From NCBI GenBank assembly GCA_965224245.1, contig OZ245046.1, positions 5,920,001-5,984,000 of the forward strand: a stretch of 64,000 bases of DNA, in the 5' to 3' direction. Source of the DNA: Candidatus Eiseniibacteriota bacterium. Its GTDB lineage: Bacteria > Eisenbacteria > RBG-16-71-46 > CAZAMP01. Numbering within the stretch: the first letter of the stretch is position 1; each line of letters begins with the position of its first letter. The translations under genes were made by a program, and so were the position numbers. The notes beneath the pieces are model-generated. The model made no database searches and was not told where the DNA came from. It was given only the letters and a program-made list of their open reading frames with translations. Of the stretch, positions 1-64,000 are shown one piece after another.

Positions 1-56
1 GCGAGTCGTTCGACTTCTTCACGGACAAGAAGATCGTCATCTCGCGGTGGTTCTGA
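1..56 (+). CDS. mmsA: 3' end of CoA-acylating (methyl)malonate-semialdehyde dehydrogenase (partial)
   Basis: Frame from nt 3 reads ESFDFFTDKKIVISRWF*, matching the typical F(F/Y)TxxKxVxxRW C-terminus of MmsA/IolA; it fits the downstream pyrimidine/beta-alanine operon. Not in the ORF track. Confidence 0.7.
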   Translation, partial: ESFDFFTDKKIVISRWF

Positions 57-66
57 GGAGGTCGGC

Positions 67-939
67 GTGAGCAGAACGGTTCGATGCGGGCTCATCCAGT
101 GCGCGAACCCGATCAACGACGAGAGCGTCCCCGTCGACGAGATCAAGCGGGCCGCGTTCGAGAAGCACCTGCCCTTCATCGAGAAGGCGGGCGCCGACGG
201 CGTGAGGATCCTGTGCATGCAGGAGATCTTCGACGGGCCGTACTTCTGCCCCAGCCAGGACGGGCGCTGGTACGACGCGGCCGAGTCGGTCCCCGGTCCC
301 ACGACCGAGCGGCTGGCGGCCCTGGCCAGGCAGCACGAGATGGTGCTGGTGGTCCCGATCTACGAGCGCGAGCAGGCCGGCGTCTACTACAACACGGCGG
401 CGGTGATCGACGCCGACGGCACGTACCTCGGCAAGTACCGGAAGAACCACATCCCGCAGATCGCCGGCTTCTGGGAGAAGTTCTTCTTCAAGCCGGGGAA
501 CCTCGGGTATCCGGTGTTCGAGACCGCGTACGCGAAGGTCGGCGTGTACATCTGCTACGACCGGCACTTTCCCGAGGGCGCGCGCCTGCTGGGCCTGAAC
601 GGCGCGGAGATCGTGTTCAACCCGTCGGCCACGGTCGCGGGCCTCTCGCAGTACCTGTGGAAGCTCGAGCAGCCGGCGCACGCGGTGGCCAACGGCTACT
701 TCATGGGGTGCATCAACCGCGTCGGCAACGAGGGTCCCTGGAACATCGGCAAGTTCTACGGATCGAGCTACTTCGTGGACCCGCGCGGGCAGTTCCTGGT
801 CGAGGCGTCAGAGGACCGGGACGAGCTCGTGGTGGCGGATCTCGATCTGGACATGATCGAGGAGGTGCGGCGGACCTGGCAGTTCTACCGGGATCGCCGC
901 CCCGAGACGTACCGGCCGATGACGGAGCTCCTGCCGTAG
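67..939 (+). CDS. Beta-ureidopropionase (nitrilase/carbon-nitrogen hydrolase family)
   Basis: Nitrilase triad E (MQEIF), K (YRKNHIP), C (ICYDRHFPE); GGAGG RBS before GTG; clustered with hydA and preTA. Confidence 0.9.
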   Translation: MSRTVRCGLIQCANPINDESVPVDEIKRAAFEKHLPFIEKAGADGVRILCMQEIFDGPYFCPSQDGRWYDAAESVPGPTTERLAALARQHEMVLVVPIYEREQAGVYYNTAAVIDADGTYLGKYRKNHIPQIAGFWEKFFFKPGNLGYPVFETAYAKVGVYICYDRHFPEGARLLGLNGAEIVFNPSATVAGLSQYLWKLEQPAHAVANGYFMGCINRVGNEGPWNIGKFYGSSYFVDPRGQFLVEASEDRDELVVADLDLDMIEEVRRTWQFYRDRRPETYRPMTELLP

Positions 940-1003
940 ACCGTTCGATCACGCGTTCCCTCCCCGGCGCGATCGACACTGTCTCGACGAGGGGAGAGGC
1001 GAC

Positions 1004-1753
1004 ATGACGGAACGAACCACACGTCGGTGGGCGCCGATCACCGGCGCCATGCTCGTGATCGTGATCGCGCCCGTGGACGCAGACGCGGGCGGGCGGCCCC
1101 CCGACGACGCCTGTCTGTTTCTCGATCTGCATACGACGGACGCGACTTACTCCGGGTGCGAGAGCATGGACTACATCGAGACGCTGGAGTGCGAGGACTT
1201 CCGCGGTCTCGATCAGCCCGGCGGACCGTTGGTCTGGTACTGGATCATCGCGACGTGGGCTCGTGGGTGGACCTTCGACGACGGCATCGGCTCGATCCGC
1301 TTCGGGCTCGAGCGGAGCGAGGACGAGCCCGCCACCTGGGCGTCATGCACGGCGGGGGCCGACGTGCCGGGAGTGGGCTGGCCGAGCTCGGGGACCGGGT
1401 ACGAAGCAAGCTGGGCCGGCGGCTGCTACGTGCCGTCCGGCCCGACGGCCAGGATCGGATTCCTGTGGCCCGACGAGCATTCGATCGACGGGCTCACCGG
1501 GGAGTACCGGTTCGGCGTGCATCCGGACGACCCGGGCGACCTCGCCCACTGGCGCACGTGCGGCGGGGAGGAGCGCGCGATGGGCTTCCAGCCGCACTGG
1601 TGGTACGACCTCGTCGAGCTCCGGCACCTCTGTCAGCTCTACACCGATCCCATCGGGGAGCCGATCTGTTCCGCGTTCACCCCGACGGCGGGCGCGTCAT
1701 GGGGTAGGATCAAGAGCTGCTACCGGACCGAACCGCCACTCGAGACGAGGTGA
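1004..1753 (+). CDS. Secreted Cys-rich hypothetical protein with C-terminal SWGRIKxxY motif
   Basis: GGAGAGG RBS, signal-peptide-like N-terminus, 9 Cys, ends ...ASWGRIKSCYRTEPPLETR; stop overlaps the hydA GTG. Confidence 0.7.
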   Translation: MTERTTRRWAPITGAMLVIVIAPVDADAGGRPPDDACLFLDLHTTDATYSGCESMDYIETLECEDFRGLDQPGGPLVWYWIIATWARGWTFDDGIGSIRFGLERSEDEPATWASCTAGADVPGVGWPSSGTGYEASWAGGCYVPSGPTARIGFLWPDEHSIDGLTGEYRFGVHPDDPGDLAHWRTCGGEERAMGFQPHWWYDLVELRHLCQLYTDPIGEPICSAFTPTAGASWGRIKSCYRTEPPLETR

Positions 1754-3150
1754 CGACCATGGGCATGATCATTCGAAACGGGACGATCGTCACGGCCGTC
1801 GATCGGTTCAAGGCCGACGTCCTCACGCGCGACGGGAAGATCGCCGCGATCGGCGCCGGGCTGGACGCCGCCTCGGACGACGAGGTCGTCGACGCATCGG
1901 GCCAGTACGTGTTCCCCGGCGGCGTGGACCCACACGTCCACATGGAGCTGCCGTTCATGGGGACCGTCTCCGCCGACGACTTCGAGACCGGCACCGCGGC
2001 CGGCATCGCGGGCGGGACGACGTCCATCATCGACTTCTGCATCCCCGGTCGGGGACAGAACATGTTCGAGGCGCTCGATGCGTGGCACGAGAAGTCGGCC
2101 AAGGCCTGTGCCGACTACACGTACCACATGGCGATCACCTGGTGGTCGGACGACCACGAGGAGTGGATGACGCGCTGTGTGCGCGAGCACGGCATCACGT
2201 CGTTCAAGGTGTTCCTGGCCTACCGCGACGCGATCGGGGTCAGCGATACCGAGCTCATCCACTGCCTCCGCGTCGCGGGCCAGCTGGGCGCGGTGGTCAC
2301 CGTCCACGCCGAGCACGGCGAGATGGTGGCCGAGCTCCAGAAGGAGTTCGCGGACGCGGGCAAGATGACGCCCCGGTACCACGCGCTCTCGCGACCCTCG
2401 CCCGTCGAGGGCGAGGCCACCAATCGCGTGCTGATGCTGGCCGAGCTGACCGGCGCCACCGTGTACATCGTCCACATGACCTGCCGCGAGGCGGTGGACG
2501 CGCTGGCACGGGCGCGCATGCGCGGGCAGCGCGCGTTCGGCGAGACCTGTCCGCAGTATCTCCTCCTGGACGACTCGGTCTACGACAAGCCGGACTTCGA
2601 GGGTGCCGCCTACGTCATGTCCCCGCCGATACGGCCGCGAGGACACCAGGAGCCGCTCTGGGCCGCGCTGAAGTCGGGAGTGCTGCAGGTGGTCGGCACC
2701 GATCACTGTCCGTTCAACCAGGTCGGCCAGAAGGACATCGGAAGAGACGACTTCCGCATCATCCCCAACGGCGCCGCCGGCATCGAGAACCGCCTGGCGC
2801 TCCTGTACACGTACGGGGTCCGGGAAGGACGGCTCGATCTGAATCAGTTCGTCGATCTCACGTCGACGCGCGCGGCCAAGATCTTCGGGCTGTACCCCCG
2901 CAAGGGATCGGTCACGGTGGGGGCCGACGCCGACCTCGTGGTCTGGGATCCGAGCGCGACCGGCACGATCTCGGCGAAGACGCACCATCACCGGGTGGAC
3001 CGCAACATCTACGAGGGTTTTCACGTCGAGGGACTGCCGTCCCACGTGCTCGTCGGGGGTAAGATGGCCTATCGGAAGGGGTCGCTCGACGCCGAGCGGG
3101 GCGCGGGGCGCTTCATGACGCGCAAGCCGACCGAGCCGATCCGCCGCTGA
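1750..3150 (+). CDS. hydA: Dihydropyrimidinase
   Basis: PGGVDPHVH metal motif, TSFKVF carbamylated Lys, VHAEHG, GTDHCPF, GADADLVVWDP. The start could be the ATG at 1759. Confidence 0.95.
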   Translation: MTTMGMIIRNGTIVTAVDRFKADVLTRDGKIAAIGAGLDAASDDEVVDASGQYVFPGGVDPHVHMELPFMGTVSADDFETGTAAGIAGGTTSIIDFCIPGRGQNMFEALDAWHEKSAKACADYTYHMAITWWSDDHEEWMTRCVREHGITSFKVFLAYRDAIGVSDTELIHCLRVAGQLGAVVTVHAEHGEMVAELQKEFADAGKMTPRYHALSRPSPVEGEATNRVLMLAELTGATVYIVHMTCREAVDALARARMRGQRAFGETCPQYLLLDDSVYDKPDFEGAAYVMSPPIRPRGHQEPLWAALKSGVLQVVGTDHCPFNQVGQKDIGRDDFRIIPNGAAGIENRLALLYTYGVREGRLDLNQFVDLTSTRAAKIFGLYPRKGSVTVGADADLVVWDPSATGTISAKTHHHRVDRNIYEGFHVEGLPSHVLVGGKMAYRKGSLDAERGAGRFMTRKPTEPIRR

Positions 3151-3171
3151 CGCTCTTGGAGAGGATCATCG

Positions 3172-4503
<1,332 letters not shown>

Positions 4504-4506
4504 CCG

Positions 4507-5829
4507 ATGTCGGACGCGTACCGGCTCCCCGACGGGCGCCTCGAGGAGGGATTCGAGGATCGGAAGCCCCTCTTCACCGAGAGCGAGGCCCGCTTCGAAG
4601 CGAACCGCTGCCTCTACTGCTTCGACGCGCCGTGCATTCCGGCCTGTCCCACGGCCATCGACATTCCCACGTTCATTCGCAAGATCGCGACCGGCAACCT
4701 CCGCGGCTCGGCGCGCACCATTCTCGAGGCCAACCTCCTGGGGATGAGCTGCGCGCGCGCGTGTCCGGTGGAGGTGCTGTGCGAGGGATCCTGCGTCTAC
4801 GTCGGCTGGGGACGCCCCGCGATCGCGATCGGCCGGCTCCAGCGCTACGCGATGGCGCACGGTGCCTCCGCTGCGCTTCTCGACAGGCGGCCGTCCAACG
4901 GGCACTCGATCGGTCTGATCGGCGCAGGACCGGCGTCGCTGGCCTGCGCGGGCACGCTGGCCCGCCTCGGACACGAGCCGGTCATCTACGAGCAGCGCGA
5001 CGTGCTCGGGGGGCTCAACACGATCGGCATCGCGCCGTACAAGCTGCCCGCGAACGACGCGCTCGACGACGTGCGCTTCGTGGCCGAGCTGGGCGTCACG
5101 TTCCGGACCAGGGTCACGGTCGGGCAGGACGTCACGATCGACGAGCTCCTCGCCCGGCACGAGGCGGTCTTCCTCGGTGTGGGGCTCGGCGCCGATCGCA
5201 TGCTCGAGGTTCCCGGTGCCGGCGGTCCCGGCGTCGTCGGCGCGGTGGAGTGGATCGAGTCGATGAAGACCGACCCCGCCGCCAGCGTGGCCGGCGTCTC
5301 GCACGCCGTCGTGATCGGCGGGGGGAACACGGCGGTGGACGTCGTGCGCGAGCTCCGCGGGCTCGGCGTGGATTCCGTCACGCTCGTGTATCGACGGGAT
5401 GACTCACGGCTGAGCGCCTATCGCCACGAGCTCGACGCCGCGCGACGCGAGGGCGTTCGCGTGCTGGTGTCGCGCTCGCTCGGGGAGGTCGTCCGGTCGG
5501 GAAGCGCGATCAGCGCCGTCCGGCTCGTCCACACCGAGGACGGCGCACCGACCGATCGCGACGCCGAGACGCTTCCGGCCGATCTCGTCGTGTGGGCGAT
5601 CGGCCAGTCCACGCTCCGGGAGCTCGCCGAGTCGTGCCAGGGCGTCCGTGTGGACGCGCGCGGGCGCGTGCTCGTCGACGGGGAGTCGTTCGTGACCGGG
5701 AACCCGCGCGTGTACGCCGGCGGAGATGCGATCAACGGCGGCAAGGAGGTCGTGAACGCGGTCCACGACGGGCAGGCCGCCGCCCGGGCCATGCACGCCG
5801 CGCTGACCGGGGAGCATCTCGATGGCTGA
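4507..5829 (+). CDS. preT: Dihydropyrimidine dehydrogenase subunit PreT (GltD-like)
   Basis: RCLYCFDAPCIPACP Fe-S motif, GAGPAS and GGGNTA nucleotide-binding motifs, GGD near the C-terminus. Confidence 0.9.
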   Translation: MSDAYRLPDGRLEEGFEDRKPLFTESEARFEANRCLYCFDAPCIPACPTAIDIPTFIRKIATGNLRGSARTILEANLLGMSCARACPVEVLCEGSCVYVGWGRPAIAIGRLQRYAMAHGASAALLDRRPSNGHSIGLIGAGPASLACAGTLARLGHEPVIYEQRDVLGGLNTIGIAPYKLPANDALDDVRFVAELGVTFRTRVTVGQDVTIDELLARHEAVFLGVGLGADRMLEVPGAGGPGVVGAVEWIESMKTDPAASVAGVSHAVVIGGGNTAVDVVRELRGLGVDSVTLVYRRDDSRLSAYRHELDAARREGVRVLVSRSLGEVVRSGSAISAVRLVHTEDGAPTDRDAETLPADLVVWAIGQSTLRELAESCQGVRVDARGRVLVDGESFVTGNPRVYAGGDAINGGKEVVNAVHDGQAAARAMHAALTGEHLDG

Positions 5830-7177
5830 TCTGTCGATCGACTTCGCGGGCATCCGGAGCCCGAACCCGTTCTGGCTGGCCTCGGCGCCGCCCACCAACT
5901 CCGGCGATCAGGTGCTGCGCGCGTTCGACGCCGGATGGGGCGGTGCGGTGTGGAAGACGCTCGGCAATCCGATCGTGAACGTCTCCAGCCGTCTCGGCGG
6001 CGTCCACCTCGGTCACGAGCGACTGATGGGACTCAACAACATCGAGCTCATCACCGATCGCCCGCTGGACGTGAACCTGCGCGAGATCGCCGAGGTCAAG
6101 CGCCTGCGTCCCTCGCACGCGGTGATCGTGTCGTTGATGTTCGAGTCGCGTGAGGAGTGGCGCGAGATCATCCGCCGCTGCGAGGACACGGGCTGTGATG
6201 GGCTGGAGCTGAACTTCGGCTGCCCCCACGGCATGTGCGAGCGCGGCATGGGCTCTGCGGTGGGCCAGGAGCCCAAGGTGCTCGAGGAGCTCGTGCGCTG
6301 GGTGATGGCCGAGACGTCGCTGCCGGTGATCGCCAAGCTGACCCCGAACATCACCGACGTTCGCGAGCCCGCGCACGCCGCCCAGCGCGGCGGGGCGACC
6401 GCGGTCTCGCTGATCAACACCGTCCAGAGCGTCATCGGCGTCGACCTCGAGCGGCTGGTGCCGCTGCCGAGGGTCGACGACGCGTCGTCCCACGGCGGCT
6501 ACTGCGGCCCCGCGGTGCGGCCGATCGCGCTCCGGATGGTGGCCGATCTGGCCCGGGCTCGCGACTTCACGCTGCCCATCAGCGGCATCGGGGGCATCGG
6601 GACGTGGCGGGACGCGGCCGAGTTCATCGCCCTCGGGGCGGGATCGGTCCAGGTGTGCACGGCGGTCATGCACCACGGATACCGGATCGTCGAGGACCTG
6701 ATCGACGGGCTCTCGTCGTATCTGGATACGAAGGGCATGTCGGCGGTCTCCGATCTCGTCGGGCGTGCGATCCCCGGGTACCGCGAGTGGGGCGAGCTCG
6801 ATCTGAACTACCACATCGTGGCCGAGATCGATCCCCGGACGTGCATCGGGTGTCAGCTCTGTCACGTGGCGTGTCACGACGGGGCGCATCAGTGCATTCA
6901 CCTCCCGGGCACGTCGCCGATCGACGGGCACGTAGCGCCGATGGCATCCATGGCGGCCGAGCGCGCGGCCCGGGCGGTAGCGGACGGCACGGAGCCGTAC
7001 CGCGTTCCCTGGGTGGACGAGACCGAGTGCGTGGGCTGCAATCTCTGCGAGATGGTCTGTCCGGTCGAGGGCTGCATCACGATGGTGGAGCGCCGGCGCG
7101 GACCGGAGCCTGACTCGTGGAACGATCGCGTCGCGAGCGGGCGCGATCACGTTCCGGGAGGGCTCGGCGACGTCTGA
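5822..7177 (+). CDS. preA: Dihydropyrimidine dehydrogenase subunit PreA
   Basis: SPNPFWLASAPPT, ELNFGCPHG, AKLTPN, two C-terminal CxxCxxC 4Fe-4S motifs. Confidence 0.95.
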   Translation: MADLSIDFAGIRSPNPFWLASAPPTNSGDQVLRAFDAGWGGAVWKTLGNPIVNVSSRLGGVHLGHERLMGLNNIELITDRPLDVNLREIAEVKRLRPSHAVIVSLMFESREEWREIIRRCEDTGCDGLELNFGCPHGMCERGMGSAVGQEPKVLEELVRWVMAETSLPVIAKLTPNITDVREPAHAAQRGGATAVSLINTVQSVIGVDLERLVPLPRVDDASSHGGYCGPAVRPIALRMVADLARARDFTLPISGIGGIGTWRDAAEFIALGAGSVQVCTAVMHHGYRIVEDLIDGLSSYLDTKGMSAVSDLVGRAIPGYREWGELDLNYHIVAEIDPRTCIGCQLCHVACHDGAHQCIHLPGTSPIDGHVAPMASMAAERAARAVADGTEPYRVPWVDETECVGCNLCEMVCPVEGCITMVERRRGPEPDSWNDRVASGRDHVPGGLGDV

Positions 7178-7292
7178 GGCCTCGCGGCTCCGATCCATCC
7201 GGATCCGATCCGGAGAGCCACCCGCCGCCGCGCCACCGAGGAGCCGCGGAAGCCGAGGAGCTCCCGGCCGCCTGGAGCCCGTTCGCGCCAGA

Positions 7293-8264
7293 TCACGCGG
7301 AGGGGGCTCGCACTCTGGCGACACTCACCAGTGCGTCGACGGCCTGGCCGTGCTGCTTGCGCACCGACGTCGCTTCCAGCGACAGGACGTCGAACGACTC
7401 CTCACACACGCGACGCACGTACGTCTCACCGTGACGGTACCGTCCGTCTGCGCTGAGCTGCACGTCGCGATCGGATGCGCGTTCGACGGTGAACGCGAAC
7501 AGCCCGCCCGGCACGAGACACGCCCGCACGGCGCGAAAGACCGGCGCGAGATCCCCGACGTAGATCAGGACCTCGATGGCCACGACGAGCGAGTAGCGTC
7601 CGGCGCGCTCCATCATCGTGGCGATCATGTCGCCCGCCGTCAGCTCGTCGTAGTGACCGGTCGCCCGCGCGCGCGTCAGCATCTCGGAGGAGAGATCCAC
7701 GCCGTCCAGCCGGTGGGCCAGCGTGCGCAACGACGCACCGGCGAGTCCGGTTCCGCATCCGGCGTCGAGGACGTCGTGTCGGTCGTCACCCACGAGAGGG
7801 GCCAGTGCCCGCATCACGACGGCCGGCCCGTCGTAGGAGAGGGTATCGGTCAGGTGCTCGTCGTACGTCCTCGCGTACTCGTCGAACCGCACCCGGAGAT
7901 ACTCTATGGGGACGCGGTCGGGCGCGTCGGTGGTGCCGTCCCGGGCCAGGAGATAGTCGGCGACCTCGTCCACGCTCGCCTCGTCGATGGCGAGCGCGCG
8001 GGCCTCGGCGGTCCGGAGCCGGCGCCGGCACTCGAGCGCCTCGGTGTGGCGCCCCGACTTCTGGAGCAGATAGGCCAGCCCTTCCAGGCCCGCCGCGTGA
8101 TCGGGGTCGGTCTCCAGGAGTCGGCGGAAGGCCGCCTCCGCGGCCGCGTGATCCCCCGCCGGATTCGCGAGGCTCGACCAGTGGAAGCTCGCGGGATGTG
8201 GATGTGTGAAACCCGCGTCGGCCAGCGCGGCCAGCCACGCGCGCTCGGCGCTGGTGAAGGTCAT
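7293..8264 (-). CDS. TPR-containing class I SAM-dependent methyltransferase
   Basis: TPR-like N-terminal helices; FDEYARTYDEHL; LDAGCGTGL; GVDLSSEM; YVGDL; GRYRH. Confidence 0.85.
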   Translation of the reverse strand: MTFTSAERAWLAALADAGFTHPHPASFHWSSLANPAGDHAAAEAAFRRLLETDPDHAAGLEGLAYLLQKSGRHTEALECRRRLRTAEARALAIDEASVDEVADYLLARDGTTDAPDRVPIEYLRVRFDEYARTYDEHLTDTLSYDGPAVVMRALAPLVGDDRHDVLDAGCGTGLAGASLRTLAHRLDGVDLSSEMLTRARATGHYDELTAGDMIATMMERAGRYSLVVAIEVLIYVGDLAPVFRAVRACLVPGGLFAFTVERASDRDVQLSADGRYRHGETYVRRVCEESFDVLSLEATSVRKQHGQAVDALVSVARVRAPSA

Positions 8265-8351
8265 CGATACCCCCCTCGGCCGGCTCGCCCGCGGCCCGTG
8301 CTCGTGCCGCCGTCCGGGCGCGCGATCATCGGCGCGACCACGGCGATGCGA

Positions 8352-9740
8352 TCATCGGGACGTGCGCCACGCCGCGAGCCCGCGCTCGGCGTCCGTGCCC
8401 GGGATCGTGTTGTCGAGGAACGTGGCGATGATCGCCCCCACGGCCATGCCGGTCTGTCCGATCGTGTTGACCACGTCGGCCAGCCAGGACGGCGAGAACG
8501 TGGCCGGATTGGCGGCGACGTACTCGGGCACCGAGAGCCCCATGAAGATCGCGAATCCCAGGATGAACAGGTTTCGCGCGGAGTTGAGATCCACGAACTG
8601 GAGGTTGGACAGCCCCACCGATGCGATCATGCCGAACATCGTGCAGTACATGCCGCCCACGATCGGCTGGGGAATCGTGGTGAAGAGCGCGCCGAACTTT
8701 CCAAGCACGGCGAGAAGCATCATCAGGATCGCGCCCATCTGCACCACGCGGCGACTGCCCACGCGGGTGAGGCCGATCGCGCCGATGTTCTCCGAGTACG
8801 ACGTCGTTCCGTTGCCGGTGCCGAAGACTCCGGCGATCAGACAGCCCACGCCCTCCATGCCGATGCCCCGATTCACGACGCGCGGGGTGGGAACCGGCGC
8901 GCCCGAGAGACGCGCGCACGCGTAGTAATCACCCACGGACTCCACCATCGACGCGATGTAGCCCGCGAGCATGCCCACGGTGGCGGCGGCGCCGAAGACG
9001 GGCATCCCCCACTGGAACGGATACGGTACGCGGAGCCAGGGAGCGTTTCGGACGCTGGTCAGGTCGACGTACGCGGGGTGTCCGGTCTCGAACACGCCGG
9101 TCGCGGTGCAGAGCGCGGCGACGCCCCACGCACCCAGGATGCCCAGCAGCACCGGGAACAGCTCGAACGCCCGGTGCGTCCGGCGCAGATACTGGCTGAA
9201 CAGGATCATCAGCGCGATCGTCAGCCCGCCGATTCCCCAGTGCGTTCCCGCCACCGGGGCGCCGAACTTGAACAGCGCGAGCCCGATCAGCGTGATCACC
9301 GGCGCGATGGTCAGGGGGCCCACAAACCGCAGCAGCCTTCCCACGAGGCCGGAGTACCCCAGTGCGATCTCGACCAGCGCGCCCAGGATCACGGCGCCCT
9401 GAACGTGACGCAGCCGCACGTCCCAGCCCTCGCCCGAGAGCGCCGCCATGCCGCAGATCGCGATCGTGGGCGCGAGAAACGAGAACGTGCCGCCCTGCAC
9501 GATGGGAAGGCGGTTGCCGAAGACCGTCTGGAGGAGCGTGGTGATTCCACTGACGAAGAACATCGTGCCGATCAGCCAGCCCAGCTCGACCGGCCGACCC
9601 GAGAGCCCCAGGGGCTCGGCCAGGATGAGCGGGATCGCCACCGTCGAGCCGAACATCGTCAGGTAGTGCTGAAACCCCAGAAGAACCGACTCACGGAGTG
9701 GAGGTTTCTCGTCGATGCGGTAGATGAGATCTCGCGACAT
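8352..9740 (-). CDS. NCS2 (uracil/xanthine/ascorbate family) nucleobase permease
   Basis: QH motif in TM1 (FQHYLTMFG), ESVGD, NCS2 signature ENIGAIGLTR; many TM segments. Confidence 0.92.
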   Translation of the reverse strand: MSRDLIYRIDEKPPLRESVLLGFQHYLTMFGSTVAIPLILAEPLGLSGRPVELGWLIGTMFFVSGITTLLQTVFGNRLPIVQGGTFSFLAPTIAICGMAALSGEGWDVRLRHVQGAVILGALVEIALGYSGLVGRLLRFVGPLTIAPVITLIGLALFKFGAPVAGTHWGIGGLTIALMILFSQYLRRTHRAFELFPVLLGILGAWGVAALCTATGVFETGHPAYVDLTSVRNAPWLRVPYPFQWGMPVFGAAATVGMLAGYIASMVESVGDYYACARLSGAPVPTPRVVNRGIGMEGVGCLIAGVFGTGNGTTSYSENIGAIGLTRVGSRRVVQMGAILMMLLAVLGKFGALFTTIPQPIVGGMYCTMFGMIASVGLSNLQFVDLNSARNLFILGFAIFMGLSVPEYVAANPATFSPSWLADVVNTIGQTGMAVGAIIATFLDNTIPGTDAERGLAAWRTSR

Positions 9741-9758
9741 GAAGACCTCGCGTGTGTC

Positions 9759-10778
9759 TCACCCCCCGAGCGAGGGGGGTGTCTCGGCGCCCCGTCGGGC
9801 CAGCGTGAGCGCGAACAGGCGCTCGGAGTCGACGAACCAATCGCGAAACTCGAAGCCGGCTGCGGCGAGGAGCGCCTCCACGCGCGGGCGATCGAACTTG
9901 ACGCTGACCTCGGTGCGGATGCCCTCCCCGGCCTCGAACGCGAACTCCCTGGCCAGCTTGCGCGCGTACACGACCTGCCGCGCTCGCGCGTGCAGCCACA
10001 TCTCGATCCGGTGGTGTTCGGCATCGTAGAACGCGCGATGCTCGAACGCGTCGGGTACGAAGTCGGCGTCCAGACGTCTGTTCAGGTGGCGGAGCGAATT
10101 GCGGTTGAACTCGGCGGTGATGCCCTCCGAGTCGTTGTAGGCGGCCTCCAGGCGCGAGGGGTCCTTGACGAGATCGGTGCCCAGGAGGAGGTGATCGCCC
10201 TCGCACATCGTGTCGGCCACGTCGGCCAGGAACGCGGCGGCGTCGTCGGGCAGGAAGTTGCCGATCGTACCGCCCAGGAACAGGGTCAGCCGATCCTGCC
10301 CTCGGGGGATGTGACGGATGTCCAGCGTGAAGTCGCCGGCCACGCCGTGCACCGACAGGTCGGGATACTCGTCGACGAGCTCCAGCGCGACCTGACGCAG
10401 CGTGGCCTCGCTCACGTCGAACGGGACGTACCGCTCGAGCTGTCCCGCGGCGTCCATCGCGTCGAGGAGAACGCGCGTCTTGGTCGACATGCCCGAGCCC
10501 AGCTCCATGAGCTCCCCGGCGCCGGTCTGGCGCACGACGCCGGGCGCCACTCCCATCAGGAGGTGCCGCTCGGTTCGTGTCTGGTAGTACTCGGGGAGCG
10601 AGCAGATCCGATCGAAGAGCTGCGAGCCCACCTCGTCGTAGAAGTAACGGGCATTGACGGTGCGCGGCGATGCATCGAGACCGTCGGCGATCGCGTTCAG
10701 CTCGGTGGCCTCGTCCACGTGGAGGTGCACGTCGATCACGACGCGGTCCTCGTCGGAGGCGAGATTGGGGTCCAGCAT
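9759..10778 (-). CDS. egtD: L-histidine N-alpha-methyltransferase (hercynine synthase)
   Basis: YFYDEVGSQLFDRICSLPEYYQTRTE, ELGSG..TKT, FLGGTIGNF, AYNDSEGITAEFN, TEVSVKF. Start placed at ATG 10778 after an AAGGAG RBS. Confidence 0.92.
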   Translation of the reverse strand: MLDPNLASDEDRVVIDVHLHVDEATELNAIADGLDASPRTVNARYFYDEVGSQLFDRICSLPEYYQTRTERHLLMGVAPGVVRQTGAGELMELGSGMSTKTRVLLDAMDAAGQLERYVPFDVSEATLRQVALELVDEYPDLSVHGVAGDFTLDIRHIPRGQDRLTLFLGGTIGNFLPDDAAAFLADVADTMCEGDHLLLGTDLVKDPSRLEAAYNDSEGITAEFNRNSLRHLNRRLDADFVPDAFEHRAFYDAEHHRIEMWLHARARQVVYARKLAREFAFEAGEGIRTEVSVKFDRPRVEALLAAAGFEFRDWFVDSERLFALTLARRGAETPPSLGG

Positions 10779-11002
10779 CGCGCATGGCTCCTTTGGGGTG
10801 ACCAGCCACGACCGGACCCGAAACCCAGCGCGACGGGGCGCGCAAATCGCGCGCGAAGGCACATGATGTAACTGGCATCTCGTCGCACGTCGTGACGACG
10901 AGCCGTACGATCGTAACCCGGGAGCGATCGGACGCGCAAACCGGCGGCTCACCCGGAGCCGGGCCGATCGTGGGGACTTACGCGGACCCCGTCCGGCTGA
11001 GA

Positions 11003-12637
11003 TCAGCCCAGCCCCCGTGGTGTCAGGTGGCGCTCGACCAGTGCCAGAACGCCGTCCACCGAGAGGGCGAGCGCCGCGGCGGGAACGGCGCCGGACAGGA
11101 TCTCGGTCGTGTCGTTCGACTGGAGTCCGGAGATGATGGGCTCTCCCAGCCCTCCGGCGCCGATGAACGCGGCCAGGGTCGCCGTTCCCACCGTGATCAC
11201 CGCCGCCGTGCGGACGCCGGCCATGATGATCGGTGCGGCCAGCGGCAGCCGGACGTGGAGCAGCACCTGCCTTGCCGTCATCCCGAGCGCGGACGCCGCG
11301 GTGACCGCGCTCGGCGACGCGTCCCGCACGCCCGAGAACGTGTTGCGCACCATCGGAAACAGCGAGTACACGAAGAGCGCCGTGATCGCGGGCGGCGCGC
11401 CGATCCCGAGCAGCGGGATCATGAACGCGAGGAGCGCCAGCGAGGGAACGGTCTGCGTGATCCCGATCGCGCGGATGACGGGCTCGGCCATCCGGCGATT
11501 GCGCTCCAGAGCGAGCCCGATCGGCACGGCGACCACCACGCCGAGCCCCAGCGCGATCACGGTGAGCCCCAGGTGCTCGATCACGCGGTGCCAGAGCGCG
11601 TCGCGGTTGGCCCAGACGTAGCTCCAGAAGCCCCGGTCACGCGTGGTGACCGCGTCGACGTCGCGGGCACCGACGAGACCGAGCGTCTCCAGCGCGTCCT
11701 GCGCCACCACCTCGATCGCCTCGCCGCCGTGCTCGACCCGGAGGTTCAGCGCGCGCATCGCGTCCGCGTCCAGCGCACCGGCCAGGAGCCCGAGCGCAGC
11801 GGCGATCTCGGGGTACGCCTCGAGCGCCGACCCGCGCACCAGCGCGCAGGCCTCGTACGGTGGGAAGAACGAGAGGTCGTCCTCCAGCACGACGAGGTCG
11901 TTCACCACGAGCCGTCCGTCGGTCGTGTAGACGTCCAGGCAGTCGATCTCTCGCGCGCCGGCAGCCTGGTACTTGAGCGCCTGCTGCATGCCGCGCACAC
12001 TGCCGAAGGAGAGGCCGTAGTGGGCCTCGAGGCCGGGCAGACCATCATCGCGCGTGATGAACTCGTATCCGAACGCGGCGGTGAGCTCCGGCGCGATCGG
12101 CACCAGGTCGGAGATCGTGGCCAGCCCATCGCGTTCGGCGAGGTCGCGGGGGACGGCGATCTCGTACGCGTTCTCGAAGCCGAGGGGCGCCAGCCAGTAC
12201 AGGTTCCACTCGGCGAGGAACGCCGATCGCACGCGGTTGAGCGTGGCCACGCCGTCGGTCGACGGCGCGTCGCCGAGGATCGTGACGAGACCGGTGCCGG
12301 TGTACTCGGGATAGACGTCGATGTCGCCCGAGCGGAGGGCGTCGAAGCAGATCTGAGTGCCGGCGAGCCCCAGCGAGCGCTCGACGGTGAGCCCCGTGCG
12401 CGACTCGATCAGGCGGGCGAACATCTCGGCCAGGAGCTTGTTCTCGTCGAAGTTCTTGGATCCGATCGTGATCGAGCCGGCCGGCCCGCTCCGCGCCGGG
12501 TCCGGGGGCACCGGATCGCCCGACGTCGCCGGCGCGGCGTCGGTGTCCGCCGCCGATGCGATCCCGACCCGTGGCGCCGCCGCACCGAGCCCGATGGCCA
12601 GCGAGACGGCCGCGCCGACCCACCCGAGCCCCGTCAC
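11003..12637 (-). CDS. Fused substrate-binding + permease subunit of an OsmF/YehZ/EgtU-type quaternary-amine ABC importer
   Basis: GSKNFDEN, YPEYTGT, GYEF..R.DG, YTTDG, FPPY binding domain, followed by an EAA-type permease (ASALGMT, IGAGGLG). Confidence 0.9.
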   Translation of the reverse strand: MTGLGWVGAAVSLAIGLGAAAPRVGIASAADTDAAPATSGDPVPPDPARSGPAGSITIGSKNFDENKLLAEMFARLIESRTGLTVERSLGLAGTQICFDALRSGDIDVYPEYTGTGLVTILGDAPSTDGVATLNRVRSAFLAEWNLYWLAPLGFENAYEIAVPRDLAERDGLATISDLVPIAPELTAAFGYEFITRDDGLPGLEAHYGLSFGSVRGMQQALKYQAAGAREIDCLDVYTTDGRLVVNDLVVLEDDLSFFPPYEACALVRGSALEAYPEIAAALGLLAGALDADAMRALNLRVEHGGEAIEVVAQDALETLGLVGARDVDAVTTRDRGFWSYVWANRDALWHRVIEHLGLTVIALGLGVVVAVPIGLALERNRRMAEPVIRAIGITQTVPSLALLAFMIPLLGIGAPPAITALFVYSLFPMVRNTFSGVRDASPSAVTAASALGMTARQVLLHVRLPLAAPIIMAGVRTAAVITVGTATLAAFIGAGGLGEPIISGLQSNDTTEILSGAVPAAALALSVDGVLALVERHLTPRGLG

Positions 12638-13383
12638 GCGTCCGTCCGCGCGATCGAGGCGTGGTCGAGGAGCCGGCGCACGTAGGGATCACGGGTCGCC
12701 GCGATCGCCTCGGGCGTGTCATACGCGACGATCACCCCCTCCTTCATGACGCCGACCCGGTCTCCCAGGCGGAATGCCTCGGTCACGTCGTGCGTGACCA
12801 GCACCATCGTCTTGCGCAGCCGCGTGGCCAGCTCGCGAAACGCCTCCTGTACCTCCACGCGCGTGATCGCGTCCAGCGCCCCGAACGGCTCGTCGAGGAG
12901 CACGACGTCAGGGTCCGCGGCCAGCGCGCGTGCGACCGCGACCCGCTGGCGCTGCCCGCCGGAGAGCGCCTTCGGGTAGCGAGCACGGAACGTGGCGGGG
13001 TCGAGTCCGACGAGATCCAGGAGCTCGTCGGTCCTGGCGTCGGTGCGCTTTCGGTCCCAGCCCAGAAGCCCGGGCACGAGCGCGACGTTGCGCGCGACCG
13101 GCCAGTGCGGGAGGAGGCCGCCTTCCTGCTGGACGTATCCGGTGTGCCGGCGGAGCGTGATGGGATCCAGACCCGACGCGTCGGCACCCCGGATCAGCAC
13201 ACGACCACGCGTGGGGCGGACGAGCCGGTTGAACATCTTCAGGAGGGTCGACTTGCCGGAGCCGCTCTCGCCGATCAGCGCGGCCGTCTGGCCCTCGCCG
13301 ATCGCGATCGACACGCCGGCCAGCGCGTGCGTGGGGCCGGGATACACCTTCTCGACGTCGACGGCCTCCAGCGCGGTGGACAT
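12634..13383 (-). CDS. ABC transporter ATP-binding subunit (OpuBA/ProV/EgtUA-like)
   Basis: GESGSGKS, LSGGQRQR, LLDEPFGALD, VTHD; overlaps the next gene by 4 nt. Confidence 0.93.
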   Translation of the reverse strand: MSTALEAVDVEKVYPGPTHALAGVSIAIGEGQTAALIGESGSGKSTLLKMFNRLVRPTRGRVLIRGADASGLDPITLRRHTGYVQQEGGLLPHWPVARNVALVPGLLGWDRKRTDARTDELLDLVGLDPATFRARYPKALSGGQRQRVAVARALAADPDVVLLDEPFGALDAITRVEVQEAFRELATRLRKTMVLVTHDVTEAFRLGDRVGVMKEGVIVAYDTPEAIAATRDPYVRRLLDHASIARTDA

Positions 13384-13517
13384 CGTTGGGTCCTTTCACG
13401 ACGAATGGGGCGGTCAGCTCGTGACTCGCCCCACTCGAGGACTCCGAATGCGATCAGCAGGCGCCGCGCCGGCAGTGCCGCCGCCGCGGTGCCATGGCGG
13501 CAGCGCCGCGCGGGATC

Positions 13518-13823
13518 CTAGAATCCCAGCTCGGCCTTGCGCGCCTCGGCCGTCGGCAGCGGATCTTCCTTCTCGTTGACCACGGGAAGGCCGGGCGCCT
13601 TGTCGGCGTTGATCTGAAGCCACTCCTGCTTGTCGTCGGGGAGATCGGCCTCGTCGTAGATCGCCTGGACGGGGCACTCGGGAACACACGCTCCGCAGTC
13701 GATGCACTCGTCGGGATCGATGTAGAGCATCTCCTCGTCTCCGTGGAAGCAGTCCACGGGACACACCGTGACACAGTCGGTGAAGCGGCACTTCTGGCAG
13801 TTGTCGACGACGACGTACGTCAT
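13518..13823 (-). CDS. 7Fe/8Fe dicluster ferredoxin (FdxA-like)
   Basis: MTYVV..C..C..TDCV.VCPVDCF...IDPDECIDCGACVPECP. Confidence 0.93.
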   Translation of the reverse strand: MTYVVVDNCQKCRFTDCVTVCPVDCFHGDEEMLYIDPDECIDCGACVPECPVQAIYDEADLPDDKQEWLQINADKAPGLPVVNEKEDPLPTAEARKAELGF

Positions 13824-13921
13824 GCGAGGCCTCCCGCGCCCGCGGCGAGCCGCGGACGAACGTGTGAATATCCAAAGACTTGGGGAGTCTACGGTCGAGC
13901 GTGGGGGGCGTCAAGGCAGGC

Positions 13922-15010
13922 CTAGGACGACTCGTCGCGCGTCAGGGGCACGTCGTACGGCAGATGTCGGACGTGAAGCGTGGGCCCGTCGGCGTCCCCG
14001 AGACGCAGCGCGTCGGAGTCCGATGCGGCCTCGGCGCTCGCGGTCGTGAGCACGGCGAGCGCGTCGAGCCCACCGGCGCGGAGCGACGCGCTCACGACGA
14101 TCGTGCCGGCCCGAGCGTCGTCCTCGGCGGACCAGACGGGCGTGCCCGGCGCCGGCGGATCTCCGGTGGTCGAGCTGACCCGGTACATGCGCCGCTTGAT
14201 CTGGCCCAGGTAGTGGACGCGCGCGACCACCTCCTGACCCGGGTAACACCCCTTGGTGAAGCTCACGCCGTCGATCGCGTGCAGGTTCAGCATCTGGGGG
14301 ACGAACGAGCCGCTCGTCTCCGCGGTGACCGAGGGCTCTCCGGCGCGGATCTGGTGGCGCGTCCACACGTCACGGCCCGCCGGGGCGAGCCGGGGGGTCA
14401 CGCGGCCCCACAGCTCGCGAACCGTGGCCGGCGGGCCCACGGCCAGGAGCCGGGGAACGCGCCCCATCACCCGGACGACCGTGAGTCGGTCACCGGTGGT
14501 GACGCACCAGGCGCCGGGAGGCTCGGACATGCCGGCCCGGGCCAGCGCCTCGCCCACGTCGACGCCGACCAGACCGATCGTGCACGACTCGTCGGACGCG
14601 TCGTGGAACGTGACGTCGGCCCGCAGCCGGAAGCGCTCGAGCTGCGTCCTGGCGATCGGAAGCACGTCGCGAGGCAATAGGAGCCGGTAGCCCGCGCGCG
14701 CGCCGCCGTCACCGGTCGTCGTGGCCACGAAGAGCGCCAGCAGCCGGCCCTTCGCCGTGCAGTAGCCCGAGAGCTGGGCGCTCGACCCGTCGACCCGGGA
14801 CAGGTCGTTCGTGAACTGATTCTGCAGGAACCGAGAGGCGTCCGGTCCGTGTATGTCCAGGGGGACGATGTCCGAGAGGTCCATGACGGCGTCGATGGCC
14901 TCGATCGCATCGCCTTCGCCGGAGACGTGCCCGGGCTCGAAGCCGACGACCACGCCGTCGCGGATCACGGCGCCCTCGTCGATCAGATGGGCGCGCCAGT
15001 CGGGATGCAC
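13922..15010 (-). CDS. ygfZ: Folate-binding Fe-S/tRNA-modification protein YgfZ
   Basis: Signature KGCYPGQEVVAR; GPDASRFLQNQFTND. Start set at GTG 15010 after GAGG. Confidence 0.9.
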   Translation of the reverse strand: MHPDWRAHLIDEGAVIRDGVVVGFEPGHVSGEGDAIEAIDAVMDLSDIVPLDIHGPDASRFLQNQFTNDLSRVDGSSAQLSGYCTAKGRLLALFVATTTGDGGARAGYRLLLPRDVLPIARTQLERFRLRADVTFHDASDESCTIGLVGVDVGEALARAGMSEPPGAWCVTTGDRLTVVRVMGRVPRLLAVGPPATVRELWGRVTPRLAPAGRDVWTRHQIRAGEPSVTAETSGSFVPQMLNLHAIDGVSFTKGCYPGQEVVARVHYLGQIKRRMYRVSSTTGDPPAPGTPVWSAEDDARAGTIVVSASLRAGGLDALAVLTTASAEAASDSDALRLGDADGPTLHVRHLPYDVPLTRDESS

Positions 15011-15128
15011 GTGAACCTCGCCCCGGCGGGGTGGAACGGCCGCAAATGCCGCTCGTCGCCACCCGCCTCGTGGGTTACCATCTTTCGCTCGAAACCGGAC
15101 TCTTCCTCTCCCTCTCGGAGGCTCTACG

Positions 15129-16142
15129 ATGGCAAAGGTTCGCGTCGGTATCAACGGGTTCGGCCGGATCGGCCGCTGCGCGCTGAAGAACATGATGCGC
15201 CGGGACGACTTCGAGGTCGTCGGCATAAACGACCTGGCCGACATCGGCGATCTCGCCTATCTCCTGAAGTACGACTCGATCCACGGGTGGTATCCCCCGA
15301 AGGTCGAGGCGGACGACTCCACGATCGTCGTCGCCAAGACGCCGATTCGCTTCATGTCCGAGCGCAACCCCGCCGACATCCGCTGGGGCGAGCTCGGCGC
15401 GGACATCGTCATCGAGAGCACCGGCGCGTTCCGAACGCGGGACGAAGCCGGCCTGCACCTCGAGGGTGGCGCCAGGCGCGTGGTCATGTCCGCTCCCGGC
15501 AAGGACGTCGATGGCACGTTCGTCTACGGCGTGAACCACGAGACGTACGACCCCGCGAAGCACGTCGTCATCTCCAACGCGTCCTGCACGACGAACTCGC
15601 TGGCGCCGGTGGCCAAGGTGCTCCACGAGCGCTTCGGGATTGCGCACCTCACGATCACGACCGTGCATGCCTACACGTCGAGTCAGGCGCTGATGGACAC
15701 GCCCATGCGGAAGCGTCGCCGCGGTCGTGCGGCCGCGCTGTCGATCGTGCCCACCACGACCGGGGCGGCGCGGGCCACCGAGCTGGTCATCCCCGAGCTG
15801 ACGGGCCGGATGGACGGCATGGCGCTCCGGGTACCGGTTCCCGACGGATCGGTCACCGACATCACCGTCACCCTGGAATCCGACGTGACCGCCGAGTCGG
15901 TCAACCGTGCACTCCAGGAGGCGTCGAGCGAGCCGCGCTTCGCGGGCGTGCTCCGGGTGTCGGACGAGGCGCTCGTGTCGCGCGACATCCTCGGGGATCC
16001 GCACTCGTCGATCGTCGATGCCGAGTCGACGATGGTTCTCGACAAGCGAATCGTGAAGATCCTGGCCTGGTACGACAACGAGTGGGGATACTCGGCCCGC
16101 CTGGCCGACATGGCCGGCTACATGGCGTCGAAGGGCCTCTGA
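15129..16142 (+). CDS. gap: Type I glyceraldehyde-3-phosphate dehydrogenase
   Basis: GINGFGRIGR, NASCTTNS, TTVHAYT, PTTTGAA, WYDNEWGYS. Confidence 0.95.
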   Translation: MAKVRVGINGFGRIGRCALKNMMRRDDFEVVGINDLADIGDLAYLLKYDSIHGWYPPKVEADDSTIVVAKTPIRFMSERNPADIRWGELGADIVIESTGAFRTRDEAGLHLEGGARRVVMSAPGKDVDGTFVYGVNHETYDPAKHVVISNASCTTNSLAPVAKVLHERFGIAHLTITTVHAYTSSQALMDTPMRKRRRGRAAALSIVPTTTGAARATELVIPELTGRMDGMALRVPVPDGSVTDITVTLESDVTAESVNRALQEASSEPRFAGVLRVSDEALVSRDILGDPHSSIVDAESTMVLDKRIVKILAWYDNEWGYSARLADMAGYMASKGL

Positions 16143-16204
16143 GGCGAGGACCGCGCCGGCGGCGCCGTATCGCGTGAGACGACGCGGTCCGCGCCGCCGG
16201 ACGA

Positions 16205-16732
16205 TCAGTCGGCGTCGACCATCCTCAGGACCGCGTCCAGATCGACCTGGGCACGCGCACAGCGGTGGATGTTCTTCTGCACGATCACGCGCGCGAGCGT
16301 CGGGTCGATCTCGGCGCCGGCGTCGACCAGTCCCTTCATCGCGCGGTCGAGCCGCCCCATTGCCATCGCCACCAGCGAGCGCTCCATCGCGCAGGGATCG
16401 ATCGAACCGGGATCGATCGACGCCGCCTCGACGGCCGCCAGGCGATCCGCTGCGCGGGCGGTCCTGCCCTCCCGGGGGATCTCGACCACGTCCACGTCGG
16501 CGACGGTGCCACCGCCGGCCACGCGCCGGGCCTCGGCGCGACCCCCGCACAGGATCCCGATCGCCCCGTTGATCTCGAGCCGGATCTGCAGGCATCGGGT
16601 CACGTTGGTGTGCACGATCGCGGAGGCGAACCGGTCGTCGAGGAGATCGGCGGTCCGGGTGAGCGCCGTGATGGCGGCCGCCACGTGGGCGCTGACGTCG
16701 TGCAGGGTGTCTTCGATCGGCGAGGTGTTCAC
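16205..16732 (-). CDS. Hypothetical helical protein with internal two-fold repeat
   Basis: AGGAG RBS before GTG; repeats A..IV..N..RC twice. Confidence 0.6.
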   Translation of the reverse strand: MNTSPIEDTLHDVSAHVAAAITALTRTADLLDDRFASAIVHTNVTRCLQIRLEINGAIGILCGGRAEARRVAGGGTVADVDVVEIPREGRTARAADRLAAVEAASIDPGSIDPCAMERSLVAMAMGRLDRAMKGLVDAGAEIDPTLARVIVQKNIHRCARAQVDLDAVLRMVDAD

Positions 16733-16886
16733 GCGCGTGACTCCTGGCCTTCGGAGGAACGGGTCGCACGGCCGATGAGCCGGTGGGGGCCCGCCGGTTC
16801 ACTAGTCATCGGCCGTCGCGACCATCGTTTTGAGCGCAAAGTCACGGCGTGGGGAGGCGGGGCGGCATCGCCGCCCCGTCAGAGGG

Positions 16887-17764
16887 TCAGTCCGTGCGGA
16901 GCTCCACGGTGCCGCTGAACGACGAGAGGTTCACGTGCGCCGATCCGTCACCCACGGTGAAGTGGAGCTCCGAGCCGGGGCCGCGCCGCCGCGAGCGGCC
17001 GTCCTCACGTCCGATCTCGTTCCGGATGGAGCCGGAGAACGTCGAGACGTCGAACTCGGCATCGACATCCCCGACCAGCGTCAGCACGATGTCACCGCTG
17101 TGGCTCTCGCCCTCGACGCGAGCGTCCTCGTTCAGCCGTCCTTCGAACCGGACCAGCCCCGAGACGGTCTCGACCGCGAGCCGGTCGAAGTCGTCGCCGT
17201 AGACGTCCACGTCGCCGCTGACCGACGCGGCCTCCAGCCGCCCGCGCAGTCCCCTGGCCTCGATCGATCCCGAGACGGTGCTCAGCTCGGTCTCGTCGGT
17301 CTTTGCGTCGCAGTCGATGTCGCCGCTGACCGTCGCCGCCGAGAGCTCGCCCGGCTCGCCTCGGATCGTGATGTCGCCGCTGACCGACTCGAGGCTGAGC
17401 GCCGCGGTCAGCTCCTCCACGTCGATGCTGGCGCTGACGGTCTCGACCTCGACGCGGCTGCCCTTCGGCACCCGGATCTCGAGATCGCTTCCGTCCACGT
17501 TCGCGCTCGCCTCGGCAGGACCACCTTGATCCGGGCCCGCGATCCGTCCACGTCGAAGTCGAGCCGCTCGGTGCCACGGCCGAGCTCACCCTGGACATGG
17601 ATCTCGTCGCGGTCCCATCCGATGACCACGATCGACCCCGACACGTTCTCGATGTGGACCCGTCCATCGGGCTCGGCCGACTTCCGCTCGTCGACCTCCT
17701 CGCCTCGCACCACGCCGGCCGTCGAGAACGCCAGCACTGCGAGCCCCATGATGATCGTCTTCAT
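16887..17764 (-). pseudogene. Secreted DUF4097/adhesin-like beta-repeat protein with a 1-nt frameshift near 17500
   Basis: A signal peptide frame (17764) and a frame with repeated (T/S)VSGD/S-I motifs (to 16887) join if one base is restored at the TT at 17500-17501 (RAR-NVDGSDL). Confidence 0.8.
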
Positions 17765-17833
17765 GATCGTCTCCCATCCACCTCGGAACGAGCCTCGGCG
17801 GGCTTGGTGTCGTTTCGCGCCCGAGGGCGCTGT

Positions 17834-18442
17834 CTACGTGTCGTCGGAGCCGGTCGCCGGCGTCTCGCCGGATGTCTCGGTGTCGTCCGGCGCGGCCATC
17901 CGCGCCGCGCGTCGCGCCAGCGCGAGCCGGTCGGTGTAGTCGTCGACGACACGCCGTGCGAGCGCCTCGTCGTCGGGATGCTGCCGGAGCGCATCCCGAG
18001 ACTCGTCCAGTGCCGTCCGGATCACCGCGAGCGCCGCCTCCACGGTCGCCGCGGTCTCCGGCGACATCGCGCCGCCGCCGGCCGACGTCTCCTCGGTGAA
18101 GATCCGCTCCAGCTCCGAGCACTGGGACTCGAGGCGATCGAAGGTCGCCACCAGCGCCCCGGACGGGGTCACCCCGTCGCGCGGCGTCGGATCGGTTCCC
18201 ATCCGGGTCACGCCGGCGACGATCAGCACCGCGGCGGCCGCCGCCGTCATCCAGCCGAGCCACGTCGCAGACCGACTTCCACCGAAGGTCGGTCGGAGCG
18301 CGATCGTTCCCGGAGCGCCTTCTCTCTCCAGCTGAGCGCGAAGCTCCGGCCAGAGATCGCGGCGCGGCGCGATCTCCCGCGGGAGCGCCCGGGCGGCCTC
18401 GGACAGCGCGTCGGGCGTCGCATCGATTCGTCGATCATCCAT
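17834..18442 (-). CDS. Putative membrane anti-sigma factor
   Basis: Directly downstream of and overlapping the ECF sigma; P.RDLWP motif, one TM segment, helical C-terminus. Confidence 0.7.
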   Translation of the reverse strand: MDDRRIDATPDALSEAARALPREIAPRRDLWPELRAQLEREGAPGTIALRPTFGGSRSATWLGWMTAAAAAVLIVAGVTRMGTDPTPRDGVTPSGALVATFDRLESQCSELERIFTEETSAGGGAMSPETAATVEAALAVIRTALDESRDALRQHPDDEALARRVVDDYTDRLALARRAARMAAPDDTETSGETPATGSDDT

Positions 18443-18998
18443 GCTGTGCTCCGAGTGTTCGTTTCAAGAGGCGTCGCGCTCGATGAAGCTGCGCCTTCGA
18501 CGTTCCCGGCCGGATGCCGCACATCTGGGCGATCTCGGCGTGACCGAACCCCTCGACCTCGTGCAACACGAACACGATCCGCGCGCCGTCGGGCAGCTCG
18601 CCGATTGCGCGCTCCAGATCCACGCGCGCCCCCGGGTCGACCCGTGGCGGCGCGGCGGCGTCGTCCTCGGTGATGTCGGTCGCATGCTCGAGCGCTCGCC
18701 TGAGCGACGCGCGTCTCGCATCCAGCACCACGTTCACGGTCAGACGATGGAGCCACGTCGCGAACGCCGCCTCGCCGCGAAAGCTCCCGAGCCGCTGCCA
18801 GGCCCGGAGGAACGCGTCCTGCGTCCGGTCCTCGGCGTCGTCGCGCCGCGCGGTCAGGCGCACGCAGATGGCGTGCACGTGGCCGACGTGGCGCCGGTAG
18901 AGTGCCTCGAAGGCGACCAGATCCCCGTCGCGTGCGCGGGCCACCAGGGCCGCGTCCGGCGAGGGGTCGTCGACGTGTCGGGGCGGTGACGTGATCAT
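18435..18998 (-). CDS. ECF RNA polymerase sigma-70 factor
   Basis: GDLVAFEALYRRH, AEDRTQDAF, F.TWLHRL..N, EIA...GTSKAQLHRAR; GAGGAG RBS. Confidence 0.95.
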   Translation of the reverse strand: MITSPPRHVDDPSPDAALVARARDGDLVAFEALYRRHVGHVHAICVRLTARRDDAEDRTQDAFLRAWQRLGSFRGEAAFATWLHRLTVNVVLDARRASLRRALEHATDITEDDAAAPPRVDPGARVDLERAIGELPDGARIVFVLHEVEGFGHAEIAQMCGIRPGTSKAQLHRARRLLKRTLGAQHG

Positions 18999-19027
18999 CG
19001 GGCTCCTCGTCGTTCGTCAACCGATCT

Positions 19028-19052
19028 GACGTCGTCATGATCGCAGGGGTTT
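19028..19052 (-). promoter_or_regulatory. Candidate ECF-dependent autoregulatory promoter (AAAC-N17-CGTC)
   Basis: The minus strand reads taAAC-ccctgcgatcatgacga-CGTC about 30 nt upstream of the sigma start; this resembles the generic AAC/CGT ECF promoter pattern. Confidence 0.3.
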
Positions 19053-19104
19053 AGTCCCCGGCGCGAGAGGCGCGTAAAAAGCGGGAGATTCCGTGCAACT
19101 CGAG

Positions 19105-19118
19105 ACTACGGGTGTAGT
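19105..19118 (+). promoter_or_regulatory. BlaI/MecI/CopY-type operator ACTAC-GGGT-GTAGT overlapping a -10-like TAGTAT
   Basis: Inverted repeat with core TACG-gg-TGTA, close to the TACA-N2-TGTA box, directly upstream of the blaI-like gene. Confidence 0.7.
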
Positions 19119-19153
19119 ATTAAGAGCGTGACCGTCGACGGGACATTCAACGC

Positions 19154-19606
19154 ATGGGGCGCGCCGGCATGGATAAGTCGCAACTAATCAGCGGTTTACA
19201 GCTAGCCATCCTGCGAGAGATCTGGAGTCGTGGAGAGGCCACGGTGGCGGAGGTGCACAACGCCTTGCAGAGGGAACGGGGGCTGGCGATGACGACCGTC
19301 GCCACCGTCCTCTCCCGACTCGAGAAACGCCGGCTCATCACCCACCGACGCGAGGGTCGCCAGTTCGTCTACCGGGCCCGGGTCAGCGAGGAAGACGTCC
19401 GGAGCCAGATGGTGGCCGAGATTACGGAACGTCTCTTCCACGGAGACGTAACCGAGCTGGTGAGCCACCTGGTCGCCGACGGCGACATCAGCCAGGGCGA
19501 CCTGGCCCGCGTGCGGGAGCTCATCGAGACCCGAGAATCCGAGCTCGGTGCCGGAGCCCCACCTCCGGCGCCCGACGAACCCCGCGAGCACCCGGAGGAG
19601 GGGTGA
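19154..19606 (+). CDS. BlaI/MecI/CopY family transcriptional repressor
   Basis: LQLAILREIW, LAMTTVATVLSRLEKR, REGRQFVY, LFHG..ELVSHL. The start may be ATG 19169. Confidence 0.93.
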   Translation: MGRAGMDKSQLISGLQLAILREIWSRGEATVAEVHNALQRERGLAMTTVATVLSRLEKRRLITHRREGRQFVYRARVSEEDVRSQMVAEITERLFHGDVTELVSHLVADGDISQGDLARVRELIETRESELGAGAPPPAPDEPREHPEEG

Positions 19607-22071
19607 TGGACGCCCACCCGGTTCTGCTGATGCTGTCGACGCTCGCGCTGGCCTGGGCTCTCACCTACCTCCTCCACAGTACGATCTTCCTCGGAATCGC
19701 CTGGGGCCTCTCGCGGGTCCTGCCCACCCGTCTGGCCGCCACCAAGGATGCGGTGATCAAGACGGCGCTCGTGGGCGGGATCGTGACGGCCACGCTCCAG
19801 GTCGGGATCGGCGTGAACCCCCTCGGAGGGGCCATCGAGCTCCCCGGCGCGACCGCGCCGCCCACGGTGCCGGCCGACGTTCCGGTCTCCGAAACCCCGG
19901 ACGCGATCTGGGTCTCGACGCCCGACGGCCTCGTTCCAGTGTCTCCCGCCACAGGACACGCCGATCCGGGCCGTGCCGGCATCGTGCCGGTCGGCGAGGT
20001 CGACCTGCTCGGCATCGGCCGATCCCCGGTGCGCTCGGCCGGCGAGCCAGCGGGCGCGAGCCGGGACCTGCGCGTCGTTCCCGCCCACCGGGTCGGCTCG
20101 CCGCGAAGCCCCCTCGCGCTGATGCTGGCCGACGCCGGACGGATCTCGACCCGCGTCCTGGCCCCGGTGCTCGTGCTCGCCTGGCTCGTCCTGGCGAGCT
20201 TCAACGTGGGGCGGGTCGTCCTGGCGCGCCAGTGGCTCCGGTCCCGGCTGGCCGCCCGGCACGAGCTGATCGACGGACCCATCGTGCACACCGCCGACCG
20301 GCTCAGCCGGGAGCTGGACTTCGACCGGCGGGTCCGCGTCAGCGTCTCGGATCGGATCCAGAGCCCGATCGCGTTCGGCCGCCGCGAGATCTGCCTTCCG
20401 GCGCGCGCGATCGACGAGCTCGAGCCCGAGGCGGTCGAGGCGCTGCTCGTTCACGAGCTCGTCCACCTCGTCCGACGCGACCCGGCCTGGCTCTTCGGAT
20501 CGGTGCTGCTGGAGCGCGCGCTGTTCTTCCAGCCGCTGAACCGCATCGTGCGGCGACTGCTCACCGAGAACGCCGAGTACCTCTGTGACGACCAGGCCGC
20601 GCGCCGGACCGGCAGCGGGCTCCCGCTGGCCAAGTGCCTCGCCCAGGTCGCCACCTGGGTCGACGGCTCCCGGCGACCGAGCCTCGTGCCCGGCATCCTG
20701 ATGCAGGGCGGCCAGCGCGAGCGTTCCCCGCTCGTGAAGCGGGTCGAGCACCTCGTCGGCAACGACAGTGGCCGTCTGCCGGTGCTGAAGCGGCGTCACC
20801 GGCTCGCGGTCGCCGCCGCGTGCTTCGCGGTCGCGTGCTTGACGGTCCCGGCCGTCCGCTCCACCTCGACCCTCAGCTCGCTCCACGCGACCGTCCTCGA
20901 CGGGGCGTCGGGGCCGTTTCGCGTCGCGGGTCTCGAGACCCAGAGCCCGCCCGACACCGCGGCGCGCCGGCTCCGCAGCGGCAGCCTCGCGCGATCGCGC
21001 AATCCCGAGTCCGTGCGCCCGGTCTCCGGCAACGCACGAGGCGAGGACGTCGACGACATCGTGATCCACGACGAGGTCGTCACCCGTCGCGATACCGACG
21101 ATCCCGAGTCGCTGGACACGCTCGAGTCCGTCAAGAATGCCGTCGAGGCCTACCTGGGGGCCGTGGGGGGCGGCGCGGTCGAACTCGGCATGACCGCTCG
21201 CGAGCTCGCCGCGGCGACGCACGGTCTCGGCCTGTCCGCGCACGACACGGCGGCCCGCACGTTCGCCTCGATGCTGGATCACGACCGTGAGCACGATCAC
21301 GACTGTGACGAGGTCGACGACGACCTGTCCGAGACGGCCGAATCGCTGGAGGAGCTGCTCGTGGAGCTCGACGACCACGAGACGCGGGCGATGTATCTCC
21401 AGCTGATGGCCATGGCGCTCGAGGGAGGCGACTCATCGTTGCTCGAGGCCCTGATCGACGGGGGGGAGCTCGAGGCACGGGATCGCCATGGGCGCTCGCC
21501 GCTCCACGTCGCGACCGAGGCGGGAGACCTCGAGGCGATCGAGCGGCTCCTCGGGGCCGGTGCGCGGCTCGCGGCCGAGGACGACAACGGACGCACGGCG
21601 CTCCACCTCGCGGCCATCGAGGGCGAGCTGTCGGCGATCGAGCTGCTTCTGGAGCTCGGCGCCGACATCGATGCGGAGGACGAGCAGGGTCAGACCCCGC
21701 TCCACGTTGCGGTCGACGACGGCGACTTCGAGGTCGTTCAGCTCCTCTGCGTGGCCGGCGCGAACCCTGACCTCCGCGACGTGCACGGCCGCACGCCCCT
21801 TCACGTGGCGATCGAGGAGTCCGACTTCGACATCGTCCGGCTGCTGCTGGCTGCCGGCGCGGACCCCGGCATCGAGGACGAGTACGGCCGGAACGCCCTC
21901 CACCGCGCGATCGACGAGGGCGACGCCGACATCGTGGCCACCCTCGTCGAGAACGGCGCGAACCTGGACGCCGCGGACCGAAGCGGCCGCACGGCGGTCG
22001 ACTGGGCCGAGCGCTCGGGCACCGACGAGATCCGCGAGCTGCTCGAGGAGGCGGCGTCGGCCGGGCGATGA
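19606..22071 (+). CDS. BlaR1/MecR1-like M56 metallopeptidase with six C-terminal ankyrin repeats
   Basis: HELVHLVRRD, FFQP, EYLCD M56 motifs; six D..G(R/Q)(T/S/N)(P/A)LH-type ankyrin repeats at about 21470-22050; TGATG coupling to blaI. Confidence 0.9.
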   Translation: MDAHPVLLMLSTLALAWALTYLLHSTIFLGIAWGLSRVLPTRLAATKDAVIKTALVGGIVTATLQVGIGVNPLGGAIELPGATAPPTVPADVPVSETPDAIWVSTPDGLVPVSPATGHADPGRAGIVPVGEVDLLGIGRSPVRSAGEPAGASRDLRVVPAHRVGSPRSPLALMLADAGRISTRVLAPVLVLAWLVLASFNVGRVVLARQWLRSRLAARHELIDGPIVHTADRLSRELDFDRRVRVSVSDRIQSPIAFGRREICLPARAIDELEPEAVEALLVHELVHLVRRDPAWLFGSVLLERALFFQPLNRIVRRLLTENAEYLCDDQAARRTGSGLPLAKCLAQVATWVDGSRRPSLVPGILMQGGQRERSPLVKRVEHLVGNDSGRLPVLKRRHRLAVAAACFAVACLTVPAVRSTSTLSSLHATVLDGASGPFRVAGLETQSPPDTAARRLRSGSLARSRNPESVRPVSGNARGEDVDDIVIHDEVVTRRDTDDPESLDTLESVKNAVEAYLGAVGGGAVELGMTARELAAATHGLGLSAHDTAARTFASMLDHDREHDHDCDEVDDDLSETAESLEELLVELDDHETRAMYLQLMAMALEGGDSSLLEALIDGGELEARDRHGRSPLHVATEAGDLEAIERLLGAGARLAAEDDNGRTALHLAAIEGELSAIELLLELGADIDAEDEQGQTPLHVAVDDGDFEVVQLLCVAGANPDLRDVHGRTPLHVAIEESDFDIVRLLLAAGADPGIEDEYGRNALHRAIDEGDADIVATLVENGANLDAADRSGRTAVDWAERSGTDEIRELLEEAASAGR

Positions 22072-22210
22072 CTCACACCGGTCGCCCCGGGGACAGGGCT
22101 TCTCGTGTTCCGGTCGCTCGATTCCATTCGAACGCGTATGATCCCCTCTCGCCCGGGCCGGGCGTCCGCGAGCGGTCATCCTGGTGGCCGCCACTTTCTC
22201 AGGAGCCAGC

Positions 22211-24865
22211 ATGCTGACACTTCGCGTGAGCGCCCTCTCGCTGATCGTCGGTCTCGCGACCGCGTCGGCCGGCACGAGCGAGCCGGCCTATCGACTGGAC
22301 GGCCTCGTGGTTCCCAGCATCCAGCGCGTCGAGCTGACGGTGGATGCGCGCGAGACGAGCTACTCGGGCTCGGTGAGCGCGGACGTGACGGTCGTCTCCG
22401 AGATCCGAAGCTTCCTCTTGAACGCCGAGGACATCGAGATCTCCTCGATCGAGCTCCGGCGGGACGACGCGCGGATCCCCCTCGCCGTCGAGCAGAAGCC
22501 CGAGGGCATCGTGGAGCTGACCGCGGACCGCCCGATCACGGCCGGGACGTACGAGCTCACGGCGACGTTCACGAACGAGTTCAACACCCAGGCCGTGGGT
22601 CTGTACCGGCTCGAGAGCGACGGCGAGGCCTACACGTTCACGCAGTTTCAGGCCGTCGATGCGCGCAAGGCCTTCCCGTGCTGGGACGAGCCCAACGTCA
22701 AGATCCCCTACGAGGTCACGATCACCGTTCCCGCCGAGCACGAGGCCTTCAGCAACACGCCGGTTCGCGCGGACACGCGTGACGGTGATCTCCGGCGTGT
22801 CGCGTTCGCGCGCACGAAGCCCATTCCGGTCTATCTGGTGGCGATGGCGACCGGCCCGCTGGAGCAGGTGCCGGTCGAGGGGCTCCGGGTGCCCGGCCGC
22901 ATCATCACGAAGAAGGGACAGTCGCACCTCGTCGACCACGCGGCCGAGATCACGCCGCGCATCTTCGACGCGCTCGAGGAGTACTTCGGGCGACCCTATC
23001 CATATGCGAAGCTGGATCAGGTGGCGGTGCCCGAGTTCTGGCCCGGCGCGATGGAGAACGCCGGTCTCATCACGTACCGCGAGTCGGCCCTGGCCGTGGA
23101 TCGCGCCCGACTCACGGTCGGACAGCGGCGATGGCAGGCCGAGGTGATCGCCCACGAGGTCGCGCACCAGTGGTTCGGGGATCTCGTCACGATGGAGTGG
23201 TGGGACGATCTGTGGCTGAACGAATCGTTCGCCACGTGGATGGCCACGAAGATCTGCGCGGACCTCTTTCCCGAGCTCGACTTCGACGTGGAAAGCGTGC
23301 GGGGCGGCATCTACGCGATGAGCACCGACGCGCAGCTCTCGACCCGCGCCATTCGTCGTCCGATCGAGAAGACCGCCAATCTGCTCGAGTCCGCCGACGC
23401 GCTCGCCTACGAGAAGGGCGAGAGGGTTCTCGGCATGTTCGAGCAGTGGATGGGGCCCGAGGCGTTCCGCGACGGCGTTCGCGCCTACCTCGACGCCCAC
23501 GCGTTCGGAAACGCCACGGCCGACGATCTGTGGGCGGCGCTCTCCGAGTCGGCCGGTCACGACGTGGGCACCGCGATGGCCACCTTCCTCGATCAGCCCG
23601 GCGTTCCGATCGTCGCGGTCCGGGATCTGGGCGGCGGTCGTGTCCGGATCGATCAGAGGCGATTCTTCAACTACGGGGCCGAGGAGGCCGAGACGAACGA
23701 GCAGACGTGGCGCGTGCCGATCGTGCTCCGGTACGCCGACGCCGAGCAGGTCTACGATCAGGAGATCATGCTGGTCGACCGCTCGCAGACGTTCGAGCTG
23801 GAGACCGACAACGACCTGGCGTGGCTGCATCCGAACGTCGGTGAATCCGGCTACTACCACTGGATGGTCGAGCCCGGCGTGCTGGAGTCGCTGGCCGAGA
23901 ACGCCCCCGACATCCTGGACGTACGCGAGCGGGTAGGGCTCCTGGGGCACATCTCGGCACTGATGGACGCGGGCCTCGTGCACGGCGACGAGTTCCTGGC
24001 ACTGCTGGAGCTGCAGGCCGCCGACCCCGATCCTCAGGTGATGCGGTCGCTTCTCGGCGCGTTGATGGGGGTGCGCGGGGCGTTCGTGACCCCGGAGCTG
24101 GAGGATGCGTTCGGTCTCTACGTCGCCCGCTTCCTGGCACCGTCGTTGGAGGCGTACGGGCTCTTCGAGCAGCCCGGCGAGCCGGAGGCCGTCACGCAGT
24201 TCCGTCCGCAGATGCTGGGCGCGCTGGCCCGGTACGCGCGTGACGCCCGTGTGGTGGAGCAGATGCACGCGTGGGCAGAGACGTATCTGATCGATCCCGA
24301 CGCGGTGCCGGCCTCCATCGTGGGAACCGCGCTCGCAGTATCGGCGATGCAAGGCGACATGGCGCTGTTCGAGCAGTACCGGGCGCGATTCGAGTCCGCG
24401 GCCACCCCGGCCGAGCGGAGCCGGTTCCTGAACACGCTCGGGGAGTTCGAGGATCCGGCCCTCCTGCAGGCGGCGCTCGACTACGTGCTGACGGGACCGC
24501 TTCGTCCTCAGGAGATCTTCTCGATCCCGATGGCGATCGGTGGTGACGATTACACCTACGGCGACGTGCTCTGGACCTGGATGACCGAGCACCACGCGGA
24601 GATTCTCGGACGCATCCCACCGCCGATCGCGATGTACCTGGTCTGGTTCGGCGGGGGATGCGAGCGTGAGCTGATCGCTCGCGTCACCGAGTACTTCGAG
24701 CAGCCCGGGAAGTCGGTCCCCGGCACCGAGAGCGAGCTGGCGAAGGTCGTCGAGAGCATCGAGAACTGCGCCGGTCTCCGAGAGCGGGAGGGCGATCGCG
24801 TGGCGCGGTTCTTCGCGGACTTCGCGTCCCGGGCCGAACGACCGTCGACCGCACGCGGCATGTAG
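22211..24865 (+). CDS. Secreted M1 family aminopeptidase (ERAP1-like C-terminal domain)
   Basis: ARKAFPCWDEP, GAMEN, HEVAHQWFG...WLNE, YEKG; AGGAG RBS; signal peptide. Confidence 0.95.
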   Translation: MLTLRVSALSLIVGLATASAGTSEPAYRLDGLVVPSIQRVELTVDARETSYSGSVSADVTVVSEIRSFLLNAEDIEISSIELRRDDARIPLAVEQKPEGIVELTADRPITAGTYELTATFTNEFNTQAVGLYRLESDGEAYTFTQFQAVDARKAFPCWDEPNVKIPYEVTITVPAEHEAFSNTPVRADTRDGDLRRVAFARTKPIPVYLVAMATGPLEQVPVEGLRVPGRIITKKGQSHLVDHAAEITPRIFDALEEYFGRPYPYAKLDQVAVPEFWPGAMENAGLITYRESALAVDRARLTVGQRRWQAEVIAHEVAHQWFGDLVTMEWWDDLWLNESFATWMATKICADLFPELDFDVESVRGGIYAMSTDAQLSTRAIRRPIEKTANLLESADALAYEKGERVLGMFEQWMGPEAFRDGVRAYLDAHAFGNATADDLWAALSESAGHDVGTAMATFLDQPGVPIVAVRDLGGGRVRIDQRRFFNYGAEEAETNEQTWRVPIVLRYADAEQVYDQEIMLVDRSQTFELETDNDLAWLHPNVGESGYYHWMVEPGVLESLAENAPDILDVRERVGLLGHISALMDAGLVHGDEFLALLELQAADPDPQVMRSLLGALMGVRGAFVTPELEDAFGLYVARFLAPSLEAYGLFEQPGEPEAVTQFRPQMLGALARYARDARVVEQMHAWAETYLIDPDAVPASIVGTALAVSAMQGDMALFEQYRARFESAATPAERSRFLNTLGEFEDPALLQAALDYVLTGPLRPQEIFSIPMAIGGDDYTYGDVLWTWMTEHHAEILGRIPPPIAMYLVWFGGGCERELIARVTEYFEQPGKSVPGTESELAKVVESIENCAGLREREGDRVARFFADFASRAERPSTARGM

Positions 24866-24986
24866 CCGCCGATTCGGGGGTTGACCCCCCGGACCCCTCG
24901 GTCGACACTCAGGTCTCACGCCCCGAGGAGCACCGCTCGCCGGGGCGCGTTCGTTTTGGCCTCGGCCGGGAGCCTGGGAGTTCCAG

Positions 24987-27512
24987 ATGCCCCGAGTGCG
25001 TTCCTCGATCCGCCTCGTCCGCGTCGCGCTCCAGATCGGCGCCGCTGCCGTCGTGATCGGTCTGGCCGGACCGCCGGCGCGCGGCGACGGCTGCCGTGAC
25101 TACTCGCGCGCGCTCGTCTGGGAAGAGACCCAGTGGCTCGACAGCACCCCCATCGTCCTGGCCGCGCCGTCGGACGGCGAGCGGCTCGTCGTCCTGACCC
25201 ACTCCGACCCCGACGGTCATCAGCTGCGCGTCTTCGGGCACGACGACGAGACTGACCCCCTGGAGGCGCTGGGGTCGCTCTCGCTGTCCGGATGGCCGCG
25301 AGACGCGATCTTCGTCGGACACCTCGTCTACGTGGCCGCGGGCTCTGCCGGGCTGCACGTCGTCGACGTCTCCGACGCCGCCGCGCCGGTCCTCGTCACG
25401 ACGGTCGAGGGCGGCGGCAGCTTCGAGCGTGTCCGATGTCGGGACGGCCTGGCACTGGTCGCCGCCGGTGTCGCCGGCTGTCACGTGCTCGACTGCGCCG
25501 ATCCGCGGGCGCCCGTCCTCGTGTGGACGCTCTCGACCCCCGACTGGTCCGGTGGCCTCGACATCCGGAACGACCTGGCCGCGCTCACGATGGGTGCCCG
25601 GGGAGTGCGCCTCGTCGATCTCGCGTCGCCGTATCTCGACACCGTGGTCGACCTCCCCGTGCCCGGCTACTGCCTCGACGTCGCGTTCGACGAATCGATG
25701 CGGGTCGCGGTCGCGGAGGCCGACGAGGGTGTTCTGGTCTACGACGTCTCGGATCTCCGCCACGCACGCCTGCTGCGAACGGTCCGGGCGCGCGAGCTCA
25801 TCACCCGCGTCCGCGCGACCGGCGGACGCATCCTCGCCACGGACTACCGCCAGGGGGTCGCGATCATCGACTGCGTCGACGTCACGAACCCGCCCTACTG
25901 GATCCCCACGCTCCGCGACGTCCGCGACGCCATCGGGGTCGGGGATCGGCTCTTCGTGGCCGATGGTCTGGCGGGCGTCACGCGGTACTCCGCGTGGCGC
26001 GAGCCGGTCGACCAGCCGACGACGATCGTCTCCGACGCCCGGGACGTTCGAGACGTTCGAACGGAGGGCCGCTTCGCCTACGTGGCCGAGCGGCTGGATG
26101 GGCTCGGGATCTACGACGTGCACACCGATCACGGCGCCACCGAGGTGGCGCGGGTCCTCGGCCGAGGTATCGTCGACGGCGTAGAGGTGAGCCAGGGCAT
26201 CGCCATCACGCTGGAGGACGCCGGCGCCACCGTGGTGGACGTGACCGACCCGAGGCGGCCGGTCGTCACGGGGTTCGTGCCACTCGAGGAAGCGACCCGC
26301 GGCGTGGCGATCGTGTCGGGGTTCGCGTACCTCGCCGTGGGCTGGGACAAGCTGGCGATCGTGCGTCTCGACGACGAGCCCGGCCCGAGCGTGATCGACA
26401 CGATCGACACGCTGGGGCTCGTGGCCGACGTCATCGTCGACGGTGATCGGATGTACGTCATCGACCGGTACTACGGTGTGCACGTGTACGACGTGACCGA
26501 TCCTCGACATCCGGAGTTTCTGGACCAGTGGACGAGCGTGGGGACGTTCCTGTCCACCGGGACCGTCGCCGACGGTCTCTTGTACGTGGTGTACCGCTCG
26601 CCCTTCGGCTGGCCGGTGGGCGGGTTGCACGTCGTGGACGTCCGGTCCCCGGGAGCGTTCGTCGAGCTGAGCCGCCTGTCCGTGCCGGGGGCGCCGCTCG
26701 ACCTGGACGTGGACGAGCGGGGCCGACACCTCTACGTGGCCGACGCCTGGACGGGCGTCGACGTCTTCTCGATCGACGATCCCGAGCGGCTGATGCACGT
26801 GGGGGCCCTGCCCGCGCCCGGGCTCGCGAGGTCGGTCCGGGTGCACGGCGACGACGTGTACGTCGGCGCTGGAAGCGGCGGGGCGGTGGTGTTCGACGTG
26901 CAGTGCCGCTCCGACGAGACGCCGATCCTGATCGGTGCGGTCTCCGCCGTGGTCGTGCCGAGGGGGGTGGTCGTCTCGTGGGAGAGCGGGTCGGACGGGG
27001 TCGGCGTCGACGTGTTCCGCCGGCGCGACCGCCCCGGATCGTCGCTCGTGAAGCTCACCGGCGAGCCGATTCGCGGTGCGGGACGGCGGAGCTTCCTCGA
27101 CACCGAGGTGGCTCCGGGGACGTACGTCTATCAGCTGCGCTCGTCGGGTCCCGGCGGGATCGAGTGGCTCGAGCCGCTCGACGTCCGGGTCGGGACGCCC
27201 TCGGGCGTGAGTCCGCCGTCACCGAACCCGTTCGCCGCGGAGACGGTCCTGCACCTGGAGTGGCCGTCCGACGGCACGGTGACCGCCGTCGTGTACGACG
27301 TCCGCGGCCGGCGCGTGGCGACGCTGGCCGATCGCGCCCGCGTGTCGGCGGGCTCGGACGTCATCGGCTGGGACGGCCGCGATGCCCGGCGTCACCTCGT
27401 GGCCGCCGGCGTGTACACGATCGTGATCCGGGCCCGGCTCGACGGAGCCTCGTCGTCGCCCGACGCGGCCGACCCGATCGTCGAGCGGCACCGCGTGCTG
27501 TTCGCGCCCTGA
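24987..27512 (+). CDS. Secreted LVIVD-repeat beta-propeller protein with C-terminal FlgD/T9SS-like Ig domain
   Basis: Repeated YVA...GL.VVDV.DP units; C-terminal PNPF...VYDVRGRRVATL...WDGRD...AGVY. Confidence 0.85.
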   Translation: MPRVRSSIRLVRVALQIGAAAVVIGLAGPPARGDGCRDYSRALVWEETQWLDSTPIVLAAPSDGERLVVLTHSDPDGHQLRVFGHDDETDPLEALGSLSLSGWPRDAIFVGHLVYVAAGSAGLHVVDVSDAAAPVLVTTVEGGGSFERVRCRDGLALVAAGVAGCHVLDCADPRAPVLVWTLSTPDWSGGLDIRNDLAALTMGARGVRLVDLASPYLDTVVDLPVPGYCLDVAFDESMRVAVAEADEGVLVYDVSDLRHARLLRTVRARELITRVRATGGRILATDYRQGVAIIDCVDVTNPPYWIPTLRDVRDAIGVGDRLFVADGLAGVTRYSAWREPVDQPTTIVSDARDVRDVRTEGRFAYVAERLDGLGIYDVHTDHGATEVARVLGRGIVDGVEVSQGIAITLEDAGATVVDVTDPRRPVVTGFVPLEEATRGVAIVSGFAYLAVGWDKLAIVRLDDEPGPSVIDTIDTLGLVADVIVDGDRMYVIDRYYGVHVYDVTDPRHPEFLDQWTSVGTFLSTGTVADGLLYVVYRSPFGWPVGGLHVVDVRSPGAFVELSRLSVPGAPLDLDVDERGRHLYVADAWTGVDVFSIDDPERLMHVGALPAPGLARSVRVHGDDVYVGAGSGGAVVFDVQCRSDETPILIGAVSAVVVPRGVVVSWESGSDGVGVDVFRRRDRPGSSLVKLTGEPIRGAGRRSFLDTEVAPGTYVYQLRSSGPGGIEWLEPLDVRVGTPSGVSPPSPNPFAAETVLHLEWPSDGTVTAVVYDVRGRRVATLADRARVSAGSDVIGWDGRDARRHLVAAGVYTIVIRARLDGASSSPDAADPIVERHRVLFAP

Positions 27513-27523
27513 TCGCCGGTCCC

Positions 27524-29044
27524 CTACCGCGCGTCGTCACCGCCGCCGGGGACCTTCGGCACCAGACGCCACACGATCTGCTCGTAGCGGCCGGAACGGA
27601 TCGAGTTGTGGTGGTAGTCCTCGCTCTCGAGCCGCGCCACCTCCTCCAGCGAGAACACCGCGCCCAGCCCCCGGTTCACCAGCTGCCCCGGGTCGTAGGC
27701 GAGGCCGCTCTTGATGAGATACACCGGCGTACCCGAGCACGCCAGATCGTAGACGCGACGCACGAACGCTCGCGCCTCCTCACGGCTCGCGTCCGGCCGT
27801 GACGGATCACCGATCGGATGTCCGAGCGTGCGGCGCTTCGCGTAGTACTGGATGAACGGCGCGTCGTCCATCGCGATGACGATCGCGTTCGCGGGGGTGC
27901 GTTCGGCCAGGACCCGGGCCACCTCCTTGTTCCCGATGCGATCGTGGCGGTACGAGATAACCGGGAACGCGCGCACGAGCGGCACCACGCACACCACGGC
28001 CATCGCGGCCGCGTATCCCCAGCGCCAGCGTCCCAGCGCCAGGTGGCCCCCCGCCGCGATGAGGATGCACGCCGCCGCGAGCGGCTCGATCAGGAACCGT
28101 GCCGAGTACTGCTCGAGATTCGCCGCGTACAGGAACCCGACGACAGACAGCGCCACCAGCGCCCACAGCCTCCGTTCGCGCACGGCGGCGACCACGCCCG
28201 CCACGAACGCCGCGATGCCGATGGGCGTGAACGACGCGTTCACGTCCGCGGCGGCCACGCGCACGATCCCCGGCTCCCAGAGGCGGTATCCGGTGATCGA
28301 CGAGAACCGCGTGATCCACTCCCACTGGAGCGCCAGCACCAGTGCGATCGCGACCGCGGCTCCGGCGGCATACCCCACGATCGCCGGAATGCGGTGACGT
28401 CCGTGGGTGAAGAACATCAGCGCCCCCGGGGCCAGCGCCAGGAGGACCGGCATCCGGACGAGGCCGGACCCTCCGATCCAGAGTCCGGCCGCGACGGCCA
28501 GCGGCACCGACCCGCGTCGGGCCGCGAGCGCGGACAGCACGAGCCCGGCGAGCAGCGCGAAGAGCGCGAGCCCGTGTCCCTTGGCCCCCACGGTCTCGGC
28601 GAAGACGATCGGCGTGCACGCCAGCAGCCCCGCCGCCGCCACCGAGACGGATCGGGGAAGCCCCGAGAGGCGCGCCAGCAGGTGACACATCCCCACCGCC
28701 ATCGATCCGAAGAGCGCCGCCGAGACCAGGAGCGTCCGCTCGGTGCTCCATCCCAACGCGGGCCCCGCGATCGACTGCAGCCCCCAGTTCACGGCGACGA
28801 GCCCGTAGCGCCCCGAGACCGGCGGATCGTGCAGCTGCAACGGCGTGAGCGACCCGATCCGGGCGCTCTCCTCGACGGCCTGAGCCAGGCGCACGGCGTC
28901 GTGGTGGAAGAGACCGTCGTTCAGCAGAAAGAGCCGGGCCAGGAGCGCGGCCAGGGCGAGCGCCGCGAACGCGACCGCGTCGGCGGGCCCGAGCGGGACG
29001 TCCGCGACGGTGCGGGAACGTGTCTTCCGGCGTGAGCGGGCCAA
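27524..29044 (-). CDS. Integral membrane GT-C fold (family 39/PMT-like) glycosyltransferase-like protein
   Basis: About 11-12 TM segments, acidic/His loop after TM1 (LFHHDA), YSARF motif, soluble C-terminal domain. Confidence 0.55.
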   Translation of the reverse strand: MARSRRKTRSRTVADVPLGPADAVAFAALALAALLARLFLLNDGLFHHDAVRLAQAVEESARIGSLTPLQLHDPPVSGRYGLVAVNWGLQSIAGPALGWSTERTLLVSAALFGSMAVGMCHLLARLSGLPRSVSVAAAGLLACTPIVFAETVGAKGHGLALFALLAGLVLSALAARRGSVPLAVAAGLWIGGSGLVRMPVLLALAPGALMFFTHGRHRIPAIVGYAAGAAVAIALVLALQWEWITRFSSITGYRLWEPGIVRVAAADVNASFTPIGIAAFVAGVVAAVRERRLWALVALSVVGFLYAANLEQYSARFLIEPLAAACILIAAGGHLALGRWRWGYAAAMAVVCVVPLVRAFPVISYRHDRIGNKEVARVLAERTPANAIVIAMDDAPFIQYYAKRRTLGHPIGDPSRPDASREEARAFVRRVYDLACSGTPVYLIKSGLAYDPGQLVNRGLGAVFSLEEVARLESEDYHHNSIRSGRYEQIVWRLVPKVPGGGDDAR

Positions 29045-29047
29045 TGC

Positions 29048-30382
29048 TCAGCGGGCCCTGTCGAGCAGCGTCACGCTCTCGAAGTGGTACGTCTGGGGGA
29101 AGAAGTCGAACGGCACCGAGCGCACGTGTCGGTACCCGCCGGCGCGAAGGCGTGCGATGTCGCGGGCCAGCGTACCGGGCTCGCAGGAGACGTAGATGAT
29201 TCTCTCCGGTGCGAACTTGTCTAGCGACGCGACGACGGGAAGAGGGAGACCCGACCGCGGCGGATCCACGACGGCCAGTGCGAGGGAGCCCTTGAAGTTC
29301 ATCGTGGGCAGGAGCCGCTCGACCGGCCCCGGCACGAAGCGCACGTTGCCGATGCCGGCGCGCCGGATGGCGGCCTCGCCCGCGCGGACGGCGGCCTCGG
29401 AGCCCTCGAGGCACCACACGCGGGCCGCCTCTCCGGCGAACGCCGCGGCCAGGAATCCGACGCCGGCGAAGAGGTCGACCGCGCGATCGCGCGGCGTCAG
29501 CGCCGCCCACTCGGCCACGTGCTCGGCCAGCCGGACGGCCAGGGGAGGGTTCACCTGATAGAACGCCCGCGACGGCAGCCGCCACGAGGCCCAGGGGGTC
29601 TCCAAAACGATGGGGGGCGGCGTCGCCGACGGCGCGCTCCGGCGCGTCCGGCCCTCGTTCCAGAACACGAACGTGCCCCGCTCCTCACGCTCATCGAGAA
29701 CCTGCAACAGAGGGGTCGCGAGCGACTCGGTGCCCGGCTGGAGATACACGTGAACGGTCCTCGCCGGATGGCCGGTCCGGATCTCGACGTCGCCGTTCAC
29801 GTCCGACGCGCGCTCGGCCGCGTCGGCCAGCGCCCCGATCGTTGCGTCCACCCGCGGGTGCGCGATCGGGCAGCCGTCGATCTCGGTCAGCGCGCGGCCG
29901 TCTTCCGAGACGTACCCGACGGCCACCGCGCCCGTCCCGTCGGTGTGGGCATGCAGCGTCACGCGATGGCGGTACGCCCACGCGTCGCCGGTGACGATCG
30001 GATCGATGGCGGGGCTCCGGACCTTCGCCACGCGCTCCAGGAGATCGTGCAGCACCTGCTCGCGTCCGGCTCGCTGCGTCGGGGCGTCGACGTGCTGCCA
30101 GTGGCAGCCGCCGCACGAATCGTAGAACGCGCACCTCGGCGCGATGCGTTCGGCGGCGGGATGGAGGATCTCGACGAGCTCCGAGCGCGCGAACGAGCGC
30201 CGCACGTCGCGCGCGACCACGCGGACGCGCTCGCCGGGCGCGCCGCCCGGGACGAAGTGCACGAAGCCGTCGTGCCGGCCCACGGCCACGCCGCCGTGGC
30301 CGATGCCCGACAGCGTCAGCTCGATCTCGCTTCCGGGTGCCGGTGCCACCGCCGTCGTCTCGTCGTGTTCTTCGTCGGTCAT
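29048..30382 (-). CDS. rlmD: 23S rRNA (uracil-C5)-methyltransferase with TRAM domain
   Basis: C...CGGCHWQH Fe-S motif, AFYQVN, DPPRSG, YVSCEPGTLARD, DFFPQTYHFE. Confidence 0.9.
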   Translation of the reverse strand: MTDEEHDETTAVAPAPGSEIELTLSGIGHGGVAVGRHDGFVHFVPGGAPGERVRVVARDVRRSFARSELVEILHPAAERIAPRCAFYDSCGGCHWQHVDAPTQRAGREQVLHDLLERVAKVRSPAIDPIVTGDAWAYRHRVTLHAHTDGTGAVAVGYVSEDGRALTEIDGCPIAHPRVDATIGALADAAERASDVNGDVEIRTGHPARTVHVYLQPGTESLATPLLQVLDEREERGTFVFWNEGRTRRSAPSATPPPIVLETPWASWRLPSRAFYQVNPPLAVRLAEHVAEWAALTPRDRAVDLFAGVGFLAAAFAGEAARVWCLEGSEAAVRAGEAAIRRAGIGNVRFVPGPVERLLPTMNFKGSLALAVVDPPRSGLPLPVVASLDKFAPERIIYVSCEPGTLARDIARLRAGGYRHVRSVPFDFFPQTYHFESVTLLDRAR

Positions 30383-32043
30383 GTCGTTCCTCGGTCCGGG
30401 GGCGCGGACGGGCGACCATCGCTGCCCCCCGCGCGATCCGGGTCCTCCGATGCCGGGTCCTCGTCGGCCGTCCTGAGGGTGTTCAGGTCGGCGGGCTCCA
30501 CCATGATCGTCTTCTCCTGACGGTGCGCGGCCAGACCCGGCGCCGACTTCCGTGGCTTCCAGACGTACTTCTTCAGCGTGTAGACGACCGGCACCGATCC
30601 CGAGTGCCGGGCCTTGCTGAAGGCCGCCGCCAGCGCGGCGGCCTCTTCCAGCGTGCGCCGACTGGGGTTGTCCTTCTTGCCCTCACGCCGGAGGATCACG
30701 TGCGAGCCCGCCACTCCCTGTGCATGCAGCCAGATGTCGTCGGGCTTGGCGAAGCGGTGCGTCAGCCAGTCGTTCTCGGCGTTCGTCCGACCGACGAGTA
30801 TCGTCCATCCGTCGCTCGAACGGTAGCGTCTCGGGTGGAAACCACGCTCGCCCGGCCGGGCGGGTCGGTCGCGGGTCCCTCTGGCGCGGCCGGGCCTGGA
30901 GACGACGCGGTAGCGCTCGAGGCGCTCGCCCAGACCGGACAGCTCGTCGTCCGACCAGGCCTCCCGGGGACGGTCCAGCCGCAGGTCGATCCACTCGAGG
31001 TCGTGCCCCAGGCGCTCGGCGCGTGCGCGCACGAGATCGACCGCTCGCTTGCCGCGCTCGGCGCGCTTGATGTAGGCCGCGCCGTTCTCGATGGCGCTGA
31101 TCTTCGGATCGACCGGAATCTCGAGCGGATCGCCGTCGGGATCGAAGACGTCCGGCACGGTCACCCGCCTCGCGCCGCGTGGCACGAGATCGGGCCGGGC
31201 CATGAGCGCGCTCCCGAAGCGCTCCCAGGTCGGCCAGGCATCCGCGCGTTCCTGATCGGCGCGACACGCGTCGAGCGCCCGGGCGATGCGCTTGTGCAGG
31301 GCTCTCAGACGCTCGGAGAAGGCCCGTGCCTCGGCCGCCAGGCGAGCCTCGCGTCTGGCCAGCACGTAGGCGTGCCGTGCGGCCTCGTCGACCGTGGCCA
31401 CCCGCATCACGCTCTCGTGCGGCGGCAGCGGACCCGGGGTCACCACCAACCGGTCCACGATGCGGACGACGTGCACGCCGTCCGACGTGATGCGCGTCCG
31501 GGCCAGCTCGAGCGCGTCGTCCCAGCGGGTCGCATCCGAGAGGAGGCTGTCGGCGAGGCGACGCTCCACGCCGGGCCAGCGCACGCCGGTGGGGGCGTCG
31601 GGCGGCGCATAGGTCGACCCGGGCTCCAGTCGCTCCCGTCGCCGAGCGCCGTTCCGGTGGGCGTGGAGGATGGTGTCCCGGGGCGAGAGCCACGCGATGG
31701 CCGGTCGTGCCCCCATCAGCTCGACCACGAGCCGGTGAGACCCGGTACCCAGCTCGAGGATGCGTTCTCCGGGGAGCACCGTGAAGGACGTCAGCCGTCG
31801 TCCGATCAGGGCACCGGAGATCGCCGATGGGAACCCGCCGCCCTCACGCGGCGTCCGATCGTCCACGAAGATCGCCGGATCGGGACGGTCGAGCGTGATC
31901 GAGAGCCAGGGTCCGGGGCCGTTCTCGCGTGCGACCGCGATCGCGACCTGCCACGGGCCACCGGCGACCACCGACACGATGGGTCGTCCGACCCAGTCCG
32001 GCGCGACCTCCCGGGCCCAGAGGGCGAGCATGAGTGCATCCAT
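30379..32043 (-). CDS. rqcH: NFACT family ribosome quality control protein (RqcH/FbpA-like)
   Basis: ERILEL..LVVELMG N-terminal domain; C-terminal GRTNAENDWLT, WLHAQGVAGSHV, AAAFSKA, VYT..KYV.KP. Start set at ATG 32043. Confidence 0.8.
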   Translation of the reverse strand: MDALMLALWAREVAPDWVGRPIVSVVAGGPWQVAIAVARENGPGPWLSITLDRPDPAIFVDDRTPREGGGFPSAISGALIGRRLTSFTVLPGERILELGTGSHRLVVELMGARPAIAWLSPRDTILHAHRNGARRRERLEPGSTYAPPDAPTGVRWPGVERRLADSLLSDATRWDDALELARTRITSDGVHVVRIVDRLVVTPGPLPPHESVMRVATVDEAARHAYVLARREARLAAEARAFSERLRALHKRIARALDACRADQERADAWPTWERFGSALMARPDLVPRGARRVTVPDVFDPDGDPLEIPVDPKISAIENGAAYIKRAERGKRAVDLVRARAERLGHDLEWIDLRLDRPREAWSDDELSGLGERLERYRVVSRPGRARGTRDRPARPGERGFHPRRYRSSDGWTILVGRTNAENDWLTHRFAKPDDIWLHAQGVAGSHVILRREGKKDNPSRRTLEEAAALAAAFSKARHSGSVPVVYTLKKYVWKPRKSAPGLAAHRQEKTIMVEPADLNTLRTADEDPASEDPDRAGGSDGRPSAPPDRGTT

Positions 32044-32242
32044 GGCGCGCGAGGGTACACCGCGCCTGCCGTCGGCGTCAGCCTCGAACGCCGGCCGGAC
32101 GTCTCCGCGGCGAAGGCCGGTGCGGGCGCCGCGGGATCGTGTCCCGCTCCGGTGGACTCGGCGGTGCCCGGCAGTGCGCGGTGTAGTATCGTGATCGGCT
32201 CGCTCACGCACGTCACAGTCTGCTCACGCGGGATGGAATGCC

Positions 32243-35032
32243 GTGAAGACCTCAGTCCGCCATGTCGCCACGCGCGCGCACACGTCCGCGCGCCGGGCCG
32301 TTGCGCCCGTGTTCGCCGCCCTCTCGCTCGTGCTCGCCTGCGCTCCGGCCGAGGAGCCGGTCGCCGTCGAACTGCCCGATGAGGACTTCGTCGCCGAGAC
32401 CACGCTCGAGAACGGGCTCCGGGTTCTCGTGGCCGAGGTGCCCGGAAGCGGGATGTTCGCGTCCAACGTGTTCATCCGCGCCGGCGCGATGCGCGAGACG
32501 CCGGAGCTGAGCGGGGCCGCGCACTTCCTCGAGCACCTTCTCTTCAATGGCACGACCTCGCGCACGCAGGAGGAGCTCTACGACGACGTGGATCGGATCG
32601 GCGGCTACAACAACGCGTCCACCCGGCCGGACTACGCGGTGTTCATGTTCGTGGCCGGCACCGATGTGATCGCCGACGCGCTCGACATCCAGTCCGACAT
32701 GCTCTTCCGATCGACGCTGCCGCCCGCGAAGTTCGAGAAGGAGCGCGGCATCGTGCTGGAGGAGATCGCGAAGGACCGCTCGAATCCCTCGTACGCGGCC
32801 TCCCTGGTGACCGACGAGATCCTGTACGCGGGCACGCCGTACGCCCGTCCCGTGCTCGGGACAGAGGCGTCCATCAAGGGGCTCTCGTACGACGGAGTCG
32901 AGGCGTACTACCACCGGTACTACGTGCCGTCGAACATGACGCTCCTCTTGATGGGCGATCTCCCTCGCGAGGAGCTCCTGGCCCAGGCGCGGACGACGTT
33001 CGGGGCGGTCGAGGCCGACGCGCATCCGGAGGCCCCCCAGCCCCTGCCGCCGCTGGCGGAGACCCGGATCGTGGCCCGCAAGGTGGACGACACCACGAAC
33101 CGGGTCACGGTGCGCCTTCCGGCGCCCGGCCCGGGGGACGACGCGTTCGCCGCGGTGGAGCTCCTGACCGACATCGTCGCGTCCGGCGACGGCTCACGGA
33201 TCCGTCGGGCCATGGACGCCGACCCCGCAGTCGGCGTGCAGGGTGTGGGAGGCGGTCTCGTCCACGTGGGCGGTCGGACGTTTCTGGACGTCTCGATCGA
33301 GCTGAGCGATCCCGGGATGATCGAGCCCGCGGTCGCGCGCGTGCTCGGCGAGCTCCATCGCGTTCGCGACGGCGGGGTGACCGCGGCCGAGCTGGCGGCG
33401 GCCAAGGTGTCGCGTCGCACCGAAGAGGCGTCGCTCCGCGAGCAGATCCACTACTACGGGTTCATGCGCGGCGACCTCGTGCGCACGGCGCCCGAGGGCT
33501 ATCTGAACTCGCAGCGGAGCCGCTACGCCGCGCTGACCACGGCCGACGTGGCCGGGGCCGCGCGCGCGTGGCTGGCCGCGCCGGTGGTGGAGGTCGTGGC
33601 CACCGGACCGGAGGTGGCCGAACGCGACGAGGCCGTCACCGCCGAGGCGCTGGGCTTCGCCACGCCGCCGGTGACGATCGAGATCTCCGACGGCGAGGTG
33701 GCCGCTGCCCCGCGCGTGCCTCCGCGCGCGAGCGAGGCGTCGGGGCCGACGATGACGACGCTCGAGGGCGGGCTTCGCCTGGTGACGGTGTCGAATCCGG
33801 CGTCGGACGTCCTGGCCGTGCACGTGATGGCGCTCGGTCGGTCCTACCTCGAGCCCGAGGGAAAGGACGGCATCACCGACTTTCTGCACCGCCTCCTGAC
33901 CCGCGGCGCGGGTGAGCTCTCGAAGCACGAGCTGGCCACGCGCCTCGACGCGATCGGGGCCACGATCAAGACGCACGACGCGGGCTTCATCCCGTACGAC
34001 GACTACTACACGACGCCCGAGTTCTCCTACGTGCGCATGGGCGCGCTGGACGAGTTCCACGAGGAGGCGTTCGCCCTGCTCGGCGACATGATCGCCCGGC
34101 CGCGGCTCACGGCCGACGAGATCGAGCAGGCCCGGTCCGAGCTCCTGGCGCAGGCGGAGAAGGACGCGCGCTCCCCGAACACGATCGCGTCCCGGGCGTT
34201 TCGCCGGGCGCTGTGGGGCGATGACGATCGCGGGGCCCGGCCGATCGGGGGCACCGCCGAGACGATCGCGTCGATCACCCGCGAGGATCTCGTGGCCCAT
34301 CACGCGCGCGTGATGGCACCGTCGAACCTCGTGGTGACCGTGGTCACCGGGATGCCGAGCGACGTCGTCGAGTCGGCCGTGTCGTCCTGGTTCGACGGGA
34401 CCGGCGGAGCCGGGGCGGGTGCTGGTGGGGCGTCGGGGGACCCCGGCACGCCGTGGTCGCGTGAGACGAGCACGCGTCCCCCGGTGGGTGGCGAGCCCAC
34501 GACGGTTCGGCTGGCCGTGGATGCCCAGCAGAGCTCGATCTACCTCGGGTACGCGATGCAGGTGGCCCCGGACGATTTCCCGGCGCTCCGCGTGGCCACG
34601 ATGCTGTTGTCGGATCGGATGGCGTTTCAGCTCCGGGAGCGCCAGGGGCTGGCCTACTCGATCGGGGCGTCCCTGACCACGTGGAAGGACCGGGGCGTCC
34701 TCACCGCGCGCATGGGCACGCGCGCCGACAACGTGGATCTCGCCCTGCGCGGGATGGCGGCCCAGCTGGATTCGCTGGCGGTGACTCCGGAGGACGACGC
34801 CAAGGTGGCGCTCGCGGTGAACGCGCGCATCGGGCGCACGCGGATGCGCGGGATCACACGGATGGGTCAGGCGTACGCGCTGGCGATGGACGTCCTGATG
34901 GATCGGGAGCTGGGCACGCGCACGGAGCGTCTGATGAGTCTGGACGAGGTGAGCGCGGACGACGTGAGGCGGGTGGCGGAGACGTACGTCGCATCGGATC
35001 GAGCCGACCGGGTCATCGTGACCCCGGAGTAG
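32243..35032 (+). CDS. M16 family zinc peptidase (pitrilysin-like), probable lipoprotein
   Basis: Inverted zinc motif HFLEH, NAST, KERGIVLEE, YYVPSN, LRERQGLAY; lipobox-like VLAC. Confidence 0.92.
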   Translation: MKTSVRHVATRAHTSARRAVAPVFAALSLVLACAPAEEPVAVELPDEDFVAETTLENGLRVLVAEVPGSGMFASNVFIRAGAMRETPELSGAAHFLEHLLFNGTTSRTQEELYDDVDRIGGYNNASTRPDYAVFMFVAGTDVIADALDIQSDMLFRSTLPPAKFEKERGIVLEEIAKDRSNPSYAASLVTDEILYAGTPYARPVLGTEASIKGLSYDGVEAYYHRYYVPSNMTLLLMGDLPREELLAQARTTFGAVEADAHPEAPQPLPPLAETRIVARKVDDTTNRVTVRLPAPGPGDDAFAAVELLTDIVASGDGSRIRRAMDADPAVGVQGVGGGLVHVGGRTFLDVSIELSDPGMIEPAVARVLGELHRVRDGGVTAAELAAAKVSRRTEEASLREQIHYYGFMRGDLVRTAPEGYLNSQRSRYAALTTADVAGAARAWLAAPVVEVVATGPEVAERDEAVTAEALGFATPPVTIEISDGEVAAAPRVPPRASEASGPTMTTLEGGLRLVTVSNPASDVLAVHVMALGRSYLEPEGKDGITDFLHRLLTRGAGELSKHELATRLDAIGATIKTHDAGFIPYDDYYTTPEFSYVRMGALDEFHEEAFALLGDMIARPRLTADEIEQARSELLAQAEKDARSPNTIASRAFRRALWGDDDRGARPIGGTAETIASITREDLVAHHARVMAPSNLVVTVVTGMPSDVVESAVSSWFDGTGGAGAGAGGASGDPGTPWSRETSTRPPVGGEPTTVRLAVDAQQSSIYLGYAMQVAPDDFPALRVATMLLSDRMAFQLRERQGLAYSIGASLTTWKDRGVLTARMGTRADNVDLALRGMAAQLDSLAVTPEDDAKVALAVNARIGRTRMRGITRMGQAYALAMDVLMDRELGTRTERLMSLDEVSADDVRRVAETYVASDRADRVIVTPE

Positions 35033-35104
35033 CAAGCGCGCGAACGGCGGTGGCGAGCGCGAGCCCGCGGCCCGCGTCGCCACCAGCCTGGATGCGCGGA
35101 ACGA

Positions 35105-35602
35105 CTATCCTTCCGCGTAAACGCCCTCCATCATCGCGACCATCTCGCGCCACATCATCTCCATCTTCGCGATCTCCGCCTGCACGGCCGGATCCTCGGA
35201 CGTCACGGCCATGATGTCGCCCATCGAGGTGTTGCCCATGTGCATGGTCCCGCCGGCGGCCATGATGTTGCGGAATGCCTGACATCGCGTGCAGAGGTGC
35301 GCGGCCGCGTCGGCGTCGGACATCTTCATCGCCTCCATGCCCGCCGCCTCCATCTCGGCGCCGACCGCGTGGTACTCCTTCACGAGGTCCGCCGAGTCGA
35401 CGGTGCAGACGACCGCCATGCCGTCGTTGAGCGTGACCACCTCCGACGAGACGTGCGGACCGAGCGTCTCCATGTGCGGGACCATGTGGCTGCACACGGC
35501 GCACTTCTGCATCTCGGCCATCATGCCTTCCATGGTCGGCCCCGCCTGTGCGGAGACCGAGACCACGAGCGCGGTCGCGAGGAGTGCAACAATCCTTTTC
35601 AT
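35105..35602 (-). CDS. Secreted Met-rich small protein with two CxxC motifs
   Basis: GGAGG RBS, signal peptide ending SAQA, 23 Met in 165 aa, CAVC and CTRC. Confidence 0.75.
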   Translation of the reverse strand: MKRIVALLATALVVSVSAQAGPTMEGMMAEMQKCAVCSHMVPHMETLGPHVSSEVVTLNDGMAVVCTVDSADLVKEYHAVGAEMEAAGMEAMKMSDADAAAHLCTRCQAFRNIMAAGGTMHMGNTSMGDIMAVTSEDPAVQAEIAKMEMMWREMVAMMEGVYAEG

Positions 35603-36064
35603 CGGCGTCCTCCGGTTGACGTCCTGAAACCGTTTGTGACCCGCCACGCTCGCCGAGCGGGTGTGTACGGTGTGCAATCGATAGCACGGGCGGGCGCGCT
35701 CGTCACACGGGAACGTCCAGTATCTCGGGAGTCGAATATGCAGAGACCTGCAGGTCGTGATCTCCTGCGCGACCGTTGAGGCGGCATCGGGCGAGTCCCG
35801 AGGCCGGCTTCTCGCCCGCCGCCGGTCATCCAGCGATCGATCTCCCCGCCCACATCCGTGAGCACCGCTGACCGTGCCAGGGAGACCACGCACGAATGAT
35901 CTTCTACTCATTTTCAGATTCATAGTATTCTAATTTCGGATGTCGACGGTAGAGGGCCGGACGATCTGGCCACGATGCCGGGACGCTCCGCGGGCGGCCG
36001 CCATCGCCTAGCCGTGGCCGACCCGAAGTCGAGCCGTTGCCATGCCTGCGGAGGGGGAGTTCGG

Positions 36065-37063
36065 ATGAAGCTGGGGATCGTCGTTGCCACGCTGATCATG
36101 ATGGGCGGCCAGCCGTGCCTGGCCGGAACCGATCGCGTTCCTGGGCGCGAGTTCACGGCGCACACCCGGTCGTACGCGGACCTCACCGAGCATCTCGACT
36201 TTCGGCTGCTCCTGGCACACTGGCGATCGGAGCTGCCCGATCGCATGGGAACCAATCGCGATGATCTCCTGCTGGCGAGTCCCTTCCTCCGATGGCGCGC
36301 ACGACAGGACCTGCTGTCCCACATCCGGCGACAGCCCGGAGCGAGCCGGGACGATGCCTGGCTGAGGCGAGCACACGAGCTCGCGGAATGGACGTTCACG
36401 GCCATCCGGATCGCATCGCGTCCGATCTACGCCGACGGCCGGACGATCGACTGGGCGGCGCGATACCCCGATGGCTGGCCCCTCGTGATCGGTCCCCAGG
36501 AAATGTACGACCTGGTCGAGATCGAGGACGTTTTCCGGAGCGCCCGGAGGGACTGGATCGAGAGGTTCGAGCACGAGGGAGAGCTCCCCGCCGGAACCGC
36601 CGATCTCGTGACCTCGGCCAGAACCGACGACGAGATCCGGCGAGGGTTCGCGGCCCTCATGGCCGCCGAGTTCACGTTCACTGCACACGTTCGATCCTAC
36701 GAAGGCCTTCGGTCCTACGTGATCGCGATCGGCGACTCCACGCTGACGAACGCGCAGCGCTGGAAGAATCGACTCGGAGCCCTCGAGCTCGCGTGGGCCG
36801 CGCACCGCTACCCGATCCGGCGCGATCGGATCGGTGAGAAGCGCATCACCGCACGCGATCTGCCCTGGATCCTCCGCGCGATCGAGCTCGTGAAGTGGAA
36901 ACGTCTCCGGATCTCCGACGATCCGGTGGATGCGGTCTGGGCGTCGACCGTGGTGCTCGGCCCTCAGGAGATCGCCGATCTCGATGAGATCGAGCGCGTG
37001 TTCACGGCCGAGGAGGAGGAGATGAAGTGCCCGGAGTCCAGCGCCAATCGACCATGCCCATGA
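36065..37063 (+). CDS. Secreted hypothetical protein A with two copies of an unrecognised repeat domain
   Basis: GGGGAG RBS before ATG 36065; signal peptide; FTAH.RSY..L / W..RA.EL..W / GPQE..DL.EIE.VF each occur twice. Confidence 0.75.
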   Translation: MKLGIVVATLIMMGGQPCLAGTDRVPGREFTAHTRSYADLTEHLDFRLLLAHWRSELPDRMGTNRDDLLLASPFLRWRARQDLLSHIRRQPGASRDDAWLRRAHELAEWTFTAIRIASRPIYADGRTIDWAARYPDGWPLVIGPQEMYDLVEIEDVFRSARRDWIERFEHEGELPAGTADLVTSARTDDEIRRGFAALMAAEFTFTAHVRSYEGLRSYVIAIGDSTLTNAQRWKNRLGALELAWAAHRYPIRRDRIGEKRITARDLPWILRAIELVKWKRLRISDDPVDAVWASTVVLGPQEIADLDEIERVFTAEEEEMKCPESSANRPCP

Positions 37064-37072
37064 TGGAGCACC

Positions 37073-38149
37073 GTGCTCGTGAAGACTGACACACCATCAC
37101 TCTCGAGGAGAAGTCGCAGGTGCGTCGCAGGGATTACGGTGATTGTCATCGGGGGGATCCTCTCGGTTCAAGCCCCGGTCTTGGGAGCCGACCTCGGCCT
37201 GTTCCCGGACGGGACCTTCACGCCACACTCCCGTCCCTATGAAGACCTTGCCCCGTTCGCGGACTATCAGCTGGCCGCGGATGCGCTGTCGTCCGCGTGG
37301 ACGCATTGCGCACTGGGTGAGCGTCTCGACGAGCTGTTCCTGACCGATCCGATCGTCTGCTGCCGCAGTCGCCGGACACTGCTGGCCATGGTGCAGCTGC
37401 CCGAGGGCTCCGAGAACCGTGACTGGATCAAGCGAGCGCACGAGCTCCTTTCGTGGATGTGCACCACGGTAGGCGTCGCGACACGGCCGCGACACGACGG
37501 AGCCAGCGCGATCGATTGGGGTCGCTTCCCCGGGGATTGGCCCGCCTCGATCGAGCCGCAGGATCTGTTCGATCTCCTGGAGATCGAGCGGGCGATGGAC
37601 GCCGCGAAGTGGGCCTGGGTCGACGAGAGCGAGGCGTCGGGGACTCTCCCGGCAGGTACGCGATACATGCTCGACACGGCCCGTGATGACGAAGAGATCC
37701 GTCGAGGGCTCGCCGTGCTTCTCGCCCGCGACTTTCGGTTCACCCCGCACACACGTCCGTATGCGGACATCGCTGACTACGTGTCGGTCGAGGGTTGCGA
37801 ATGGGACCAAACGGAAACACAACGGTGGAGCCGACGCCTCTCCGCGTTGATGCGCGCTCGAGCCGTCCCTCGCTTCCCGTTTCTTGCGCAGTTCGCGCCC
37901 GCGGCGAAGCTCCTCGCGCCGGAGGACCAGAGCTGGATGGACCGAGCAGTCGAGCTCGTCACGTGGCAGGGGATGCAACTCACAAATGATCCGGTCAGTG
38001 AGATCTGGATCGAGATGGTCACGCTGGGTCCGGGTGAGTCTCACGATCTCGATGTGATCGAACAAGTCTTCACAGCAGCTGAATCGATTCAACGCAATGC
38101 CTCGAATGGCTCTAGCCATACGAATCTCCGCTCTTCTTCTCATGACTAA
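37073..38149 (+). CDS. Secreted hypothetical protein B, paralogue of protein A
   Basis: Colinear with A (G.LPAGT, AR.D.EIRRG, FTPH.RPY, RA.EL..W); GGAG before GTG. Confidence 0.75.
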   Translation: MLVKTDTPSLSRRSRRCVAGITVIVIGGILSVQAPVLGADLGLFPDGTFTPHSRPYEDLAPFADYQLAADALSSAWTHCALGERLDELFLTDPIVCCRSRRTLLAMVQLPEGSENRDWIKRAHELLSWMCTTVGVATRPRHDGASAIDWGRFPGDWPASIEPQDLFDLLEIERAMDAAKWAWVDESEASGTLPAGTRYMLDTARDDEEIRRGLAVLLARDFRFTPHTRPYADIADYVSVEGCEWDQTETQRWSRRLSALMRARAVPRFPFLAQFAPAAKLLAPEDQSWMDRAVELVTWQGMQLTNDPVSEIWIEMVTLGPGESHDLDVIEQVFTAAESIQRNASNGSSHTNLRSSSHD

Positions 38150-38151
38150 GG

Positions 38152-40941
38152 ATGACAGACATGAAGACAGGTCATCTCGTTGCAACTTTGGGGTTCATCA
38201 CTTCGCTCGGATTCGCCAGGTCTTCCGACGCCGACATCGGGGTGGGCATTGCAGGGTATGAGGTTGACTATGTACGGCTGGACGAGCAGGAGTCCAGCTG
38301 CGTGGCCGGATGCGATCAGTGCGTACCCGAGACGATCTCCTCGTTCTCGGGAGTGACGGCATGTGGGCCAGGCTATCCCTGCGGATTTCTTGGAGATTGC
38401 CGAGCGTGCAATGGCTTATGTAGCAGGTCGTTGTCATTCGAGAAGCGTGACGGTGGCTTGTCTGTGCCCACGTGGGGGATCTTCTTCGTGCACAGCCCCG
38501 ACGACTTCGACGGAAACCTCGAGGCCTGCAGGCAACGCGTGCTCGACGTGTACTGCACCGCTGGGGTAATCCCCATCCACGGTGCATACAAGAAGTTCCT
38601 GGATCTGGAAGTCGACGCAATCCCCGGCGATGGAGCGGAATCGTACGCCGACCTGGGCCGGGATCCCCTCTTCATGGGAGAGGCCGCGACACAGGAACCG
38701 CTCTCGGGCGCTTTCGCAACCGCCATGCAGCAGCGAATGGGGGTCCTTGCAAAGATCGTTCGCGACCTCGGGGTGCCGGCGCGTCGAGCAGATCCCGGGA
38801 CACTGGAGTACTACGAGCGTGCATTGACGATTTGCTGTTGGGCGTGGGTGAACGACTGGAGTCCGTATGGGAGCATTACGCCAACGGACATTGGCTTTGA
38901 GTCTGATCTCCCGTCTCAGGCAGCACGTCGACAGATTCGTGAAATCCTCGTGGCGACGTGCGGCGATCCTCTCTTCGGCGACTGCGACGCGATCCCATCC
39001 GACGACGACCCCGCGGCCAGCGTCGGCGGCTTCGACGTGGCCGACGACGAGACCGCGCGCTTCTCCGTGCTCGACGAGTACGACACCGCCGGCTACGTCC
39101 TCCGCGGCGTCGGCGACGCCGGGGAGACCCTGCACGAGGTCGACGTCCCCGCCGGCGTCGGACGCCGCGTCGTCGATCTCGAGGGACTCGAGGCCCCGAT
39201 CTGGACGCTCCACGAAATCGAAGGGAACGGAGACGAGCGCCTCGTCGACCGCGTGACGCCCCAGCCGCTCGTGTCGCCGCCGCCGGCCGACCCGCTCGAC
39301 GCGACGCGACTGCGGACCCGGGTCGACTCGCTCCTCACGCTGCACCTCCAGACGTGGGGGCACACCGAGCCCAGCCCCGCCGAGCGCGTGGCCGTTTATG
39401 CCCGGCAGTCGCTCACCGCCGATCTCGAGGCGTTCTACGCCGCGTTCTGGGAGTCTCCACCCTGGGGCTACGACGTCGACGTGGTCCCGGTCGAGCCATT
39501 CGGCTCCGTGGTGCCCTTCGAGGATCCGATCGCATTCCGAGAAGCGTTGGGAGACGACATCGCCGCACGCTACGCCGCGGGCACGCGCCACTTCATGCTC
39601 GTCGGCGACGCCAACGATCACGTCGCGTTCGCGCAGTCGGGCGAGCGCCACGACGAGACCTGGGGCGTGGGGGAGTGGCCGTCGATCTGGGCGGGCCAGG
39701 TGGCGGCCGGCGCATCGCCGGACGGTCAGCCCGAGCGCGACGTCATCCCGATGTGGCTCGTGCCCGATACGGCGCCGCGGGGCGAGGGCCTCGCCTGGGT
39801 CAGCCCATACTTCATGAGCGACGCCCCGTATCGCCCGGCCGACGATGCGGTCCTGACGCGTCTGCCGGTCGTCACCAGCGAGGAGCTCCTCGCGTGGCTG
39901 TACAAGGAGCTCGTGGTCGCCGATCGCTTCCTCGCGGTCGGAAACGACTCGCGTCCGAGCCGGGTCACGCTGCTGGTCGGGGACCGCAATCACGGAGACC
40001 CCGACGAGCACGAGTGGGCCCGACAGATCGGTGACGACGTGGAGACGAGTCTCGCCGCAGAGGAGGTCGTGCGGCTGAACGAACGCGACTTCCCGGCCAC
40101 GTGCGATCGGACGACCGCGCTCCTGACCGACTGGAACTACGCTCGGCCCGAGCTCGTCGTGATCCCGGCCGCGACTCTGAGCAACCGGTACTTCCCGGGC
40201 AACTTCATGAGCACGCTCGACGAGACGTGCCCGTTCGGCGTCTCGCTGCTGGAGCCGTACGTGCTGCCGCCGCTCTTCCTCCAGACCTGCGACGTCGGCG
40301 ACCTCGCACGCACCGAGCAGACGCTGGAGGGCACGCCCGGCGGCACGATCCTCTCCCCGGTGACCGAGCAGATGCTGCTCGCCGATCCCGAGCGGGGCAC
40401 CGTGTTCGCATGGGGGCCCACGGCCGGCACGGTGCAGAGCCAGACCGAGATCCTGGCGCCGCTCGTGGTCGGCGAGCTCTTTGCCGGCGATCGATCCCGG
40501 ACGATCGCCGAGGTGGGGACCGCCGCCCTCGCCGGGTACACGGCCGAGCACGGCGCCGATCCGCTCACCGCTCGCGTGGCCTCGTCCATCGTGATGCTCG
40601 GGAGCCCGCTCACCCACTTCGCGTTCGACGAGGCGCTGACCGCGGGCACGCCGGACGGCGGCGTCGGGCCGCGCCGCATGCGGGTCGCGCCGAATCCGTT
40701 CAATCCCCGGGTACGCATTCGCGTGCACGTTCCCGCCGACGGTCGCGGCCGGCTGACCCTCTTCGACGCCGCCGGTCGCGAGGTCCGCTCGTTCGTCGCC
40801 GACGGCGCTCACCCGGGATCCAATCAGTTCGTGTGGGACGGGCTGGATCACGCGGGGCGCCGCGTGCCGTCCGGACGCTATTTCGCCCGATGGAAGACCA
40901 CCTCGGGATCGGAGACCGAGACGATCGTTCTGATCAGATGA
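38152..40941 (+). CDS. Secreted multidomain protein: Cys-rich N-terminus, gingipain (C25)-like domain, FlgD/T9SS-like CTD
   Basis: MLVGD, SDAPY, RLPV, QTCDVG, MLGSP resemble C25 motifs; C-terminal PNPFNP...FDAAGREV...WDGLD..G..VPSGRYF. Confidence 0.65.
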   Translation: MTDMKTGHLVATLGFITSLGFARSSDADIGVGIAGYEVDYVRLDEQESSCVAGCDQCVPETISSFSGVTACGPGYPCGFLGDCRACNGLCSRSLSFEKRDGGLSVPTWGIFFVHSPDDFDGNLEACRQRVLDVYCTAGVIPIHGAYKKFLDLEVDAIPGDGAESYADLGRDPLFMGEAATQEPLSGAFATAMQQRMGVLAKIVRDLGVPARRADPGTLEYYERALTICCWAWVNDWSPYGSITPTDIGFESDLPSQAARRQIREILVATCGDPLFGDCDAIPSDDDPAASVGGFDVADDETARFSVLDEYDTAGYVLRGVGDAGETLHEVDVPAGVGRRVVDLEGLEAPIWTLHEIEGNGDERLVDRVTPQPLVSPPPADPLDATRLRTRVDSLLTLHLQTWGHTEPSPAERVAVYARQSLTADLEAFYAAFWESPPWGYDVDVVPVEPFGSVVPFEDPIAFREALGDDIAARYAAGTRHFMLVGDANDHVAFAQSGERHDETWGVGEWPSIWAGQVAAGASPDGQPERDVIPMWLVPDTAPRGEGLAWVSPYFMSDAPYRPADDAVLTRLPVVTSEELLAWLYKELVVADRFLAVGNDSRPSRVTLLVGDRNHGDPDEHEWARQIGDDVETSLAAEEVVRLNERDFPATCDRTTALLTDWNYARPELVVIPAATLSNRYFPGNFMSTLDETCPFGVSLLEPYVLPPLFLQTCDVGDLARTEQTLEGTPGGTILSPVTEQMLLADPERGTVFAWGPTAGTVQSQTEILAPLVVGELFAGDRSRTIAEVGTAALAGYTAEHGADPLTARVASSIVMLGSPLTHFAFDEALTAGTPDGGVGPRRMRVAPNPFNPRVRIRVHVPADGRGRLTLFDAAGREVRSFVADGAHPGSNQFVWDGLDHAGRRVPSGRYFARWKTTSGSETETIVLIR

Positions 40942-41279
40942 AGGAGACGACCATGACGGGAACGATGACGGAAACGACGATGGCGGGTACGTCGATGACG
41001 AAGGCGAGAACGGCGAAGGCCACGATGACGAAGGCGATGACGAGAGCGACGATGCGATGGGTGTCGTGTCTCGTGGTGCTGCTCGTGCTCGGCGCGTGCG
41101 ACTCGAGCCCGACCGAGCCGGCGCTTCGGTTCGAGCGCTGGGACCCGGACAACGAGCACCACGTCGAGGCCAAGCCGGACCGTCCGATCCGCGTGTGCAC
41201 GCAGGCCCAGATTCGCGAGTGCTACGCCGGCGGGACGAACGAGTGCTGCCCGGAAGAGGAGCCACCGAAGGACCGCTGA
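40938..41279 (+). CDS. Small Cys-containing lipoprotein with repetitive Met/Thr N-terminal extension
   Basis: ATGA overlap with the upstream gene; lipobox LGAC; C-terminal C-x8-C-x7-CC. The true start could be any in-frame ATG up to 41052. Confidence 0.6.
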   Translation: MKETTMTGTMTETTMAGTSMTKARTAKATMTKAMTRATMRWVSCLVVLLVLGACDSSPTEPALRFERWDPDNEHHVEAKPDRPIRVCTQAQIRECYAGGTNECCPEEEPPKDR

Positions 41280-41321
41280 CGGGTCTCCCGCTCGGGCACG
41301 CGCCGCCCGACGGGGGCCGCG

Positions 41322-42530
41322 CTAGCGTCCCTGTCTGTCTCGCAGGAGAACGTCCGGCCCCCGGAAGTTCGCCAGGTAGACGACTCTCTGATCCCCCAGC
41401 GTCAGGACCTCGACGTCGATGACGTCCACCGCGAGATCGGCCGGCACGAACCCCGAGCTCCGATCCTCCAGCCGTCCCGATCCGTCGTTCACGAGCACGC
41501 GGACCGGGCCGCCGAACGCGTTCCCGATCACGAGGTCGAGGTCCCCGTCCCGGTCCAGGTCGGCGAAGTCACCGTCCACCGAGTGCTCCTCGAGCACGGG
41601 GAGGTGCGTGGCCGAGACGTCCGTGAACACGCCCGACCCGTCGTTCAGGAGCAGCCGGTTCGCGTTCTCGGAGCCGCCCTGGAAGTCGACGTTCGCGAAG
41701 AAGAGGTCGAGATCGCCGTCGCCGTCGACGTCGCCGAGGTCCGCCTCGCGGGTCTCCTCGCGCACCCCGGATGGAACGGGGAGGCGCGCGGACGACTCGT
41801 CCGTGAAGTGCCCCCCGCCGCGATCGATCAGGATCCGGTTGTCGTCCTCGTTCGCGACCACGAGGTCCAGATCCCCGTCCGCGTCGAGATCACCGAGCTC
41901 CAGATCCTGCGTGACGTCGATGCGGTGGGGGAGGCGGTCGGCCGTCTCGTCCGCGAAGCGGCCGGTGCCGTCGTTGACGAGGAGCACGTTCTGGCCGGCG
42001 TTCCCGAGGATCAGGTCCAGGTCGCCGTCGGCGTCGAGGTCGGCGGCGACGACGGCGTTGGTGGTCCCCGCCGCCGGGAGCCGGTCGCTCGCGTTCTCGA
42101 AGTGCGCCGTGCCGTCGTTCAGGTAGTACTCGTTCCGCTGGTTGTCCTCGGTGACGAACACGACGTCGACGTCTCCGTCGCCGTCGAAGTCCGCGAGCGC
42201 GATGTCCTCCGAGTCGAGGTTCTCGTCGGGCAGACGATCGCTGGCATCCACGAAGCGGCCGGTGCCGTCGTTCAACATGAGAATGTTGGGTGCCCATTCG
42301 TTGGCGCCCACGAGATCCAGATCGCCGTCCGCGTCGAGATCGGCGGCCTCGACGTCCATGGTCCGGCCGCCCAGGGCGGTGAGGGGGAGTCGGTCGGCGG
42401 ACACGTCGGTCCACGCCGTCGCCGCCTCGTGCTCGTGGGTCGGCGCCGGCGCTCCGTCGGTCTCGCTCGCCTCGGCTCCGGCGCCGGTGCTGACGAGCAC
42501 CAGCACCGCGACGAGATCATGAACGCGCAT
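41322..42530 (-). CDS. Secreted FG-GAP/VCBS repeat protein
   Basis: Six DxDxDGDxD Ca-binding blades with N.G.G.F.D; GAGGAGG RBS; signal peptide. Confidence 0.9.
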   Translation of the reverse strand: MRVHDLVAVLVLVSTGAGAEASETDGAPAPTHEHEAATAWTDVSADRLPLTALGGRTMDVEAADLDADGDLDLVGANEWAPNILMLNDGTGRFVDASDRLPDENLDSEDIALADFDGDGDVDVVFVTEDNQRNEYYLNDGTAHFENASDRLPAAGTTNAVVAADLDADGDLDLILGNAGQNVLLVNDGTGRFADETADRLPHRIDVTQDLELGDLDADGDLDLVVANEDDNRILIDRGGGHFTDESSARLPVPSGVREETREADLGDVDGDGDLDLFFANVDFQGGSENANRLLLNDGSGVFTDVSATHLPVLEEHSVDGDFADLDRDGDLDLVIGNAFGGPVRVLVNDGSGRLEDRSSGFVPADLAVDVIDVEVLTLGDQRVVYLANFRGPDVLLRDRQGR

Positions 42531-43830
42531 CCGCACCTCCTCGCGTGATCGCCTCGGCCATCGCTTCGACCATGATCCGGTTTCCCTCCCCGTTGAAGTG
42601 ACAGCAGGTGTCCACGTACAGCGTCGCGTTCGACCCCGAGAACACGCCGCTGAGGTCGTGGAACTCGACGCCCTCGGCCATCAGGCGTTGCCCCGCCTCC
42701 CGGAGGAGCGGATACCCGGCCTCGACCGCCGGCTTGTAGGGGCTCTCGACGTCGAACGCGAGCGCCTCCTCGTCGGACGACAGGGGCTTCGAGCCCGGGT
42801 CGTACTGGTTCGGCTGAAGCACGTGGACGTACCGGATGCCGTGTGCCTCGCAGATTGCATGCAGCTGCATCGAGCATCGCTCCCAGACCGCCACGCACTC
42901 GGGCACGAGCTCCTCGGCCGGCAGGTGCATCCGCGCGGACGAGCGGATGAACCACGGGACCTCGTCTCCGGAGAGATCCTGCAGCGCCCAGGCGTACTCG
43001 GAGATCCGGCGCTCGAGCTCCCGGTCGTCGGCTCGCCGGATCAGCTTCGCGATCGGGGAGAACGACCAGAAGGACCGGTGAAACCGCTCGAGCCTCACCG
43101 CGCGCTCGTCCTTCAGATACGCGATCGCGCCGAGCGCGTTGCGCACACGCGCATCGGGAACGTCCAGCGCGACCATGCTCCAGTTCATCGGGAAGAGCGG
43201 GTGAAGGCCCTGGGGGGCGTTCAGCACCGCCGGCACCGCCACCTCGTTGAAGCCGTCGAGGTTGATCACCAGGTCGAACTCGCCGCCCTGAGCCAGCACG
43301 TACGCCAGCTGAATGACCTGCTGCGGCTGGTGATAGCCGGGCATCCCCAGCCACACGAAGTCCAGCTCCAGATCCTCGAAGCCGGGCTGCCGCCCGAGCG
43401 CATCGGCCAGGAGCCGGGTGTGCCACGTCCCGAGCTGCCCGGCCACGGAGCCTCCGGTGACCCCGACCACGAGCCGTCCCTCGGCGCGCTCTCGCAGCGC
43501 GGGCTTCGCGTCGAGGAAGCCGTCCTCGCTGACCGGGATCGCCGCCGGCCCCGGCGTCTCCCGCTCCTCGTTCGGCCAGAAGACGTAGCCGAGATAGGGA
43601 TGGAGCGCCATCGACGGGTCCCGGAAGCCGAGCCCCGCCCGCTCGCGTCCCGGCTTCATGTCGGGGGTGCCGAGCGAGTCGGTGAGACTGTCGGCCGGTG
43701 CGGGCGTCTCGTCGGTGGACCGCGAGGGGAGCGGCACCTCCGGCCGGTAGAGGAGCTGGACGCTCGTTTCGAGAAGGACGTACGCGGCGAGCAGCACCGC
43801 GATCGCCAGGCCGATCCCCTTCGTGGACAT
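42517..43830 (-). CDS. Membrane-anchored SGNH/GDSL hydrolase-like protein
   Basis: GGSVA (block I), LDGFNE (block III), DTCCH (block V); N-terminal TM segment; GGAGG RBS. Confidence 0.65.
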   Translation of the reverse strand: MSTKGIGLAIAVLLAAYVLLETSVQLLYRPEVPLPSRSTDETPAPADSLTDSLGTPDMKPGRERAGLGFRDPSMALHPYLGYVFWPNEERETPGPAAIPVSEDGFLDAKPALRERAEGRLVVGVTGGSVAGQLGTWHTRLLADALGRQPGFEDLELDFVWLGMPGYHQPQQVIQLAYVLAQGGEFDLVINLDGFNEVAVPAVLNAPQGLHPLFPMNWSMVALDVPDARVRNALGAIAYLKDERAVRLERFHRSFWSFSPIAKLIRRADDRELERRISEYAWALQDLSGDEVPWFIRSSARMHLPAEELVPECVAVWERCSMQLHAICEAHGIRYVHVLQPNQYDPGSKPLSSDEEALAFDVESPYKPAVEAGYPLLREAGQRLMAEGVEFHDLSGVFSGSNATLYVDTCCHFNGEGNRIMVEAMAEAITRGGADARS

Positions 43831-43918
43831 CACCCGTGCCTCCGTGTTCTCGGGGTCGTGGGACTGTGTGGCCACGGCGATGTCGCGAGGATCGGTCGGA
43901 CTTCGTCGCGGCTGATTG

Positions 43919-43963
43919 TGACCATGGTCATTTATTGACTACGGTCATAGTAGACGGTAGGGT
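43919..43963. promoter_or_regulatory. Tandem TetR-type operators overlapping a sigma70 promoter
   Basis: TGACCATGGTCA (43919-43930, perfect palindrome) and TGACTACGGTCA (43936-43947); TTGACT-N17-TAGGGT pointing towards tetR. Confidence 0.75.
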
Positions 43964-44081
43964 TTCACGCATCAACCGGGCCCGCGGGGGATCGCCCCCG
44001 GGCCGAGCACCCCGGGATCCTCGTCGTGGCCGGGCGGAGGGCCGCCGTCCGGTCGGCCGGACACGAAGGGAGGACTCCGAC

Positions 44082-44744
44082 ATGGCGCCGAACGATCCCG
44101 ACCGCTCCGACCGCTCCGACCGCCCCGACACGGCGCCCGACGCCCCGGGCGCCCGGCGCCGCCGGCGACGAGCGAAGCTCAAGGCCGAGATCTTCGAGGC
44201 GGCCATGACCCTCTTCGCCGAGAAGGGCTACGACCACGTCACCGTGGACGAGATCGCGGCGGCCGCCGAGATCGCCAAGGGGACGTTCTTCAACTACTTC
44301 CCGACCAAGGAGCACGTGCTCGTGGAGTACCGCCACGCGCTCCTGGACGACGCTCACGCCTACGGCGCGTCCCTCGACGGCGACTCCGCGCGTGAGCTCG
44401 TGAAGGCGTTCCATCGCCGGCTCGCGCGCAACGTGTGCGCGGAGGGCTCGCGCTACGACATGGTCCTCAGGGAGGTCGTGGCCCGGCCGCATCTGATCGC
44501 GCACGACCGGGAGTACCAGGGGCGGTATCGACCCTACTTCGAGCGCTTCATCGCGATCGGAAAGCGATCCGGCGAGATCCCGGCGGACTGCGACCCGGGG
44601 CTGTTGATGGAGACGCTGCGCGACCTCTGGACCGGCACCAGCATCACGTGGATGCTGGAGGCGCCCGACGAGCCGCTGGAGACGCTCGTCGACCGCAAGA
44701 TCGACTTCGTCTTCGACCTTCTCGACACCCGCGCGCGGAAATGA
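44082..44744 (+). CDS. TetR/AcrR family transcriptional regulator
   Basis: LFAEKGY..VTVDEIAAAAEIAKGTFFNYFPTKE HTH; GGGAGG RBS before ATG 44082. Confidence 0.95.
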   Translation: MAPNDPDRSDRSDRPDTAPDAPGARRRRRRAKLKAEIFEAAMTLFAEKGYDHVTVDEIAAAAEIAKGTFFNYFPTKEHVLVEYRHALLDDAHAYGASLDGDSARELVKAFHRRLARNVCAEGSRYDMVLREVVARPHLIAHDREYQGRYRPYFERFIAIGKRSGEIPADCDPGLLMETLRDLWTGTSITWMLEAPDEPLETLVDRKIDFVFDLLDTRARK

Positions 44745-44828
44745 CCGATCCTGCCGCCGGCGCGCGCGATCGACGCGGCCGGATTCCGCACCGTGATAGA
44801 GTGACCGCGCGGTCCACGATCGTCGACC

Positions 44829-45824
44829 GTGGCCCCTCGGTCCTCGAGGAGACGCAGCGGATGGAGGTGCGCGCTGACGCACGCTCGCAGAATCTCGACC
44901 CGCGCCACGCGGGTGGTCGTCGTCGCCATCGGGCTCGTGGGTCTGGTCGTGGCATCGCCCTCGTCGCCGGTGCGGCATCCGCCCGCCGGGCGCATCGTGG
45001 CCATCGGCGACCTCCACGGCGACCTGGACGCGACGTTCCGCGCGCTGAGGCTGGCCGGCGCCATCGACGATCACTGGCGCTGGATCGGCGGGGAGCTGGT
45101 CGTGGTTCAGACCGGCGACCAGCTCGACCGCGGAGGCCAGGAGCAGGAGATCCTGGACCGGCTCGACACGCTGGCCAGCGATGCCCGCGCGCACGGTGGC
45201 GCGGTGCACGTGCTCAACGGCAACCACGAGCTCATGAACGTCGCGCTCGATCTACGCTACGTGACCCCCGAGGGCTTCGCCGACTTCGAGGACGCCGTAT
45301 CGGTGGGCGACGCGGACTCGACCCTCGCGGCGTTCGAGCCCGACCAGCGGGCGCGGGTGGTGGCGTTCCGGCCCGGCGGGCCCTACGCCCGGCACCTGGC
45401 GAACCAGCCGATCGCGATCATCGTCGGGCGAAGCCTCTTCGTGCACGGGGGCATCGATGCCGAGAACGTGGCCCACGGCCTGGATCGCATCAACGCCGAG
45501 TCTCGGCGGTGGCTCCTCGGCGAGGGACCGAAGCCGGAGTGGGTGAACGGTGAGCACAGCCCGGTCTGGTCGCGCCGCTTCTCGGACGAGGTCGACGACG
45601 AGGACTGCGATCGGCTCGCCGACGTCCTCGAGCTCCTCGACGTCGATCGGATGATCGTGGGGCACACGGTGCAGGAGGAGGGCATCAACTCCTTCTGTGG
45701 CCGGCGTGTCTGGTGTATCGACGTGGGGCTCGCCGCGGCATACGGCGGGCGCCTCCAGATTCTCGAGATCGTGGGGGACGAGGTGCGGGTGATCGAGGCC
45801 GCCGAGAACGAGTCCGGACACTAG
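44829..45824 (+). CDS. Shewanella-like (Shelph) PPP-family metallophosphoesterase, exported
   Basis: GDLHGD, GDQLDRG, GNHE, HGG, GHT, IDVG motifs. Start uncertain; possibly CTG 44874. Confidence 0.88.
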   Translation: MAPRSSRRRSGWRCALTHARRISTRATRVVVVAIGLVGLVVASPSSPVRHPPAGRIVAIGDLHGDLDATFRALRLAGAIDDHWRWIGGELVVVQTGDQLDRGGQEQEILDRLDTLASDARAHGGAVHVLNGNHELMNVALDLRYVTPEGFADFEDAVSVGDADSTLAAFEPDQRARVVAFRPGGPYARHLANQPIAIIVGRSLFVHGGIDAENVAHGLDRINAESRRWLLGEGPKPEWVNGEHSPVWSRRFSDEVDDEDCDRLADVLELLDVDRMIVGHTVQEEGINSFCGRRVWCIDVGLAAAYGGRLQILEIVGDEVRVIEAAENESGH

Positions 45825-45923
45825 CCGAGCGCTCGCCCGTCCCCGGCACGACCTCGCGCGGACGACGGGCACGCTCTGCGTTCGCGCGCCCCGGTTCGTG
45901 CGGGGCGGAAGGGAGCGAATCAC

Positions 45924-46097
45924 ATGCAGACGTCGACGTTTCTCGTGCTCTGGGGGAGCCCGGTGGGGCTCGCGCTGTTCTTCGCCGGCCTCGGCGTGCT
46001 CCTGTGGGGCGTGAGCAAGCTGAAGCAGAGTGAGATCGCCGAGGCGCGCATGAAGCACGAGCAGCACGCGACCGGCTCGGGCGGCTCCGGAGCCTGA
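45924..46097 (+). CDS. 57-aa single-pass membrane protein
   Basis: AAGGGAG RBS; MQTSTFLVLWGSPVGLALFFAGLGVLLWGVSKLKQ...GSGA*; fills the gap between two same-strand genes. Below the ORF-track cutoff. Confidence 0.6.
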   Translation: MQTSTFLVLWGSPVGLALFFAGLGVLLWGVSKLKQSEIAEARMKHEQHATGSGGSGA

Positions 46098-46105
46098 GGC
46101 GACCG

Positions 46106-46975
46106 GTGGTCAGCATCGACGCACCGCTCGTCCGTCGACTGGTGGCGTCGCAGTTTCCCCGGTGGGCCGATCTGCCGGTCACGCCCGTCGAGCCCGGCGG
46201 CTGGGACAACCGGACGTTCCGGCTCGGCCGGGAAATGTCGGTGCGGCTGCCGAGCGCCGAGCGCTACGCGGCACAGGTGGCGACGGAGCATCAGTGGCTC
46301 CCGCGTCTGGCGCCCTCGCTGCCGCTCCCGATCCCGGTTCCGATCGCGCACGGGACGCCGGCGGAAGGCTACCCGTGGAGCTGGTCGGTGTACCGCTGGC
46401 TCGACGGCCGGAGCGCGGCGATCGCCCCCGTCGGCGATCTCACCCGGCTCGCGAGGGCGCTCGCCCGGTTCCTGACCGCGCTTCGGCGAATCGACGCCAC
46501 CGGCGGCCCGCGTCCGGGACCCCGCAACTTCCACCGTGGCGGGTCCCTGTCCACCTACGACGCCGAGGCCCGGGGCGCGATGCGCGCGCTCGGCGGATCC
46601 CTCGACACGACCCGCGCGCGACGGATCTGGGACGTCTCGCTCGACTCGTCTTGGAGCGAGCCTCCGGTCTGGGTTCACGGTGACGTGAGCCCCGGAAACC
46701 TGCTCGTGCGAGGAGGGCGACTGAGCGCGGTCATCGACTTCGGGTGTCTGGGCGTGGGTGATCCCGCGTGCGATCTCGCGATCGCGTGGACGTTCCTGAC
46801 CCCCGAGAGCCGGCGCGCGTTCCGGGCCGCGCTGGCGGTGGACGATGCCACGTGGCGTCGCGGGCGGGGGTGGGCGCTGTGGAAGGCAATGATCACGCTG
46901 GCCGACCCGTCGAGCTCCCGCACCGGCGCCGAGCAGGCCCGGCACACGATCACGGCCGTGCTGGCCGCGAGCTAG
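46106..46975 (+). CDS. Aminoglycoside phosphotransferase (APH)/kinase-like family protein
   Basis: GWDNRTFRLG, WVHGD..PGN, VIDFG, GDPACD. Confidence 0.9.
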   Translation: MVSIDAPLVRRLVASQFPRWADLPVTPVEPGGWDNRTFRLGREMSVRLPSAERYAAQVATEHQWLPRLAPSLPLPIPVPIAHGTPAEGYPWSWSVYRWLDGRSAAIAPVGDLTRLARALARFLTALRRIDATGGPRPGPRNFHRGGSLSTYDAEARGAMRALGGSLDTTRARRIWDVSLDSSWSEPPVWVHGDVSPGNLLVRGGRLSAVIDFGCLGVGDPACDLAIAWTFLTPESRRAFRAALAVDDATWRRGRGWALWKAMITLADPSSSRTGAEQARHTITAVLAAS

Positions 46976-46990
46976 GATCGGGGAGCTCGG

Positions 46991-48031
46991 CTACGCGGAC
47001 GCGCCGCGCTCGCCGTCGTCCTCGGGGTGCAGCTCCTCCACCTCGGGACGCTCGCGCTCGGCCGAGAAGAAGATCACGATCTCGCCGATGAGCCCGGTCG
47101 ACGTCACCTGAACGCCCAGCAGCACCAGCAGCACCCCGAGCAGCAGCAGCGGGCGATCGGCCAGCGCGTTCTGCCCGATCAGGCGGCTGTAGGCCAGGTA
47201 GGCACAGATCACCGCACCCACGATCCCCACCGTCATGCCGATGAGCCCGAAGAAGCGGAGCGGCTTCGACGTGAACCGGGTCAGGAAGAACAGCTGCAGG
47301 ATGTCGAGCAGCCGCCGCGCATAGACGCCCGGTGGGAACACGCGCGCGCTCATGTCCGCCTGCTGCTGGGCGCCGGGGATCTCGGTGATCCGGAAGCCCT
47401 TGCGAGCCGCGAGGATCGGAATGAAGCGGTGGAGATCTCCGTAGAGGTCGAGCTTCCGGGCGGCATCACGGGTGAAGCCGCGCATGCCGCAGCTCATGTC
47501 CTTGAACGTCTGGTCGTAGATGTTTCGGCTCAGCAGGTGGAAGAGCGCGGACTGCAGCCGGTTGACCATCGCGTCACGCCGCGGGTGCCGGTGCGTCAAG
47601 ACGACCTCGTGCCCCTCGTCGAGCTTCTCCAGGACCGCGCCGGTGATTCCCGGGTCGATCTGGAATCGATCGGGGATGGTCAGCACGTAGGCGCCGCGCG
47701 CGTGCTCGAAGGCGTACTGAAGCCCCGCCGCCTCGTCATAGCCGCGCGGCATGCGCAGGATGCGCACCGGAAACTCCGGCTCGTCGATGCGCGCGATGCT
47801 GGCCTCGGCGTTCGCGTCACGGCCGTTCAGCACGTACAGGAACTCGGCCTTGCGGCCCGAGCTCGAGATCTCCTCGCGGTACGCCGCGTGCACGGCGGCC
47901 AGATCGCCGGCGTAGCGACCCGGAGAGCAGACGACGCTCACGTCGATCCGCTCGGCGGCGTCGGTCAATGCCCGCGGCGACTTCGACCCGTCGGGCATGT
48001 TGGTCTCGGCCGACGACGCGGAGGCGCTCAT
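46991..48031 (-). CDS. ArnC/GtrB-like GT2 protein with degenerate catalytic motifs
   Basis: LYGDLHRFIP, KPLRFFG and two C-terminal TM segments, but no DDGS or DxD (LNG.., IPDRFQ instead). Confidence 0.75.
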   Translation of the reverse strand: MSASASSAETNMPDGSKSPRALTDAAERIDVSVVCSPGRYAGDLAAVHAAYREEISSSGRKAEFLYVLNGRDANAEASIARIDEPEFPVRILRMPRGYDEAAGLQYAFEHARGAYVLTIPDRFQIDPGITGAVLEKLDEGHEVVLTHRHPRRDAMVNRLQSALFHLLSRNIYDQTFKDMSCGMRGFTRDAARKLDLYGDLHRFIPILAARKGFRITEIPGAQQQADMSARVFPPGVYARRLLDILQLFFLTRFTSKPLRFFGLIGMTVGIVGAVICAYLAYSRLIGQNALADRPLLLLGVLLVLLGVQVTSTGLIGEIVIFFSAERERPEVEELHPEDDGERGASA

Positions 48032-49023
48032 GATGCCTCCCGATCGTCATGCGGGCGCATCAGCCGCTCGGATGCGGCCAGGACCGTGGACAGGCGCTTC
48101 AGGCTGCGTCGATCGGCTCGCGCCAGCAGCAGCTCGCCCAGCGTGGACAGCGCCATCAGGTGCCCGAAGAGATAGAGGAACATGACGGCGAGCGACGGCG
48201 CGACGATCGACGGCGCGGCGGTCTCGTCGAACCACCGTCCGCTGACCCACAGAAGCGCCGTGATCACGCCGAGCATGAGGAACGGTCCGGCCAGGATGGC
48301 GAACCAGAGGCCGGGATGGCTGGAGAACCGCGTCAGCATCTTGATCACGACCATGTCCGCGAGGACCTTGAACGTGCGCGAGATCCCGTATTTGCTGCGG
48401 CCGTGCACGCGTGCGTGATGCCGTACCACGACCTCGTCGATCCGCGCCCCGGCCATCGACGAGAGCGCCGGAAGAAAGCGATGCATGTCCGAGTAGAGCT
48501 TCACCGACTGGATCACCGACGCGCGATACGCCTTCAGCGAGCACCCGTTGTCGTGGATGTTCACGCCCGTCATCCACGCGATGAGTCGGTTCGCGATCAT
48601 CGACGGGAGCTTCCGGTTGAGAAACGTGTCCTGCCGAGACTTGCGCCAGCCGCAGACGACGTCGAAGCCGCCATTCAGCCGATCGACGAGCATCGGGATG
48701 TCGCGGGGATCGTTCTGCAAGTCGCCGTCCATGCTCACGATCACCTCGCCGCGCGACCGGGCGAAGCCGACGGCCATCGCCTGGGTCTGGCCGGCGTTTC
48801 GCTTCAAGCGGAGCACGCGGACCCGCGGGTCCTCACGTGCCGCCTCGAGCGCCGCGGGCACGGTGCGGTCCCGGCTTCCGTCGTCGATCAGAAGGAGCTC
48901 GTACGTGCGGGACCATCCGTCGAGCGCCGTCCGGACGGCCTCCACCAGCGGGCGCACGTTGTCCTCTTCGTTGTACATCGGGACGACGATGGAGACGTCG
49001 GGTGTCGGTGTCGTGCTGGACAG
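48028..49023 (-). CDS. GT2 polyprenol-phosphate glycosyltransferase (ArnC/GtrB-like), probable CTG start
   Basis: VSIVVPMYNEE, IDDGS.D, MDGDLQNDP, HDNGCSLKAY, MHRFLP, GRSKYG; conserved residues extend upstream of ATG 48978 to CTG 49023, which follows GAGAGG. Confidence 0.9.
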   Translation of the reverse strand: MSSTTPTPDVSIVVPMYNEEDNVRPLVEAVRTALDGWSRTYELLLIDDGSRDRTVPAALEAAREDPRVRVLRLKRNAGQTQAMAVGFARSRGEVIVSMDGDLQNDPRDIPMLVDRLNGGFDVVCGWRKSRQDTFLNRKLPSMIANRLIAWMTGVNIHDNGCSLKAYRASVIQSVKLYSDMHRFLPALSSMAGARIDEVVVRHHARVHGRSKYGISRTFKVLADMVVIKMLTRFSSHPGLWFAILAGPFLMLGVITALLWVSGRWFDETAAPSIVAPSLAVMFLYLFGHLMALSTLGELLLARADRRSLKRLSTVLAASERLMRPHDDREAS

Positions 49024-49253
49024 AGTCGGCCTCTCGGATCGGCGTTGGCGAGACGACGCGCCCGGTCACCCGATTCCGCGGTGGGGCGATCGGGACGAAA
49101 TCGACATGGACCTTCGTGCCACCTTGGGGTAGACGAAGAGTAGCCCGTCGGCTCCAATCCCGTACATCGGTCCGGTGCCGAGCGTTGCCGAGGATTTTCG
49201 GCCTTGCCGCGCGCGAAGGTCACCGGCGAAAGGGGACCGGAGGAGCAGCGAGC

Positions 49254-50075
49254 GTGACCAGAATATTCGCCGATGGGCACGTTCATGTGTACCCCGAATA
49301 TGATCCGCGGTCGTTTGGTCGCGCTGCGGCGGCCAGGGCCGCCGAGTACGGGGGTCCGCTCCTGCTGTGTCTCGCGGATGTTCATGGGGCGAAAGCGTTT
49401 ACGGAGCTGGACGCGACGCTGTGGGAGCCCGCGGGGGAGTCTCGATCCCGGCGCATGCGGTCGGGCGTCGCCGGCGAGTCGACCGCGGGACGGGACGCCC
49501 ACCCCGTGCACGTGGTGTGCGGCCGTCAGCTCGTATCGGCCGAGGGGCTGGAGGTGCTGGCGCTGGCGCTGGACCCCACCGACCCGTTGAACGAGGAGCC
49601 CGCCCGCGAGAGAGGGGCGCGGGATCTGGCCCGGGCCGGCCTCGAGCGGGGCGCGATCGTCGTCCTGCCGTGGGGCGTCGGCAAGTGGATCGGCGCGCGC
49701 GGGCGTCTCGTCGAGCGGCTCGTCGCCGACGCGGATCTTCGGCGGCATCCGAGGTTCTTCCTCGGCGACATCGCGCATCGCATCGGGTCGTGGCCACACC
49801 CCGGCGGAGAGGAGGCCGTGCGCGTCCTGCCCGGGTCCGACGTGCTCCCGTTGCCGGGCGACGAGGCGCGTGTCGCCCGATACGGCTTCTCGATCGACGT
49901 GCGCTGGGATCCCGACCGTCCGGCCGCCGCCCTGCTCGAGGCACTGGAGGAGGGACGCGACGTCGTCCCGGTGGGTCGGCGCGAGCCGCCGTGGCGCGTC
50001 GTTCGCGATCAGCTGCGTTACCGGCGGCACCGCGCCCGCTCGCGCGGCCGGGAACGGAGGCGATCGGGTGCCTGA
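49254..50075 (+). CDS. PHP-like metal-binding hypothetical protein
   Basis: N-terminal DGHVH and C-terminal GSD motifs; GGAGGAG RBS before GTG 49254. Confidence 0.6.
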   Translation: MTRIFADGHVHVYPEYDPRSFGRAAAARAAEYGGPLLLCLADVHGAKAFTELDATLWEPAGESRSRRMRSGVAGESTAGRDAHPVHVVCGRQLVSAEGLEVLALALDPTDPLNEEPARERGARDLARAGLERGAIVVLPWGVGKWIGARGRLVERLVADADLRRHPRFFLGDIAHRIGSWPHPGGEEAVRVLPGSDVLPLPGDEARVARYGFSIDVRWDPDRPAAALLEALEEGRDVVPVGRREPPWRVVRDQLRYRRHRARSRGRERRRSGA

Positions 50076-51471
50076 GCGCGTGGACGTATTGATCGTCGGC
50101 GGTGGCATCCAGGGCGTCACCGCGCTCATCGAGGCGGGGCGCCGCGGACTGTCGGCGTTGCTCGTGGAGCGGGCCGACTTCGGATCGGGCGCGTCGTCGA
50201 ACTCGATGAAGATCGCGCACGGCGGCCTTCGCTACCTCCAGTCGCTGGATCTCGCGCGGAGCACGGAGTCGGTCCGCGAGCGCCGGCGATGGCTCCGGCT
50301 CGCGCCCGACCTCGTGCGCCCGCTCCCGTTCCGCATGGACCTCGGCGGACGGAGCGGCCTCTACCGGCTCGCGTTCCGGATCGGTCTCCGCGCGAACGAC
50401 GTCTTGACCGCCCACCGGAACGACGGCGTCCGTGACGACGCCCGGCTCCCGGACTCTCGCCATCCGATCTGGTACGACGCGTTCGTCACCGATACCGAGC
50501 GGCTGCTCTTCGACGTCCTGTACACGGCCACCACGCGGTTCGGGGATCGCGTCTCCGCCCGGAACTACACGTCGATCGTCGAGACCGAGCGCGCGGCCGG
50601 ACGCGTCGCGGCGGTCCGGCTCGACGACGGCACGCGTGTCGAGACGCCGTGCGTGCTGTCGTGCGTGGGTGCGCATCGGCGCAGCTCGTCCCCGATCCTG
50701 TCGATGAACCTGTGCGTGCCCCGGCTGGAACTGGTGGCCGACGGGGTCGGAATCGGCATGCGGCATCCGACCGACGGGCGAAACGTGTTCGCGGTGCCGT
50801 GGCGGGACGTCACGATCGTGGGCACGATCAACCGGCCGTATCCGTTTCCGCCCGAGGAGCCCTTCCGACTCGAGCCGTCCCGGATCGACGAGGTGCTGGC
50901 CTGGCTCCGACTGGTACACCCCGAGCTCGCCGCGCTCGACCGGCGCGACGTGCGCTTCGTGCATGCGGGCATCCTGCCCGGCGGCGGTCGGGGTGACGAC
51001 CCGTCGGACGATGCGAGCGTGGAGGATGCCGGCGACGGGCGTGTCGAGGTGTCCGGCGTGAAGTGGACGACCGCGTGGGCGGTGTCCGAGCGGGCGTTGG
51101 ATCTCGTGTGTCGCCGGCTGGGACACCGCGGTGCCGCGGATCCGGTGATCGACCTGGTGGACGTGCACGAGGCTCGGCAGGCCGCGGTCGGCCCCGCGGC
51201 CGCGGGGCCCGACGAGGACCCCTCGCCGGCCGATCTGCGCTTCCTGGTCGACTCGCTCTGGGCCCGGACCCTCTCGGACGTGCTCCTCCGGCGGCTGCCC
51301 ATCGCCACCACGGGCCATCCGGGGCGGGCCCGCGTCGAGGCGATCGCGCGCGATCTCGCGGCGTGCCGGGGCTGGTCGGATGCCGCCCGCGAGGCGGAGA
51401 TCGCCGCGTTCGACGCCGAGCCTCGCTTCGCCGGGAACACCGGCGATCCGGCGGCCGCATCGCACCCCTGA
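50068..51471 (+). CDS. FAD-dependent oxidoreductase, glycerol-3-phosphate dehydrogenase (GlpD)-like
   Basis: IVGGGIQG, DFGSGASSNSMKIAHGGLRYL, GVKWTT, LSDVLLRR. Confidence 0.85.
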   Translation: MPERVDVLIVGGGIQGVTALIEAGRRGLSALLVERADFGSGASSNSMKIAHGGLRYLQSLDLARSTESVRERRRWLRLAPDLVRPLPFRMDLGGRSGLYRLAFRIGLRANDVLTAHRNDGVRDDARLPDSRHPIWYDAFVTDTERLLFDVLYTATTRFGDRVSARNYTSIVETERAAGRVAAVRLDDGTRVETPCVLSCVGAHRRSSSPILSMNLCVPRLELVADGVGIGMRHPTDGRNVFAVPWRDVTIVGTINRPYPFPPEEPFRLEPSRIDEVLAWLRLVHPELAALDRRDVRFVHAGILPGGGRGDDPSDDASVEDAGDGRVEVSGVKWTTAWAVSERALDLVCRRLGHRGAADPVIDLVDVHEARQAAVGPAAAGPDEDPSPADLRFLVDSLWARTLSDVLLRRLPIATTGHPGRARVEAIARDLAACRGWSDAAREAEIAAFDAEPRFAGNTGDPAAASHP

Positions 51472-51531
51472 CAACACCCGCGCGCGGTGCGTAGAATGTC
51501 GGGCCGATACTCGAGACCCGAGGAGACCGTC

Positions 51532-52857
51532 ATGTCCGCACCGTCCGTGAGTGCCCACTTCGAGAGCCGAGCGCCGTCGGTCATCCGGCTCGCCCAGATC
51601 CGATTCGCGGCCCGAGACGACGGCACCCGCGCGATCAACGTGGCGATCGGCAACGTCTCGCTGCCGATGCACCCGGCCATGCGCGCGCGGCTGACCGCTG
51701 CGGGGACCCCCGGGCACGCCTTCGCCGACGGACGGGTCATGTACACCGAGACCGTCGGGACCGCCGAGGCCAACCGGGCGGTGCTGAACGTGATCGCGGC
51801 CAGCGGGCTCGACACGCGGTCGCTCCGCACGCAGATCACCGACGGCGGCTCCCAGGCCATGGAGCTCGTGATCGTGGGGCTGTGCGGGCCGGCGGGGTCC
51901 CGCGAGCGTCCGCTCCTGGTCATCGACGCGGCCTACACGAACTACACCGCGTTCGCGGCACGCCTCGGACGTCGGACCGTGTCGATCCGCCGGTCGCTCT
52001 CGCCGTCGGGCAAGTTCTCGCTGCCGCCGCTCGACGAGATCGAGCGGGTGATGGACGACGAGAAGCCCGGCGCGATGGTCGTGATCCCGTACGACAACCC
52101 GACCGGCCACTACTACGATCGAGAGACGATGCTCTCGCTGGCGAGACTGTGCGTGACCCACGACGTCTGGATGGTCAGCGACGAGGCATACCGGGAGCTC
52201 TACTACGTCGGCGGTCCGCCCACGAGCATCTGGAGCATCACCGACGCCGACGTACCCGGGATCGAGGGACGCCGCGTCAGCATCGAGACCACGTCGAAGG
52301 TGTGGAACGCGTGCGGCCTCCGCATCGGCGCATTGGTGACCGACAACCCGACGCTGCACACGCGCGCGGTGGCCGAGAACACGGCCAGCCTGTGTCCGAA
52401 CGCGATCGGTCAGCACATCTTCGGTGCGCTGGCCGAGGAAACGCACGAGGACCTCCAGGCCTGGTTCGCGTCCCAGCGATCGTACTACGCGGACATGCTC
52501 GCGGGCTGCCACGCCGACATGACCGCGGCCGTGCCCGGGATCATCATGTCGAGCCCCGATGCGTCCATCTACTCGGTGGTCGACGTCCGTGACGTCGTCG
52601 ACGATCGCTTCGACGCGCTCGACTTCGTCCTGTACTGCGCCGAGTCGGGTCGCCTCGACGTGGACGGCGTCCCGACGACGCTCCTGACTGCACCCATGGC
52701 GGGGTTCTACTCGGTGCCGCCGGGGACGCCCAACCCGGGGCGCACGCAGATGCGGATCGCGTACGTGGTGCCGCCGGCCGACATGCGCAAGGTGCCGGCG
52801 CTCTTCGCGGGGCTGCTCGAGGCATACCTGGCCAGGCGGGGCCGCGGTACGGCGTAG
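51532..52857 (+). CDS. Class I/II PLP-dependent aminotransferase
   Basis: DNPTG, SDEAY, SKVWNACGLRIG; AGGAG RBS. Confidence 0.9.
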   Translation: MSAPSVSAHFESRAPSVIRLAQIRFAARDDGTRAINVAIGNVSLPMHPAMRARLTAAGTPGHAFADGRVMYTETVGTAEANRAVLNVIAASGLDTRSLRTQITDGGSQAMELVIVGLCGPAGSRERPLLVIDAAYTNYTAFAARLGRRTVSIRRSLSPSGKFSLPPLDEIERVMDDEKPGAMVVIPYDNPTGHYYDRETMLSLARLCVTHDVWMVSDEAYRELYYVGGPPTSIWSITDADVPGIEGRRVSIETTSKVWNACGLRIGALVTDNPTLHTRAVAENTASLCPNAIGQHIFGALAEETHEDLQAWFASQRSYYADMLAGCHADMTAAVPGIIMSSPDASIYSVVDVRDVVDDRFDALDFVLYCAESGRLDVDGVPTTLLTAPMAGFYSVPPGTPNPGRTQMRIAYVVPPADMRKVPALFAGLLEAYLARRGRGTA

Positions 52858-52956
52858 CAACGGCTCCTCCACCGCGTCGGCGCCGTGCTACCATCCCGGG
52901 TCGTAAAGCCAATTTTCTGGTTACGATCGGTAAGCCGATCATGTGAGGAGATCCCG

Positions 52957-53430
52957 ATGATTCCCGTAACCGCGAAGCGAGTCGCGGCGGTCCTGGCCGT
53001 CGGCGCCGGAGTGCTGGTCCATCATGCCTGCGGGGGTGGGAAAGAGGAGCCGCCCGTGGATCTCGGCGAGCCGGAGAGCTACCGCGTCACGCTGATCGTG
53101 CACGACGTCGCCGGCTCGAATCTGTGCGAGAACATCCAGATAGAGGCCAGCGTCACGGGGAGGACCTTCGAGGACGTGCCCTACTCGGCACGCAATGCGT
53201 GCGACGTCGAGTTCGAGGCGTGCGAGTTCTCAAAGGTATGGAGCAGCGTCGAGGTGCCCTCCGGCAGCATGATGACCATCGAGGTGAGAGCCACCGAGGC
53301 GGGCGAGGAGCTCTGGTCTCTCGACGACACCGTCACGCCCACCGCGAACATGACCCTGTGCTACGAGCGTCCCGAATCCGCTCGGGATCTCGGGCACTCG
53401 GGGTGCTGGAACGAGCATGGCTGTCCCTAG
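52957..53430 (+). CDS. Hypothetical lipoprotein
   Basis: GAGGAG RBS; basic + hydrophobic leader ending HHA-C-GGG; Cys-containing beta-rich body. Confidence 0.6.
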   Translation: MIPVTAKRVAAVLAVGAGVLVHHACGGGKEEPPVDLGEPESYRVTLIVHDVAGSNLCENIQIEASVTGRTFEDVPYSARNACDVEFEACEFSKVWSSVEVPSGSMMTIEVRATEAGEELWSLDDTVTPTANMTLCYERPESARDLGHSGCWNEHGCP

Positions 53431-53457
53431 ACGGGGAGTCGTGTGTGTGATCCCCGT

Positions 53458-54285
53458 GTGAACCCGTACCTCGTCGATCTGGGAACGGTCGCCGTGCCCG
53501 GCGTGGGCGAGATCCGTCTCTGTCTGCCGGCCTACGGCACGCTGTTGATGACGGCTCTCCTCGTCGGTCGTTGGTGGTTCCTGCGATCGATCCGGCGTGC
53601 GGGGTTGGATGAGCACCGCGCGCGTCGGATCGTCGTCGCCTCCCTGGTGGCCGCCCTCCTCGGCGCGAAGGTCCAGCCCCTCCTCACGGAGATACCCGCA
53701 CTCACGCGCGATCCCGGATCGCTGGCGTCGCTCGACCATCTCCTGACCGGCGGCTCGGTCTGGGCGGGCGTCGTGACCGGCATCGCCGTCATGGCGTGGC
53801 TTTCCCGCCGGTACGGGCTGGGTGCGCTGCGAGTGCTGGACCTCGCTGCGGTTCCGCTTCCCGTCTGCCAGGCGCTGGGCAGACTCGGTTGTCTCCTCGC
53901 GGGCTGTTGCTACGGAGCGCCCTGCGAGGTTCCCTGGGGGATCACGTACCGGTCGGCGACCGCCCACGCCTTGACCGGAGTGCCGCTCGGCGTTCGCGTT
54001 CACCCGAGCCCCGTCTACGATGCGCTCTGGTCGCTCGGCATCGTGCTTCCCGGGGTGATTCTCGCGCGACGGCTCGGGGGGCGGGCGGGGATCACCACCG
54101 CGGTCTACGTCTCGCTCTACTCGCTCGGACGCCTGCTGCTGGAGACGGTGCGCGGTGATCCGGGGCGTGGAGCGTGGATCGGCATCCTCTCGACGAGCCA
54201 GGTGATCTCGATCGGGGGACTCGCATCGGCAGCCGTGCTCGTCGTGGTGATTCGGAGCTCCCTGGTGTCGCCGGCGAACCGTTGA
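53458..54285 (+). CDS. lgt: Prolipoprotein diacylglyceryl transferase family protein
   Basis: AYG, GRLGCLLAGCCYG, HPSPVY, RLLLETVRGD; multiple TM segments. Confidence 0.88.
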   Translation: MNPYLVDLGTVAVPGVGEIRLCLPAYGTLLMTALLVGRWWFLRSIRRAGLDEHRARRIVVASLVAALLGAKVQPLLTEIPALTRDPGSLASLDHLLTGGSVWAGVVTGIAVMAWLSRRYGLGALRVLDLAAVPLPVCQALGRLGCLLAGCCYGAPCEVPWGITYRSATAHALTGVPLGVRVHPSPVYDALWSLGIVLPGVILARRLGGRAGITTAVYVSLYSLGRLLLETVRGDPGRGAWIGILSTSQVISIGGLASAAVLVVVIRSSLVSPANR

Positions 54286-54435
54286 GGCAACGCGAATCCG
54301 CGCGCACGGTTCTCAGCGCCGAGATGAACGAGACGCTCTCGCGGCGATCCCGTCCTCGTTCGAATGGGTGGGTGATGGCTCTGGAGTATGAGAGGATCCC
54401 GGCGTTGGACCGATTCCATCTCACCGAGGGAGCCA

Positions 54436-55617
54436 ATGTCACTACCGTCCACCCACGCCGCGTCCGGCGTGACGTGGCCGGTCACCACCACCGTGGGGGC
54501 CGGGCTGCGCGGCGCCATCGCGACCACGAGTCGCGTCGCCTGGCTCGACCCGTCGGGGCGGCTCCTCTATCGCGGCGTGCCGATCGAGTCGCTCGTTCAC
54601 GGTCCGAGCTTCGAGGAGATCGCGTTTCTCCTCCTGTGCGGCCGCCGACGCACCGACGACCCGTCCGGATGGTCACGATTTCGCGAGGATCTGCGCGAGA
54701 CGATGGTCATTCCCGATCGCGTCCGCTCGCTGATCATCGCGATGGGGCGGGACGCGGCTCCCCTCGATCGACTGCGCGCCGGCGTCTCCGAGCTCGGCGC
54801 GATCGGCGGCGCCGAGCGTGAGGAGACGTCGTCGCGTCTACTCGGTCGTCTCGCCGCGCTCCTGATCGGGATCGCCGCCGACGAGCGGGGCCTGGGGCTC
54901 CGGATCTCGACCGGCCGTGCCACGATCAGCGAGCGCTTCCTCCACGAGATCCTGGGCGCGCGTCCGGACACGACCGCGCTGGCCGCCCTCGATACGACCC
55001 TGATCGCGTATGCCGACGACGGCCTCGCCCCGCAGACCTTCGCCACGCTGGTCGTGGCCAGCTGCCTCGGCGATCGGTGCTCCGCGCTCGTGGCCGGACT
55101 CAGCGCGGCCAGCGGCTCCCGCGCGTCCGGGGCCGCGGTCACGCTGGCCGAGGCGATCGCCGGCCTGGGCGGCGCCTCCGAGGTCGAGGCGTGGATCGAC
55201 GGAATCCTCGCGCGCGGCGAGCGACTCCCCGGCTTCGGTCACCGGGTCTTCGGCGCGCGCGATCCACGGCTCTCCTTGCTGCGCGGGGCGGCCGAGCGGC
55301 TCGTGGAGCGCGGCGTGACCGCGTTCGATCGCGACGAGGGGCGGCGGATGCTGGACGTCGCGCGCGCCCTCGAGACGGTCGGGACGTCTCGACTGGAGTC
55401 GCGGGGGATCGGCGCGAACGCCCACATCTATGGCGCGCTCGTCCTCTCGCTCCTGGGCGTCCGGCCGCGCGTCATCCCCTTCATGGTCGCGTTCGCGCGC
55501 TTCGCCGGGGCGCTGGCCCGCGTCGACGAGTACCTCTCGCACAACCGGATCTTCCGCCCGCTGGACCGGTACACCGGGCTCGATGCGCGTCCGTTCGCGC
55601 CCCTGGAGGCGCGTTGA
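54436..55617 (+). CDS. Citrate synthase-fold protein lacking catalytic His and Asp
   Basis: G.LLYRG..IE, GFGHRVF...DPR, IFRP..YTG present; YADDG, GSRASGA and NAH replace HADH, GPLHGGA and NVD. Confidence 0.8.
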   Translation: MSLPSTHAASGVTWPVTTTVGAGLRGAIATTSRVAWLDPSGRLLYRGVPIESLVHGPSFEEIAFLLLCGRRRTDDPSGWSRFREDLRETMVIPDRVRSLIIAMGRDAAPLDRLRAGVSELGAIGGAEREETSSRLLGRLAALLIGIAADERGLGLRISTGRATISERFLHEILGARPDTTALAALDTTLIAYADDGLAPQTFATLVVASCLGDRCSALVAGLSAASGSRASGAAVTLAEAIAGLGGASEVEAWIDGILARGERLPGFGHRVFGARDPRLSLLRGAAERLVERGVTAFDRDEGRRMLDVARALETVGTSRLESRGIGANAHIYGALVLSLLGVRPRVIPFMVAFARFAGALARVDEYLSHNRIFRPLDRYTGLDARPFAPLEAR

Positions 55618-56747
55618 GGCCGGGTGACTGGCAGCCCGGCCGCCAGACGTACGAGCGGGGGCTGGCCGATCTCGTGATCGGAGACAGCTCGATCAGCCGC
55701 ATCGACGGCGCGAACGGCCGACTCTGGTATCGCGGTTACGCCATCGAGGACCTGGCCGCGCACGCGAGCTTCGAGGAGGTCAGCTACCTGATCCTCGAGG
55801 GGGAGCTTCCGGACGCGCCGGCGCTCGCCGCATGGCGAGACGAGCTCGCCGGGTGGCGTGAGCTGCCGGAGGAGGCTCTGAAGGCGATCGCCGCGCTGCC
55901 GTTCGGACACGATCCGTTCGATGGGTTCCAGACCGCCATGGCCGTCGCCGCGTCGGTGGCCCCCGAGCGCGACGCGCGCGATCCGGTGGTGCTTCGCCGA
56001 CACGCGGCGCGGATCCTGACCTGGACCGCCGGACTCGCGGCGGCGTGCATTCGGAAGCTCCGCGGCCAGTCGCCGGTGTCGCCACGCGAGGACCTCGACT
56101 ACACATCCCACTTCCTGTGGCTCGCGAACGGACGGGAGCCCGACGACGTCGAGCGGAGCGCGCTCGAGGTGACGATGATCGTGAAGGCCGAGCACGGCGT
56201 TCACGCCGCCGCGCTCACCGCGCTCGTGGTGGCCTCGGCCGGCGCCGATCTCGACAGCGCGGTGCTGGCCGGCATCGGCGCGCTCTCGGGCTCGCTCCAC
56301 GCCGGCGCGAACCGGGCCGCGTACCGCATGGTCCTCGAGCGACGCGATCCAGACGACGCACGGACGTGGGCACGCGCGCGACTGGCCGAGCGGTACCGCT
56401 TTCCGGGCTACGGTCACCGCGTATACAAGAGCCACGACCCGCGGGCGATGCTGATGGCGCCCCACGCCGAGCGACTCCTCGCGCGCGCCGGCCGTGCCGA
56501 CGAGTGGGCGCGTTTCGTCGCCATGCGCGACGAGATCGAGACCGCGCTCGGGCCTCGCGGTATCCGCGGGAACGTGGACGCGCTGACCGGCTTCATCTAC
56601 GAGCCCCTCGGGCTGCCCGAGGAGGCGTTCACGATTCCGTTCTGTCTGGCCATCCAGACCGGCTGGATGGCGCACTGCCTCGAGTACCTCGAGCACCTGG
56701 GGCCGGTGATCGAGCCCACGTCGCTGTACCTCGAGGAGCCCTCCTGA
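55614..56747 (+). CDS. Citrate synthase family protein with intact catalytic triad
   Basis: GRLWYRGY.IEDL, AEHG, GSLHAGAN, GYGHRVYK.HDPR, NVD; TTG start overlapping the upstream stop, GGAGG RBS. Confidence 0.85.
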   Translation: MRPGDWQPGRQTYERGLADLVIGDSSISRIDGANGRLWYRGYAIEDLAAHASFEEVSYLILEGELPDAPALAAWRDELAGWRELPEEALKAIAALPFGHDPFDGFQTAMAVAASVAPERDARDPVVLRRHAARILTWTAGLAAACIRKLRGQSPVSPREDLDYTSHFLWLANGREPDDVERSALEVTMIVKAEHGVHAAALTALVVASAGADLDSAVLAGIGALSGSLHAGANRAAYRMVLERRDPDDARTWARARLAERYRFPGYGHRVYKSHDPRAMLMAPHAERLLARAGRADEWARFVAMRDEIETALGPRGIRGNVDALTGFIYEPLGLPEEAFTIPFCLAIQTGWMAHCLEYLEHLGPVIEPTSLYLEEPS

Positions 56748-56921
56748 CGCCGGACACCCTCGCGGTCGTACGGTCCTGCCTTCCTCGCCACCGCCTCCCG
56801 ATCGAGCCGGGTACGTAGAACCCACGACTGCGCCGGGTGCGATCACACCCGTATCCTCGGCTCGGGAATCTGTCCGAACGCAAACCGTCCGTACGTGGAG
56901 GATCAGGACAAGGAGAGACCC

Positions 56922-57971
56922 ATGGTTGGCATCGTCGGCTACGGCGCGGACATGCCGCGCTACCGGATCAAGGTGGAAGAGATCGCCAAGGTCTGGGGAG
57001 CCGATGCCGCGGCATTCAAGCGCGGGCTGCGGCTACAGGAGAAGTCCGTGCCGGCGCCGGATCAGGACGTGATCACGATGTCGGTGGAGGCCGCGCGCCG
57101 CGCGATCCGTCGGGCCGCGATCGATCCCCAGAAGATCGGGGCGCTGTACATCGGATCCGAGTCACACCCCTACGCCGTGAAGCCCAGCGGCACCGTCGTC
57201 GCCGAGGCCATCGGCGCCACCCCGGACGTTCACACCGCCGACTACGAGTTCGCGTGCAAGGCGGGATCCGAGGGGATGTTCGTGGCCGCGAGCCTCGTCG
57301 AGGCGGGGGCCGTCGAGTACGCGGTGGGCATCGGGGCCGACACGTCCCAGGGCGCGCCGGGTGACGCGCTCGAGTACACGGCTTCGGCCGGCGCCGCGGC
57401 GTTCATCTTCGGCTCCGAGCACGTCGTGGCCAGCGTGGACGCGACGCACAGCTTCATGACCGACACCCCGGACTTCTGGCGGCGCGAGCATCAGTTCTAC
57501 CCGCGCCACGCCGGGCGCTTCACCGGCGAGCCGGCGTACTTCAAGCACGTCCGGGGCTGCGCGACCGCGCTCCTCGACAAGACCGGCACCCGGCCCGAGG
57601 ACTTCCGGTGGGCGGTGTTTCACCAGCCCAACGGCAAGTTCCCGATGGCGGTCGGGAAGTCGCTCGGCTTCACCACCGAGCAGATCGAGCAGGGCTGGCT
57701 CGTGCCGCTCCTCGGCAACACGTACTCGGGCTCGTCCCCGATGGGTCTCACGGCGGTCCTCGACGAGGCGTCGCCGGGTGATCGCATCTTCATGGTCTCG
57801 TACGGATCCGGCGCCGGAAGCGACGGCTTCGTGTTCACGGTGACCGACGAGATCGAGCGCGTGCGACCGCGCGCTGAGAAGACACGCGACCTGTTGACGT
57901 CGAATCGCCGGCACCTCGAGTACGGCGAGTACGCGAAGTTCCGCGAGAAGATCCGCAAGCTCCAGGTGTGA
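56922..57971 (+). CDS. Archaeal-type hydroxymethylglutaryl-CoA synthase
   Basis: GSESHPYAVKP, EFACKAG (catalytic Cys), DTPDFWRR, FTGEPAYF, FHQPNGKFP, GNTYSG, SYGSGAGSD. Confidence 0.92.
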   Translation: MVGIVGYGADMPRYRIKVEEIAKVWGADAAAFKRGLRLQEKSVPAPDQDVITMSVEAARRAIRRAAIDPQKIGALYIGSESHPYAVKPSGTVVAEAIGATPDVHTADYEFACKAGSEGMFVAASLVEAGAVEYAVGIGADTSQGAPGDALEYTASAGAAAFIFGSEHVVASVDATHSFMTDTPDFWRREHQFYPRHAGRFTGEPAYFKHVRGCATALLDKTGTRPEDFRWAVFHQPNGKFPMAVGKSLGFTTEQIEQGWLVPLLGNTYSGSSPMGLTAVLDEASPGDRIFMVSYGSGAGSDGFVFTVTDEIERVRPRAEKTRDLLTSNRRHLEYGEYAKFREKIRKLQV

Positions 57972-58022
57972 GCGCGTGCCCCTCGCGGGGTGACGCCGGC
58001 GATTTTGGCAAGGAGTACCGTC

Positions 58023-59180
58023 ATGAGAGATGTCGCCGTCATCGGTGTCGGCATGCGGAAGTGGGGCGAGCTGTGGGAGGAGTCCCTCCGGCAGATGTTC
58101 ACCCGCACCGCGCTCGACGCCCTCGACGATGCCGGCGTCGATCACATCGACGCCATGTACGTGGGATGCATGTCCTCGGGTCTGTTCGTCGGTCAGGAGC
58201 ACCTGTCCTCGGTGCTGAGTGACTACCTCGGATGCAATCCGATCCCGGCGCTGCGGGTGGAGGCCGCCTGTGCATCGGGTGGGATGGCCGTCCGCCAGGC
58301 GATCCTCGACGTCGCGAGCGGCGCCAGCGAGATCGTCCTGGCCGGCGGGGTCGAGAAGATGACCGACGTGGACGGTGGCGGCGCGACGTTCGCGCTGGCC
58401 ACGGCCGCCGACCAGGAGTACGAGGCCTACAACGGCATCACGTTCCCGGGTCTGTACGCGCTGATGGCTCGTGCCCACATGGAGCGCTACGGCACGACGC
58501 GCGACCAGCTCAGCGCGGTCGCGGTCAAGAACCACGCGAACGGGGCCCTCAACCCGCACGCGCAGTTCCCGACCCCGATCACGCCGGAGACGGTGTCGTC
58601 GTCGGTCATGGTCGCCGACCCGCTCCGGCTGTTCGACTGCTCGCCGATCACCGACGGCGCGGCCGCCGTCGTGGTGTGTCCGCTGGATCGGGCCGCCAAG
58701 CTCGGGAAGGGAACACCGGTCCGCGTGACCGGGATGGGGGCGGCCAGCGATACGATCGCACTCCACGACCGTTCCGACCTCACCGAGATCGCGTCGACGC
58801 AGCGGGCGGCCGAGATGGCCTACGGCATGTCGGGAAAGGGACCGGGAGACCTCGATCTCGTCGAGGTGCACGACTGCTTCACGATCGCCGAGCTCATGGT
58901 CGTCGAGGCGCTCGGGCTCGTGGATCGAGGCCACGGTGGACCCGCGACCCTCGCCGGTGAGACGAGCCGGGATGGCCGGATCCCCGTGAACCCCAGCGGT
59001 GGGCTCAAGTCGAAGGGACACCCGGTCGGGGCGACGGGCGTGGCGCAGATCGTCGAGCTCGCCACGCAGCTCCGCGGTGATGCCGGCGATCGACAGATCG
59101 CGAACGTACGGTGCGCGCTGGCGCAGAACATGGGCGGCACCGGAGGAACCTCCGTGGTGCACATCCTGGAGGTGGTGTGA
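58023..59180 (+). CDS. Archaeal-type acetoacetyl-CoA thiolase (SCP2-thiolase-like)
   Basis: [42 protein letters not shown]. Confidence 0.92.
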
Positions 59181-59578
59181 TGTCGTCTCCGAGATACTGG
59201 CGCGAGGTGCCGCAGCGCTACCGGTACGAGGCGACCCGGTGCTCGGGCTGCGGCCGCGTGCACTTTCCGCCGCGGCCGGTGTGCCCCAAGTGCCGCTCCC
59301 GGGAGGCCACGCCGACGAGGCTGGCCGACGAGGGGCACGTGGTGTCGTACACGATGATCCACATCGCCCCCACGGGCTTCGAGGATCAGGCACCGTATCC
59401 GATGGCCGTCGTGGAGACCGACGACGGCGCGCGTCTCCTGGCCCAGATCGCCGACTGCGACGAGGAGAACCTGGAGACCGGGATGCGGGTTCGCATCGCG
59501 TTCCGGAAGATCCAGGAAGAGGGCAAGTCGGGAATCATCTGCTACGGGTACAAGTTCGTACCCGCCTCGACCACGTGA
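59180..59578 (+). CDS. DUF35 Zn-ribbon/OB-fold scaffold protein
   Basis: CSGCG..HFPPR..CPKC; OB fold; YGYKF tail; TGATG coupling to the thiolase. Confidence 0.92.
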   Translation: MSSPRYWREVPQRYRYEATRCSGCGRVHFPPRPVCPKCRSREATPTRLADEGHVVSYTMIHIAPTGFEDQAPYPMAVVETDDGARLLAQIADCDEENLETGMRVRIAFRKIQEEGKSGIICYGYKFVPASTT

Positions 59579-59614
59579 TCGTATGGGGCGGCTCGTCGTG
59601 GAGCCGCCCCGCTC

Positions 59615-61129
59615 TCACCGGAGGATCCGCACCGGTGCGGTCCACGTGACGTGCGACCCGGTCACCCGCACGTAGAACGTCCCCGGTGCGACCACTCGTC
59701 CGGACTCGTCCTCGGTATCCCAGCGAACGGTGGCCTCGCGACCGAGCGGCGGCACCGGTCCGAGGTCGCGCACACGGCGACCGGTCACGTCCAGCACCTC
59801 GACGCGGACGTCCGAGGAGCGATCCGGGAGTCGCAGCGTGATCGCCACCGAACGGCGCGCGGGGTTCGGCGTCACGCCGAGCGCCGGGGTGTCCGGCACC
59901 GTCGGAGGTGAGTCCGCCCCGATCGGGCTCCGGTACGTACCGTGCCGCGCCATGATGAACGGCCCCTCGGGTGTCGATTCGTCCCACAGGACGAGGATCC
60001 TCGCACGAGGCTCCGAGACGGGGTTCTCTCCGCCGACCGCCACGTGGCGGATGCCCGACGGCGTGAGCGTCATCACGTCACCGAACCCGAGGTCCCCGAT
60101 GCTGTGGGCGAACGTGTGGACGGGCTCCCCGCCGGGGGGAAGATCGGTCCAGGTGCCGAGCCAGTCCCATTCGAACGCCGGCCATCCCAGATCGACGAAG
60201 AAGCCGTCGAGATTGGGCGACACCGACGGCACGCCGTCCTCCGGAGACACCGGAACGGCGCCGCCGACGAGAAGCGTGCCGCTGTGGTTGCACTCCCAGA
60301 TCTCGGACACGCTCTCGGGGTCGGGCGGCGTGAACTCGAAGAGCGTCCGGAAGTGCGGATAGGCGAGGTCGGGGCAGCAGAAGTTGGCGTGCACCGATGG
60401 GCTCGTGCAGTTGCCGGAGAGATCGGTCAGCTGCTCGATCGAACCCCAACCGTCGTCCGGTGACAGCGTTCTCGCGAAGAGCTGCGTGAGCGGTCCGTCG
60501 AGATCCTCGTAGACGACCGTGAACCAGCCGAACGCGGGATAGTCGGTGACCGAGGGCACGTGCGCGGACCCCGGCGTGCCGGAGACGTCGAACACGTCGT
60601 CCCACGAGCCGTCGTCGTGGAGTCGGCCGCGTATCGACGAGCCGGACGCCGTCTCGTCCTCCCAGACCACGAGCGCGCGGCGCGCGCCGTCGTCGGTGCC
60701 CGCGACGACCGGACCCGAGGAGGGGTCGGGGCTGTCGCAGCTCACGCACTCGGGTGCCGACCAGCTCGTCCCATCGCCCTGGGCGACGAACACCTCCGTG
60801 GATGCGAACGCATCGGCTTCGTAGACGACGAAGAGATCGTCGTCGTGGTGGGCGAGGTGCGCGCTCCGGGCCCCGGAGAACTCCGCCACCCGGGACCATG
60901 CGCCGCCGGCTCGAACGCAGTGAACGACGGACGAGGGCTTCTGGTACACCACGTGCCAGTCACCCGCGAAGTAGACGATGGACGTACCCGCCGGTGTCGA
61001 GACCTCGAGCCCCTCGCGATCCACGACCTCCGGCGGGTCCCACTCGATCATGCCGGTGGCCAGTCCGGGGATGATCGACAGAAGGGCTGAGGGGACGAGT
61101 GCGGCGAGCCCGGCTCGTGTCTCGAGCAT
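59615..61129 (-). CDS. Secreted beta-propeller-like protein with FlgD/T9SS-like CTD
   Basis: AGGAGG RBS; signal peptide; repeated VV(Y/W)E...W motifs; PNP...LDVTGRRVRDL...WD..DESGR.VAPGTFYVR. Confidence 0.75.
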   Translation of the reverse strand: MLETRAGLAALVPSALLSIIPGLATGMIEWDPPEVVDREGLEVSTPAGTSIVYFAGDWHVVYQKPSSVVHCVRAGGAWSRVAEFSGARSAHLAHHDDDLFVVYEADAFASTEVFVAQGDGTSWSAPECVSCDSPDPSSGPVVAGTDDGARRALVVWEDETASGSSIRGRLHDDGSWDDVFDVSGTPGSAHVPSVTDYPAFGWFTVVYEDLDGPLTQLFARTLSPDDGWGSIEQLTDLSGNCTSPSVHANFCCPDLAYPHFRTLFEFTPPDPESVSEIWECNHSGTLLVGGAVPVSPEDGVPSVSPNLDGFFVDLGWPAFEWDWLGTWTDLPPGGEPVHTFAHSIGDLGFGDVMTLTPSGIRHVAVGGENPVSEPRARILVLWDESTPEGPFIMARHGTYRSPIGADSPPTVPDTPALGVTPNPARRSVAITLRLPDRSSDVRVEVLDVTGRRVRDLGPVPPLGREATVRWDTEDESGRVVAPGTFYVRVTGSHVTWTAPVRILR

Positions 61130-61296
61130 GGGGACCTCCTGATGAATCGGCGACGACGGTCGGGAGGGCGGACCGGGTCAGGAGTCCAGGGCACACGGGA
61201 AGCATAGCGCATGAGGCGCGGACCGTGCGCATCTCGATCCGAGCAGCCCACGCTGACGCGGCTCAGCCGATTGCCGCGATCGAGGAGGCGGGGCCG

Positions 61297-62493
61297 TCAG
61301 GCGCCGCTGTGCGCGCCGACGACGCTCGCCACGTGGTCGTACAGGGCGTCGACGCGCCGCTTGTGCGCGTCGAACGTGTGGGTCGCCTCCACGAACGCCC
61401 GTCCGTTCCGGCCCAGGCGTGCCCTGAGCTCGGGGTCCTCGACCAGCCGCACGATGGCCGTGGCGAACCCCTCGGGCTCGGCCGGCGCCAGCATGGCCAC
61501 GTCTGACGTCAGGATCTGCGAGTGCGTGGGAAGGTCGGTCACCAGCACCGCCCGTCCGGAGTGGAGGTACGGGAACACCTTCATCGGCGTATTGATGCCC
61601 GTGATCCGGGGCGCGACCAGCACGTCGGCGTCGGCCAGATACGCCTCGAGCTGGTCGAACGGTCGGGGCCCGAGGAAGTGGGCGCGTCCGGCCAGTCCGA
61701 GCCCGTCGATCTTCGTTCGGTACGCGGTGACGTCGTCGGGATCGCCGCCGATCACGACCAGATCCACGGCCTCGGTCCGCGATGCGGCGATCGCGAAGGC
61801 CTCCACGAGAAGATCGACTCCCTGGTACGTCTCCAGGTTGCCCACATAGAGAAGGAGCCGTCGCCCGGCCGAGGCGGGAGAGACGTCGGCCAGCTCGGCG
61901 CGGAGGCGGCCGCTGGGTGGGGCCCCGGGCTCGTCGAGCTGCGAGATGTCGTGCAGCGTCACGACGTGCCGGCTGCCGCGCGCGCGGCACAGGTCGGCGA
62001 GCGCGTTGCAGACCGGTGCCGTGGCCACGGCGCTCCGGATCGCACGCGACTCGAGCGCGTCGAGCACCGGGGCGATCGGACGGAGCCACGGATACTTCTC
62101 GACCATCTGCTGCGCGATCGACGAATCGAGGTCGTACACGAACGGGACGCCGTGAAGCCGCTGGAAGATCATCGCCATGAAGACGGCTTCCTCGCCGGCG
62201 TGGACGACGTCGTAGCGGTGCTCGCGCACGAGCGTCCACGCGACGTGGAACATCGCGGCGTCGCAGGCCAGCTTCCTCAGGCTGAAGCCCGGCTTGACGC
62301 CCCGGGTCAGCGCGTTCGCCGCGGTGCGGAAGGTTCTGACGTTGGGATACTCGCGGTCCTCGCCTTCGCCGTAGACGACCAGGTCGATCGACACGCCGGG
62401 GCGCGTCGACAGCGCGCGCAGGAGAATGTCCACGTCGATCGGCGTGCCGCGGAGCTGGAAGAACGGGTGTGGGGCGAGAACGAGAATACGCAT
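61297..62493 (-). CDS. Glycosyltransferase family 4
   Basis: MRILVLAP.PFF..RGTP, YVGNLE.YQG, TPMKVFPYL.SG. Confidence 0.9.
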   Translation of the reverse strand: MRILVLAPHPFFQLRGTPIDVDILLRALSTRPGVSIDLVVYGEGEDREYPNVRTFRTAANALTRGVKPGFSLRKLACDAAMFHVAWTLVREHRYDVVHAGEEAVFMAMIFQRLHGVPFVYDLDSSIAQQMVEKYPWLRPIAPVLDALESRAIRSAVATAPVCNALADLCRARGSRHVVTLHDISQLDEPGAPPSGRLRAELADVSPASAGRRLLLYVGNLETYQGVDLLVEAFAIAASRTEAVDLVVIGGDPDDVTAYRTKIDGLGLAGRAHFLGPRPFDQLEAYLADADVLVAPRITGINTPMKVFPYLHSGRAVLVTDLPTHSQILTSDVAMLAPAEPEGFATAIVRLVEDPELRARLGRNGRAFVEATHTFDAHKRRVDALYDHVASVVGAHSGA

Positions 62494-62558
62494 CGGCGCT
62501 CTCTTCGCTTCTCGGGACGTGGACGACGGATCCGGCTCGCGCGCGACGTGGGCCAGGC

Positions 62559-63545
62559 TCACGCCAGGTACCCGTGCGCACGATACCAGTCGGCGGTGCG
62601 CTCGAGTCCCTCCTCGAGCCCGATGCGGGGGACGTAGCCCAGGTCCCGCCGCGCCTTGTCGATCCGGAACGCGCGAACCTGGCGGAACCAATCCACGCGC
62701 CGGGGAAAGATCGGCGGGTTGATGCCGAACGGCTTGCAGAGCTTCTCGCAGACGTGACCGGCCACGATCAGGGGACCGATCGGGAGCGTGGGGATGGACA
62801 CCTTCACACCGAGCGCGTCTCCGACCTTCGCCACCAGCGTCCGGATCGGCACGTACTCCGCGTCGGCGATGATGTACGCCTCGCCTGCGCCCTTGCCGGG
62901 CTCTGTGGCCAGCACGAACGCGTCGATCAGGTTGTCGATGTACACCGGGTGATAGAACGTCTCGCCGGACCCGAACATCAGAAAGCGCCCGCGCGCCGCG
63001 CGCCGGTAGATCATCACGAAGCGCTCCGGATCGCCGGGGCCGTAGATCGCCGTCGGGCGGATGATCGTGTACTCGAGGCCGCGATCCCGGTACTCGTGGA
63101 CGACCTCCTCGCCGAGGTACTTGGTCCTCTGGTAGTGATCCTCGGGCTCGATGGGCGACGTCTCGTCTCCGGGCGGATTCTCGATGTGCCCGTGGACGCC
63201 CTGCGTGCTGCAGTAGATCAGCTTGCGCGCGCCGGCGGCCAGGGCGGCCTCGACGACGATGCGGGTGCCGTTCACGTTCACGTCGTCGTACAGGGCATCG
63301 GGCGCTCCGGTCTCGCGAAACGCCGCGGCGACGTGCATGACGACCTCGGCGCCGGCCGAGCACCGGGCGACGGCCTCGGGATCGGTGACGCTGCCGAGGG
63401 TGATGTCCGCGCCCATCGCGGCCAGCTCGTCCTTCACGAGACCGGGTTGCTTGTCGAGGACGGTCACCTCGTGACCGTCCTCCAGAAGTCGACGGGTGAG
63501 GGCGGCGCCCGTGAAGCCCAGGCCGCCGGTCACGAATGCGCGCAC
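62559..63545 (-). CDS. NAD-dependent epimerase/dehydratase (extended SDR)
   Basis: VTGGLGFTG, HVAA, NVNGT, YQRTK, IYGPGD; GAGGTG RBS before GTG 63545. Confidence 0.92.
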   Translation of the reverse strand: MRAFVTGGLGFTGAALTRRLLEDGHEVTVLDKQPGLVKDELAAMGADITLGSVTDPEAVARCSAGAEVVMHVAAAFRETGAPDALYDDVNVNGTRIVVEAALAAGARKLIYCSTQGVHGHIENPPGDETSPIEPEDHYQRTKYLGEEVVHEYRDRGLEYTIIRPTAIYGPGDPERFVMIYRRAARGRFLMFGSGETFYHPVYIDNLIDAFVLATEPGKGAGEAYIIADAEYVPIRTLVAKVGDALGVKVSIPTLPIGPLIVAGHVCEKLCKPFGINPPIFPRRVDWFRQVRAFRIDKARRDLGYVPRIGLEEGLERTADWYRAHGYLA

Positions 63546-63865
63546 GGGTGGTGTCACCTCGGGTTCGGGGATCGCCGCGCCGGCGATCCGGTAACCGGTT
63601 CTCGGTGAATGGACTTGGAGCGCCGAGGAGCCTACTGCCAACGCCGGTGGATGTCCATCGCGCGCAGACGCTCCCGAGTCTTCGTATCGGCCCCGGCCCG
63701 GGCTCGGGCCGCCCGTGCCTGCGGGCGCGGGCGCGGTGGTCGAGTTCATCCACCCGATGCACGGTGCGGCATCGTCCTCGCCGACGCCATCGCCGTGGCG
63801 CCAAAGGGGTTCGCCACTGCGACCGAAAGCAATACCATTGGCCAACCCTGGACTGGGAGTCGCTC

Positions 63866-64000
63866 GTGTGTGGCATCGCCGGTTTCACCGGACAGAGTGA
63901 GCACGTCGTCCGGAACATGATCGCCAGGCTCGAGCATCGGGGACCCGACGATGCCGGAGTCCACGTCGAGCCGGCGATCTCGCTCGGGCACCGCCGTCTC
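63866..64000 (+). CDS. asnB: Asparagine synthase (glutamine-hydrolysing) family, 5' partial
   Basis: GTG start after GGGAG; reads MCGIAG...HRGPD...LGHRRL to the window edge. Not in the ORF track. Confidence 0.9.
   Translation, partial: MCGIAGFTGQSEHVVRNMIARLEHRGPDDAGVHVEPAISLGHRRL

What the first reader, a model, noticed from the sequence alone, without database searches (positions are those of the whole stretch)
36065..41279. Candidate new system: repeat-domain proteins plus a C25-like secreted protein carrying a fifth copy of the domain, plus a lipoprotein
Seen: a tightly packed four-gene unit (gaps of 9 nt, 2 nt and an ATGA overlap). The N-terminal part of the 929-aa protein has SYADL (38641), RMGVL, YYERALTICCW and QIREIL, in the same order and similar spacing as SY(A/E)(D/G)L, RL(G/S)AL, W..RA.EL..W and EIERVF in A/B. 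That segment follows a Cys-rich region and precedes an Ig linker, a gingipain-like domain and a FlgD/T9SS CTD. Inference: a secreted effector/protease with cognate partner proteins (chaperones, inhibitors/immunity or co-assembling subunits) that share its domain.
Basis: partly seen in the sequence, partly recalled or inferred. Interest (0 to 1): 0.8.

Follow-up and report, generated by a model that had tools for sequence, protein, structure and literature searches.

The report
New helical domain shared in T9SS-cargo operon
In one Candidatus Eisenbacteria genome, two exported proteins built from a previously undescribed helical domain sit next to a large secreted gingipain-like protein whose head carries a distant fifth copy of that domain, but what the domain does is still unknown.

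Summary
A (36065-37063), B (37073-38149), C (38152-40941) and D (to 41279) form one tightly packed plus-strand unit between opposite-strand genes. A and B are paralogs (39% identity), each with two copies of a ~125-aa domain.

C alone does not match that domain significantly. However, C's first ~290 residues have stand-alone homologs in three other Eisenbacteria genomes. A profile including them matches the A/B unit at hhalign probability 93%, E 2.8e-7, score 52. In 200 column shuffles the highest score was 19.9.

The unit models confidently as five helices (pLDDT 90) and has no convincing PDB, Pfam or NCBIfam match.

C's body is a divergent Peptidase_C25 domain. It keeps the Cys motif but apparently lacks the canonical His. 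Its tail is a T9SS-type CTD, one of about 340 in a genome that encodes PorU and SprA.

A, B and C's head share low GC3 (0.71-0.82), against 0.91 for C's body and neighbours. C is therefore a mosaic.

Physical partnership is untested. The full four-gene arrangement was found only in this genome, and one looser pairing occurs in genome G005.

I rate this moderately interesting: a new variant of a known kind.

The parts
36065..37063 (+). Gene A, 332 aa. It has an N-terminal signal-like segment, two copies of the new helical unit (36137-36559 and 36659-37030), and no CTD.
   Evidence: No Pfam, NCBIfam or PADLOC hit. GC3 is 0.817.
37073..38149 (+). Gene B, 358 aa with a GTG start, paralog of A. It has an N-terminal SRRSRR motif plus a hydrophobic segment (Sec or possibly Tat, read by eye), two units (37193-37627 and 37721-38098), and no CTD.
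   Evidence: GC3 is 0.735.
38152..39036 (+). Head (N-domain) of C, residues 1-295: a signal-like segment and a Cys-rich half (GCDQC...CGP...C...C..CNG.C).
   Evidence: Stand-alone homologs of 276-313 aa occur in 3 other Eisenbacteria genomes. GC3 is 0.705. The AlphaFold model failed, pLDDT 33.5.
38623..38955 (+). The 'fifth copy': C residues 158-268, remotely homologous to the A/B helical unit.
   Evidence: hhalign probability 93.3, E 2.8e-7. Shuffle and reversal controls; robustness tests. MAFFT aligns all 10 sequences with Y, R, RA and W invariant.
39019..39264 (+). It is shared with the G006 homologs, which align from C residue 281.
   Evidence: Fold not tested. The GC3 step to about 0.9 begins here.
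39265..40671 (+). Divergent Peptidase_C25-like body, residues 372-840. The Cys motif QTC(713)DVGD is kept; SNRY (677-680) sits where the canonical His is expected.
   Evidence: A paralog at 43% identity lies elsewhere in the genome. GC3 is 0.91.
40672..40941 (+). FlgD_ig / T9SS type-A-like C-terminal sorting domain of C.
   Evidence: Pfam FlgD_ig scores 33.3 bits against a cut-off of 27. TIGR04183 scores 18.1, below its cut-off of 23. tblastn finds 340 copies in the genome at E<=0.01.
40938..41279 (+). Gene D, a small Cys-rich putative lipoprotein (LVLGAC lipobox). Possible starts are 40938 (ATGA overlap), 40953 (after AAGGAG) or 41055.
   Evidence: No family hit. In the phylum, apart from D itself in G000, only three marginal hits at E 0.006-0.009 in 206 genomes.

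Best explanation
This is a lineage-specific operon for one type IX secretion (T9SS) cargo in a Candidatus Eisenbacteria genome.

Shown:
- C is a mosaic protein. From N to C it has a signal-like segment, a ~265-aa head (a Cys-rich half plus one degenerate copy of a new five-helix domain), a ~85-aa linker, a divergent C25-like body and a T9SS-type CTD.
- A and B are exported paralogs made of two copies each of the same helical domain. They have no CTD.
- A, B and the head share low GC3, unlike the body and the flanking genes. The A-B-head segment therefore has one history, and it was joined to a copy of a resident C25-like cargo scaffold.

Inferred:
- The body keeps its Cys but not the canonical His, and relatives carry unrelated heads on the same body. 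It therefore acts mainly as a carrier or display scaffold that takes the head through the T9SS for PorU processing, not as a classical gingipain.
- The helical domain is a non-enzymatic binding module.
- A and B lack a CTD, so they stay in the periplasm. There they work with the head through the shared domain, either by pairing with it (escort or co-assembly) or by handling the same ligand.
- D is an accessory lipoprotein.

My odds: architecture and shared ancestry about 0.85; functional coupling of A/B with C's head about 0.55; direct A/B-head binding about 0.3.
For: Domain sharing:
- hhalign probability 93.3, E 2.8e-7.
- 0 of 200 column shuffles reached the observed score of 52.0; their maximum was 19.9.
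- The result holds without C in the alignment (93.6), and with the A/B units alone (93.4).
- With the head HMM, which contains no A or B, B is the best non-self hit and A is fifth of the non-self hits among 44177 six-frame ORFs, both at the expected profile positions. Neither hit is significant on its own (E 1.0 and 2.6).

Fold: the unit models at pLDDT 90, pTM 0.85, with five helices.

Head as an independent module: stand-alone homologs exist in 3 of 3 genomes of family f12, giving 4 of 206 phylum genomes with a match including G000.

Mosaic origin:
- GC3 is 0.817 (A), 0.735 (B) and 0.705 (head), against 0.91 for the body and 0.905-0.92 for four flanking genes.
- The step lies at codons ~276-300. 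Homology to the G006 bodies begins there, at residue 281-284.
- Contigs from 3 of 3 runs of one sample bridge the junction.

T9SS:
- PorU scores 469.6 bits against a cut-off of 420.
- SprA scores 540 bits summed against a cut-off of 200.
- A PorV-like gene lies next to PorU, below its cut-off.
- The genome holds 340 CTD copies.

C25 body:
- P0010 and 5 of 5 Eisenbacteria homologs pass Pfam PF01364.
- The body profile's only PDB hit is gingipain RgpB, E 0.024.

Variable heads on the same body.

Operon packing.
Against: - C alone does not match the unit significantly, so its membership rests on transitivity through three sequences from one family.
- C's own copy lacks the H and R of the H-x-R-x-Y motif and the DL of the last helix.
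- No binding evidence exists.
- The full arrangement was seen in one genome only. None of 4 other C25-like cargo loci has head-sharing neighbours, and the f12 head homologs stand without unit proteins.
- The periplasmic location of A and B is inferred only from the absence of a CTD.
- The loss of the catalytic His rests on spacing and on gingipain residue numbers I recalled, not on a residue-level alignment.
- C itself fails the Pfam C25 threshold and the TIGR04183 threshold.
Confidence: 0.4

Rival explanations
1. Ligand relay. The helical domain binds a small or polymeric ligand. C displays one copy at the cell surface and A/B carry four copies in the periplasm. The proteins work in series or in parallel on the same ligand without binding each other. 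This is analogous to NEAT-domain proteins of the Isd haem relay (an analogy from my own knowledge).
For: - Polar residues are conserved across the family: Y, two R, and H and D in most members.
- Single-unit secreted proteins exist on their own: P0012, P0013 and P0015.
- The head also exists alone with a different C-terminal motif.
Against: - No ligand, transporter or TonB-type receptor gene was identified in the unit.
- C's copy has lost the H and R of the H-x-R-x-Y motif.
- The fold search gives no ligand-binding relative.
Confidence: 0.22
2. No functional coupling. The cluster is an evolutionary by-product: duplicated, diverging paralogs that arrived together. The shared domain says nothing about partnership.
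For: - A and B are tandem duplicates.
- The common low GC3 is equally explained by co-arrival.
- The arrangement is unique to this genome.
- All four products are orphans or nearly so.
Against: - Gaps of 9 nt and 2 nt and one strand imply co-transcription.
- The head and the A/B units diverged long ago (17-21% identity), yet they are adjacent.
- A second unit protein sits next to a head-like gene in G005.
Confidence: 0.2
3. Effector and immunity, or effector and inhibitor. C's head is a toxic or enzymatic effector delivered by the T9SS on a C25-like carrier. A/B, or the downstream lipoprotein D, protect the producer.
For: - Heads vary on a conserved body, as in polymorphic effectors. Two relatives carry a Cys/His-containing head (YNCH...NHS).
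- A small orphan lipoprotein lies immediately downstream.
Against: - By general knowledge, immunity proteins are not normally homologous to the domain they neutralise.
- No toxin or defence family hit was found.
- The f12 head homologs have no adjacent A/B- or D-like gene.
Confidence: 0.1
4. The resemblance between C and the A/B unit is convergent or due to chance (helical periodicity and composition), not homology.
For: - Single-sequence tests are non-significant.
- The profiles are shallow, 6 and 4 sequences.
- The head model failed.
Against: - The observed score of 52.0 compares with a maximum of 19.9 in 200 column shuffles and 9.4 for the reversed alignment.
- The match is collinear over 106 columns and includes every near-invariant position.
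- P0012 plus P0013 alone still reach E 2.2e-4.
- B and A rank at the top of 44177 ORFs with the head HMM.
Confidence: 0.06

Closest known systems
Gingipain-adhesin assemblies of Porphyromonas gingivalis (RgpA/Kgp with HagA). The comparison is from my own knowledge.
   Same: A C25-family T9SS cargo carries a copy of a domain that is repeated in separate proteins encoded by the same organism. The cargo has an N-terminal signal and a C-terminal CTD that is handled by PorU (T9SS background read in passages of PMC11285876).
   Different: - The shared domain here is a new five-helix unit, not the cleaved-adhesin domain; there is no Pfam hit.
- It lies N-terminal to the C25 body.
- The repeat proteins A and B have no CTD.
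- The body seems to lack the catalytic His.
- Co-assembly is not shown.
Peptidase_C25 T9SS cargoes of other Eisenbacteria (G006, G175, G181) and metagenomic protein P0010
   Same: They share the linker, C25-like body and FlgD_ig CTD, with 22-35% identity to C's body. They have the same SNR/AQR and SC..GDF motifs.
   Different: Their N-terminal heads are unrelated to C's head. None of 4 loci with context has a neighbour sharing its head, a unit or an N-domain hit.
PorU, the C25-family T9SS sortase
   Same: C25 family, with a CTD.
   Different: The genome has a separate true PorU (469.6 bits). C matched the PorU model only over its CTD, at E 0.058.
Stand-alone head homologs in Eisenbacteria family f12 (P0014, L017:8988-9929, L018:9342-10268)
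   Same: They have the same Cys-rich half plus unit-like half, at 29-31% identity to C residues 1-295.
   Different: They are 276-313 aa secreted proteins ending in a TWGxIKxxYR motif instead of linker, C25 body and CTD. They sit next to a gene that looks selD-like by eye, with no A/B-like genes nearby.

Membership tests
New A/B-type five-helix unit (no database family) | Profile-profile match to the unit alignment across the whole unit | tested here: met
   Units vs head alignment A4: probability 93.3, E 2.8e-7, 106 columns. Controls. The result holds without C in the alignment.
New A/B-type five-helix unit (no database family) | C's own sequence matches the unit HMM or profile | tested here: not met
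   Scores of 0.8 and -0.8 bits. hhalign of the units vs C alone gives E 0.28. Membership is by transitivity only.
New A/B-type five-helix unit (no database family) | Near-invariant residues Y, R, R-A, W, P, D-L and I in order | tested here: met
   Y, R, RA and W are invariant in 10 of 10 sequences. P, D, L and I are present in at least 90%. C lacks the DL, and also lacks the H and R of the H-x-R-x-Y motif.
Peptidase C25 (gingipain/PorU family, Pfam PF01364) | Match to the Pfam model above the gathering score | tested here: not met
   C and its paralog P0005 give no PF01364 hit. However, P0010 and 5 of 5 Eisenbacteria homologs of the body pass, at 55-123 bits against a cut-off of 23. C matches P0010 at E 5.5e-26.
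Peptidase C25 (gingipain/PorU family, Pfam PF01364) | Catalytic Cys | tested here: inconclusive
   The motif (S/T)C..GDF is kept in 6 of 7 aligned bodies, including C (C713), and lost in paralog P0005. Equating it with the gingipain Cys rests on spacing and recalled numbering.
Peptidase C25 (gingipain/PorU family, Pfam PF01364) | Catalytic His about 33 residues before the Cys | tested here: inconclusive
   That seat holds Y, S or D in 7 of 7 aligned bodies and in P0010, next to an invariant R. No residue-level alignment to a solved gingipain covered this region.
T9SS type-A CTD cargo | C-terminal sorting domain model | tested here: inconclusive
   Pfam FlgD_ig scores 33.3 bits, above its cut-off of 27. 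TIGR04183 scores 18.1, below its cut-off of 23. Paralog P0005 passes TIGR04183 at 26.8. The genome holds 340 similar tails.
T9SS type-A CTD cargo | T9SS machinery encoded in the same genome | tested here: met
   PorU scores 469.6 against 420. SprA scores 540 summed against 200. The PorV-like gene scores 92.8, below its cut-off of 250, and lies next to PorU.
Gingipain-type adhesin co-assembly | Shared cleaved-adhesin/haemagglutinin domains | tested here: not met
   No Pfam domain other than FlgD_ig in A, B, C or D.
Known anti-phage defence systems (PADLOC) | Any model hit | tested here: not met
   0 of 6 proteins hit at E<=0.01.

The most novel reading that the evidence does not exclude
A and B are dedicated periplasmic partners of a single T9SS cargo. 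They recognise its head by pairing their own copies of a new five-helix fold with the homologous copy in the cargo. They either escort it to the translocon or leave the cell with it as co-assembled subunits. This would be a cargo-specific accessory pair for type IX secretion, working by homotypic domain recognition, in a phylum where the T9SS has not been described (no paper held both 'Eisenbacteria' and 'type IX secretion').
Probability: 0.15. Interest if true: 0.75.

Novelty: new variant of a known kind. Interest (0 to 1): 0.45.

Why it matters
The work defines a helical domain family that has no entry in Pfam, NCBIfam or PADLOC and no convincing PDB match. An exhaustive profile search of 1.84 billion representative proteins found only 4 proteins. 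The domain occurs both as free exported proteins and as the head of a T9SS cargo.

The locus also shows a conserved C25-like body acting as a carrier for interchangeable heads, and it captures one such fusion with its compositional seam still visible.

It documents a very large T9SS cargo set (about 340 CTDs) together with PorU and SprA in Candidatus Eisenbacteria. Reviews of T9SS distribution do not list this phylum (passage read in PMC11285876).

If A and B do bind the head, this would be a tractable case of cargo-specific accessory proteins for type IX secretion.

Tried and rejected
- Complex prediction of A (residues 25-332) with C residues 144-290: score 0.25 against a mark of 0.32, no verdict.
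- AlphaFold model of the whole head from 4 sequences: pLDDT 33.5, unusable.
- Foldseek against the PDB with the unit model: 0 matches at E<=0.001.
- VIA-align wide search: best Z 5.3 (LidA coiled coil), which is background level for helical models.
- ESM Atlas on A and on the head: no usable hit.
- Word-index homolog searches:
  - A found only itself among 3974 candidates.
  - The 11-row unit alignment against longer proteins found only B and C. This is weak evidence against other fusions.
- The search for related loci:
  - Alignment A6 in metagenome contigs: 282 pattern matches, none confirmed. The genomic context of P0012 and P0013 therefore stays unknown.
- Weak unit hits rejected:
  - In G047, G065, G135 and G165 the hits cover only the W..RA.EL..W helix.
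  - The G006 hit to A lies antisense to another ORF.
- Homolog searches in the 206 phylum genomes:
  - The G005 head-like protein has none outside G005.
  - D has none beyond chance.
- phmmer of P0010 against the PDB gave no gingipain alignment.
- Promoter and terminator scan of 35000-42000: 0 and 0 sites.
- No RNA holder was listed among public runs.
- My genome-wide GC3 reference was contaminated by non-coding frames, so I did not use it.

Full report
**Layout.** The window lies at G000:C1:5920001-5984000 of a 6.94-Mb genome with about 70% GC. Four plus-strand ORFs fill 36065-41279:
- A: 36065-37063, 332 aa.
- B: 37073-38149, 358 aa, GTG start.
- C: 38152-40941, 929 aa.
- D: ends at 41279.

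The gaps are 9 nt (A to B) and 2 nt (B to C). An ATG at 40938 overlaps C's stop. However, AAGGAG at 40941-40946 precedes a second ATG at 40953, and the lipobox-bearing hydrophobic segment (LVLGAC) starts only at 41055. D's start is therefore uncertain. Minus-strand genes flank the unit on both sides: 35105-35608 and an FG-GAP repeat protein at 41322-42536. A consensus scan found no promoter-like or terminator-like site in 35000-42000.

**A and B.**
- They are paralogs: 39% identity, E 2e-68.
- Each holds two copies of a unit of about 125-140 aa. A unit 1 vs A unit 2 gives BLASTP E 1.7e-10, A unit 1 vs B unit 2 gives 4.7e-7, and aligned identity is 27-40%. Whole-protein self-BLAST missed the repeat.
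- Both begin with signal-like segments, read by eye. B's carries SRRSRR, so a Tat route is possible. Neither has a CTD.
- They have no Pfam, NCBIfam or PADLOC hit.

**How rare the A/B unit is.**
- In the own genome only A and B match each other.
- Among 41 related genomes, 2 matched at E<=0.01: G000 itself and one hit in G006 that lies antisense to another ORF, which I reject.
- An exhaustive HMMER search of 1.84 billion representative proteins with the A+B profile found 4 proteins at E<=0.001. These are A, B and two single-unit secreted proteins: P0012 (164 aa, E 2e-7) and P0013 (174 aa, E 4e-4).

**Is there a fifth copy in C?** On C alone the answer is no:
- BLASTP of A or B against C finds nothing.
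- A 4-unit HMM scores C at 0.8 bits, with its best pieces at residues 577-592 and 621-647.
- That HMM hit only A and B among 44177 six-frame ORFs of the genome.
- A 6-unit HMM gives -0.8 bits, less than the paralog that lacks the region.

The picture changed with intermediate sequences.
- A search of all 206 genomes of the phylum with C residues 1-840 found a stand-alone secreted ORF in G019 that matches C residues 30-279 (E 3.6e-11).
- A profile search found two more, in G012 and G032. In all, 4 of 206 genomes matched including G000, and 3 of 3 genomes of family f12.
- A scan of one genome per species (185,579 species) returned the same three records, titled Candidatus Eisenbacteria.
- These 276-313-aa proteins align with C residues 1-295 end to end, at 29-31% identity, with a shared Cys pattern.

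Profile-profile results for the 6-unit alignment:
- Against C plus one homolog: probability 8.7, E 0.0038.
- Against C plus all three: probability 93.3, E 2.8e-7, score 52.0 over 106 columns, mapping unit columns 42-159 onto C residues 158-268.
- Controls: 200 column shuffles gave mean 12.4, sd 2.35, max 19.9; the reversed alignment gave 9.4.
- Three f12 sequences alone: probability 93.6.
- Four A/B units alone against the head alignment: probability 93.4.
- P0012 plus P0013 alone: probability 45.3, E 2.2e-4.
- C alone: E 0.28 (all).

Two further observations agree with this.
- MAFFT aligns all ten sequences with Y, R, R-A and W invariant and P, D, L, I nearly so.
- With the head HMM, which contains no A or B, the best non-self hit among 44177 ORFs is B (E 1.0). 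A is fifth of the non-self hits (E 2.6). Both align at the expected profile positions.

It is visible only through intermediates, and C's copy is degenerate: it lacks the H and R of H-x-R-x-Y and the DL of the last helix.

**Fold.**
- The unit (A unit 2, 10-row alignment) models at mean pLDDT 90.0, pTM 0.85, with helices at 14-19, 31-50, 65-85, 89-96 and 102-123.
- Foldseek found no PDB match at E<=0.001.
- The Foldseek-independent search peaked at Z 5.3, which the tool's own notes place at background for helical models.
- The whole-head model failed at pLDDT 33.5.
- The ESM Atlas gave nothing for A or for the head.

**C's body and tail.**
- Residues 372-840 match a 1529-aa metagenomic protein, P0010 (E 5.5e-26), whose residues 348-718 hit Pfam Peptidase_C25 at E 2.9e-22.
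- Five Eisenbacteria homologs (three in G006, one each in G175 and G181) all pass PF01364, at 55-123 bits against a cut-off of 23. C and its in-genome paralog P0005 do not reach the reporting threshold.
- A 7-sequence body profile has one PDB hit, gingipain RgpB, at E 0.024, covering only the first sub-domain.
- The motif (S/T)C..GDF is kept in 6 of 7 bodies (C713 in C) and lost in P0005. About 33 residues upstream, where I recall the gingipain His to lie, all 7 bodies and P0010 have Y, S or D beside an invariant Arg. This mapping rests on spacing and recalled numbering, so loss of the His is likely but not proven.
- The tail hits Pfam FlgD_ig at 33.3 bits against a cut-off of 27. It misses TIGR04183 at 18.1 against 23. 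P0005's tail passes TIGR04183 at 26.8.
- tblastn with C's last 90 residues finds 340 places in the genome at E<=0.01, of which 256 are at E<=1e-5.
- The genome encodes PorU (469.6 bits against 420), SprA (540 summed against 200) and a PorV-like gene next to PorU (92.8, below its cut-off of 250).
- T9SS background comes from passages read in PMC11285876: the CTD is necessary and sufficient for export, PorU removes it and can attach anionic LPS, and the T9SS may exist in several non-Bacteroidota FCB phyla. Eisenbacteria is not among those named.
- No paper in the library holds both 'Eisenbacteria' and 'type IX secretion'.

**Mosaic origin.**

| Segment | GC3 |
|---|---|
| A | 0.817 |
| B | 0.735 |
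| C head | 0.705 |
| C body | 0.91 |
| D from 41055 | 0.893 |
| Four flanking genes | 0.905-0.92 |

(Values.)

- In 50-codon windows along C, GC3 is 0.60-0.84 up to window 251-300. It jumps to 0.98 at window 276-325 and stays at 0.80-0.98 thereafter.
- The step coincides with the point where homology to the G006 proteins begins, at residue 281-284.
- The junction is not an assembly artefact in the data I could see. One contig of run X1 spans the whole stretch with no differences, and contigs of X2 and X3 bridge ~39000. All three runs are from one sample, which may be the assembly's own source. A second sample gave only fragments.
- P0005 (636-aa ORF, 43% identity to C residues 372-916) has no head and no A/B-like neighbour.
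- C therefore looks like a copy of a resident cargo scaffold joined to an incoming A-B-head segment.

**Recurrence.**
- The same body carries unrelated heads elsewhere.
- In the 4 such loci with context, no neighbouring ORF of at least 100 aa resembles the head (BLASTP E<=1e-3), and no unit or head HMM hit occurs.
- The f12 head genes lie beside a gene that looks selD-like by eye, with no unit proteins nearby.
- A 10-row unit profile over the phylum hit 9 of 206 genomes at E<=0.01. I accept G000 (five units), the three f12 heads and G005. I reject four partial hits.
- In G005 a 201-aa single-unit protein, P0015 (E 2.8e-5, full-length match), lies directly after a Cys-rich secreted ORF and two CTD cargo genes.
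- That Cys-rich ORF matches the head profile at hhalign probability 78.7, E 1.7e-5, score 42.7 (shuffle maximum 19.6). The score falls to 22.1 when its last 15 residues are removed. It has no other homolog in the phylum.
- This is one suggestive second case of a unit protein beside a head-like protein. It is not an established pattern.

**How it most likely works.**

Shown:
- The shared domain.
- The export signals.
- The T9SS machinery.
- The mosaic seam.
- The tight packing.

Inferred:
- The C25-like body serves mainly as a carrier that takes interchangeable heads through the T9SS.
- The helical unit is a binding module, not an enzyme. No invariant catalytic-type constellation survives in C's copy, and there is no fold relative.
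- A and B, which lack a CTD, remain in the periplasm and act with the head through the shared domain.

I cannot separate direct pairing (escort or co-assembly) from parallel handling of one ligand. Effector-immunity and pure evolutionary accident remain possible. The one complex prediction gave no verdict; it is listed under tried and rejected.

**Verdict.** I class it as a new variant of a known kind: a T9SS C25-like cargo with a new head domain that is also present in adjacent exported proteins. Interest is moderate, because the domain is new and the case is clean, but the arrangement is known from one genome and its function is open.

Noticed in passing
Whole genome G000. Also L017:8988-9929, L018:9342-10268, L018:7449-8447, L018:6666-7412 and L045:7437-8621.: A short motif, [ST]WGx[IVL]Kxx[YFW], often preceded by (T/V)P and followed by R, occurs 41 times in the six-frame ORFs of G000. 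In 35 of the 41 it lies within 5 residues of the C-terminus, mostly on ORFs of roughly 200-500 aa. It also ends the stand-alone head homologs and their neighbours in other Eisenbacteria. It looks like a second, undescribed C-terminal sorting-type signal. In C its place is taken by the linker, C25 body and CTD.
   Followed up: partly
Genome G000: C1:2571843-2575325 (PorU), C1:2570249-2571205 (PorV-like), C1:2013027-2017832 (SprA): This Candidatus Eisenbacteria genome encodes T9SS core parts above the curated cut-offs and about 340 FlgD_ig-type CTD tails, a very large predicted cargo set. No paper in the library links Eisenbacteria with type IX secretion.
   Followed up: partly
window 38977-39051: GC3 steps abruptly inside gene C, from about 0.7 to about 0.95, at the head/linker junction. 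This seam marks a fusion.
   Followed up: yes
window 40953-41054: The 5' part of the D reading frame is a run of ACG/ATG-rich codons (MTGTMTETTMAGTSMTKARTAKATMTKAMTRATM) with GC1 of only 0.265 and many in-frame ATGs. It is either an unusually long signal n-region or untranslated leader.
   Followed up: no
L011:1180-3693 (G006) and P0010 residues ~60-190: Two C25-like cargoes carry a different head with a conserved T(Y/H)..YNCH...W and NHSA...SKWG pattern. This suggests a Cys/His hydrolase head on the same carrier body. No Pfam hit covers that region.
   Followed up: no
window 35105-35608 (minus strand): Divergently placed upstream of A is a small, signal-bearing, very Met-rich protein with CxxC pairs and many M..M motifs. 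It has no Pfam family above cut-off and is possibly a metal-binding periplasmic protein.
   Followed up: no
window 32243-35032: A 929-aa secreted protein carries an HFLEH (HxxEH) motif and a repeated two-half layout typical of M16 zinc peptidases. This was read by eye and not scanned.
   Followed up: no
L045 (G005:C1) and L046 (G005:C8): The locus with the head-like gene and the unit gene occurs twice in G005 at about 99% identity, once on a 27-kb contig. This is either a recent duplication or an assembly duplicate.
   Followed up: no

Follow-up and report, generated by a model that had tools for sequence, protein, structure and literature searches.

Two adjacent genes with a citrate synthase fold lie on the forward strand of the 64-kb stretch of DNA that was analysed, referred to below as the window. 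Gene 1 (54436..55617, +) starts with ATG and encodes a protein of 393 aa, here called alpha; gene 2 (55614..56747, +) starts with TTG and encodes a protein of 377 aa, here called beta. A Shine-Dalgarno-like GAGGGAG precedes the start of gene 1 (54426..54432, +), and an alternative ATG at position 54388 is a less likely start, given that the closest homologue has the same length of 393 aa. The start codon of gene 2 overlaps the stop codon of gene 1 in the tetranucleotide TTGA (55614..55617, +), an arrangement of translational coupling whose general form, NTGA, is also present in relatives. The Shine-Dalgarno sequence of gene 2, GGAGG, is located within the 3' end of gene 1 (55605..55609, +). 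Both open reading frames and their 4-nt overlap had been proposed in a previous sequence-only reading of this DNA, and they were recovered at the same positions.

Both proteins belong to the citrate synthase superfamily. They match Pfam PF00285 full-length and above its gathering score, covering nearly the whole profile, with 211.4 bits for gene 1 and 302.2 bits for gene 2 against a cut-off of 27, and they share 30% identity. Among NCBIfam models TIGR01800 scores best for either gene, with 202.9 (gene 1) and 284.7 (gene 2) against a cut-off of 421.3, and both genes fall far under every NCBIfam cut-off for citrate synthase and 2-methylcitrate synthase. The best match of gene 2 among solved structures is 1iom (231 bits), and the best solved-structure match of gene 1 reaches 177 bits. 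A search of the ESM Atlas with gene 2 brought up nothing beyond generic clusters of citrate or 2-methylcitrate synthases. In the source names of the homologues, automatic annotation labels the genes of both families "citrate synthase".

The active site of citrate synthase is built from one subunit and a single arginine (R407 in E. coli) that is provided by the C-terminal arm of the other subunit. We mapped the residues of the pair onto this arrangement using the numbering of the mature E. coli enzyme, with columns fixed by alignment to GltA and PrpC of E. coli K-12. In the alignment to GltA, gene 1 has substitutions at H229 (D195), N232 (A198), H264 (A230), D362 (H330) and F383 (V), and retains H305 (H269), R314 (R278), R387 (R355) and R407 (R374). 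The codon of R374 lies at 55555..55557 (+), and its arginine, which falls inside the modelled interface 371-391, is predicted to enter the active site of the partner. Gene 2 retains H229 (H194), R314 (R277) and all three catalytic residues, namely H264 (H229; 56298..56300, +), H305 (H268; 56415..56417, +) and the catalytic base D362 (D322; 56577..56579, +). Its substitutions lie elsewhere. I347-Q348 (56652..56657, +) replaces R387 and the residue that follows it, and E367 (56712..56714, +) stands at the position of the trans-acting R407, which is variable in the family. The motif H194-G-V-H197-A-A199 (56193..56210, +) reads EHGVHAA versus the canonical xHxxNAS, so that H229 is kept, N232 is replaced by H and S234 by A, turning NAS into HAA.

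The canonical triad H264/H305/D362 is thus complete in gene 2 only, gene 1 having H305 alone. Alpha, in which the catalytic His and Asp are absent, is predicted to be a non-catalytic subunit that donates an arginine; beta has a complete triad and is devoid of the alpha-carboxylate arginine and of its own trans arginine. The predicted composite site would have H229, R314 and the R407 equivalent of gene 1 to bind oxaloacetate, but with Ile at R387 the canonical set would be incomplete. The complementary pattern of the two genes is also seen in comparison with solved citrate synthases. The numbering and the residue losses of the sequence-only reading were borne out column by column, with a small correction: within the segment LAIQTG, R387 is indeed lost, but the residue aligned to it is I, and Q is the next residue.

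The same pattern of substitutions was found again in 55 gene pairs from several phyla, a recurrence that, as judged from the sequences, is confirmed to be more than chance. The pair is present in Acidobacteriota, Calditrichota, Planctomycetota, Methylomirabilota and Eisenbacteria-like MAGs. A gene-1-like gene stands directly upstream of the gene-2-like gene at 59 of the 61 loci that have upstream sequence; its open reading frame was called in 55 of these and is frameshifted or fragmentary in the other 4. Where both genes were called, the 4-nt NTGA overlap is present at 53/55 loci. The pair is therefore conserved as a unit, a check that the sequence-only reading had called for.

Across these loci, gene 1 has kept the arginine at 407 in 53/55 copies, together with H305 (54/55), R314 (55/55) and R387 (54/55). 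H229 is also kept in 52/55 related copies; its loss, which the sequence-only reading had reported for gene 1, is real in the window and restricted to the window's sub-clade. In gene 2, position 407 is E, S, A, D, N, Q, L or G, and R in only 1/64 copies; N232 is H in 63/66, S234 is A in 66/66, and R387 is I or V in all 65 copies with a residue there. Database homologues follow the same lines. None of the 32 homologues of gene 1 has H at 264 (31/31 with a residue there) or D at 362 (32/32), while R387 is present in 31/32 and R407 in 32/32. All 66 homologues of gene 2 have H229, H264, H305, R314 and D362, as well as I or V at R387, and only 3 of them have R at 407.

The trans arginine is retained even where the pocket of the gene-1 protein itself has decayed, namely in the window, P0003, P0004, L029 and L056; the window for instance has D195/A198/H330, and P0004 has G229/S387. 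The survival of this arginine beyond the decay of the alpha pocket fits a role in the partner's site. Two loci from Planctomycetota, L052 and L062, have a gene 2 with no adjacent gene 1. L062, where the 3 kb upstream contain no gene 1, is the sole gene-2 locus with R at 407 and provides a natural control; in L052 position 407 is Q, not R, and an R stands two residues later. We found no fused alpha-beta protein among proteins of 661-2000 aa, which is weak evidence.

We estimated dN/dS at 0.10-0.43 in gene 1 and at 0.09-0.27 in gene 2, figures that are only rough because dS is saturated (about 0.8-2.9). They come from 16 of 19 independent locus pairs, dS not being computable for the other 3. By this measure, both genes are under purifying selection. 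The sequence-only reading had named relaxed selection on gene 1, or its loss from relatives, as grounds for giving up its proposal; gene 1 instead proved conserved and constrained. In a phylogenetic tree of 85 rows, obtained after thinning near-duplicates above 72% identity, gene 1 and gene 2 each form a monophyletic clade (SH-aLRT 100), and the two clades have similar, roughly congruent internal topologies. Frameshifted or truncated copies were excluded from the tree, both of gene 1 (L033, L038, L064) and of gene 2 (L002, L028, L048, L053, L059, L061, L063, L064).

A predicted alpha-beta heterodimer gave an ipSAE of 0.94, against 0.00 for the best of three controls, although this value may merely mirror the likeness of the two proteins to solved citrate synthase homodimers. 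For comparison, the benchmark mark for ipSAE is reached by 116/157 solved complexes and 2/215 mismatched pairs. Three runs shared at least 96% of contacts, with a partner pLDDT of at least 89. The modelled interface takes in residues 371-391 of alpha, including R374, and residue 269 of beta, the neighbour of the catalytic H268.

Backed by this comparative evidence, the heterodimer reading is well supported at the level of the sequences. We consider it probable that the pair forms an obligate alpha-beta heterodimer with one working site per dimer, an enzyme that most likely continues to catalyse acetyl-CoA + oxaloacetate -> citrate. In such an enzyme, beta would contribute the catalytic His-His-Asp triad, H229 and R314, and alpha, without the catalytic His and Asp, would contribute its trans arginine R374. 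The reciprocal site would be dead, since the alpha pocket has no catalytic residues and beta gives back no arginine. The 4-nt overlap couples the translation of the two genes, so the subunits should reach roughly equal amounts. The claim of the sequence-only reading that gene 1 completes the site of gene 2 is thereby upheld as a prediction, drawing on the conserved pair, the complementary arginine pattern, purifying selection and the model. The pair has the attributes of a heteromeric enzyme with a pseudoenzyme subunit, that is, a conserved, co-inherited and co-expressed dead paralogue, with an association that is modelled. In most relatives the alpha pocket keeps H229, H305, R314 and R387 and has gained D232, and may accommodate an effector; further decay of the pocket appears to have taken place in the lineage of the window.

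The surroundings of the pair offer some indications of its role. In the window, a gene for an archaeal-type HMG-CoA synthase (56895-57971, +) starts 148 nt downstream of the pair and is followed by genes for a thiolase (57990-59180, +) and a DUF35/OB-fold zinc-ribbon protein (59111-59578, +), all three identified with Pfam/NCBIfam and co-directional with the pair. The same trio is found about 1-3.5 kb upstream of the pair, again co-directional, in L003, L010 and L022. It thus adjoins the pair at 4/55 pair loci in all, in two different gene orders, and a functional tie between the two is uncertain. A scan of positions 53300-59800 returned no promoter-like site and a single terminator-like site, which lies within gene 2 on the minus strand and is at chance level, and is uninformative on a shared transcript. 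No TCA, mevalonate-pathway (HMG-CoA reductase) or leucine-catabolism genes were seen in the annotation of the 64-kb window.

Elsewhere, sucA, sucB and/or lpd lie downstream of the pair and co-directional with it at 8/55 pair loci (L001, L003, L005, L010, L011, L022, L032 and L036), with lpd as the only 2-oxoglutarate dehydrogenase gene in L005. All of these loci except L001 also have a CN-hydrolase gene, and an aminotransferase gene is present at L001, L003, L005, L010, L022 and L032. These 2-oxoglutarate dehydrogenase neighbours are a TCA-cycle setting. Loci of the Acidobacteriota type have conserved neighbours of a housekeeping kind (a PLD-like protein, FxsA, Yip1, HlyD/MacB ABC export and peptidases), which tell nothing about function, and most loci have no metabolic neighbours.

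What the substitutions in beta mean for the acceptor can be read against the citrate synthase of M. sedula. In excerpts of the published work on this enzyme (PMC6386500), the R387 equivalent makes a salt bridge to the alpha-carboxylate of oxaloacetate, which corresponds to the central carboxylate of citrate; the alpha-carboxylate is bound by the R314 equivalent too, the NAS-motif Asn touches both oxaloacetate carboxylates, and the trans arginine binds the CH2-COO- arm. Given this salt bridge, the replacement of R387 by Ile genuinely alters the acceptor pocket, in just the way to be expected had the alpha-carboxylate become a methyl or H. The alpha-carboxylate pocket would have been rewired through four changes, R387->I, N232->H, Q at the residue after R387 and S234->A, and N232->H could compensate for the lost arginine. 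Acetyl-CoA and oxaloacetate would most likely still be the physiological substrates, with the citrate going to the TCA cycle or to glutamate supply. The sequence-only reading had taken the loss of R387 to mean an acceptor other than oxaloacetate. The genomic context does not support this claim, with 8 loci in which the pair is upstream of 2-oxoglutarate dehydrogenase genes and a possible compensation by N232H.

An acceptor other than oxaloacetate nonetheless deserves to be weighed, and we regard it as unlikely while taking it seriously. The heterodimer would be the same, and it would accept a 3-oxoacid in which the distal CH2-COO- is still there to meet the trans arginine of alpha, and in which a methyl or H, in place of the alpha-carboxylate of oxaloacetate, is turned towards I347. 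Acetoacetate fits this description best, with HMG-CoA being formed or cleaved, or free HMG being made, in concert with the neighbouring HMG-CoA synthase, thiolase and DUF35 protein. HMG-CoA is citryl-CoA with a methyl in place of the central carboxylate. The pocket is in keeping with this idea: beta has I or V at R387 in 65/65 copies while alpha keeps its trans arginine, and in the M. sedula excerpts (PMC6386500) these two arginines bind the alpha/central carboxylate and the CH2-COO- arm respectively. However, an alpha-carboxylate could still be bound through N232->H and the Q that follows R387. The trio argues both ways, as it lies 148 nt downstream of the pair in the window and recurs upstream of it and co-directional in L003, L010 and L022, in another gene order and on distant branches of the tree, but is near the pair in just 4/55 loci, and those three loci also have sucA downstream, with sucB too in L010. 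Most loci being without metabolic neighbours, and the window being without genes for HMG-CoA reductase or leucine catabolism, speak against acetoacetate as well. So does the catalytic residue at D362, where beta keeps Asp and not Glu. Glu at this position is typical of lyase-type relatives. A further version, to which we give clearly less credence, is that of a heterodimer that no longer makes citrate at all and interconverts acetoacetate and HMG-CoA/HMG, with the alpha pocket serving as an allosteric metabolite sensor.

Other readings give up the pairing itself. We think it improbable that the two proteins are linked by co-regulation only, with a beta homodimer that takes an acceptor of lower charge (pyruvate or glyoxylate, for example) and an alpha homodimer that binds or senses citrate or oxaloacetate. 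The site of a beta homodimer would be without two of the three arginines, and alpha in most relatives keeps all the canonical binding residues and loses only the catalytic ones; a catalysis-independent role has been published for a citrate synthase paralogue of Caulobacter, according to parts of that report (10.1101/799742). Separate homodimers sit poorly, though, with a 4-nt overlap in 53/55 loci, which is typical of stoichiometric partners, with a trans arginine that is unchanged in alpha proteins despite the decay of their own pocket (the window, P0004 and L056), and with the contrast between the heterodimer model (0.94) and its controls (0.00). The stand-alone gene 2 of L062, which has its own Arg at 407, suggests in addition that the beta site needs a trans arginine. 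This need also weighs on a reading in which gene 1 is a functionless, decaying duplicate and gene 2 alone is the enzyme: beta would have to work as a homodimer without a trans arginine. No other member of the gene-1 family is as degenerate as the one in the window, and gene-1 copies are fragmented or shortened in L002, L033, L053, L061, L063 and L064, but these fragmented copies may be assembly errors, and gene 1 is otherwise intact, conserved across phyla and under purifying selection. We consider such a reading very improbable.

Citrate synthase is the textbook symmetric homodimer in which each site borrows one arginine from the partner. If the favoured reading of an obligate heterodimer that makes citrate is true, the pair would be a natural split of this labour, one half being in charge of catalysis and the other providing only the donated arginine. 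It would offer a clean case of a gene duplication that locked a homomer into an obligate heteromer, and of a pseudoenzyme subunit, possibly regulatory, added to a step of central metabolism. Metabolic reconstruction would be affected too: one of the two "citrate synthases" of these genomes could not be catalytic, and the other might be inactive alone or use another acceptor. The rewired acceptor pocket may further serve as a natural experiment on substrate recognition by citrate synthase. Should the acetoacetate reading be the true one, the pair would represent a previously unknown, non-DRE-TIM route to HMG-CoA lyase or synthase chemistry.

Among known members of the superfamily, two enzyme types were considered and set aside. 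2-methylcitrate synthase (PrpC) is a small dimeric enzyme of the same fold, and no NCBIfam model scores higher than TIGR01800 for either gene. E. coli PrpC nevertheless keeps H229, N232, S234, H264, H305, R314, D362, R387 and R407, unlike the pair, and differs from GltA only at H226, R306 and R409 among 16 tabulated positions. No prpB/prpD operon was found beside the pairs, where only two weak, partial PrpB-like matches of 124 aa were seen (L012 and L015). The missing prp operon context and the loss of R387 in gene 2 do not fit this assignment. Citryl-CoA lyase and the citrate synthase homology module of ATP-citrate lyase belong to the same superfamily, but these proteins are shorter (about 260-280 aa). 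Lyase-like homologues among the matches have E at the D362 position, where gene 2 has D and the gene-1 family H or N. A citryl-CoA lyase type does not fit the lengths of 393 and 377 aa, the D (gene 2) and H (gene 1) at this position, or the weak NCBIfam citryl-CoA lyase scores of 51-83 bits for both genes versus cut-offs of 193-409.

A literature search returned no published example of a heteromeric, heterodimeric or pseudoenzyme citrate synthase, and the terms "heteromer" and "paralog" do not occur in a survey of citrate synthase self-assembly (PMC11615384). The canonical homodimeric enzymes, such as those of the small dimeric type from Thermus thermophilus (1IOM/1IXE) and Sulfolobus tokodaii (1VGP), and also E. 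coli GltA, share with the pair the PF00285 fold, the triad present in gene 2 and, as predicted for the pair, a composite site with an arginine from the C-terminal arm of the partner. Unlike them, the pair consists of two different subunits of which only one is predicted to provide a site able to be catalytic, and its catalytic subunit has Ile for R387 and HAA for NAS. NAD-dependent isocitrate dehydrogenases (yeast IDH1/IDH2, mammalian IDH3) are heteromers of paralogous catalytic and regulatory subunits whose sites contain residues from both. As TCA enzymes with catalytic and non-catalytic paralogues, they are the nearest conceptual parallel to the pair, but they are eukaryotic and of an unrelated fold and family, and their regulatory role is experimental where that of the pair is conjectural. 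In trypanosomes, as described in excerpts of work on AdoMetDC (PMC5201418), a dead paralogue, the prozyme, heterodimerises with the active enzyme, which depends on it for activity. There, according to the same excerpts, activation occurs through relief of autoinhibition, whereas the dead subunit of the pair is predicted to give a substrate-binding arginine directly to its partner.

Two co-directional open reading frames occupy positions 54436-56747 of the window, downstream of an Lgt gene (53443-54285). Gene 1 (54436-55617, + strand) encodes 393 aa from an ATG with GAGGGAG ahead of it, and gene 2 (55614-56747, + strand) encodes 377 aa from a TTG with GGAGG five bases upstream. An alternative in-frame ATG for gene 1 at 54388 is the less likely start, since the nearest homologue has the same length of 393 aa. 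Both products match Pfam PF00285 over its full length (211 bits for gene 1, 302 bits for gene 2), and both fall far under every curated NCBIfam cut-off for citrate synthase, 2-methylcitrate synthase and citryl-CoA lyase, the top model, TIGR01800, giving 203 and 285 bits respectively against a cut-off of 421. The two proteins are 30% identical, and their top solved-structure relatives are small dimeric citrate synthases (1vgp for gene 1, 1iom for gene 2).

Active-site residues were read from an alignment of the window pair, two related pairs and the E. coli K-12 gltA and prpC products, and are numbered as in mature GltA. Gene 1 carries the substitutions H229D, N232A, H264A, D362H and F383V and keeps H305, R314, R387 and R407, the last being the trans arginine that in citrate synthases acts in the partner subunit's site. 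Gene 2 keeps H229, H264, H305, R314, D362 and F383 and carries N232H, S234A, R387I and R407E. The complementary losses described in the sequence-only reading are thus correct, with two adjustments: the loss of R387 from gene 2 stands, the aligned residue being the isoleucine of LAIQTG, and the loss of H229 from gene 1 is real in the window and restricted to the window's sub-clade.

This division is a property of the family. A search with gene 1 returned 87 proteins, 32 of which (P0003-P0034, 35-72% identical) form the gene-1-like family. None of the 31 having a residue at position 264 has His there and none of the 32 has Asp at 362, while R387 is present in 31/32 and R407 in all 32. A gene-1 profile run against 1.84 billion cluster representatives matched 15,313 citrate-synthase-family proteins; among the best 13, six have the gene-1 pattern and seven are canonical, and the gene-1 family is therefore a compact clade at 50% identity. 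The gene 2 search gave 355 proteins, the best 120 at least 51% identical. Across the 66 of these that were aligned, H229, H264, H305, R314 and D362 are invariant, HAA replaces NAS and position 387 is I or V in every one; position 407 holds E, D, S, A, T, N or Q, and just three of the proteins have R there.

Scanning genomes with the gene-2 alignment yielded 80 loci, of which 65 (L001-L064 and L076) belong to the gene-2 family, or 66 with the window. They lie in MAGs labelled Acidobacteriota (Thermoanaerobaculia, Holophagae, Sulfomarinibacteraceae), Calditrichota, Planctomycetota, Methylomirabilota, Eiseniibacteriota and others. In five of the 66 the contig stops right before gene 2; in 59 of the remaining 61 a gene-1-like gene comes immediately before gene 2, called as an open reading frame in 55 and fragmentary in L002, L053, L061 and L063. 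The two exceptions, L052 and L062, are both Planctomycetota. The 4-nt overlap between the start codon of gene 2 and the stop codon of gene 1, TTGA in the window, recurs as ATGA, GTGA or TTGA in 53 of the 55 called pairs. Residue counts in the loci agree with those of the database homologues: gene-1 copies have R407 in 53/55, R387 in 54/55, R314 in 55/55, H305 in 54/55 and Asn in place of D362 in 52/55, with Q, L, T, V, S, M or A at 264, and position 407 of the gene-2 copies is E (40), S (7), A (6), D (3), N (3), Q (2), L, G or R (1 each). One Acidobacteriota MAG holds two copies of the pair on separate contigs (L038 and L040); in the L038 copy gene 1 is truncated and a 49-nt gap stands where the overlap would be.

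In a maximum-likelihood tree of 85 rows, all 35 gene-1 rows form one clade and all 28 gene-2 rows another (SH-aLRT 100 each), and the groupings inside the two clades are alike, as would be expected for an old duplication inherited together. In the 16 of 19 independent locus pairs whose dS, though saturated, could be estimated, gene 1 gave rough dN/dS values of 0.10-0.43 and gene 2 of 0.09-0.27. Gene 1 is therefore not decaying, and the relaxed selection or absence from relatives that could have undone the sequence-only reading is contradicted by these values and by the upstream counts.

The active sites of citrate synthases are composite, and the division of labour between the two genes follows this logic. 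The catalytic residues are in gene 2, which lacks the trans Arg, the trans Arg is in gene 1, which lacks the catalytic residues, and the gene 2 position that would serve gene 1's pocket varies freely. In a study of the M. sedula citrate synthase, the CH2-COO- arm of citrate is held by the Arg that the C-terminal loop of the neighbouring subunit contributes (PMC6386500). Decay of the gene 1 pocket has left the trans Arg in place in the window, P0003, P0004, L029 and L056, which favours pairing over two independent homodimers. So does L062, in a small sample: alone among the gene-2 loci it has Arg at 407, and it is one of the two without gene 1 upstream. Arg also occurs two residues past 407 in the gene-2 copies of L052 and L056.

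A model of the complex, built with a separate alignment for each protein, scored 0.94, and the best of three controls 0.00; 116 of 157 solved complexes reached that mark, as did 2 of 215 mismatched pairs. Three runs share at least 96% of contacts, with partner pLDDT of at least 89, and the modelled interface takes in gene 1 residues 371-391, R374 among them, as well as gene 2 residue 269, the neighbour of catalytic H268. The model supports binding between the two proteins rather than demonstrating it, and its pass may only mirror homodimer likeness because citrate synthase homodimers have already been solved. The predicted heterodimer with a single active site is well supported by comparative genomics, through the residue split, the pairing, the overlap and selection.

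The gene-2 copies of L052, L062 and L056 branch near the base of the gene-2 clade, the gene 1 of L056 being very long-branched; these proteins could be relatives of the rewired catalytic subunit that form homodimers. Loci L047, L050 and L055 form a sub-clade of second pairs, L055 sharing its MAG with a normal pair (L045), in which gene 2 itself has lost catalytic residues (D362G in L047 and L050, H264Q and D362Y in L055), such that both subunits would be non-catalytic. Most gene-1 relatives keep H229, H305, R314 and R387, with D, P and N fixed at N232, S234 and D362, respectively. Because this constraint exceeds what a merely structural subunit needs, it is conceivable that the gene 1 pocket binds an effector. 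In the window's sub-clade the pocket positions have drifted (D195, A198, Q, H330), and any such role has therefore probably been lost there.

The sequence-only reading took the loss of R387 to point away from oxaloacetate. According to the M. sedula study, the R387 equivalent forms a salt bridge to citrate's central carboxylate, which corresponds to the alpha-carboxylate of oxaloacetate; the R314 equivalent contacts the same carboxylate and the carbonyl or hydroxyl, and the NAS Asn contacts both oxaloacetate carboxylates (PMC6386500). The gene 2 pocket has therefore lost one alpha-carboxylate ligand (R387I) and altered another (N232H); the distal-carboxylate Arg would be retained in the predicted composite site via gene 1. 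We lean towards a rewired pocket in which oxaloacetate would still be the acceptor, held by R314 together with the new His and new Gln of gene 2. Eight of the 55 pair loci (L001, L003, L005, L010, L011, L022, L032 and L036) have co-directional aminotransferase, CN-hydrolase, sucA, sucB and lpd genes close downstream in varying sets (L005 has lpd without sucA and sucB), a TCA-cycle arrangement recalling E. coli gltA, which adjoins sdh-suc. Elsewhere its neighbours are unrelated housekeeping genes, a setting that would suit a core enzyme.

It is unlikely that a methyl or H replaces the alpha-carboxylate, with acetoacetate or another compound as acceptor. Acetoacetate would yield HMG-CoA, which is citryl-CoA with a methyl for the central carboxylate, and 148 nt downstream of the window pair begins a trio (56895-59578, + strand) of archaeal-type HMG-CoA synthase (NF003274, 537 bits), thiolase (NF004720, 528 bits) and a DUF35 / OB-fold zinc-ribbon protein. 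L003, L010 and L022 have the trio too, there ahead of the pair. However, it is near the pair in only these four loci, and the latter three also have sucA downstream, with sucB too in L010. The substitution of R387 by Ile is confirmed; on balance, a rewired citrate synthase is likelier than an altered acceptor.

The trio, with its archaeal-type synthase in a bacterial genome, matches the three proteins of the complex that acetoacetyl-CoA thiolase and HMG-CoA synthase form in archaea; the 64-kb window contains no HMG-CoA reductase. Downstream of the pair in L001, L003, L005, L010, L022 and L032, an aminotransferase I/II and CN-hydrolase block recurs (in L001 without the hydrolase), with 2-oxoglutarate dehydrogenase genes nearby (sucA and/or sucB; only lpd in L005). 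In between, L003, L005, L010 and L022 carry a hemerythrin / DUF438 / PAS protein, to which L003 and L022 add a histidine kinase. The block suggests a glutamine transaminase / omega-amidase pathway that would supply 2-oxoglutarate.

Elsewhere in the window, a reductive pyrimidine breakdown cluster (67-9740) encodes a beta-ureidopropionase-like CN-hydrolase, a dihydropyrimidinase-like amidohydrolase, a class III aminotransferase, PreT/PreA-like dihydropyrimidine dehydrogenase subunits and a xanthine/uracil permease. At 19154-22071 (+ strand), a BlaI-type repressor gene is followed by that of an 822-aa protein rich in ankyrin repeats, in the place expected for a BlaR-type sensor. Large secreted-type proteins at 38152-40941 (+ strand) and 59615-61129 (- strand) end in a C-terminal FlgD Ig-like domain, a tag common in Eisenbacteria-like and related candidate phyla, in keeping with the named proteins to which gene 2 is most closely related.

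By its sequence, the pair is a member of the citrate synthase superfamily. It departs from a canonical citrate synthase in its sub-cut-off scores, the catalytic triad in one subunit only and the missing R387; from PrpC in the altered acceptor site and the lack of prp context; and from citryl-CoA lyase in length and in having D, not E, at 362. Glu at this position is linked to citryl-CoA lyase behaviour. It occurs in a different tandem citrate synthase pair at 11 loci of the scan (L065-L072, L074, L075 and L079; Chloroflexota, Dormibacterota and one labelled Nitrosopolaris), where the first gene is fully canonical, the second is canonical save for this Glu, the two lie side by side or overlap, and 8/11 have lpd a few kb downstream. 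No heteromeric citrate synthase was found in the openly available literature, nor by a term search of a wide-ranging survey of the assemblies that citrate synthases form. In its logic the pair would work like heteromeric NAD-isocitrate dehydrogenase and like the dead-paralogue activators.
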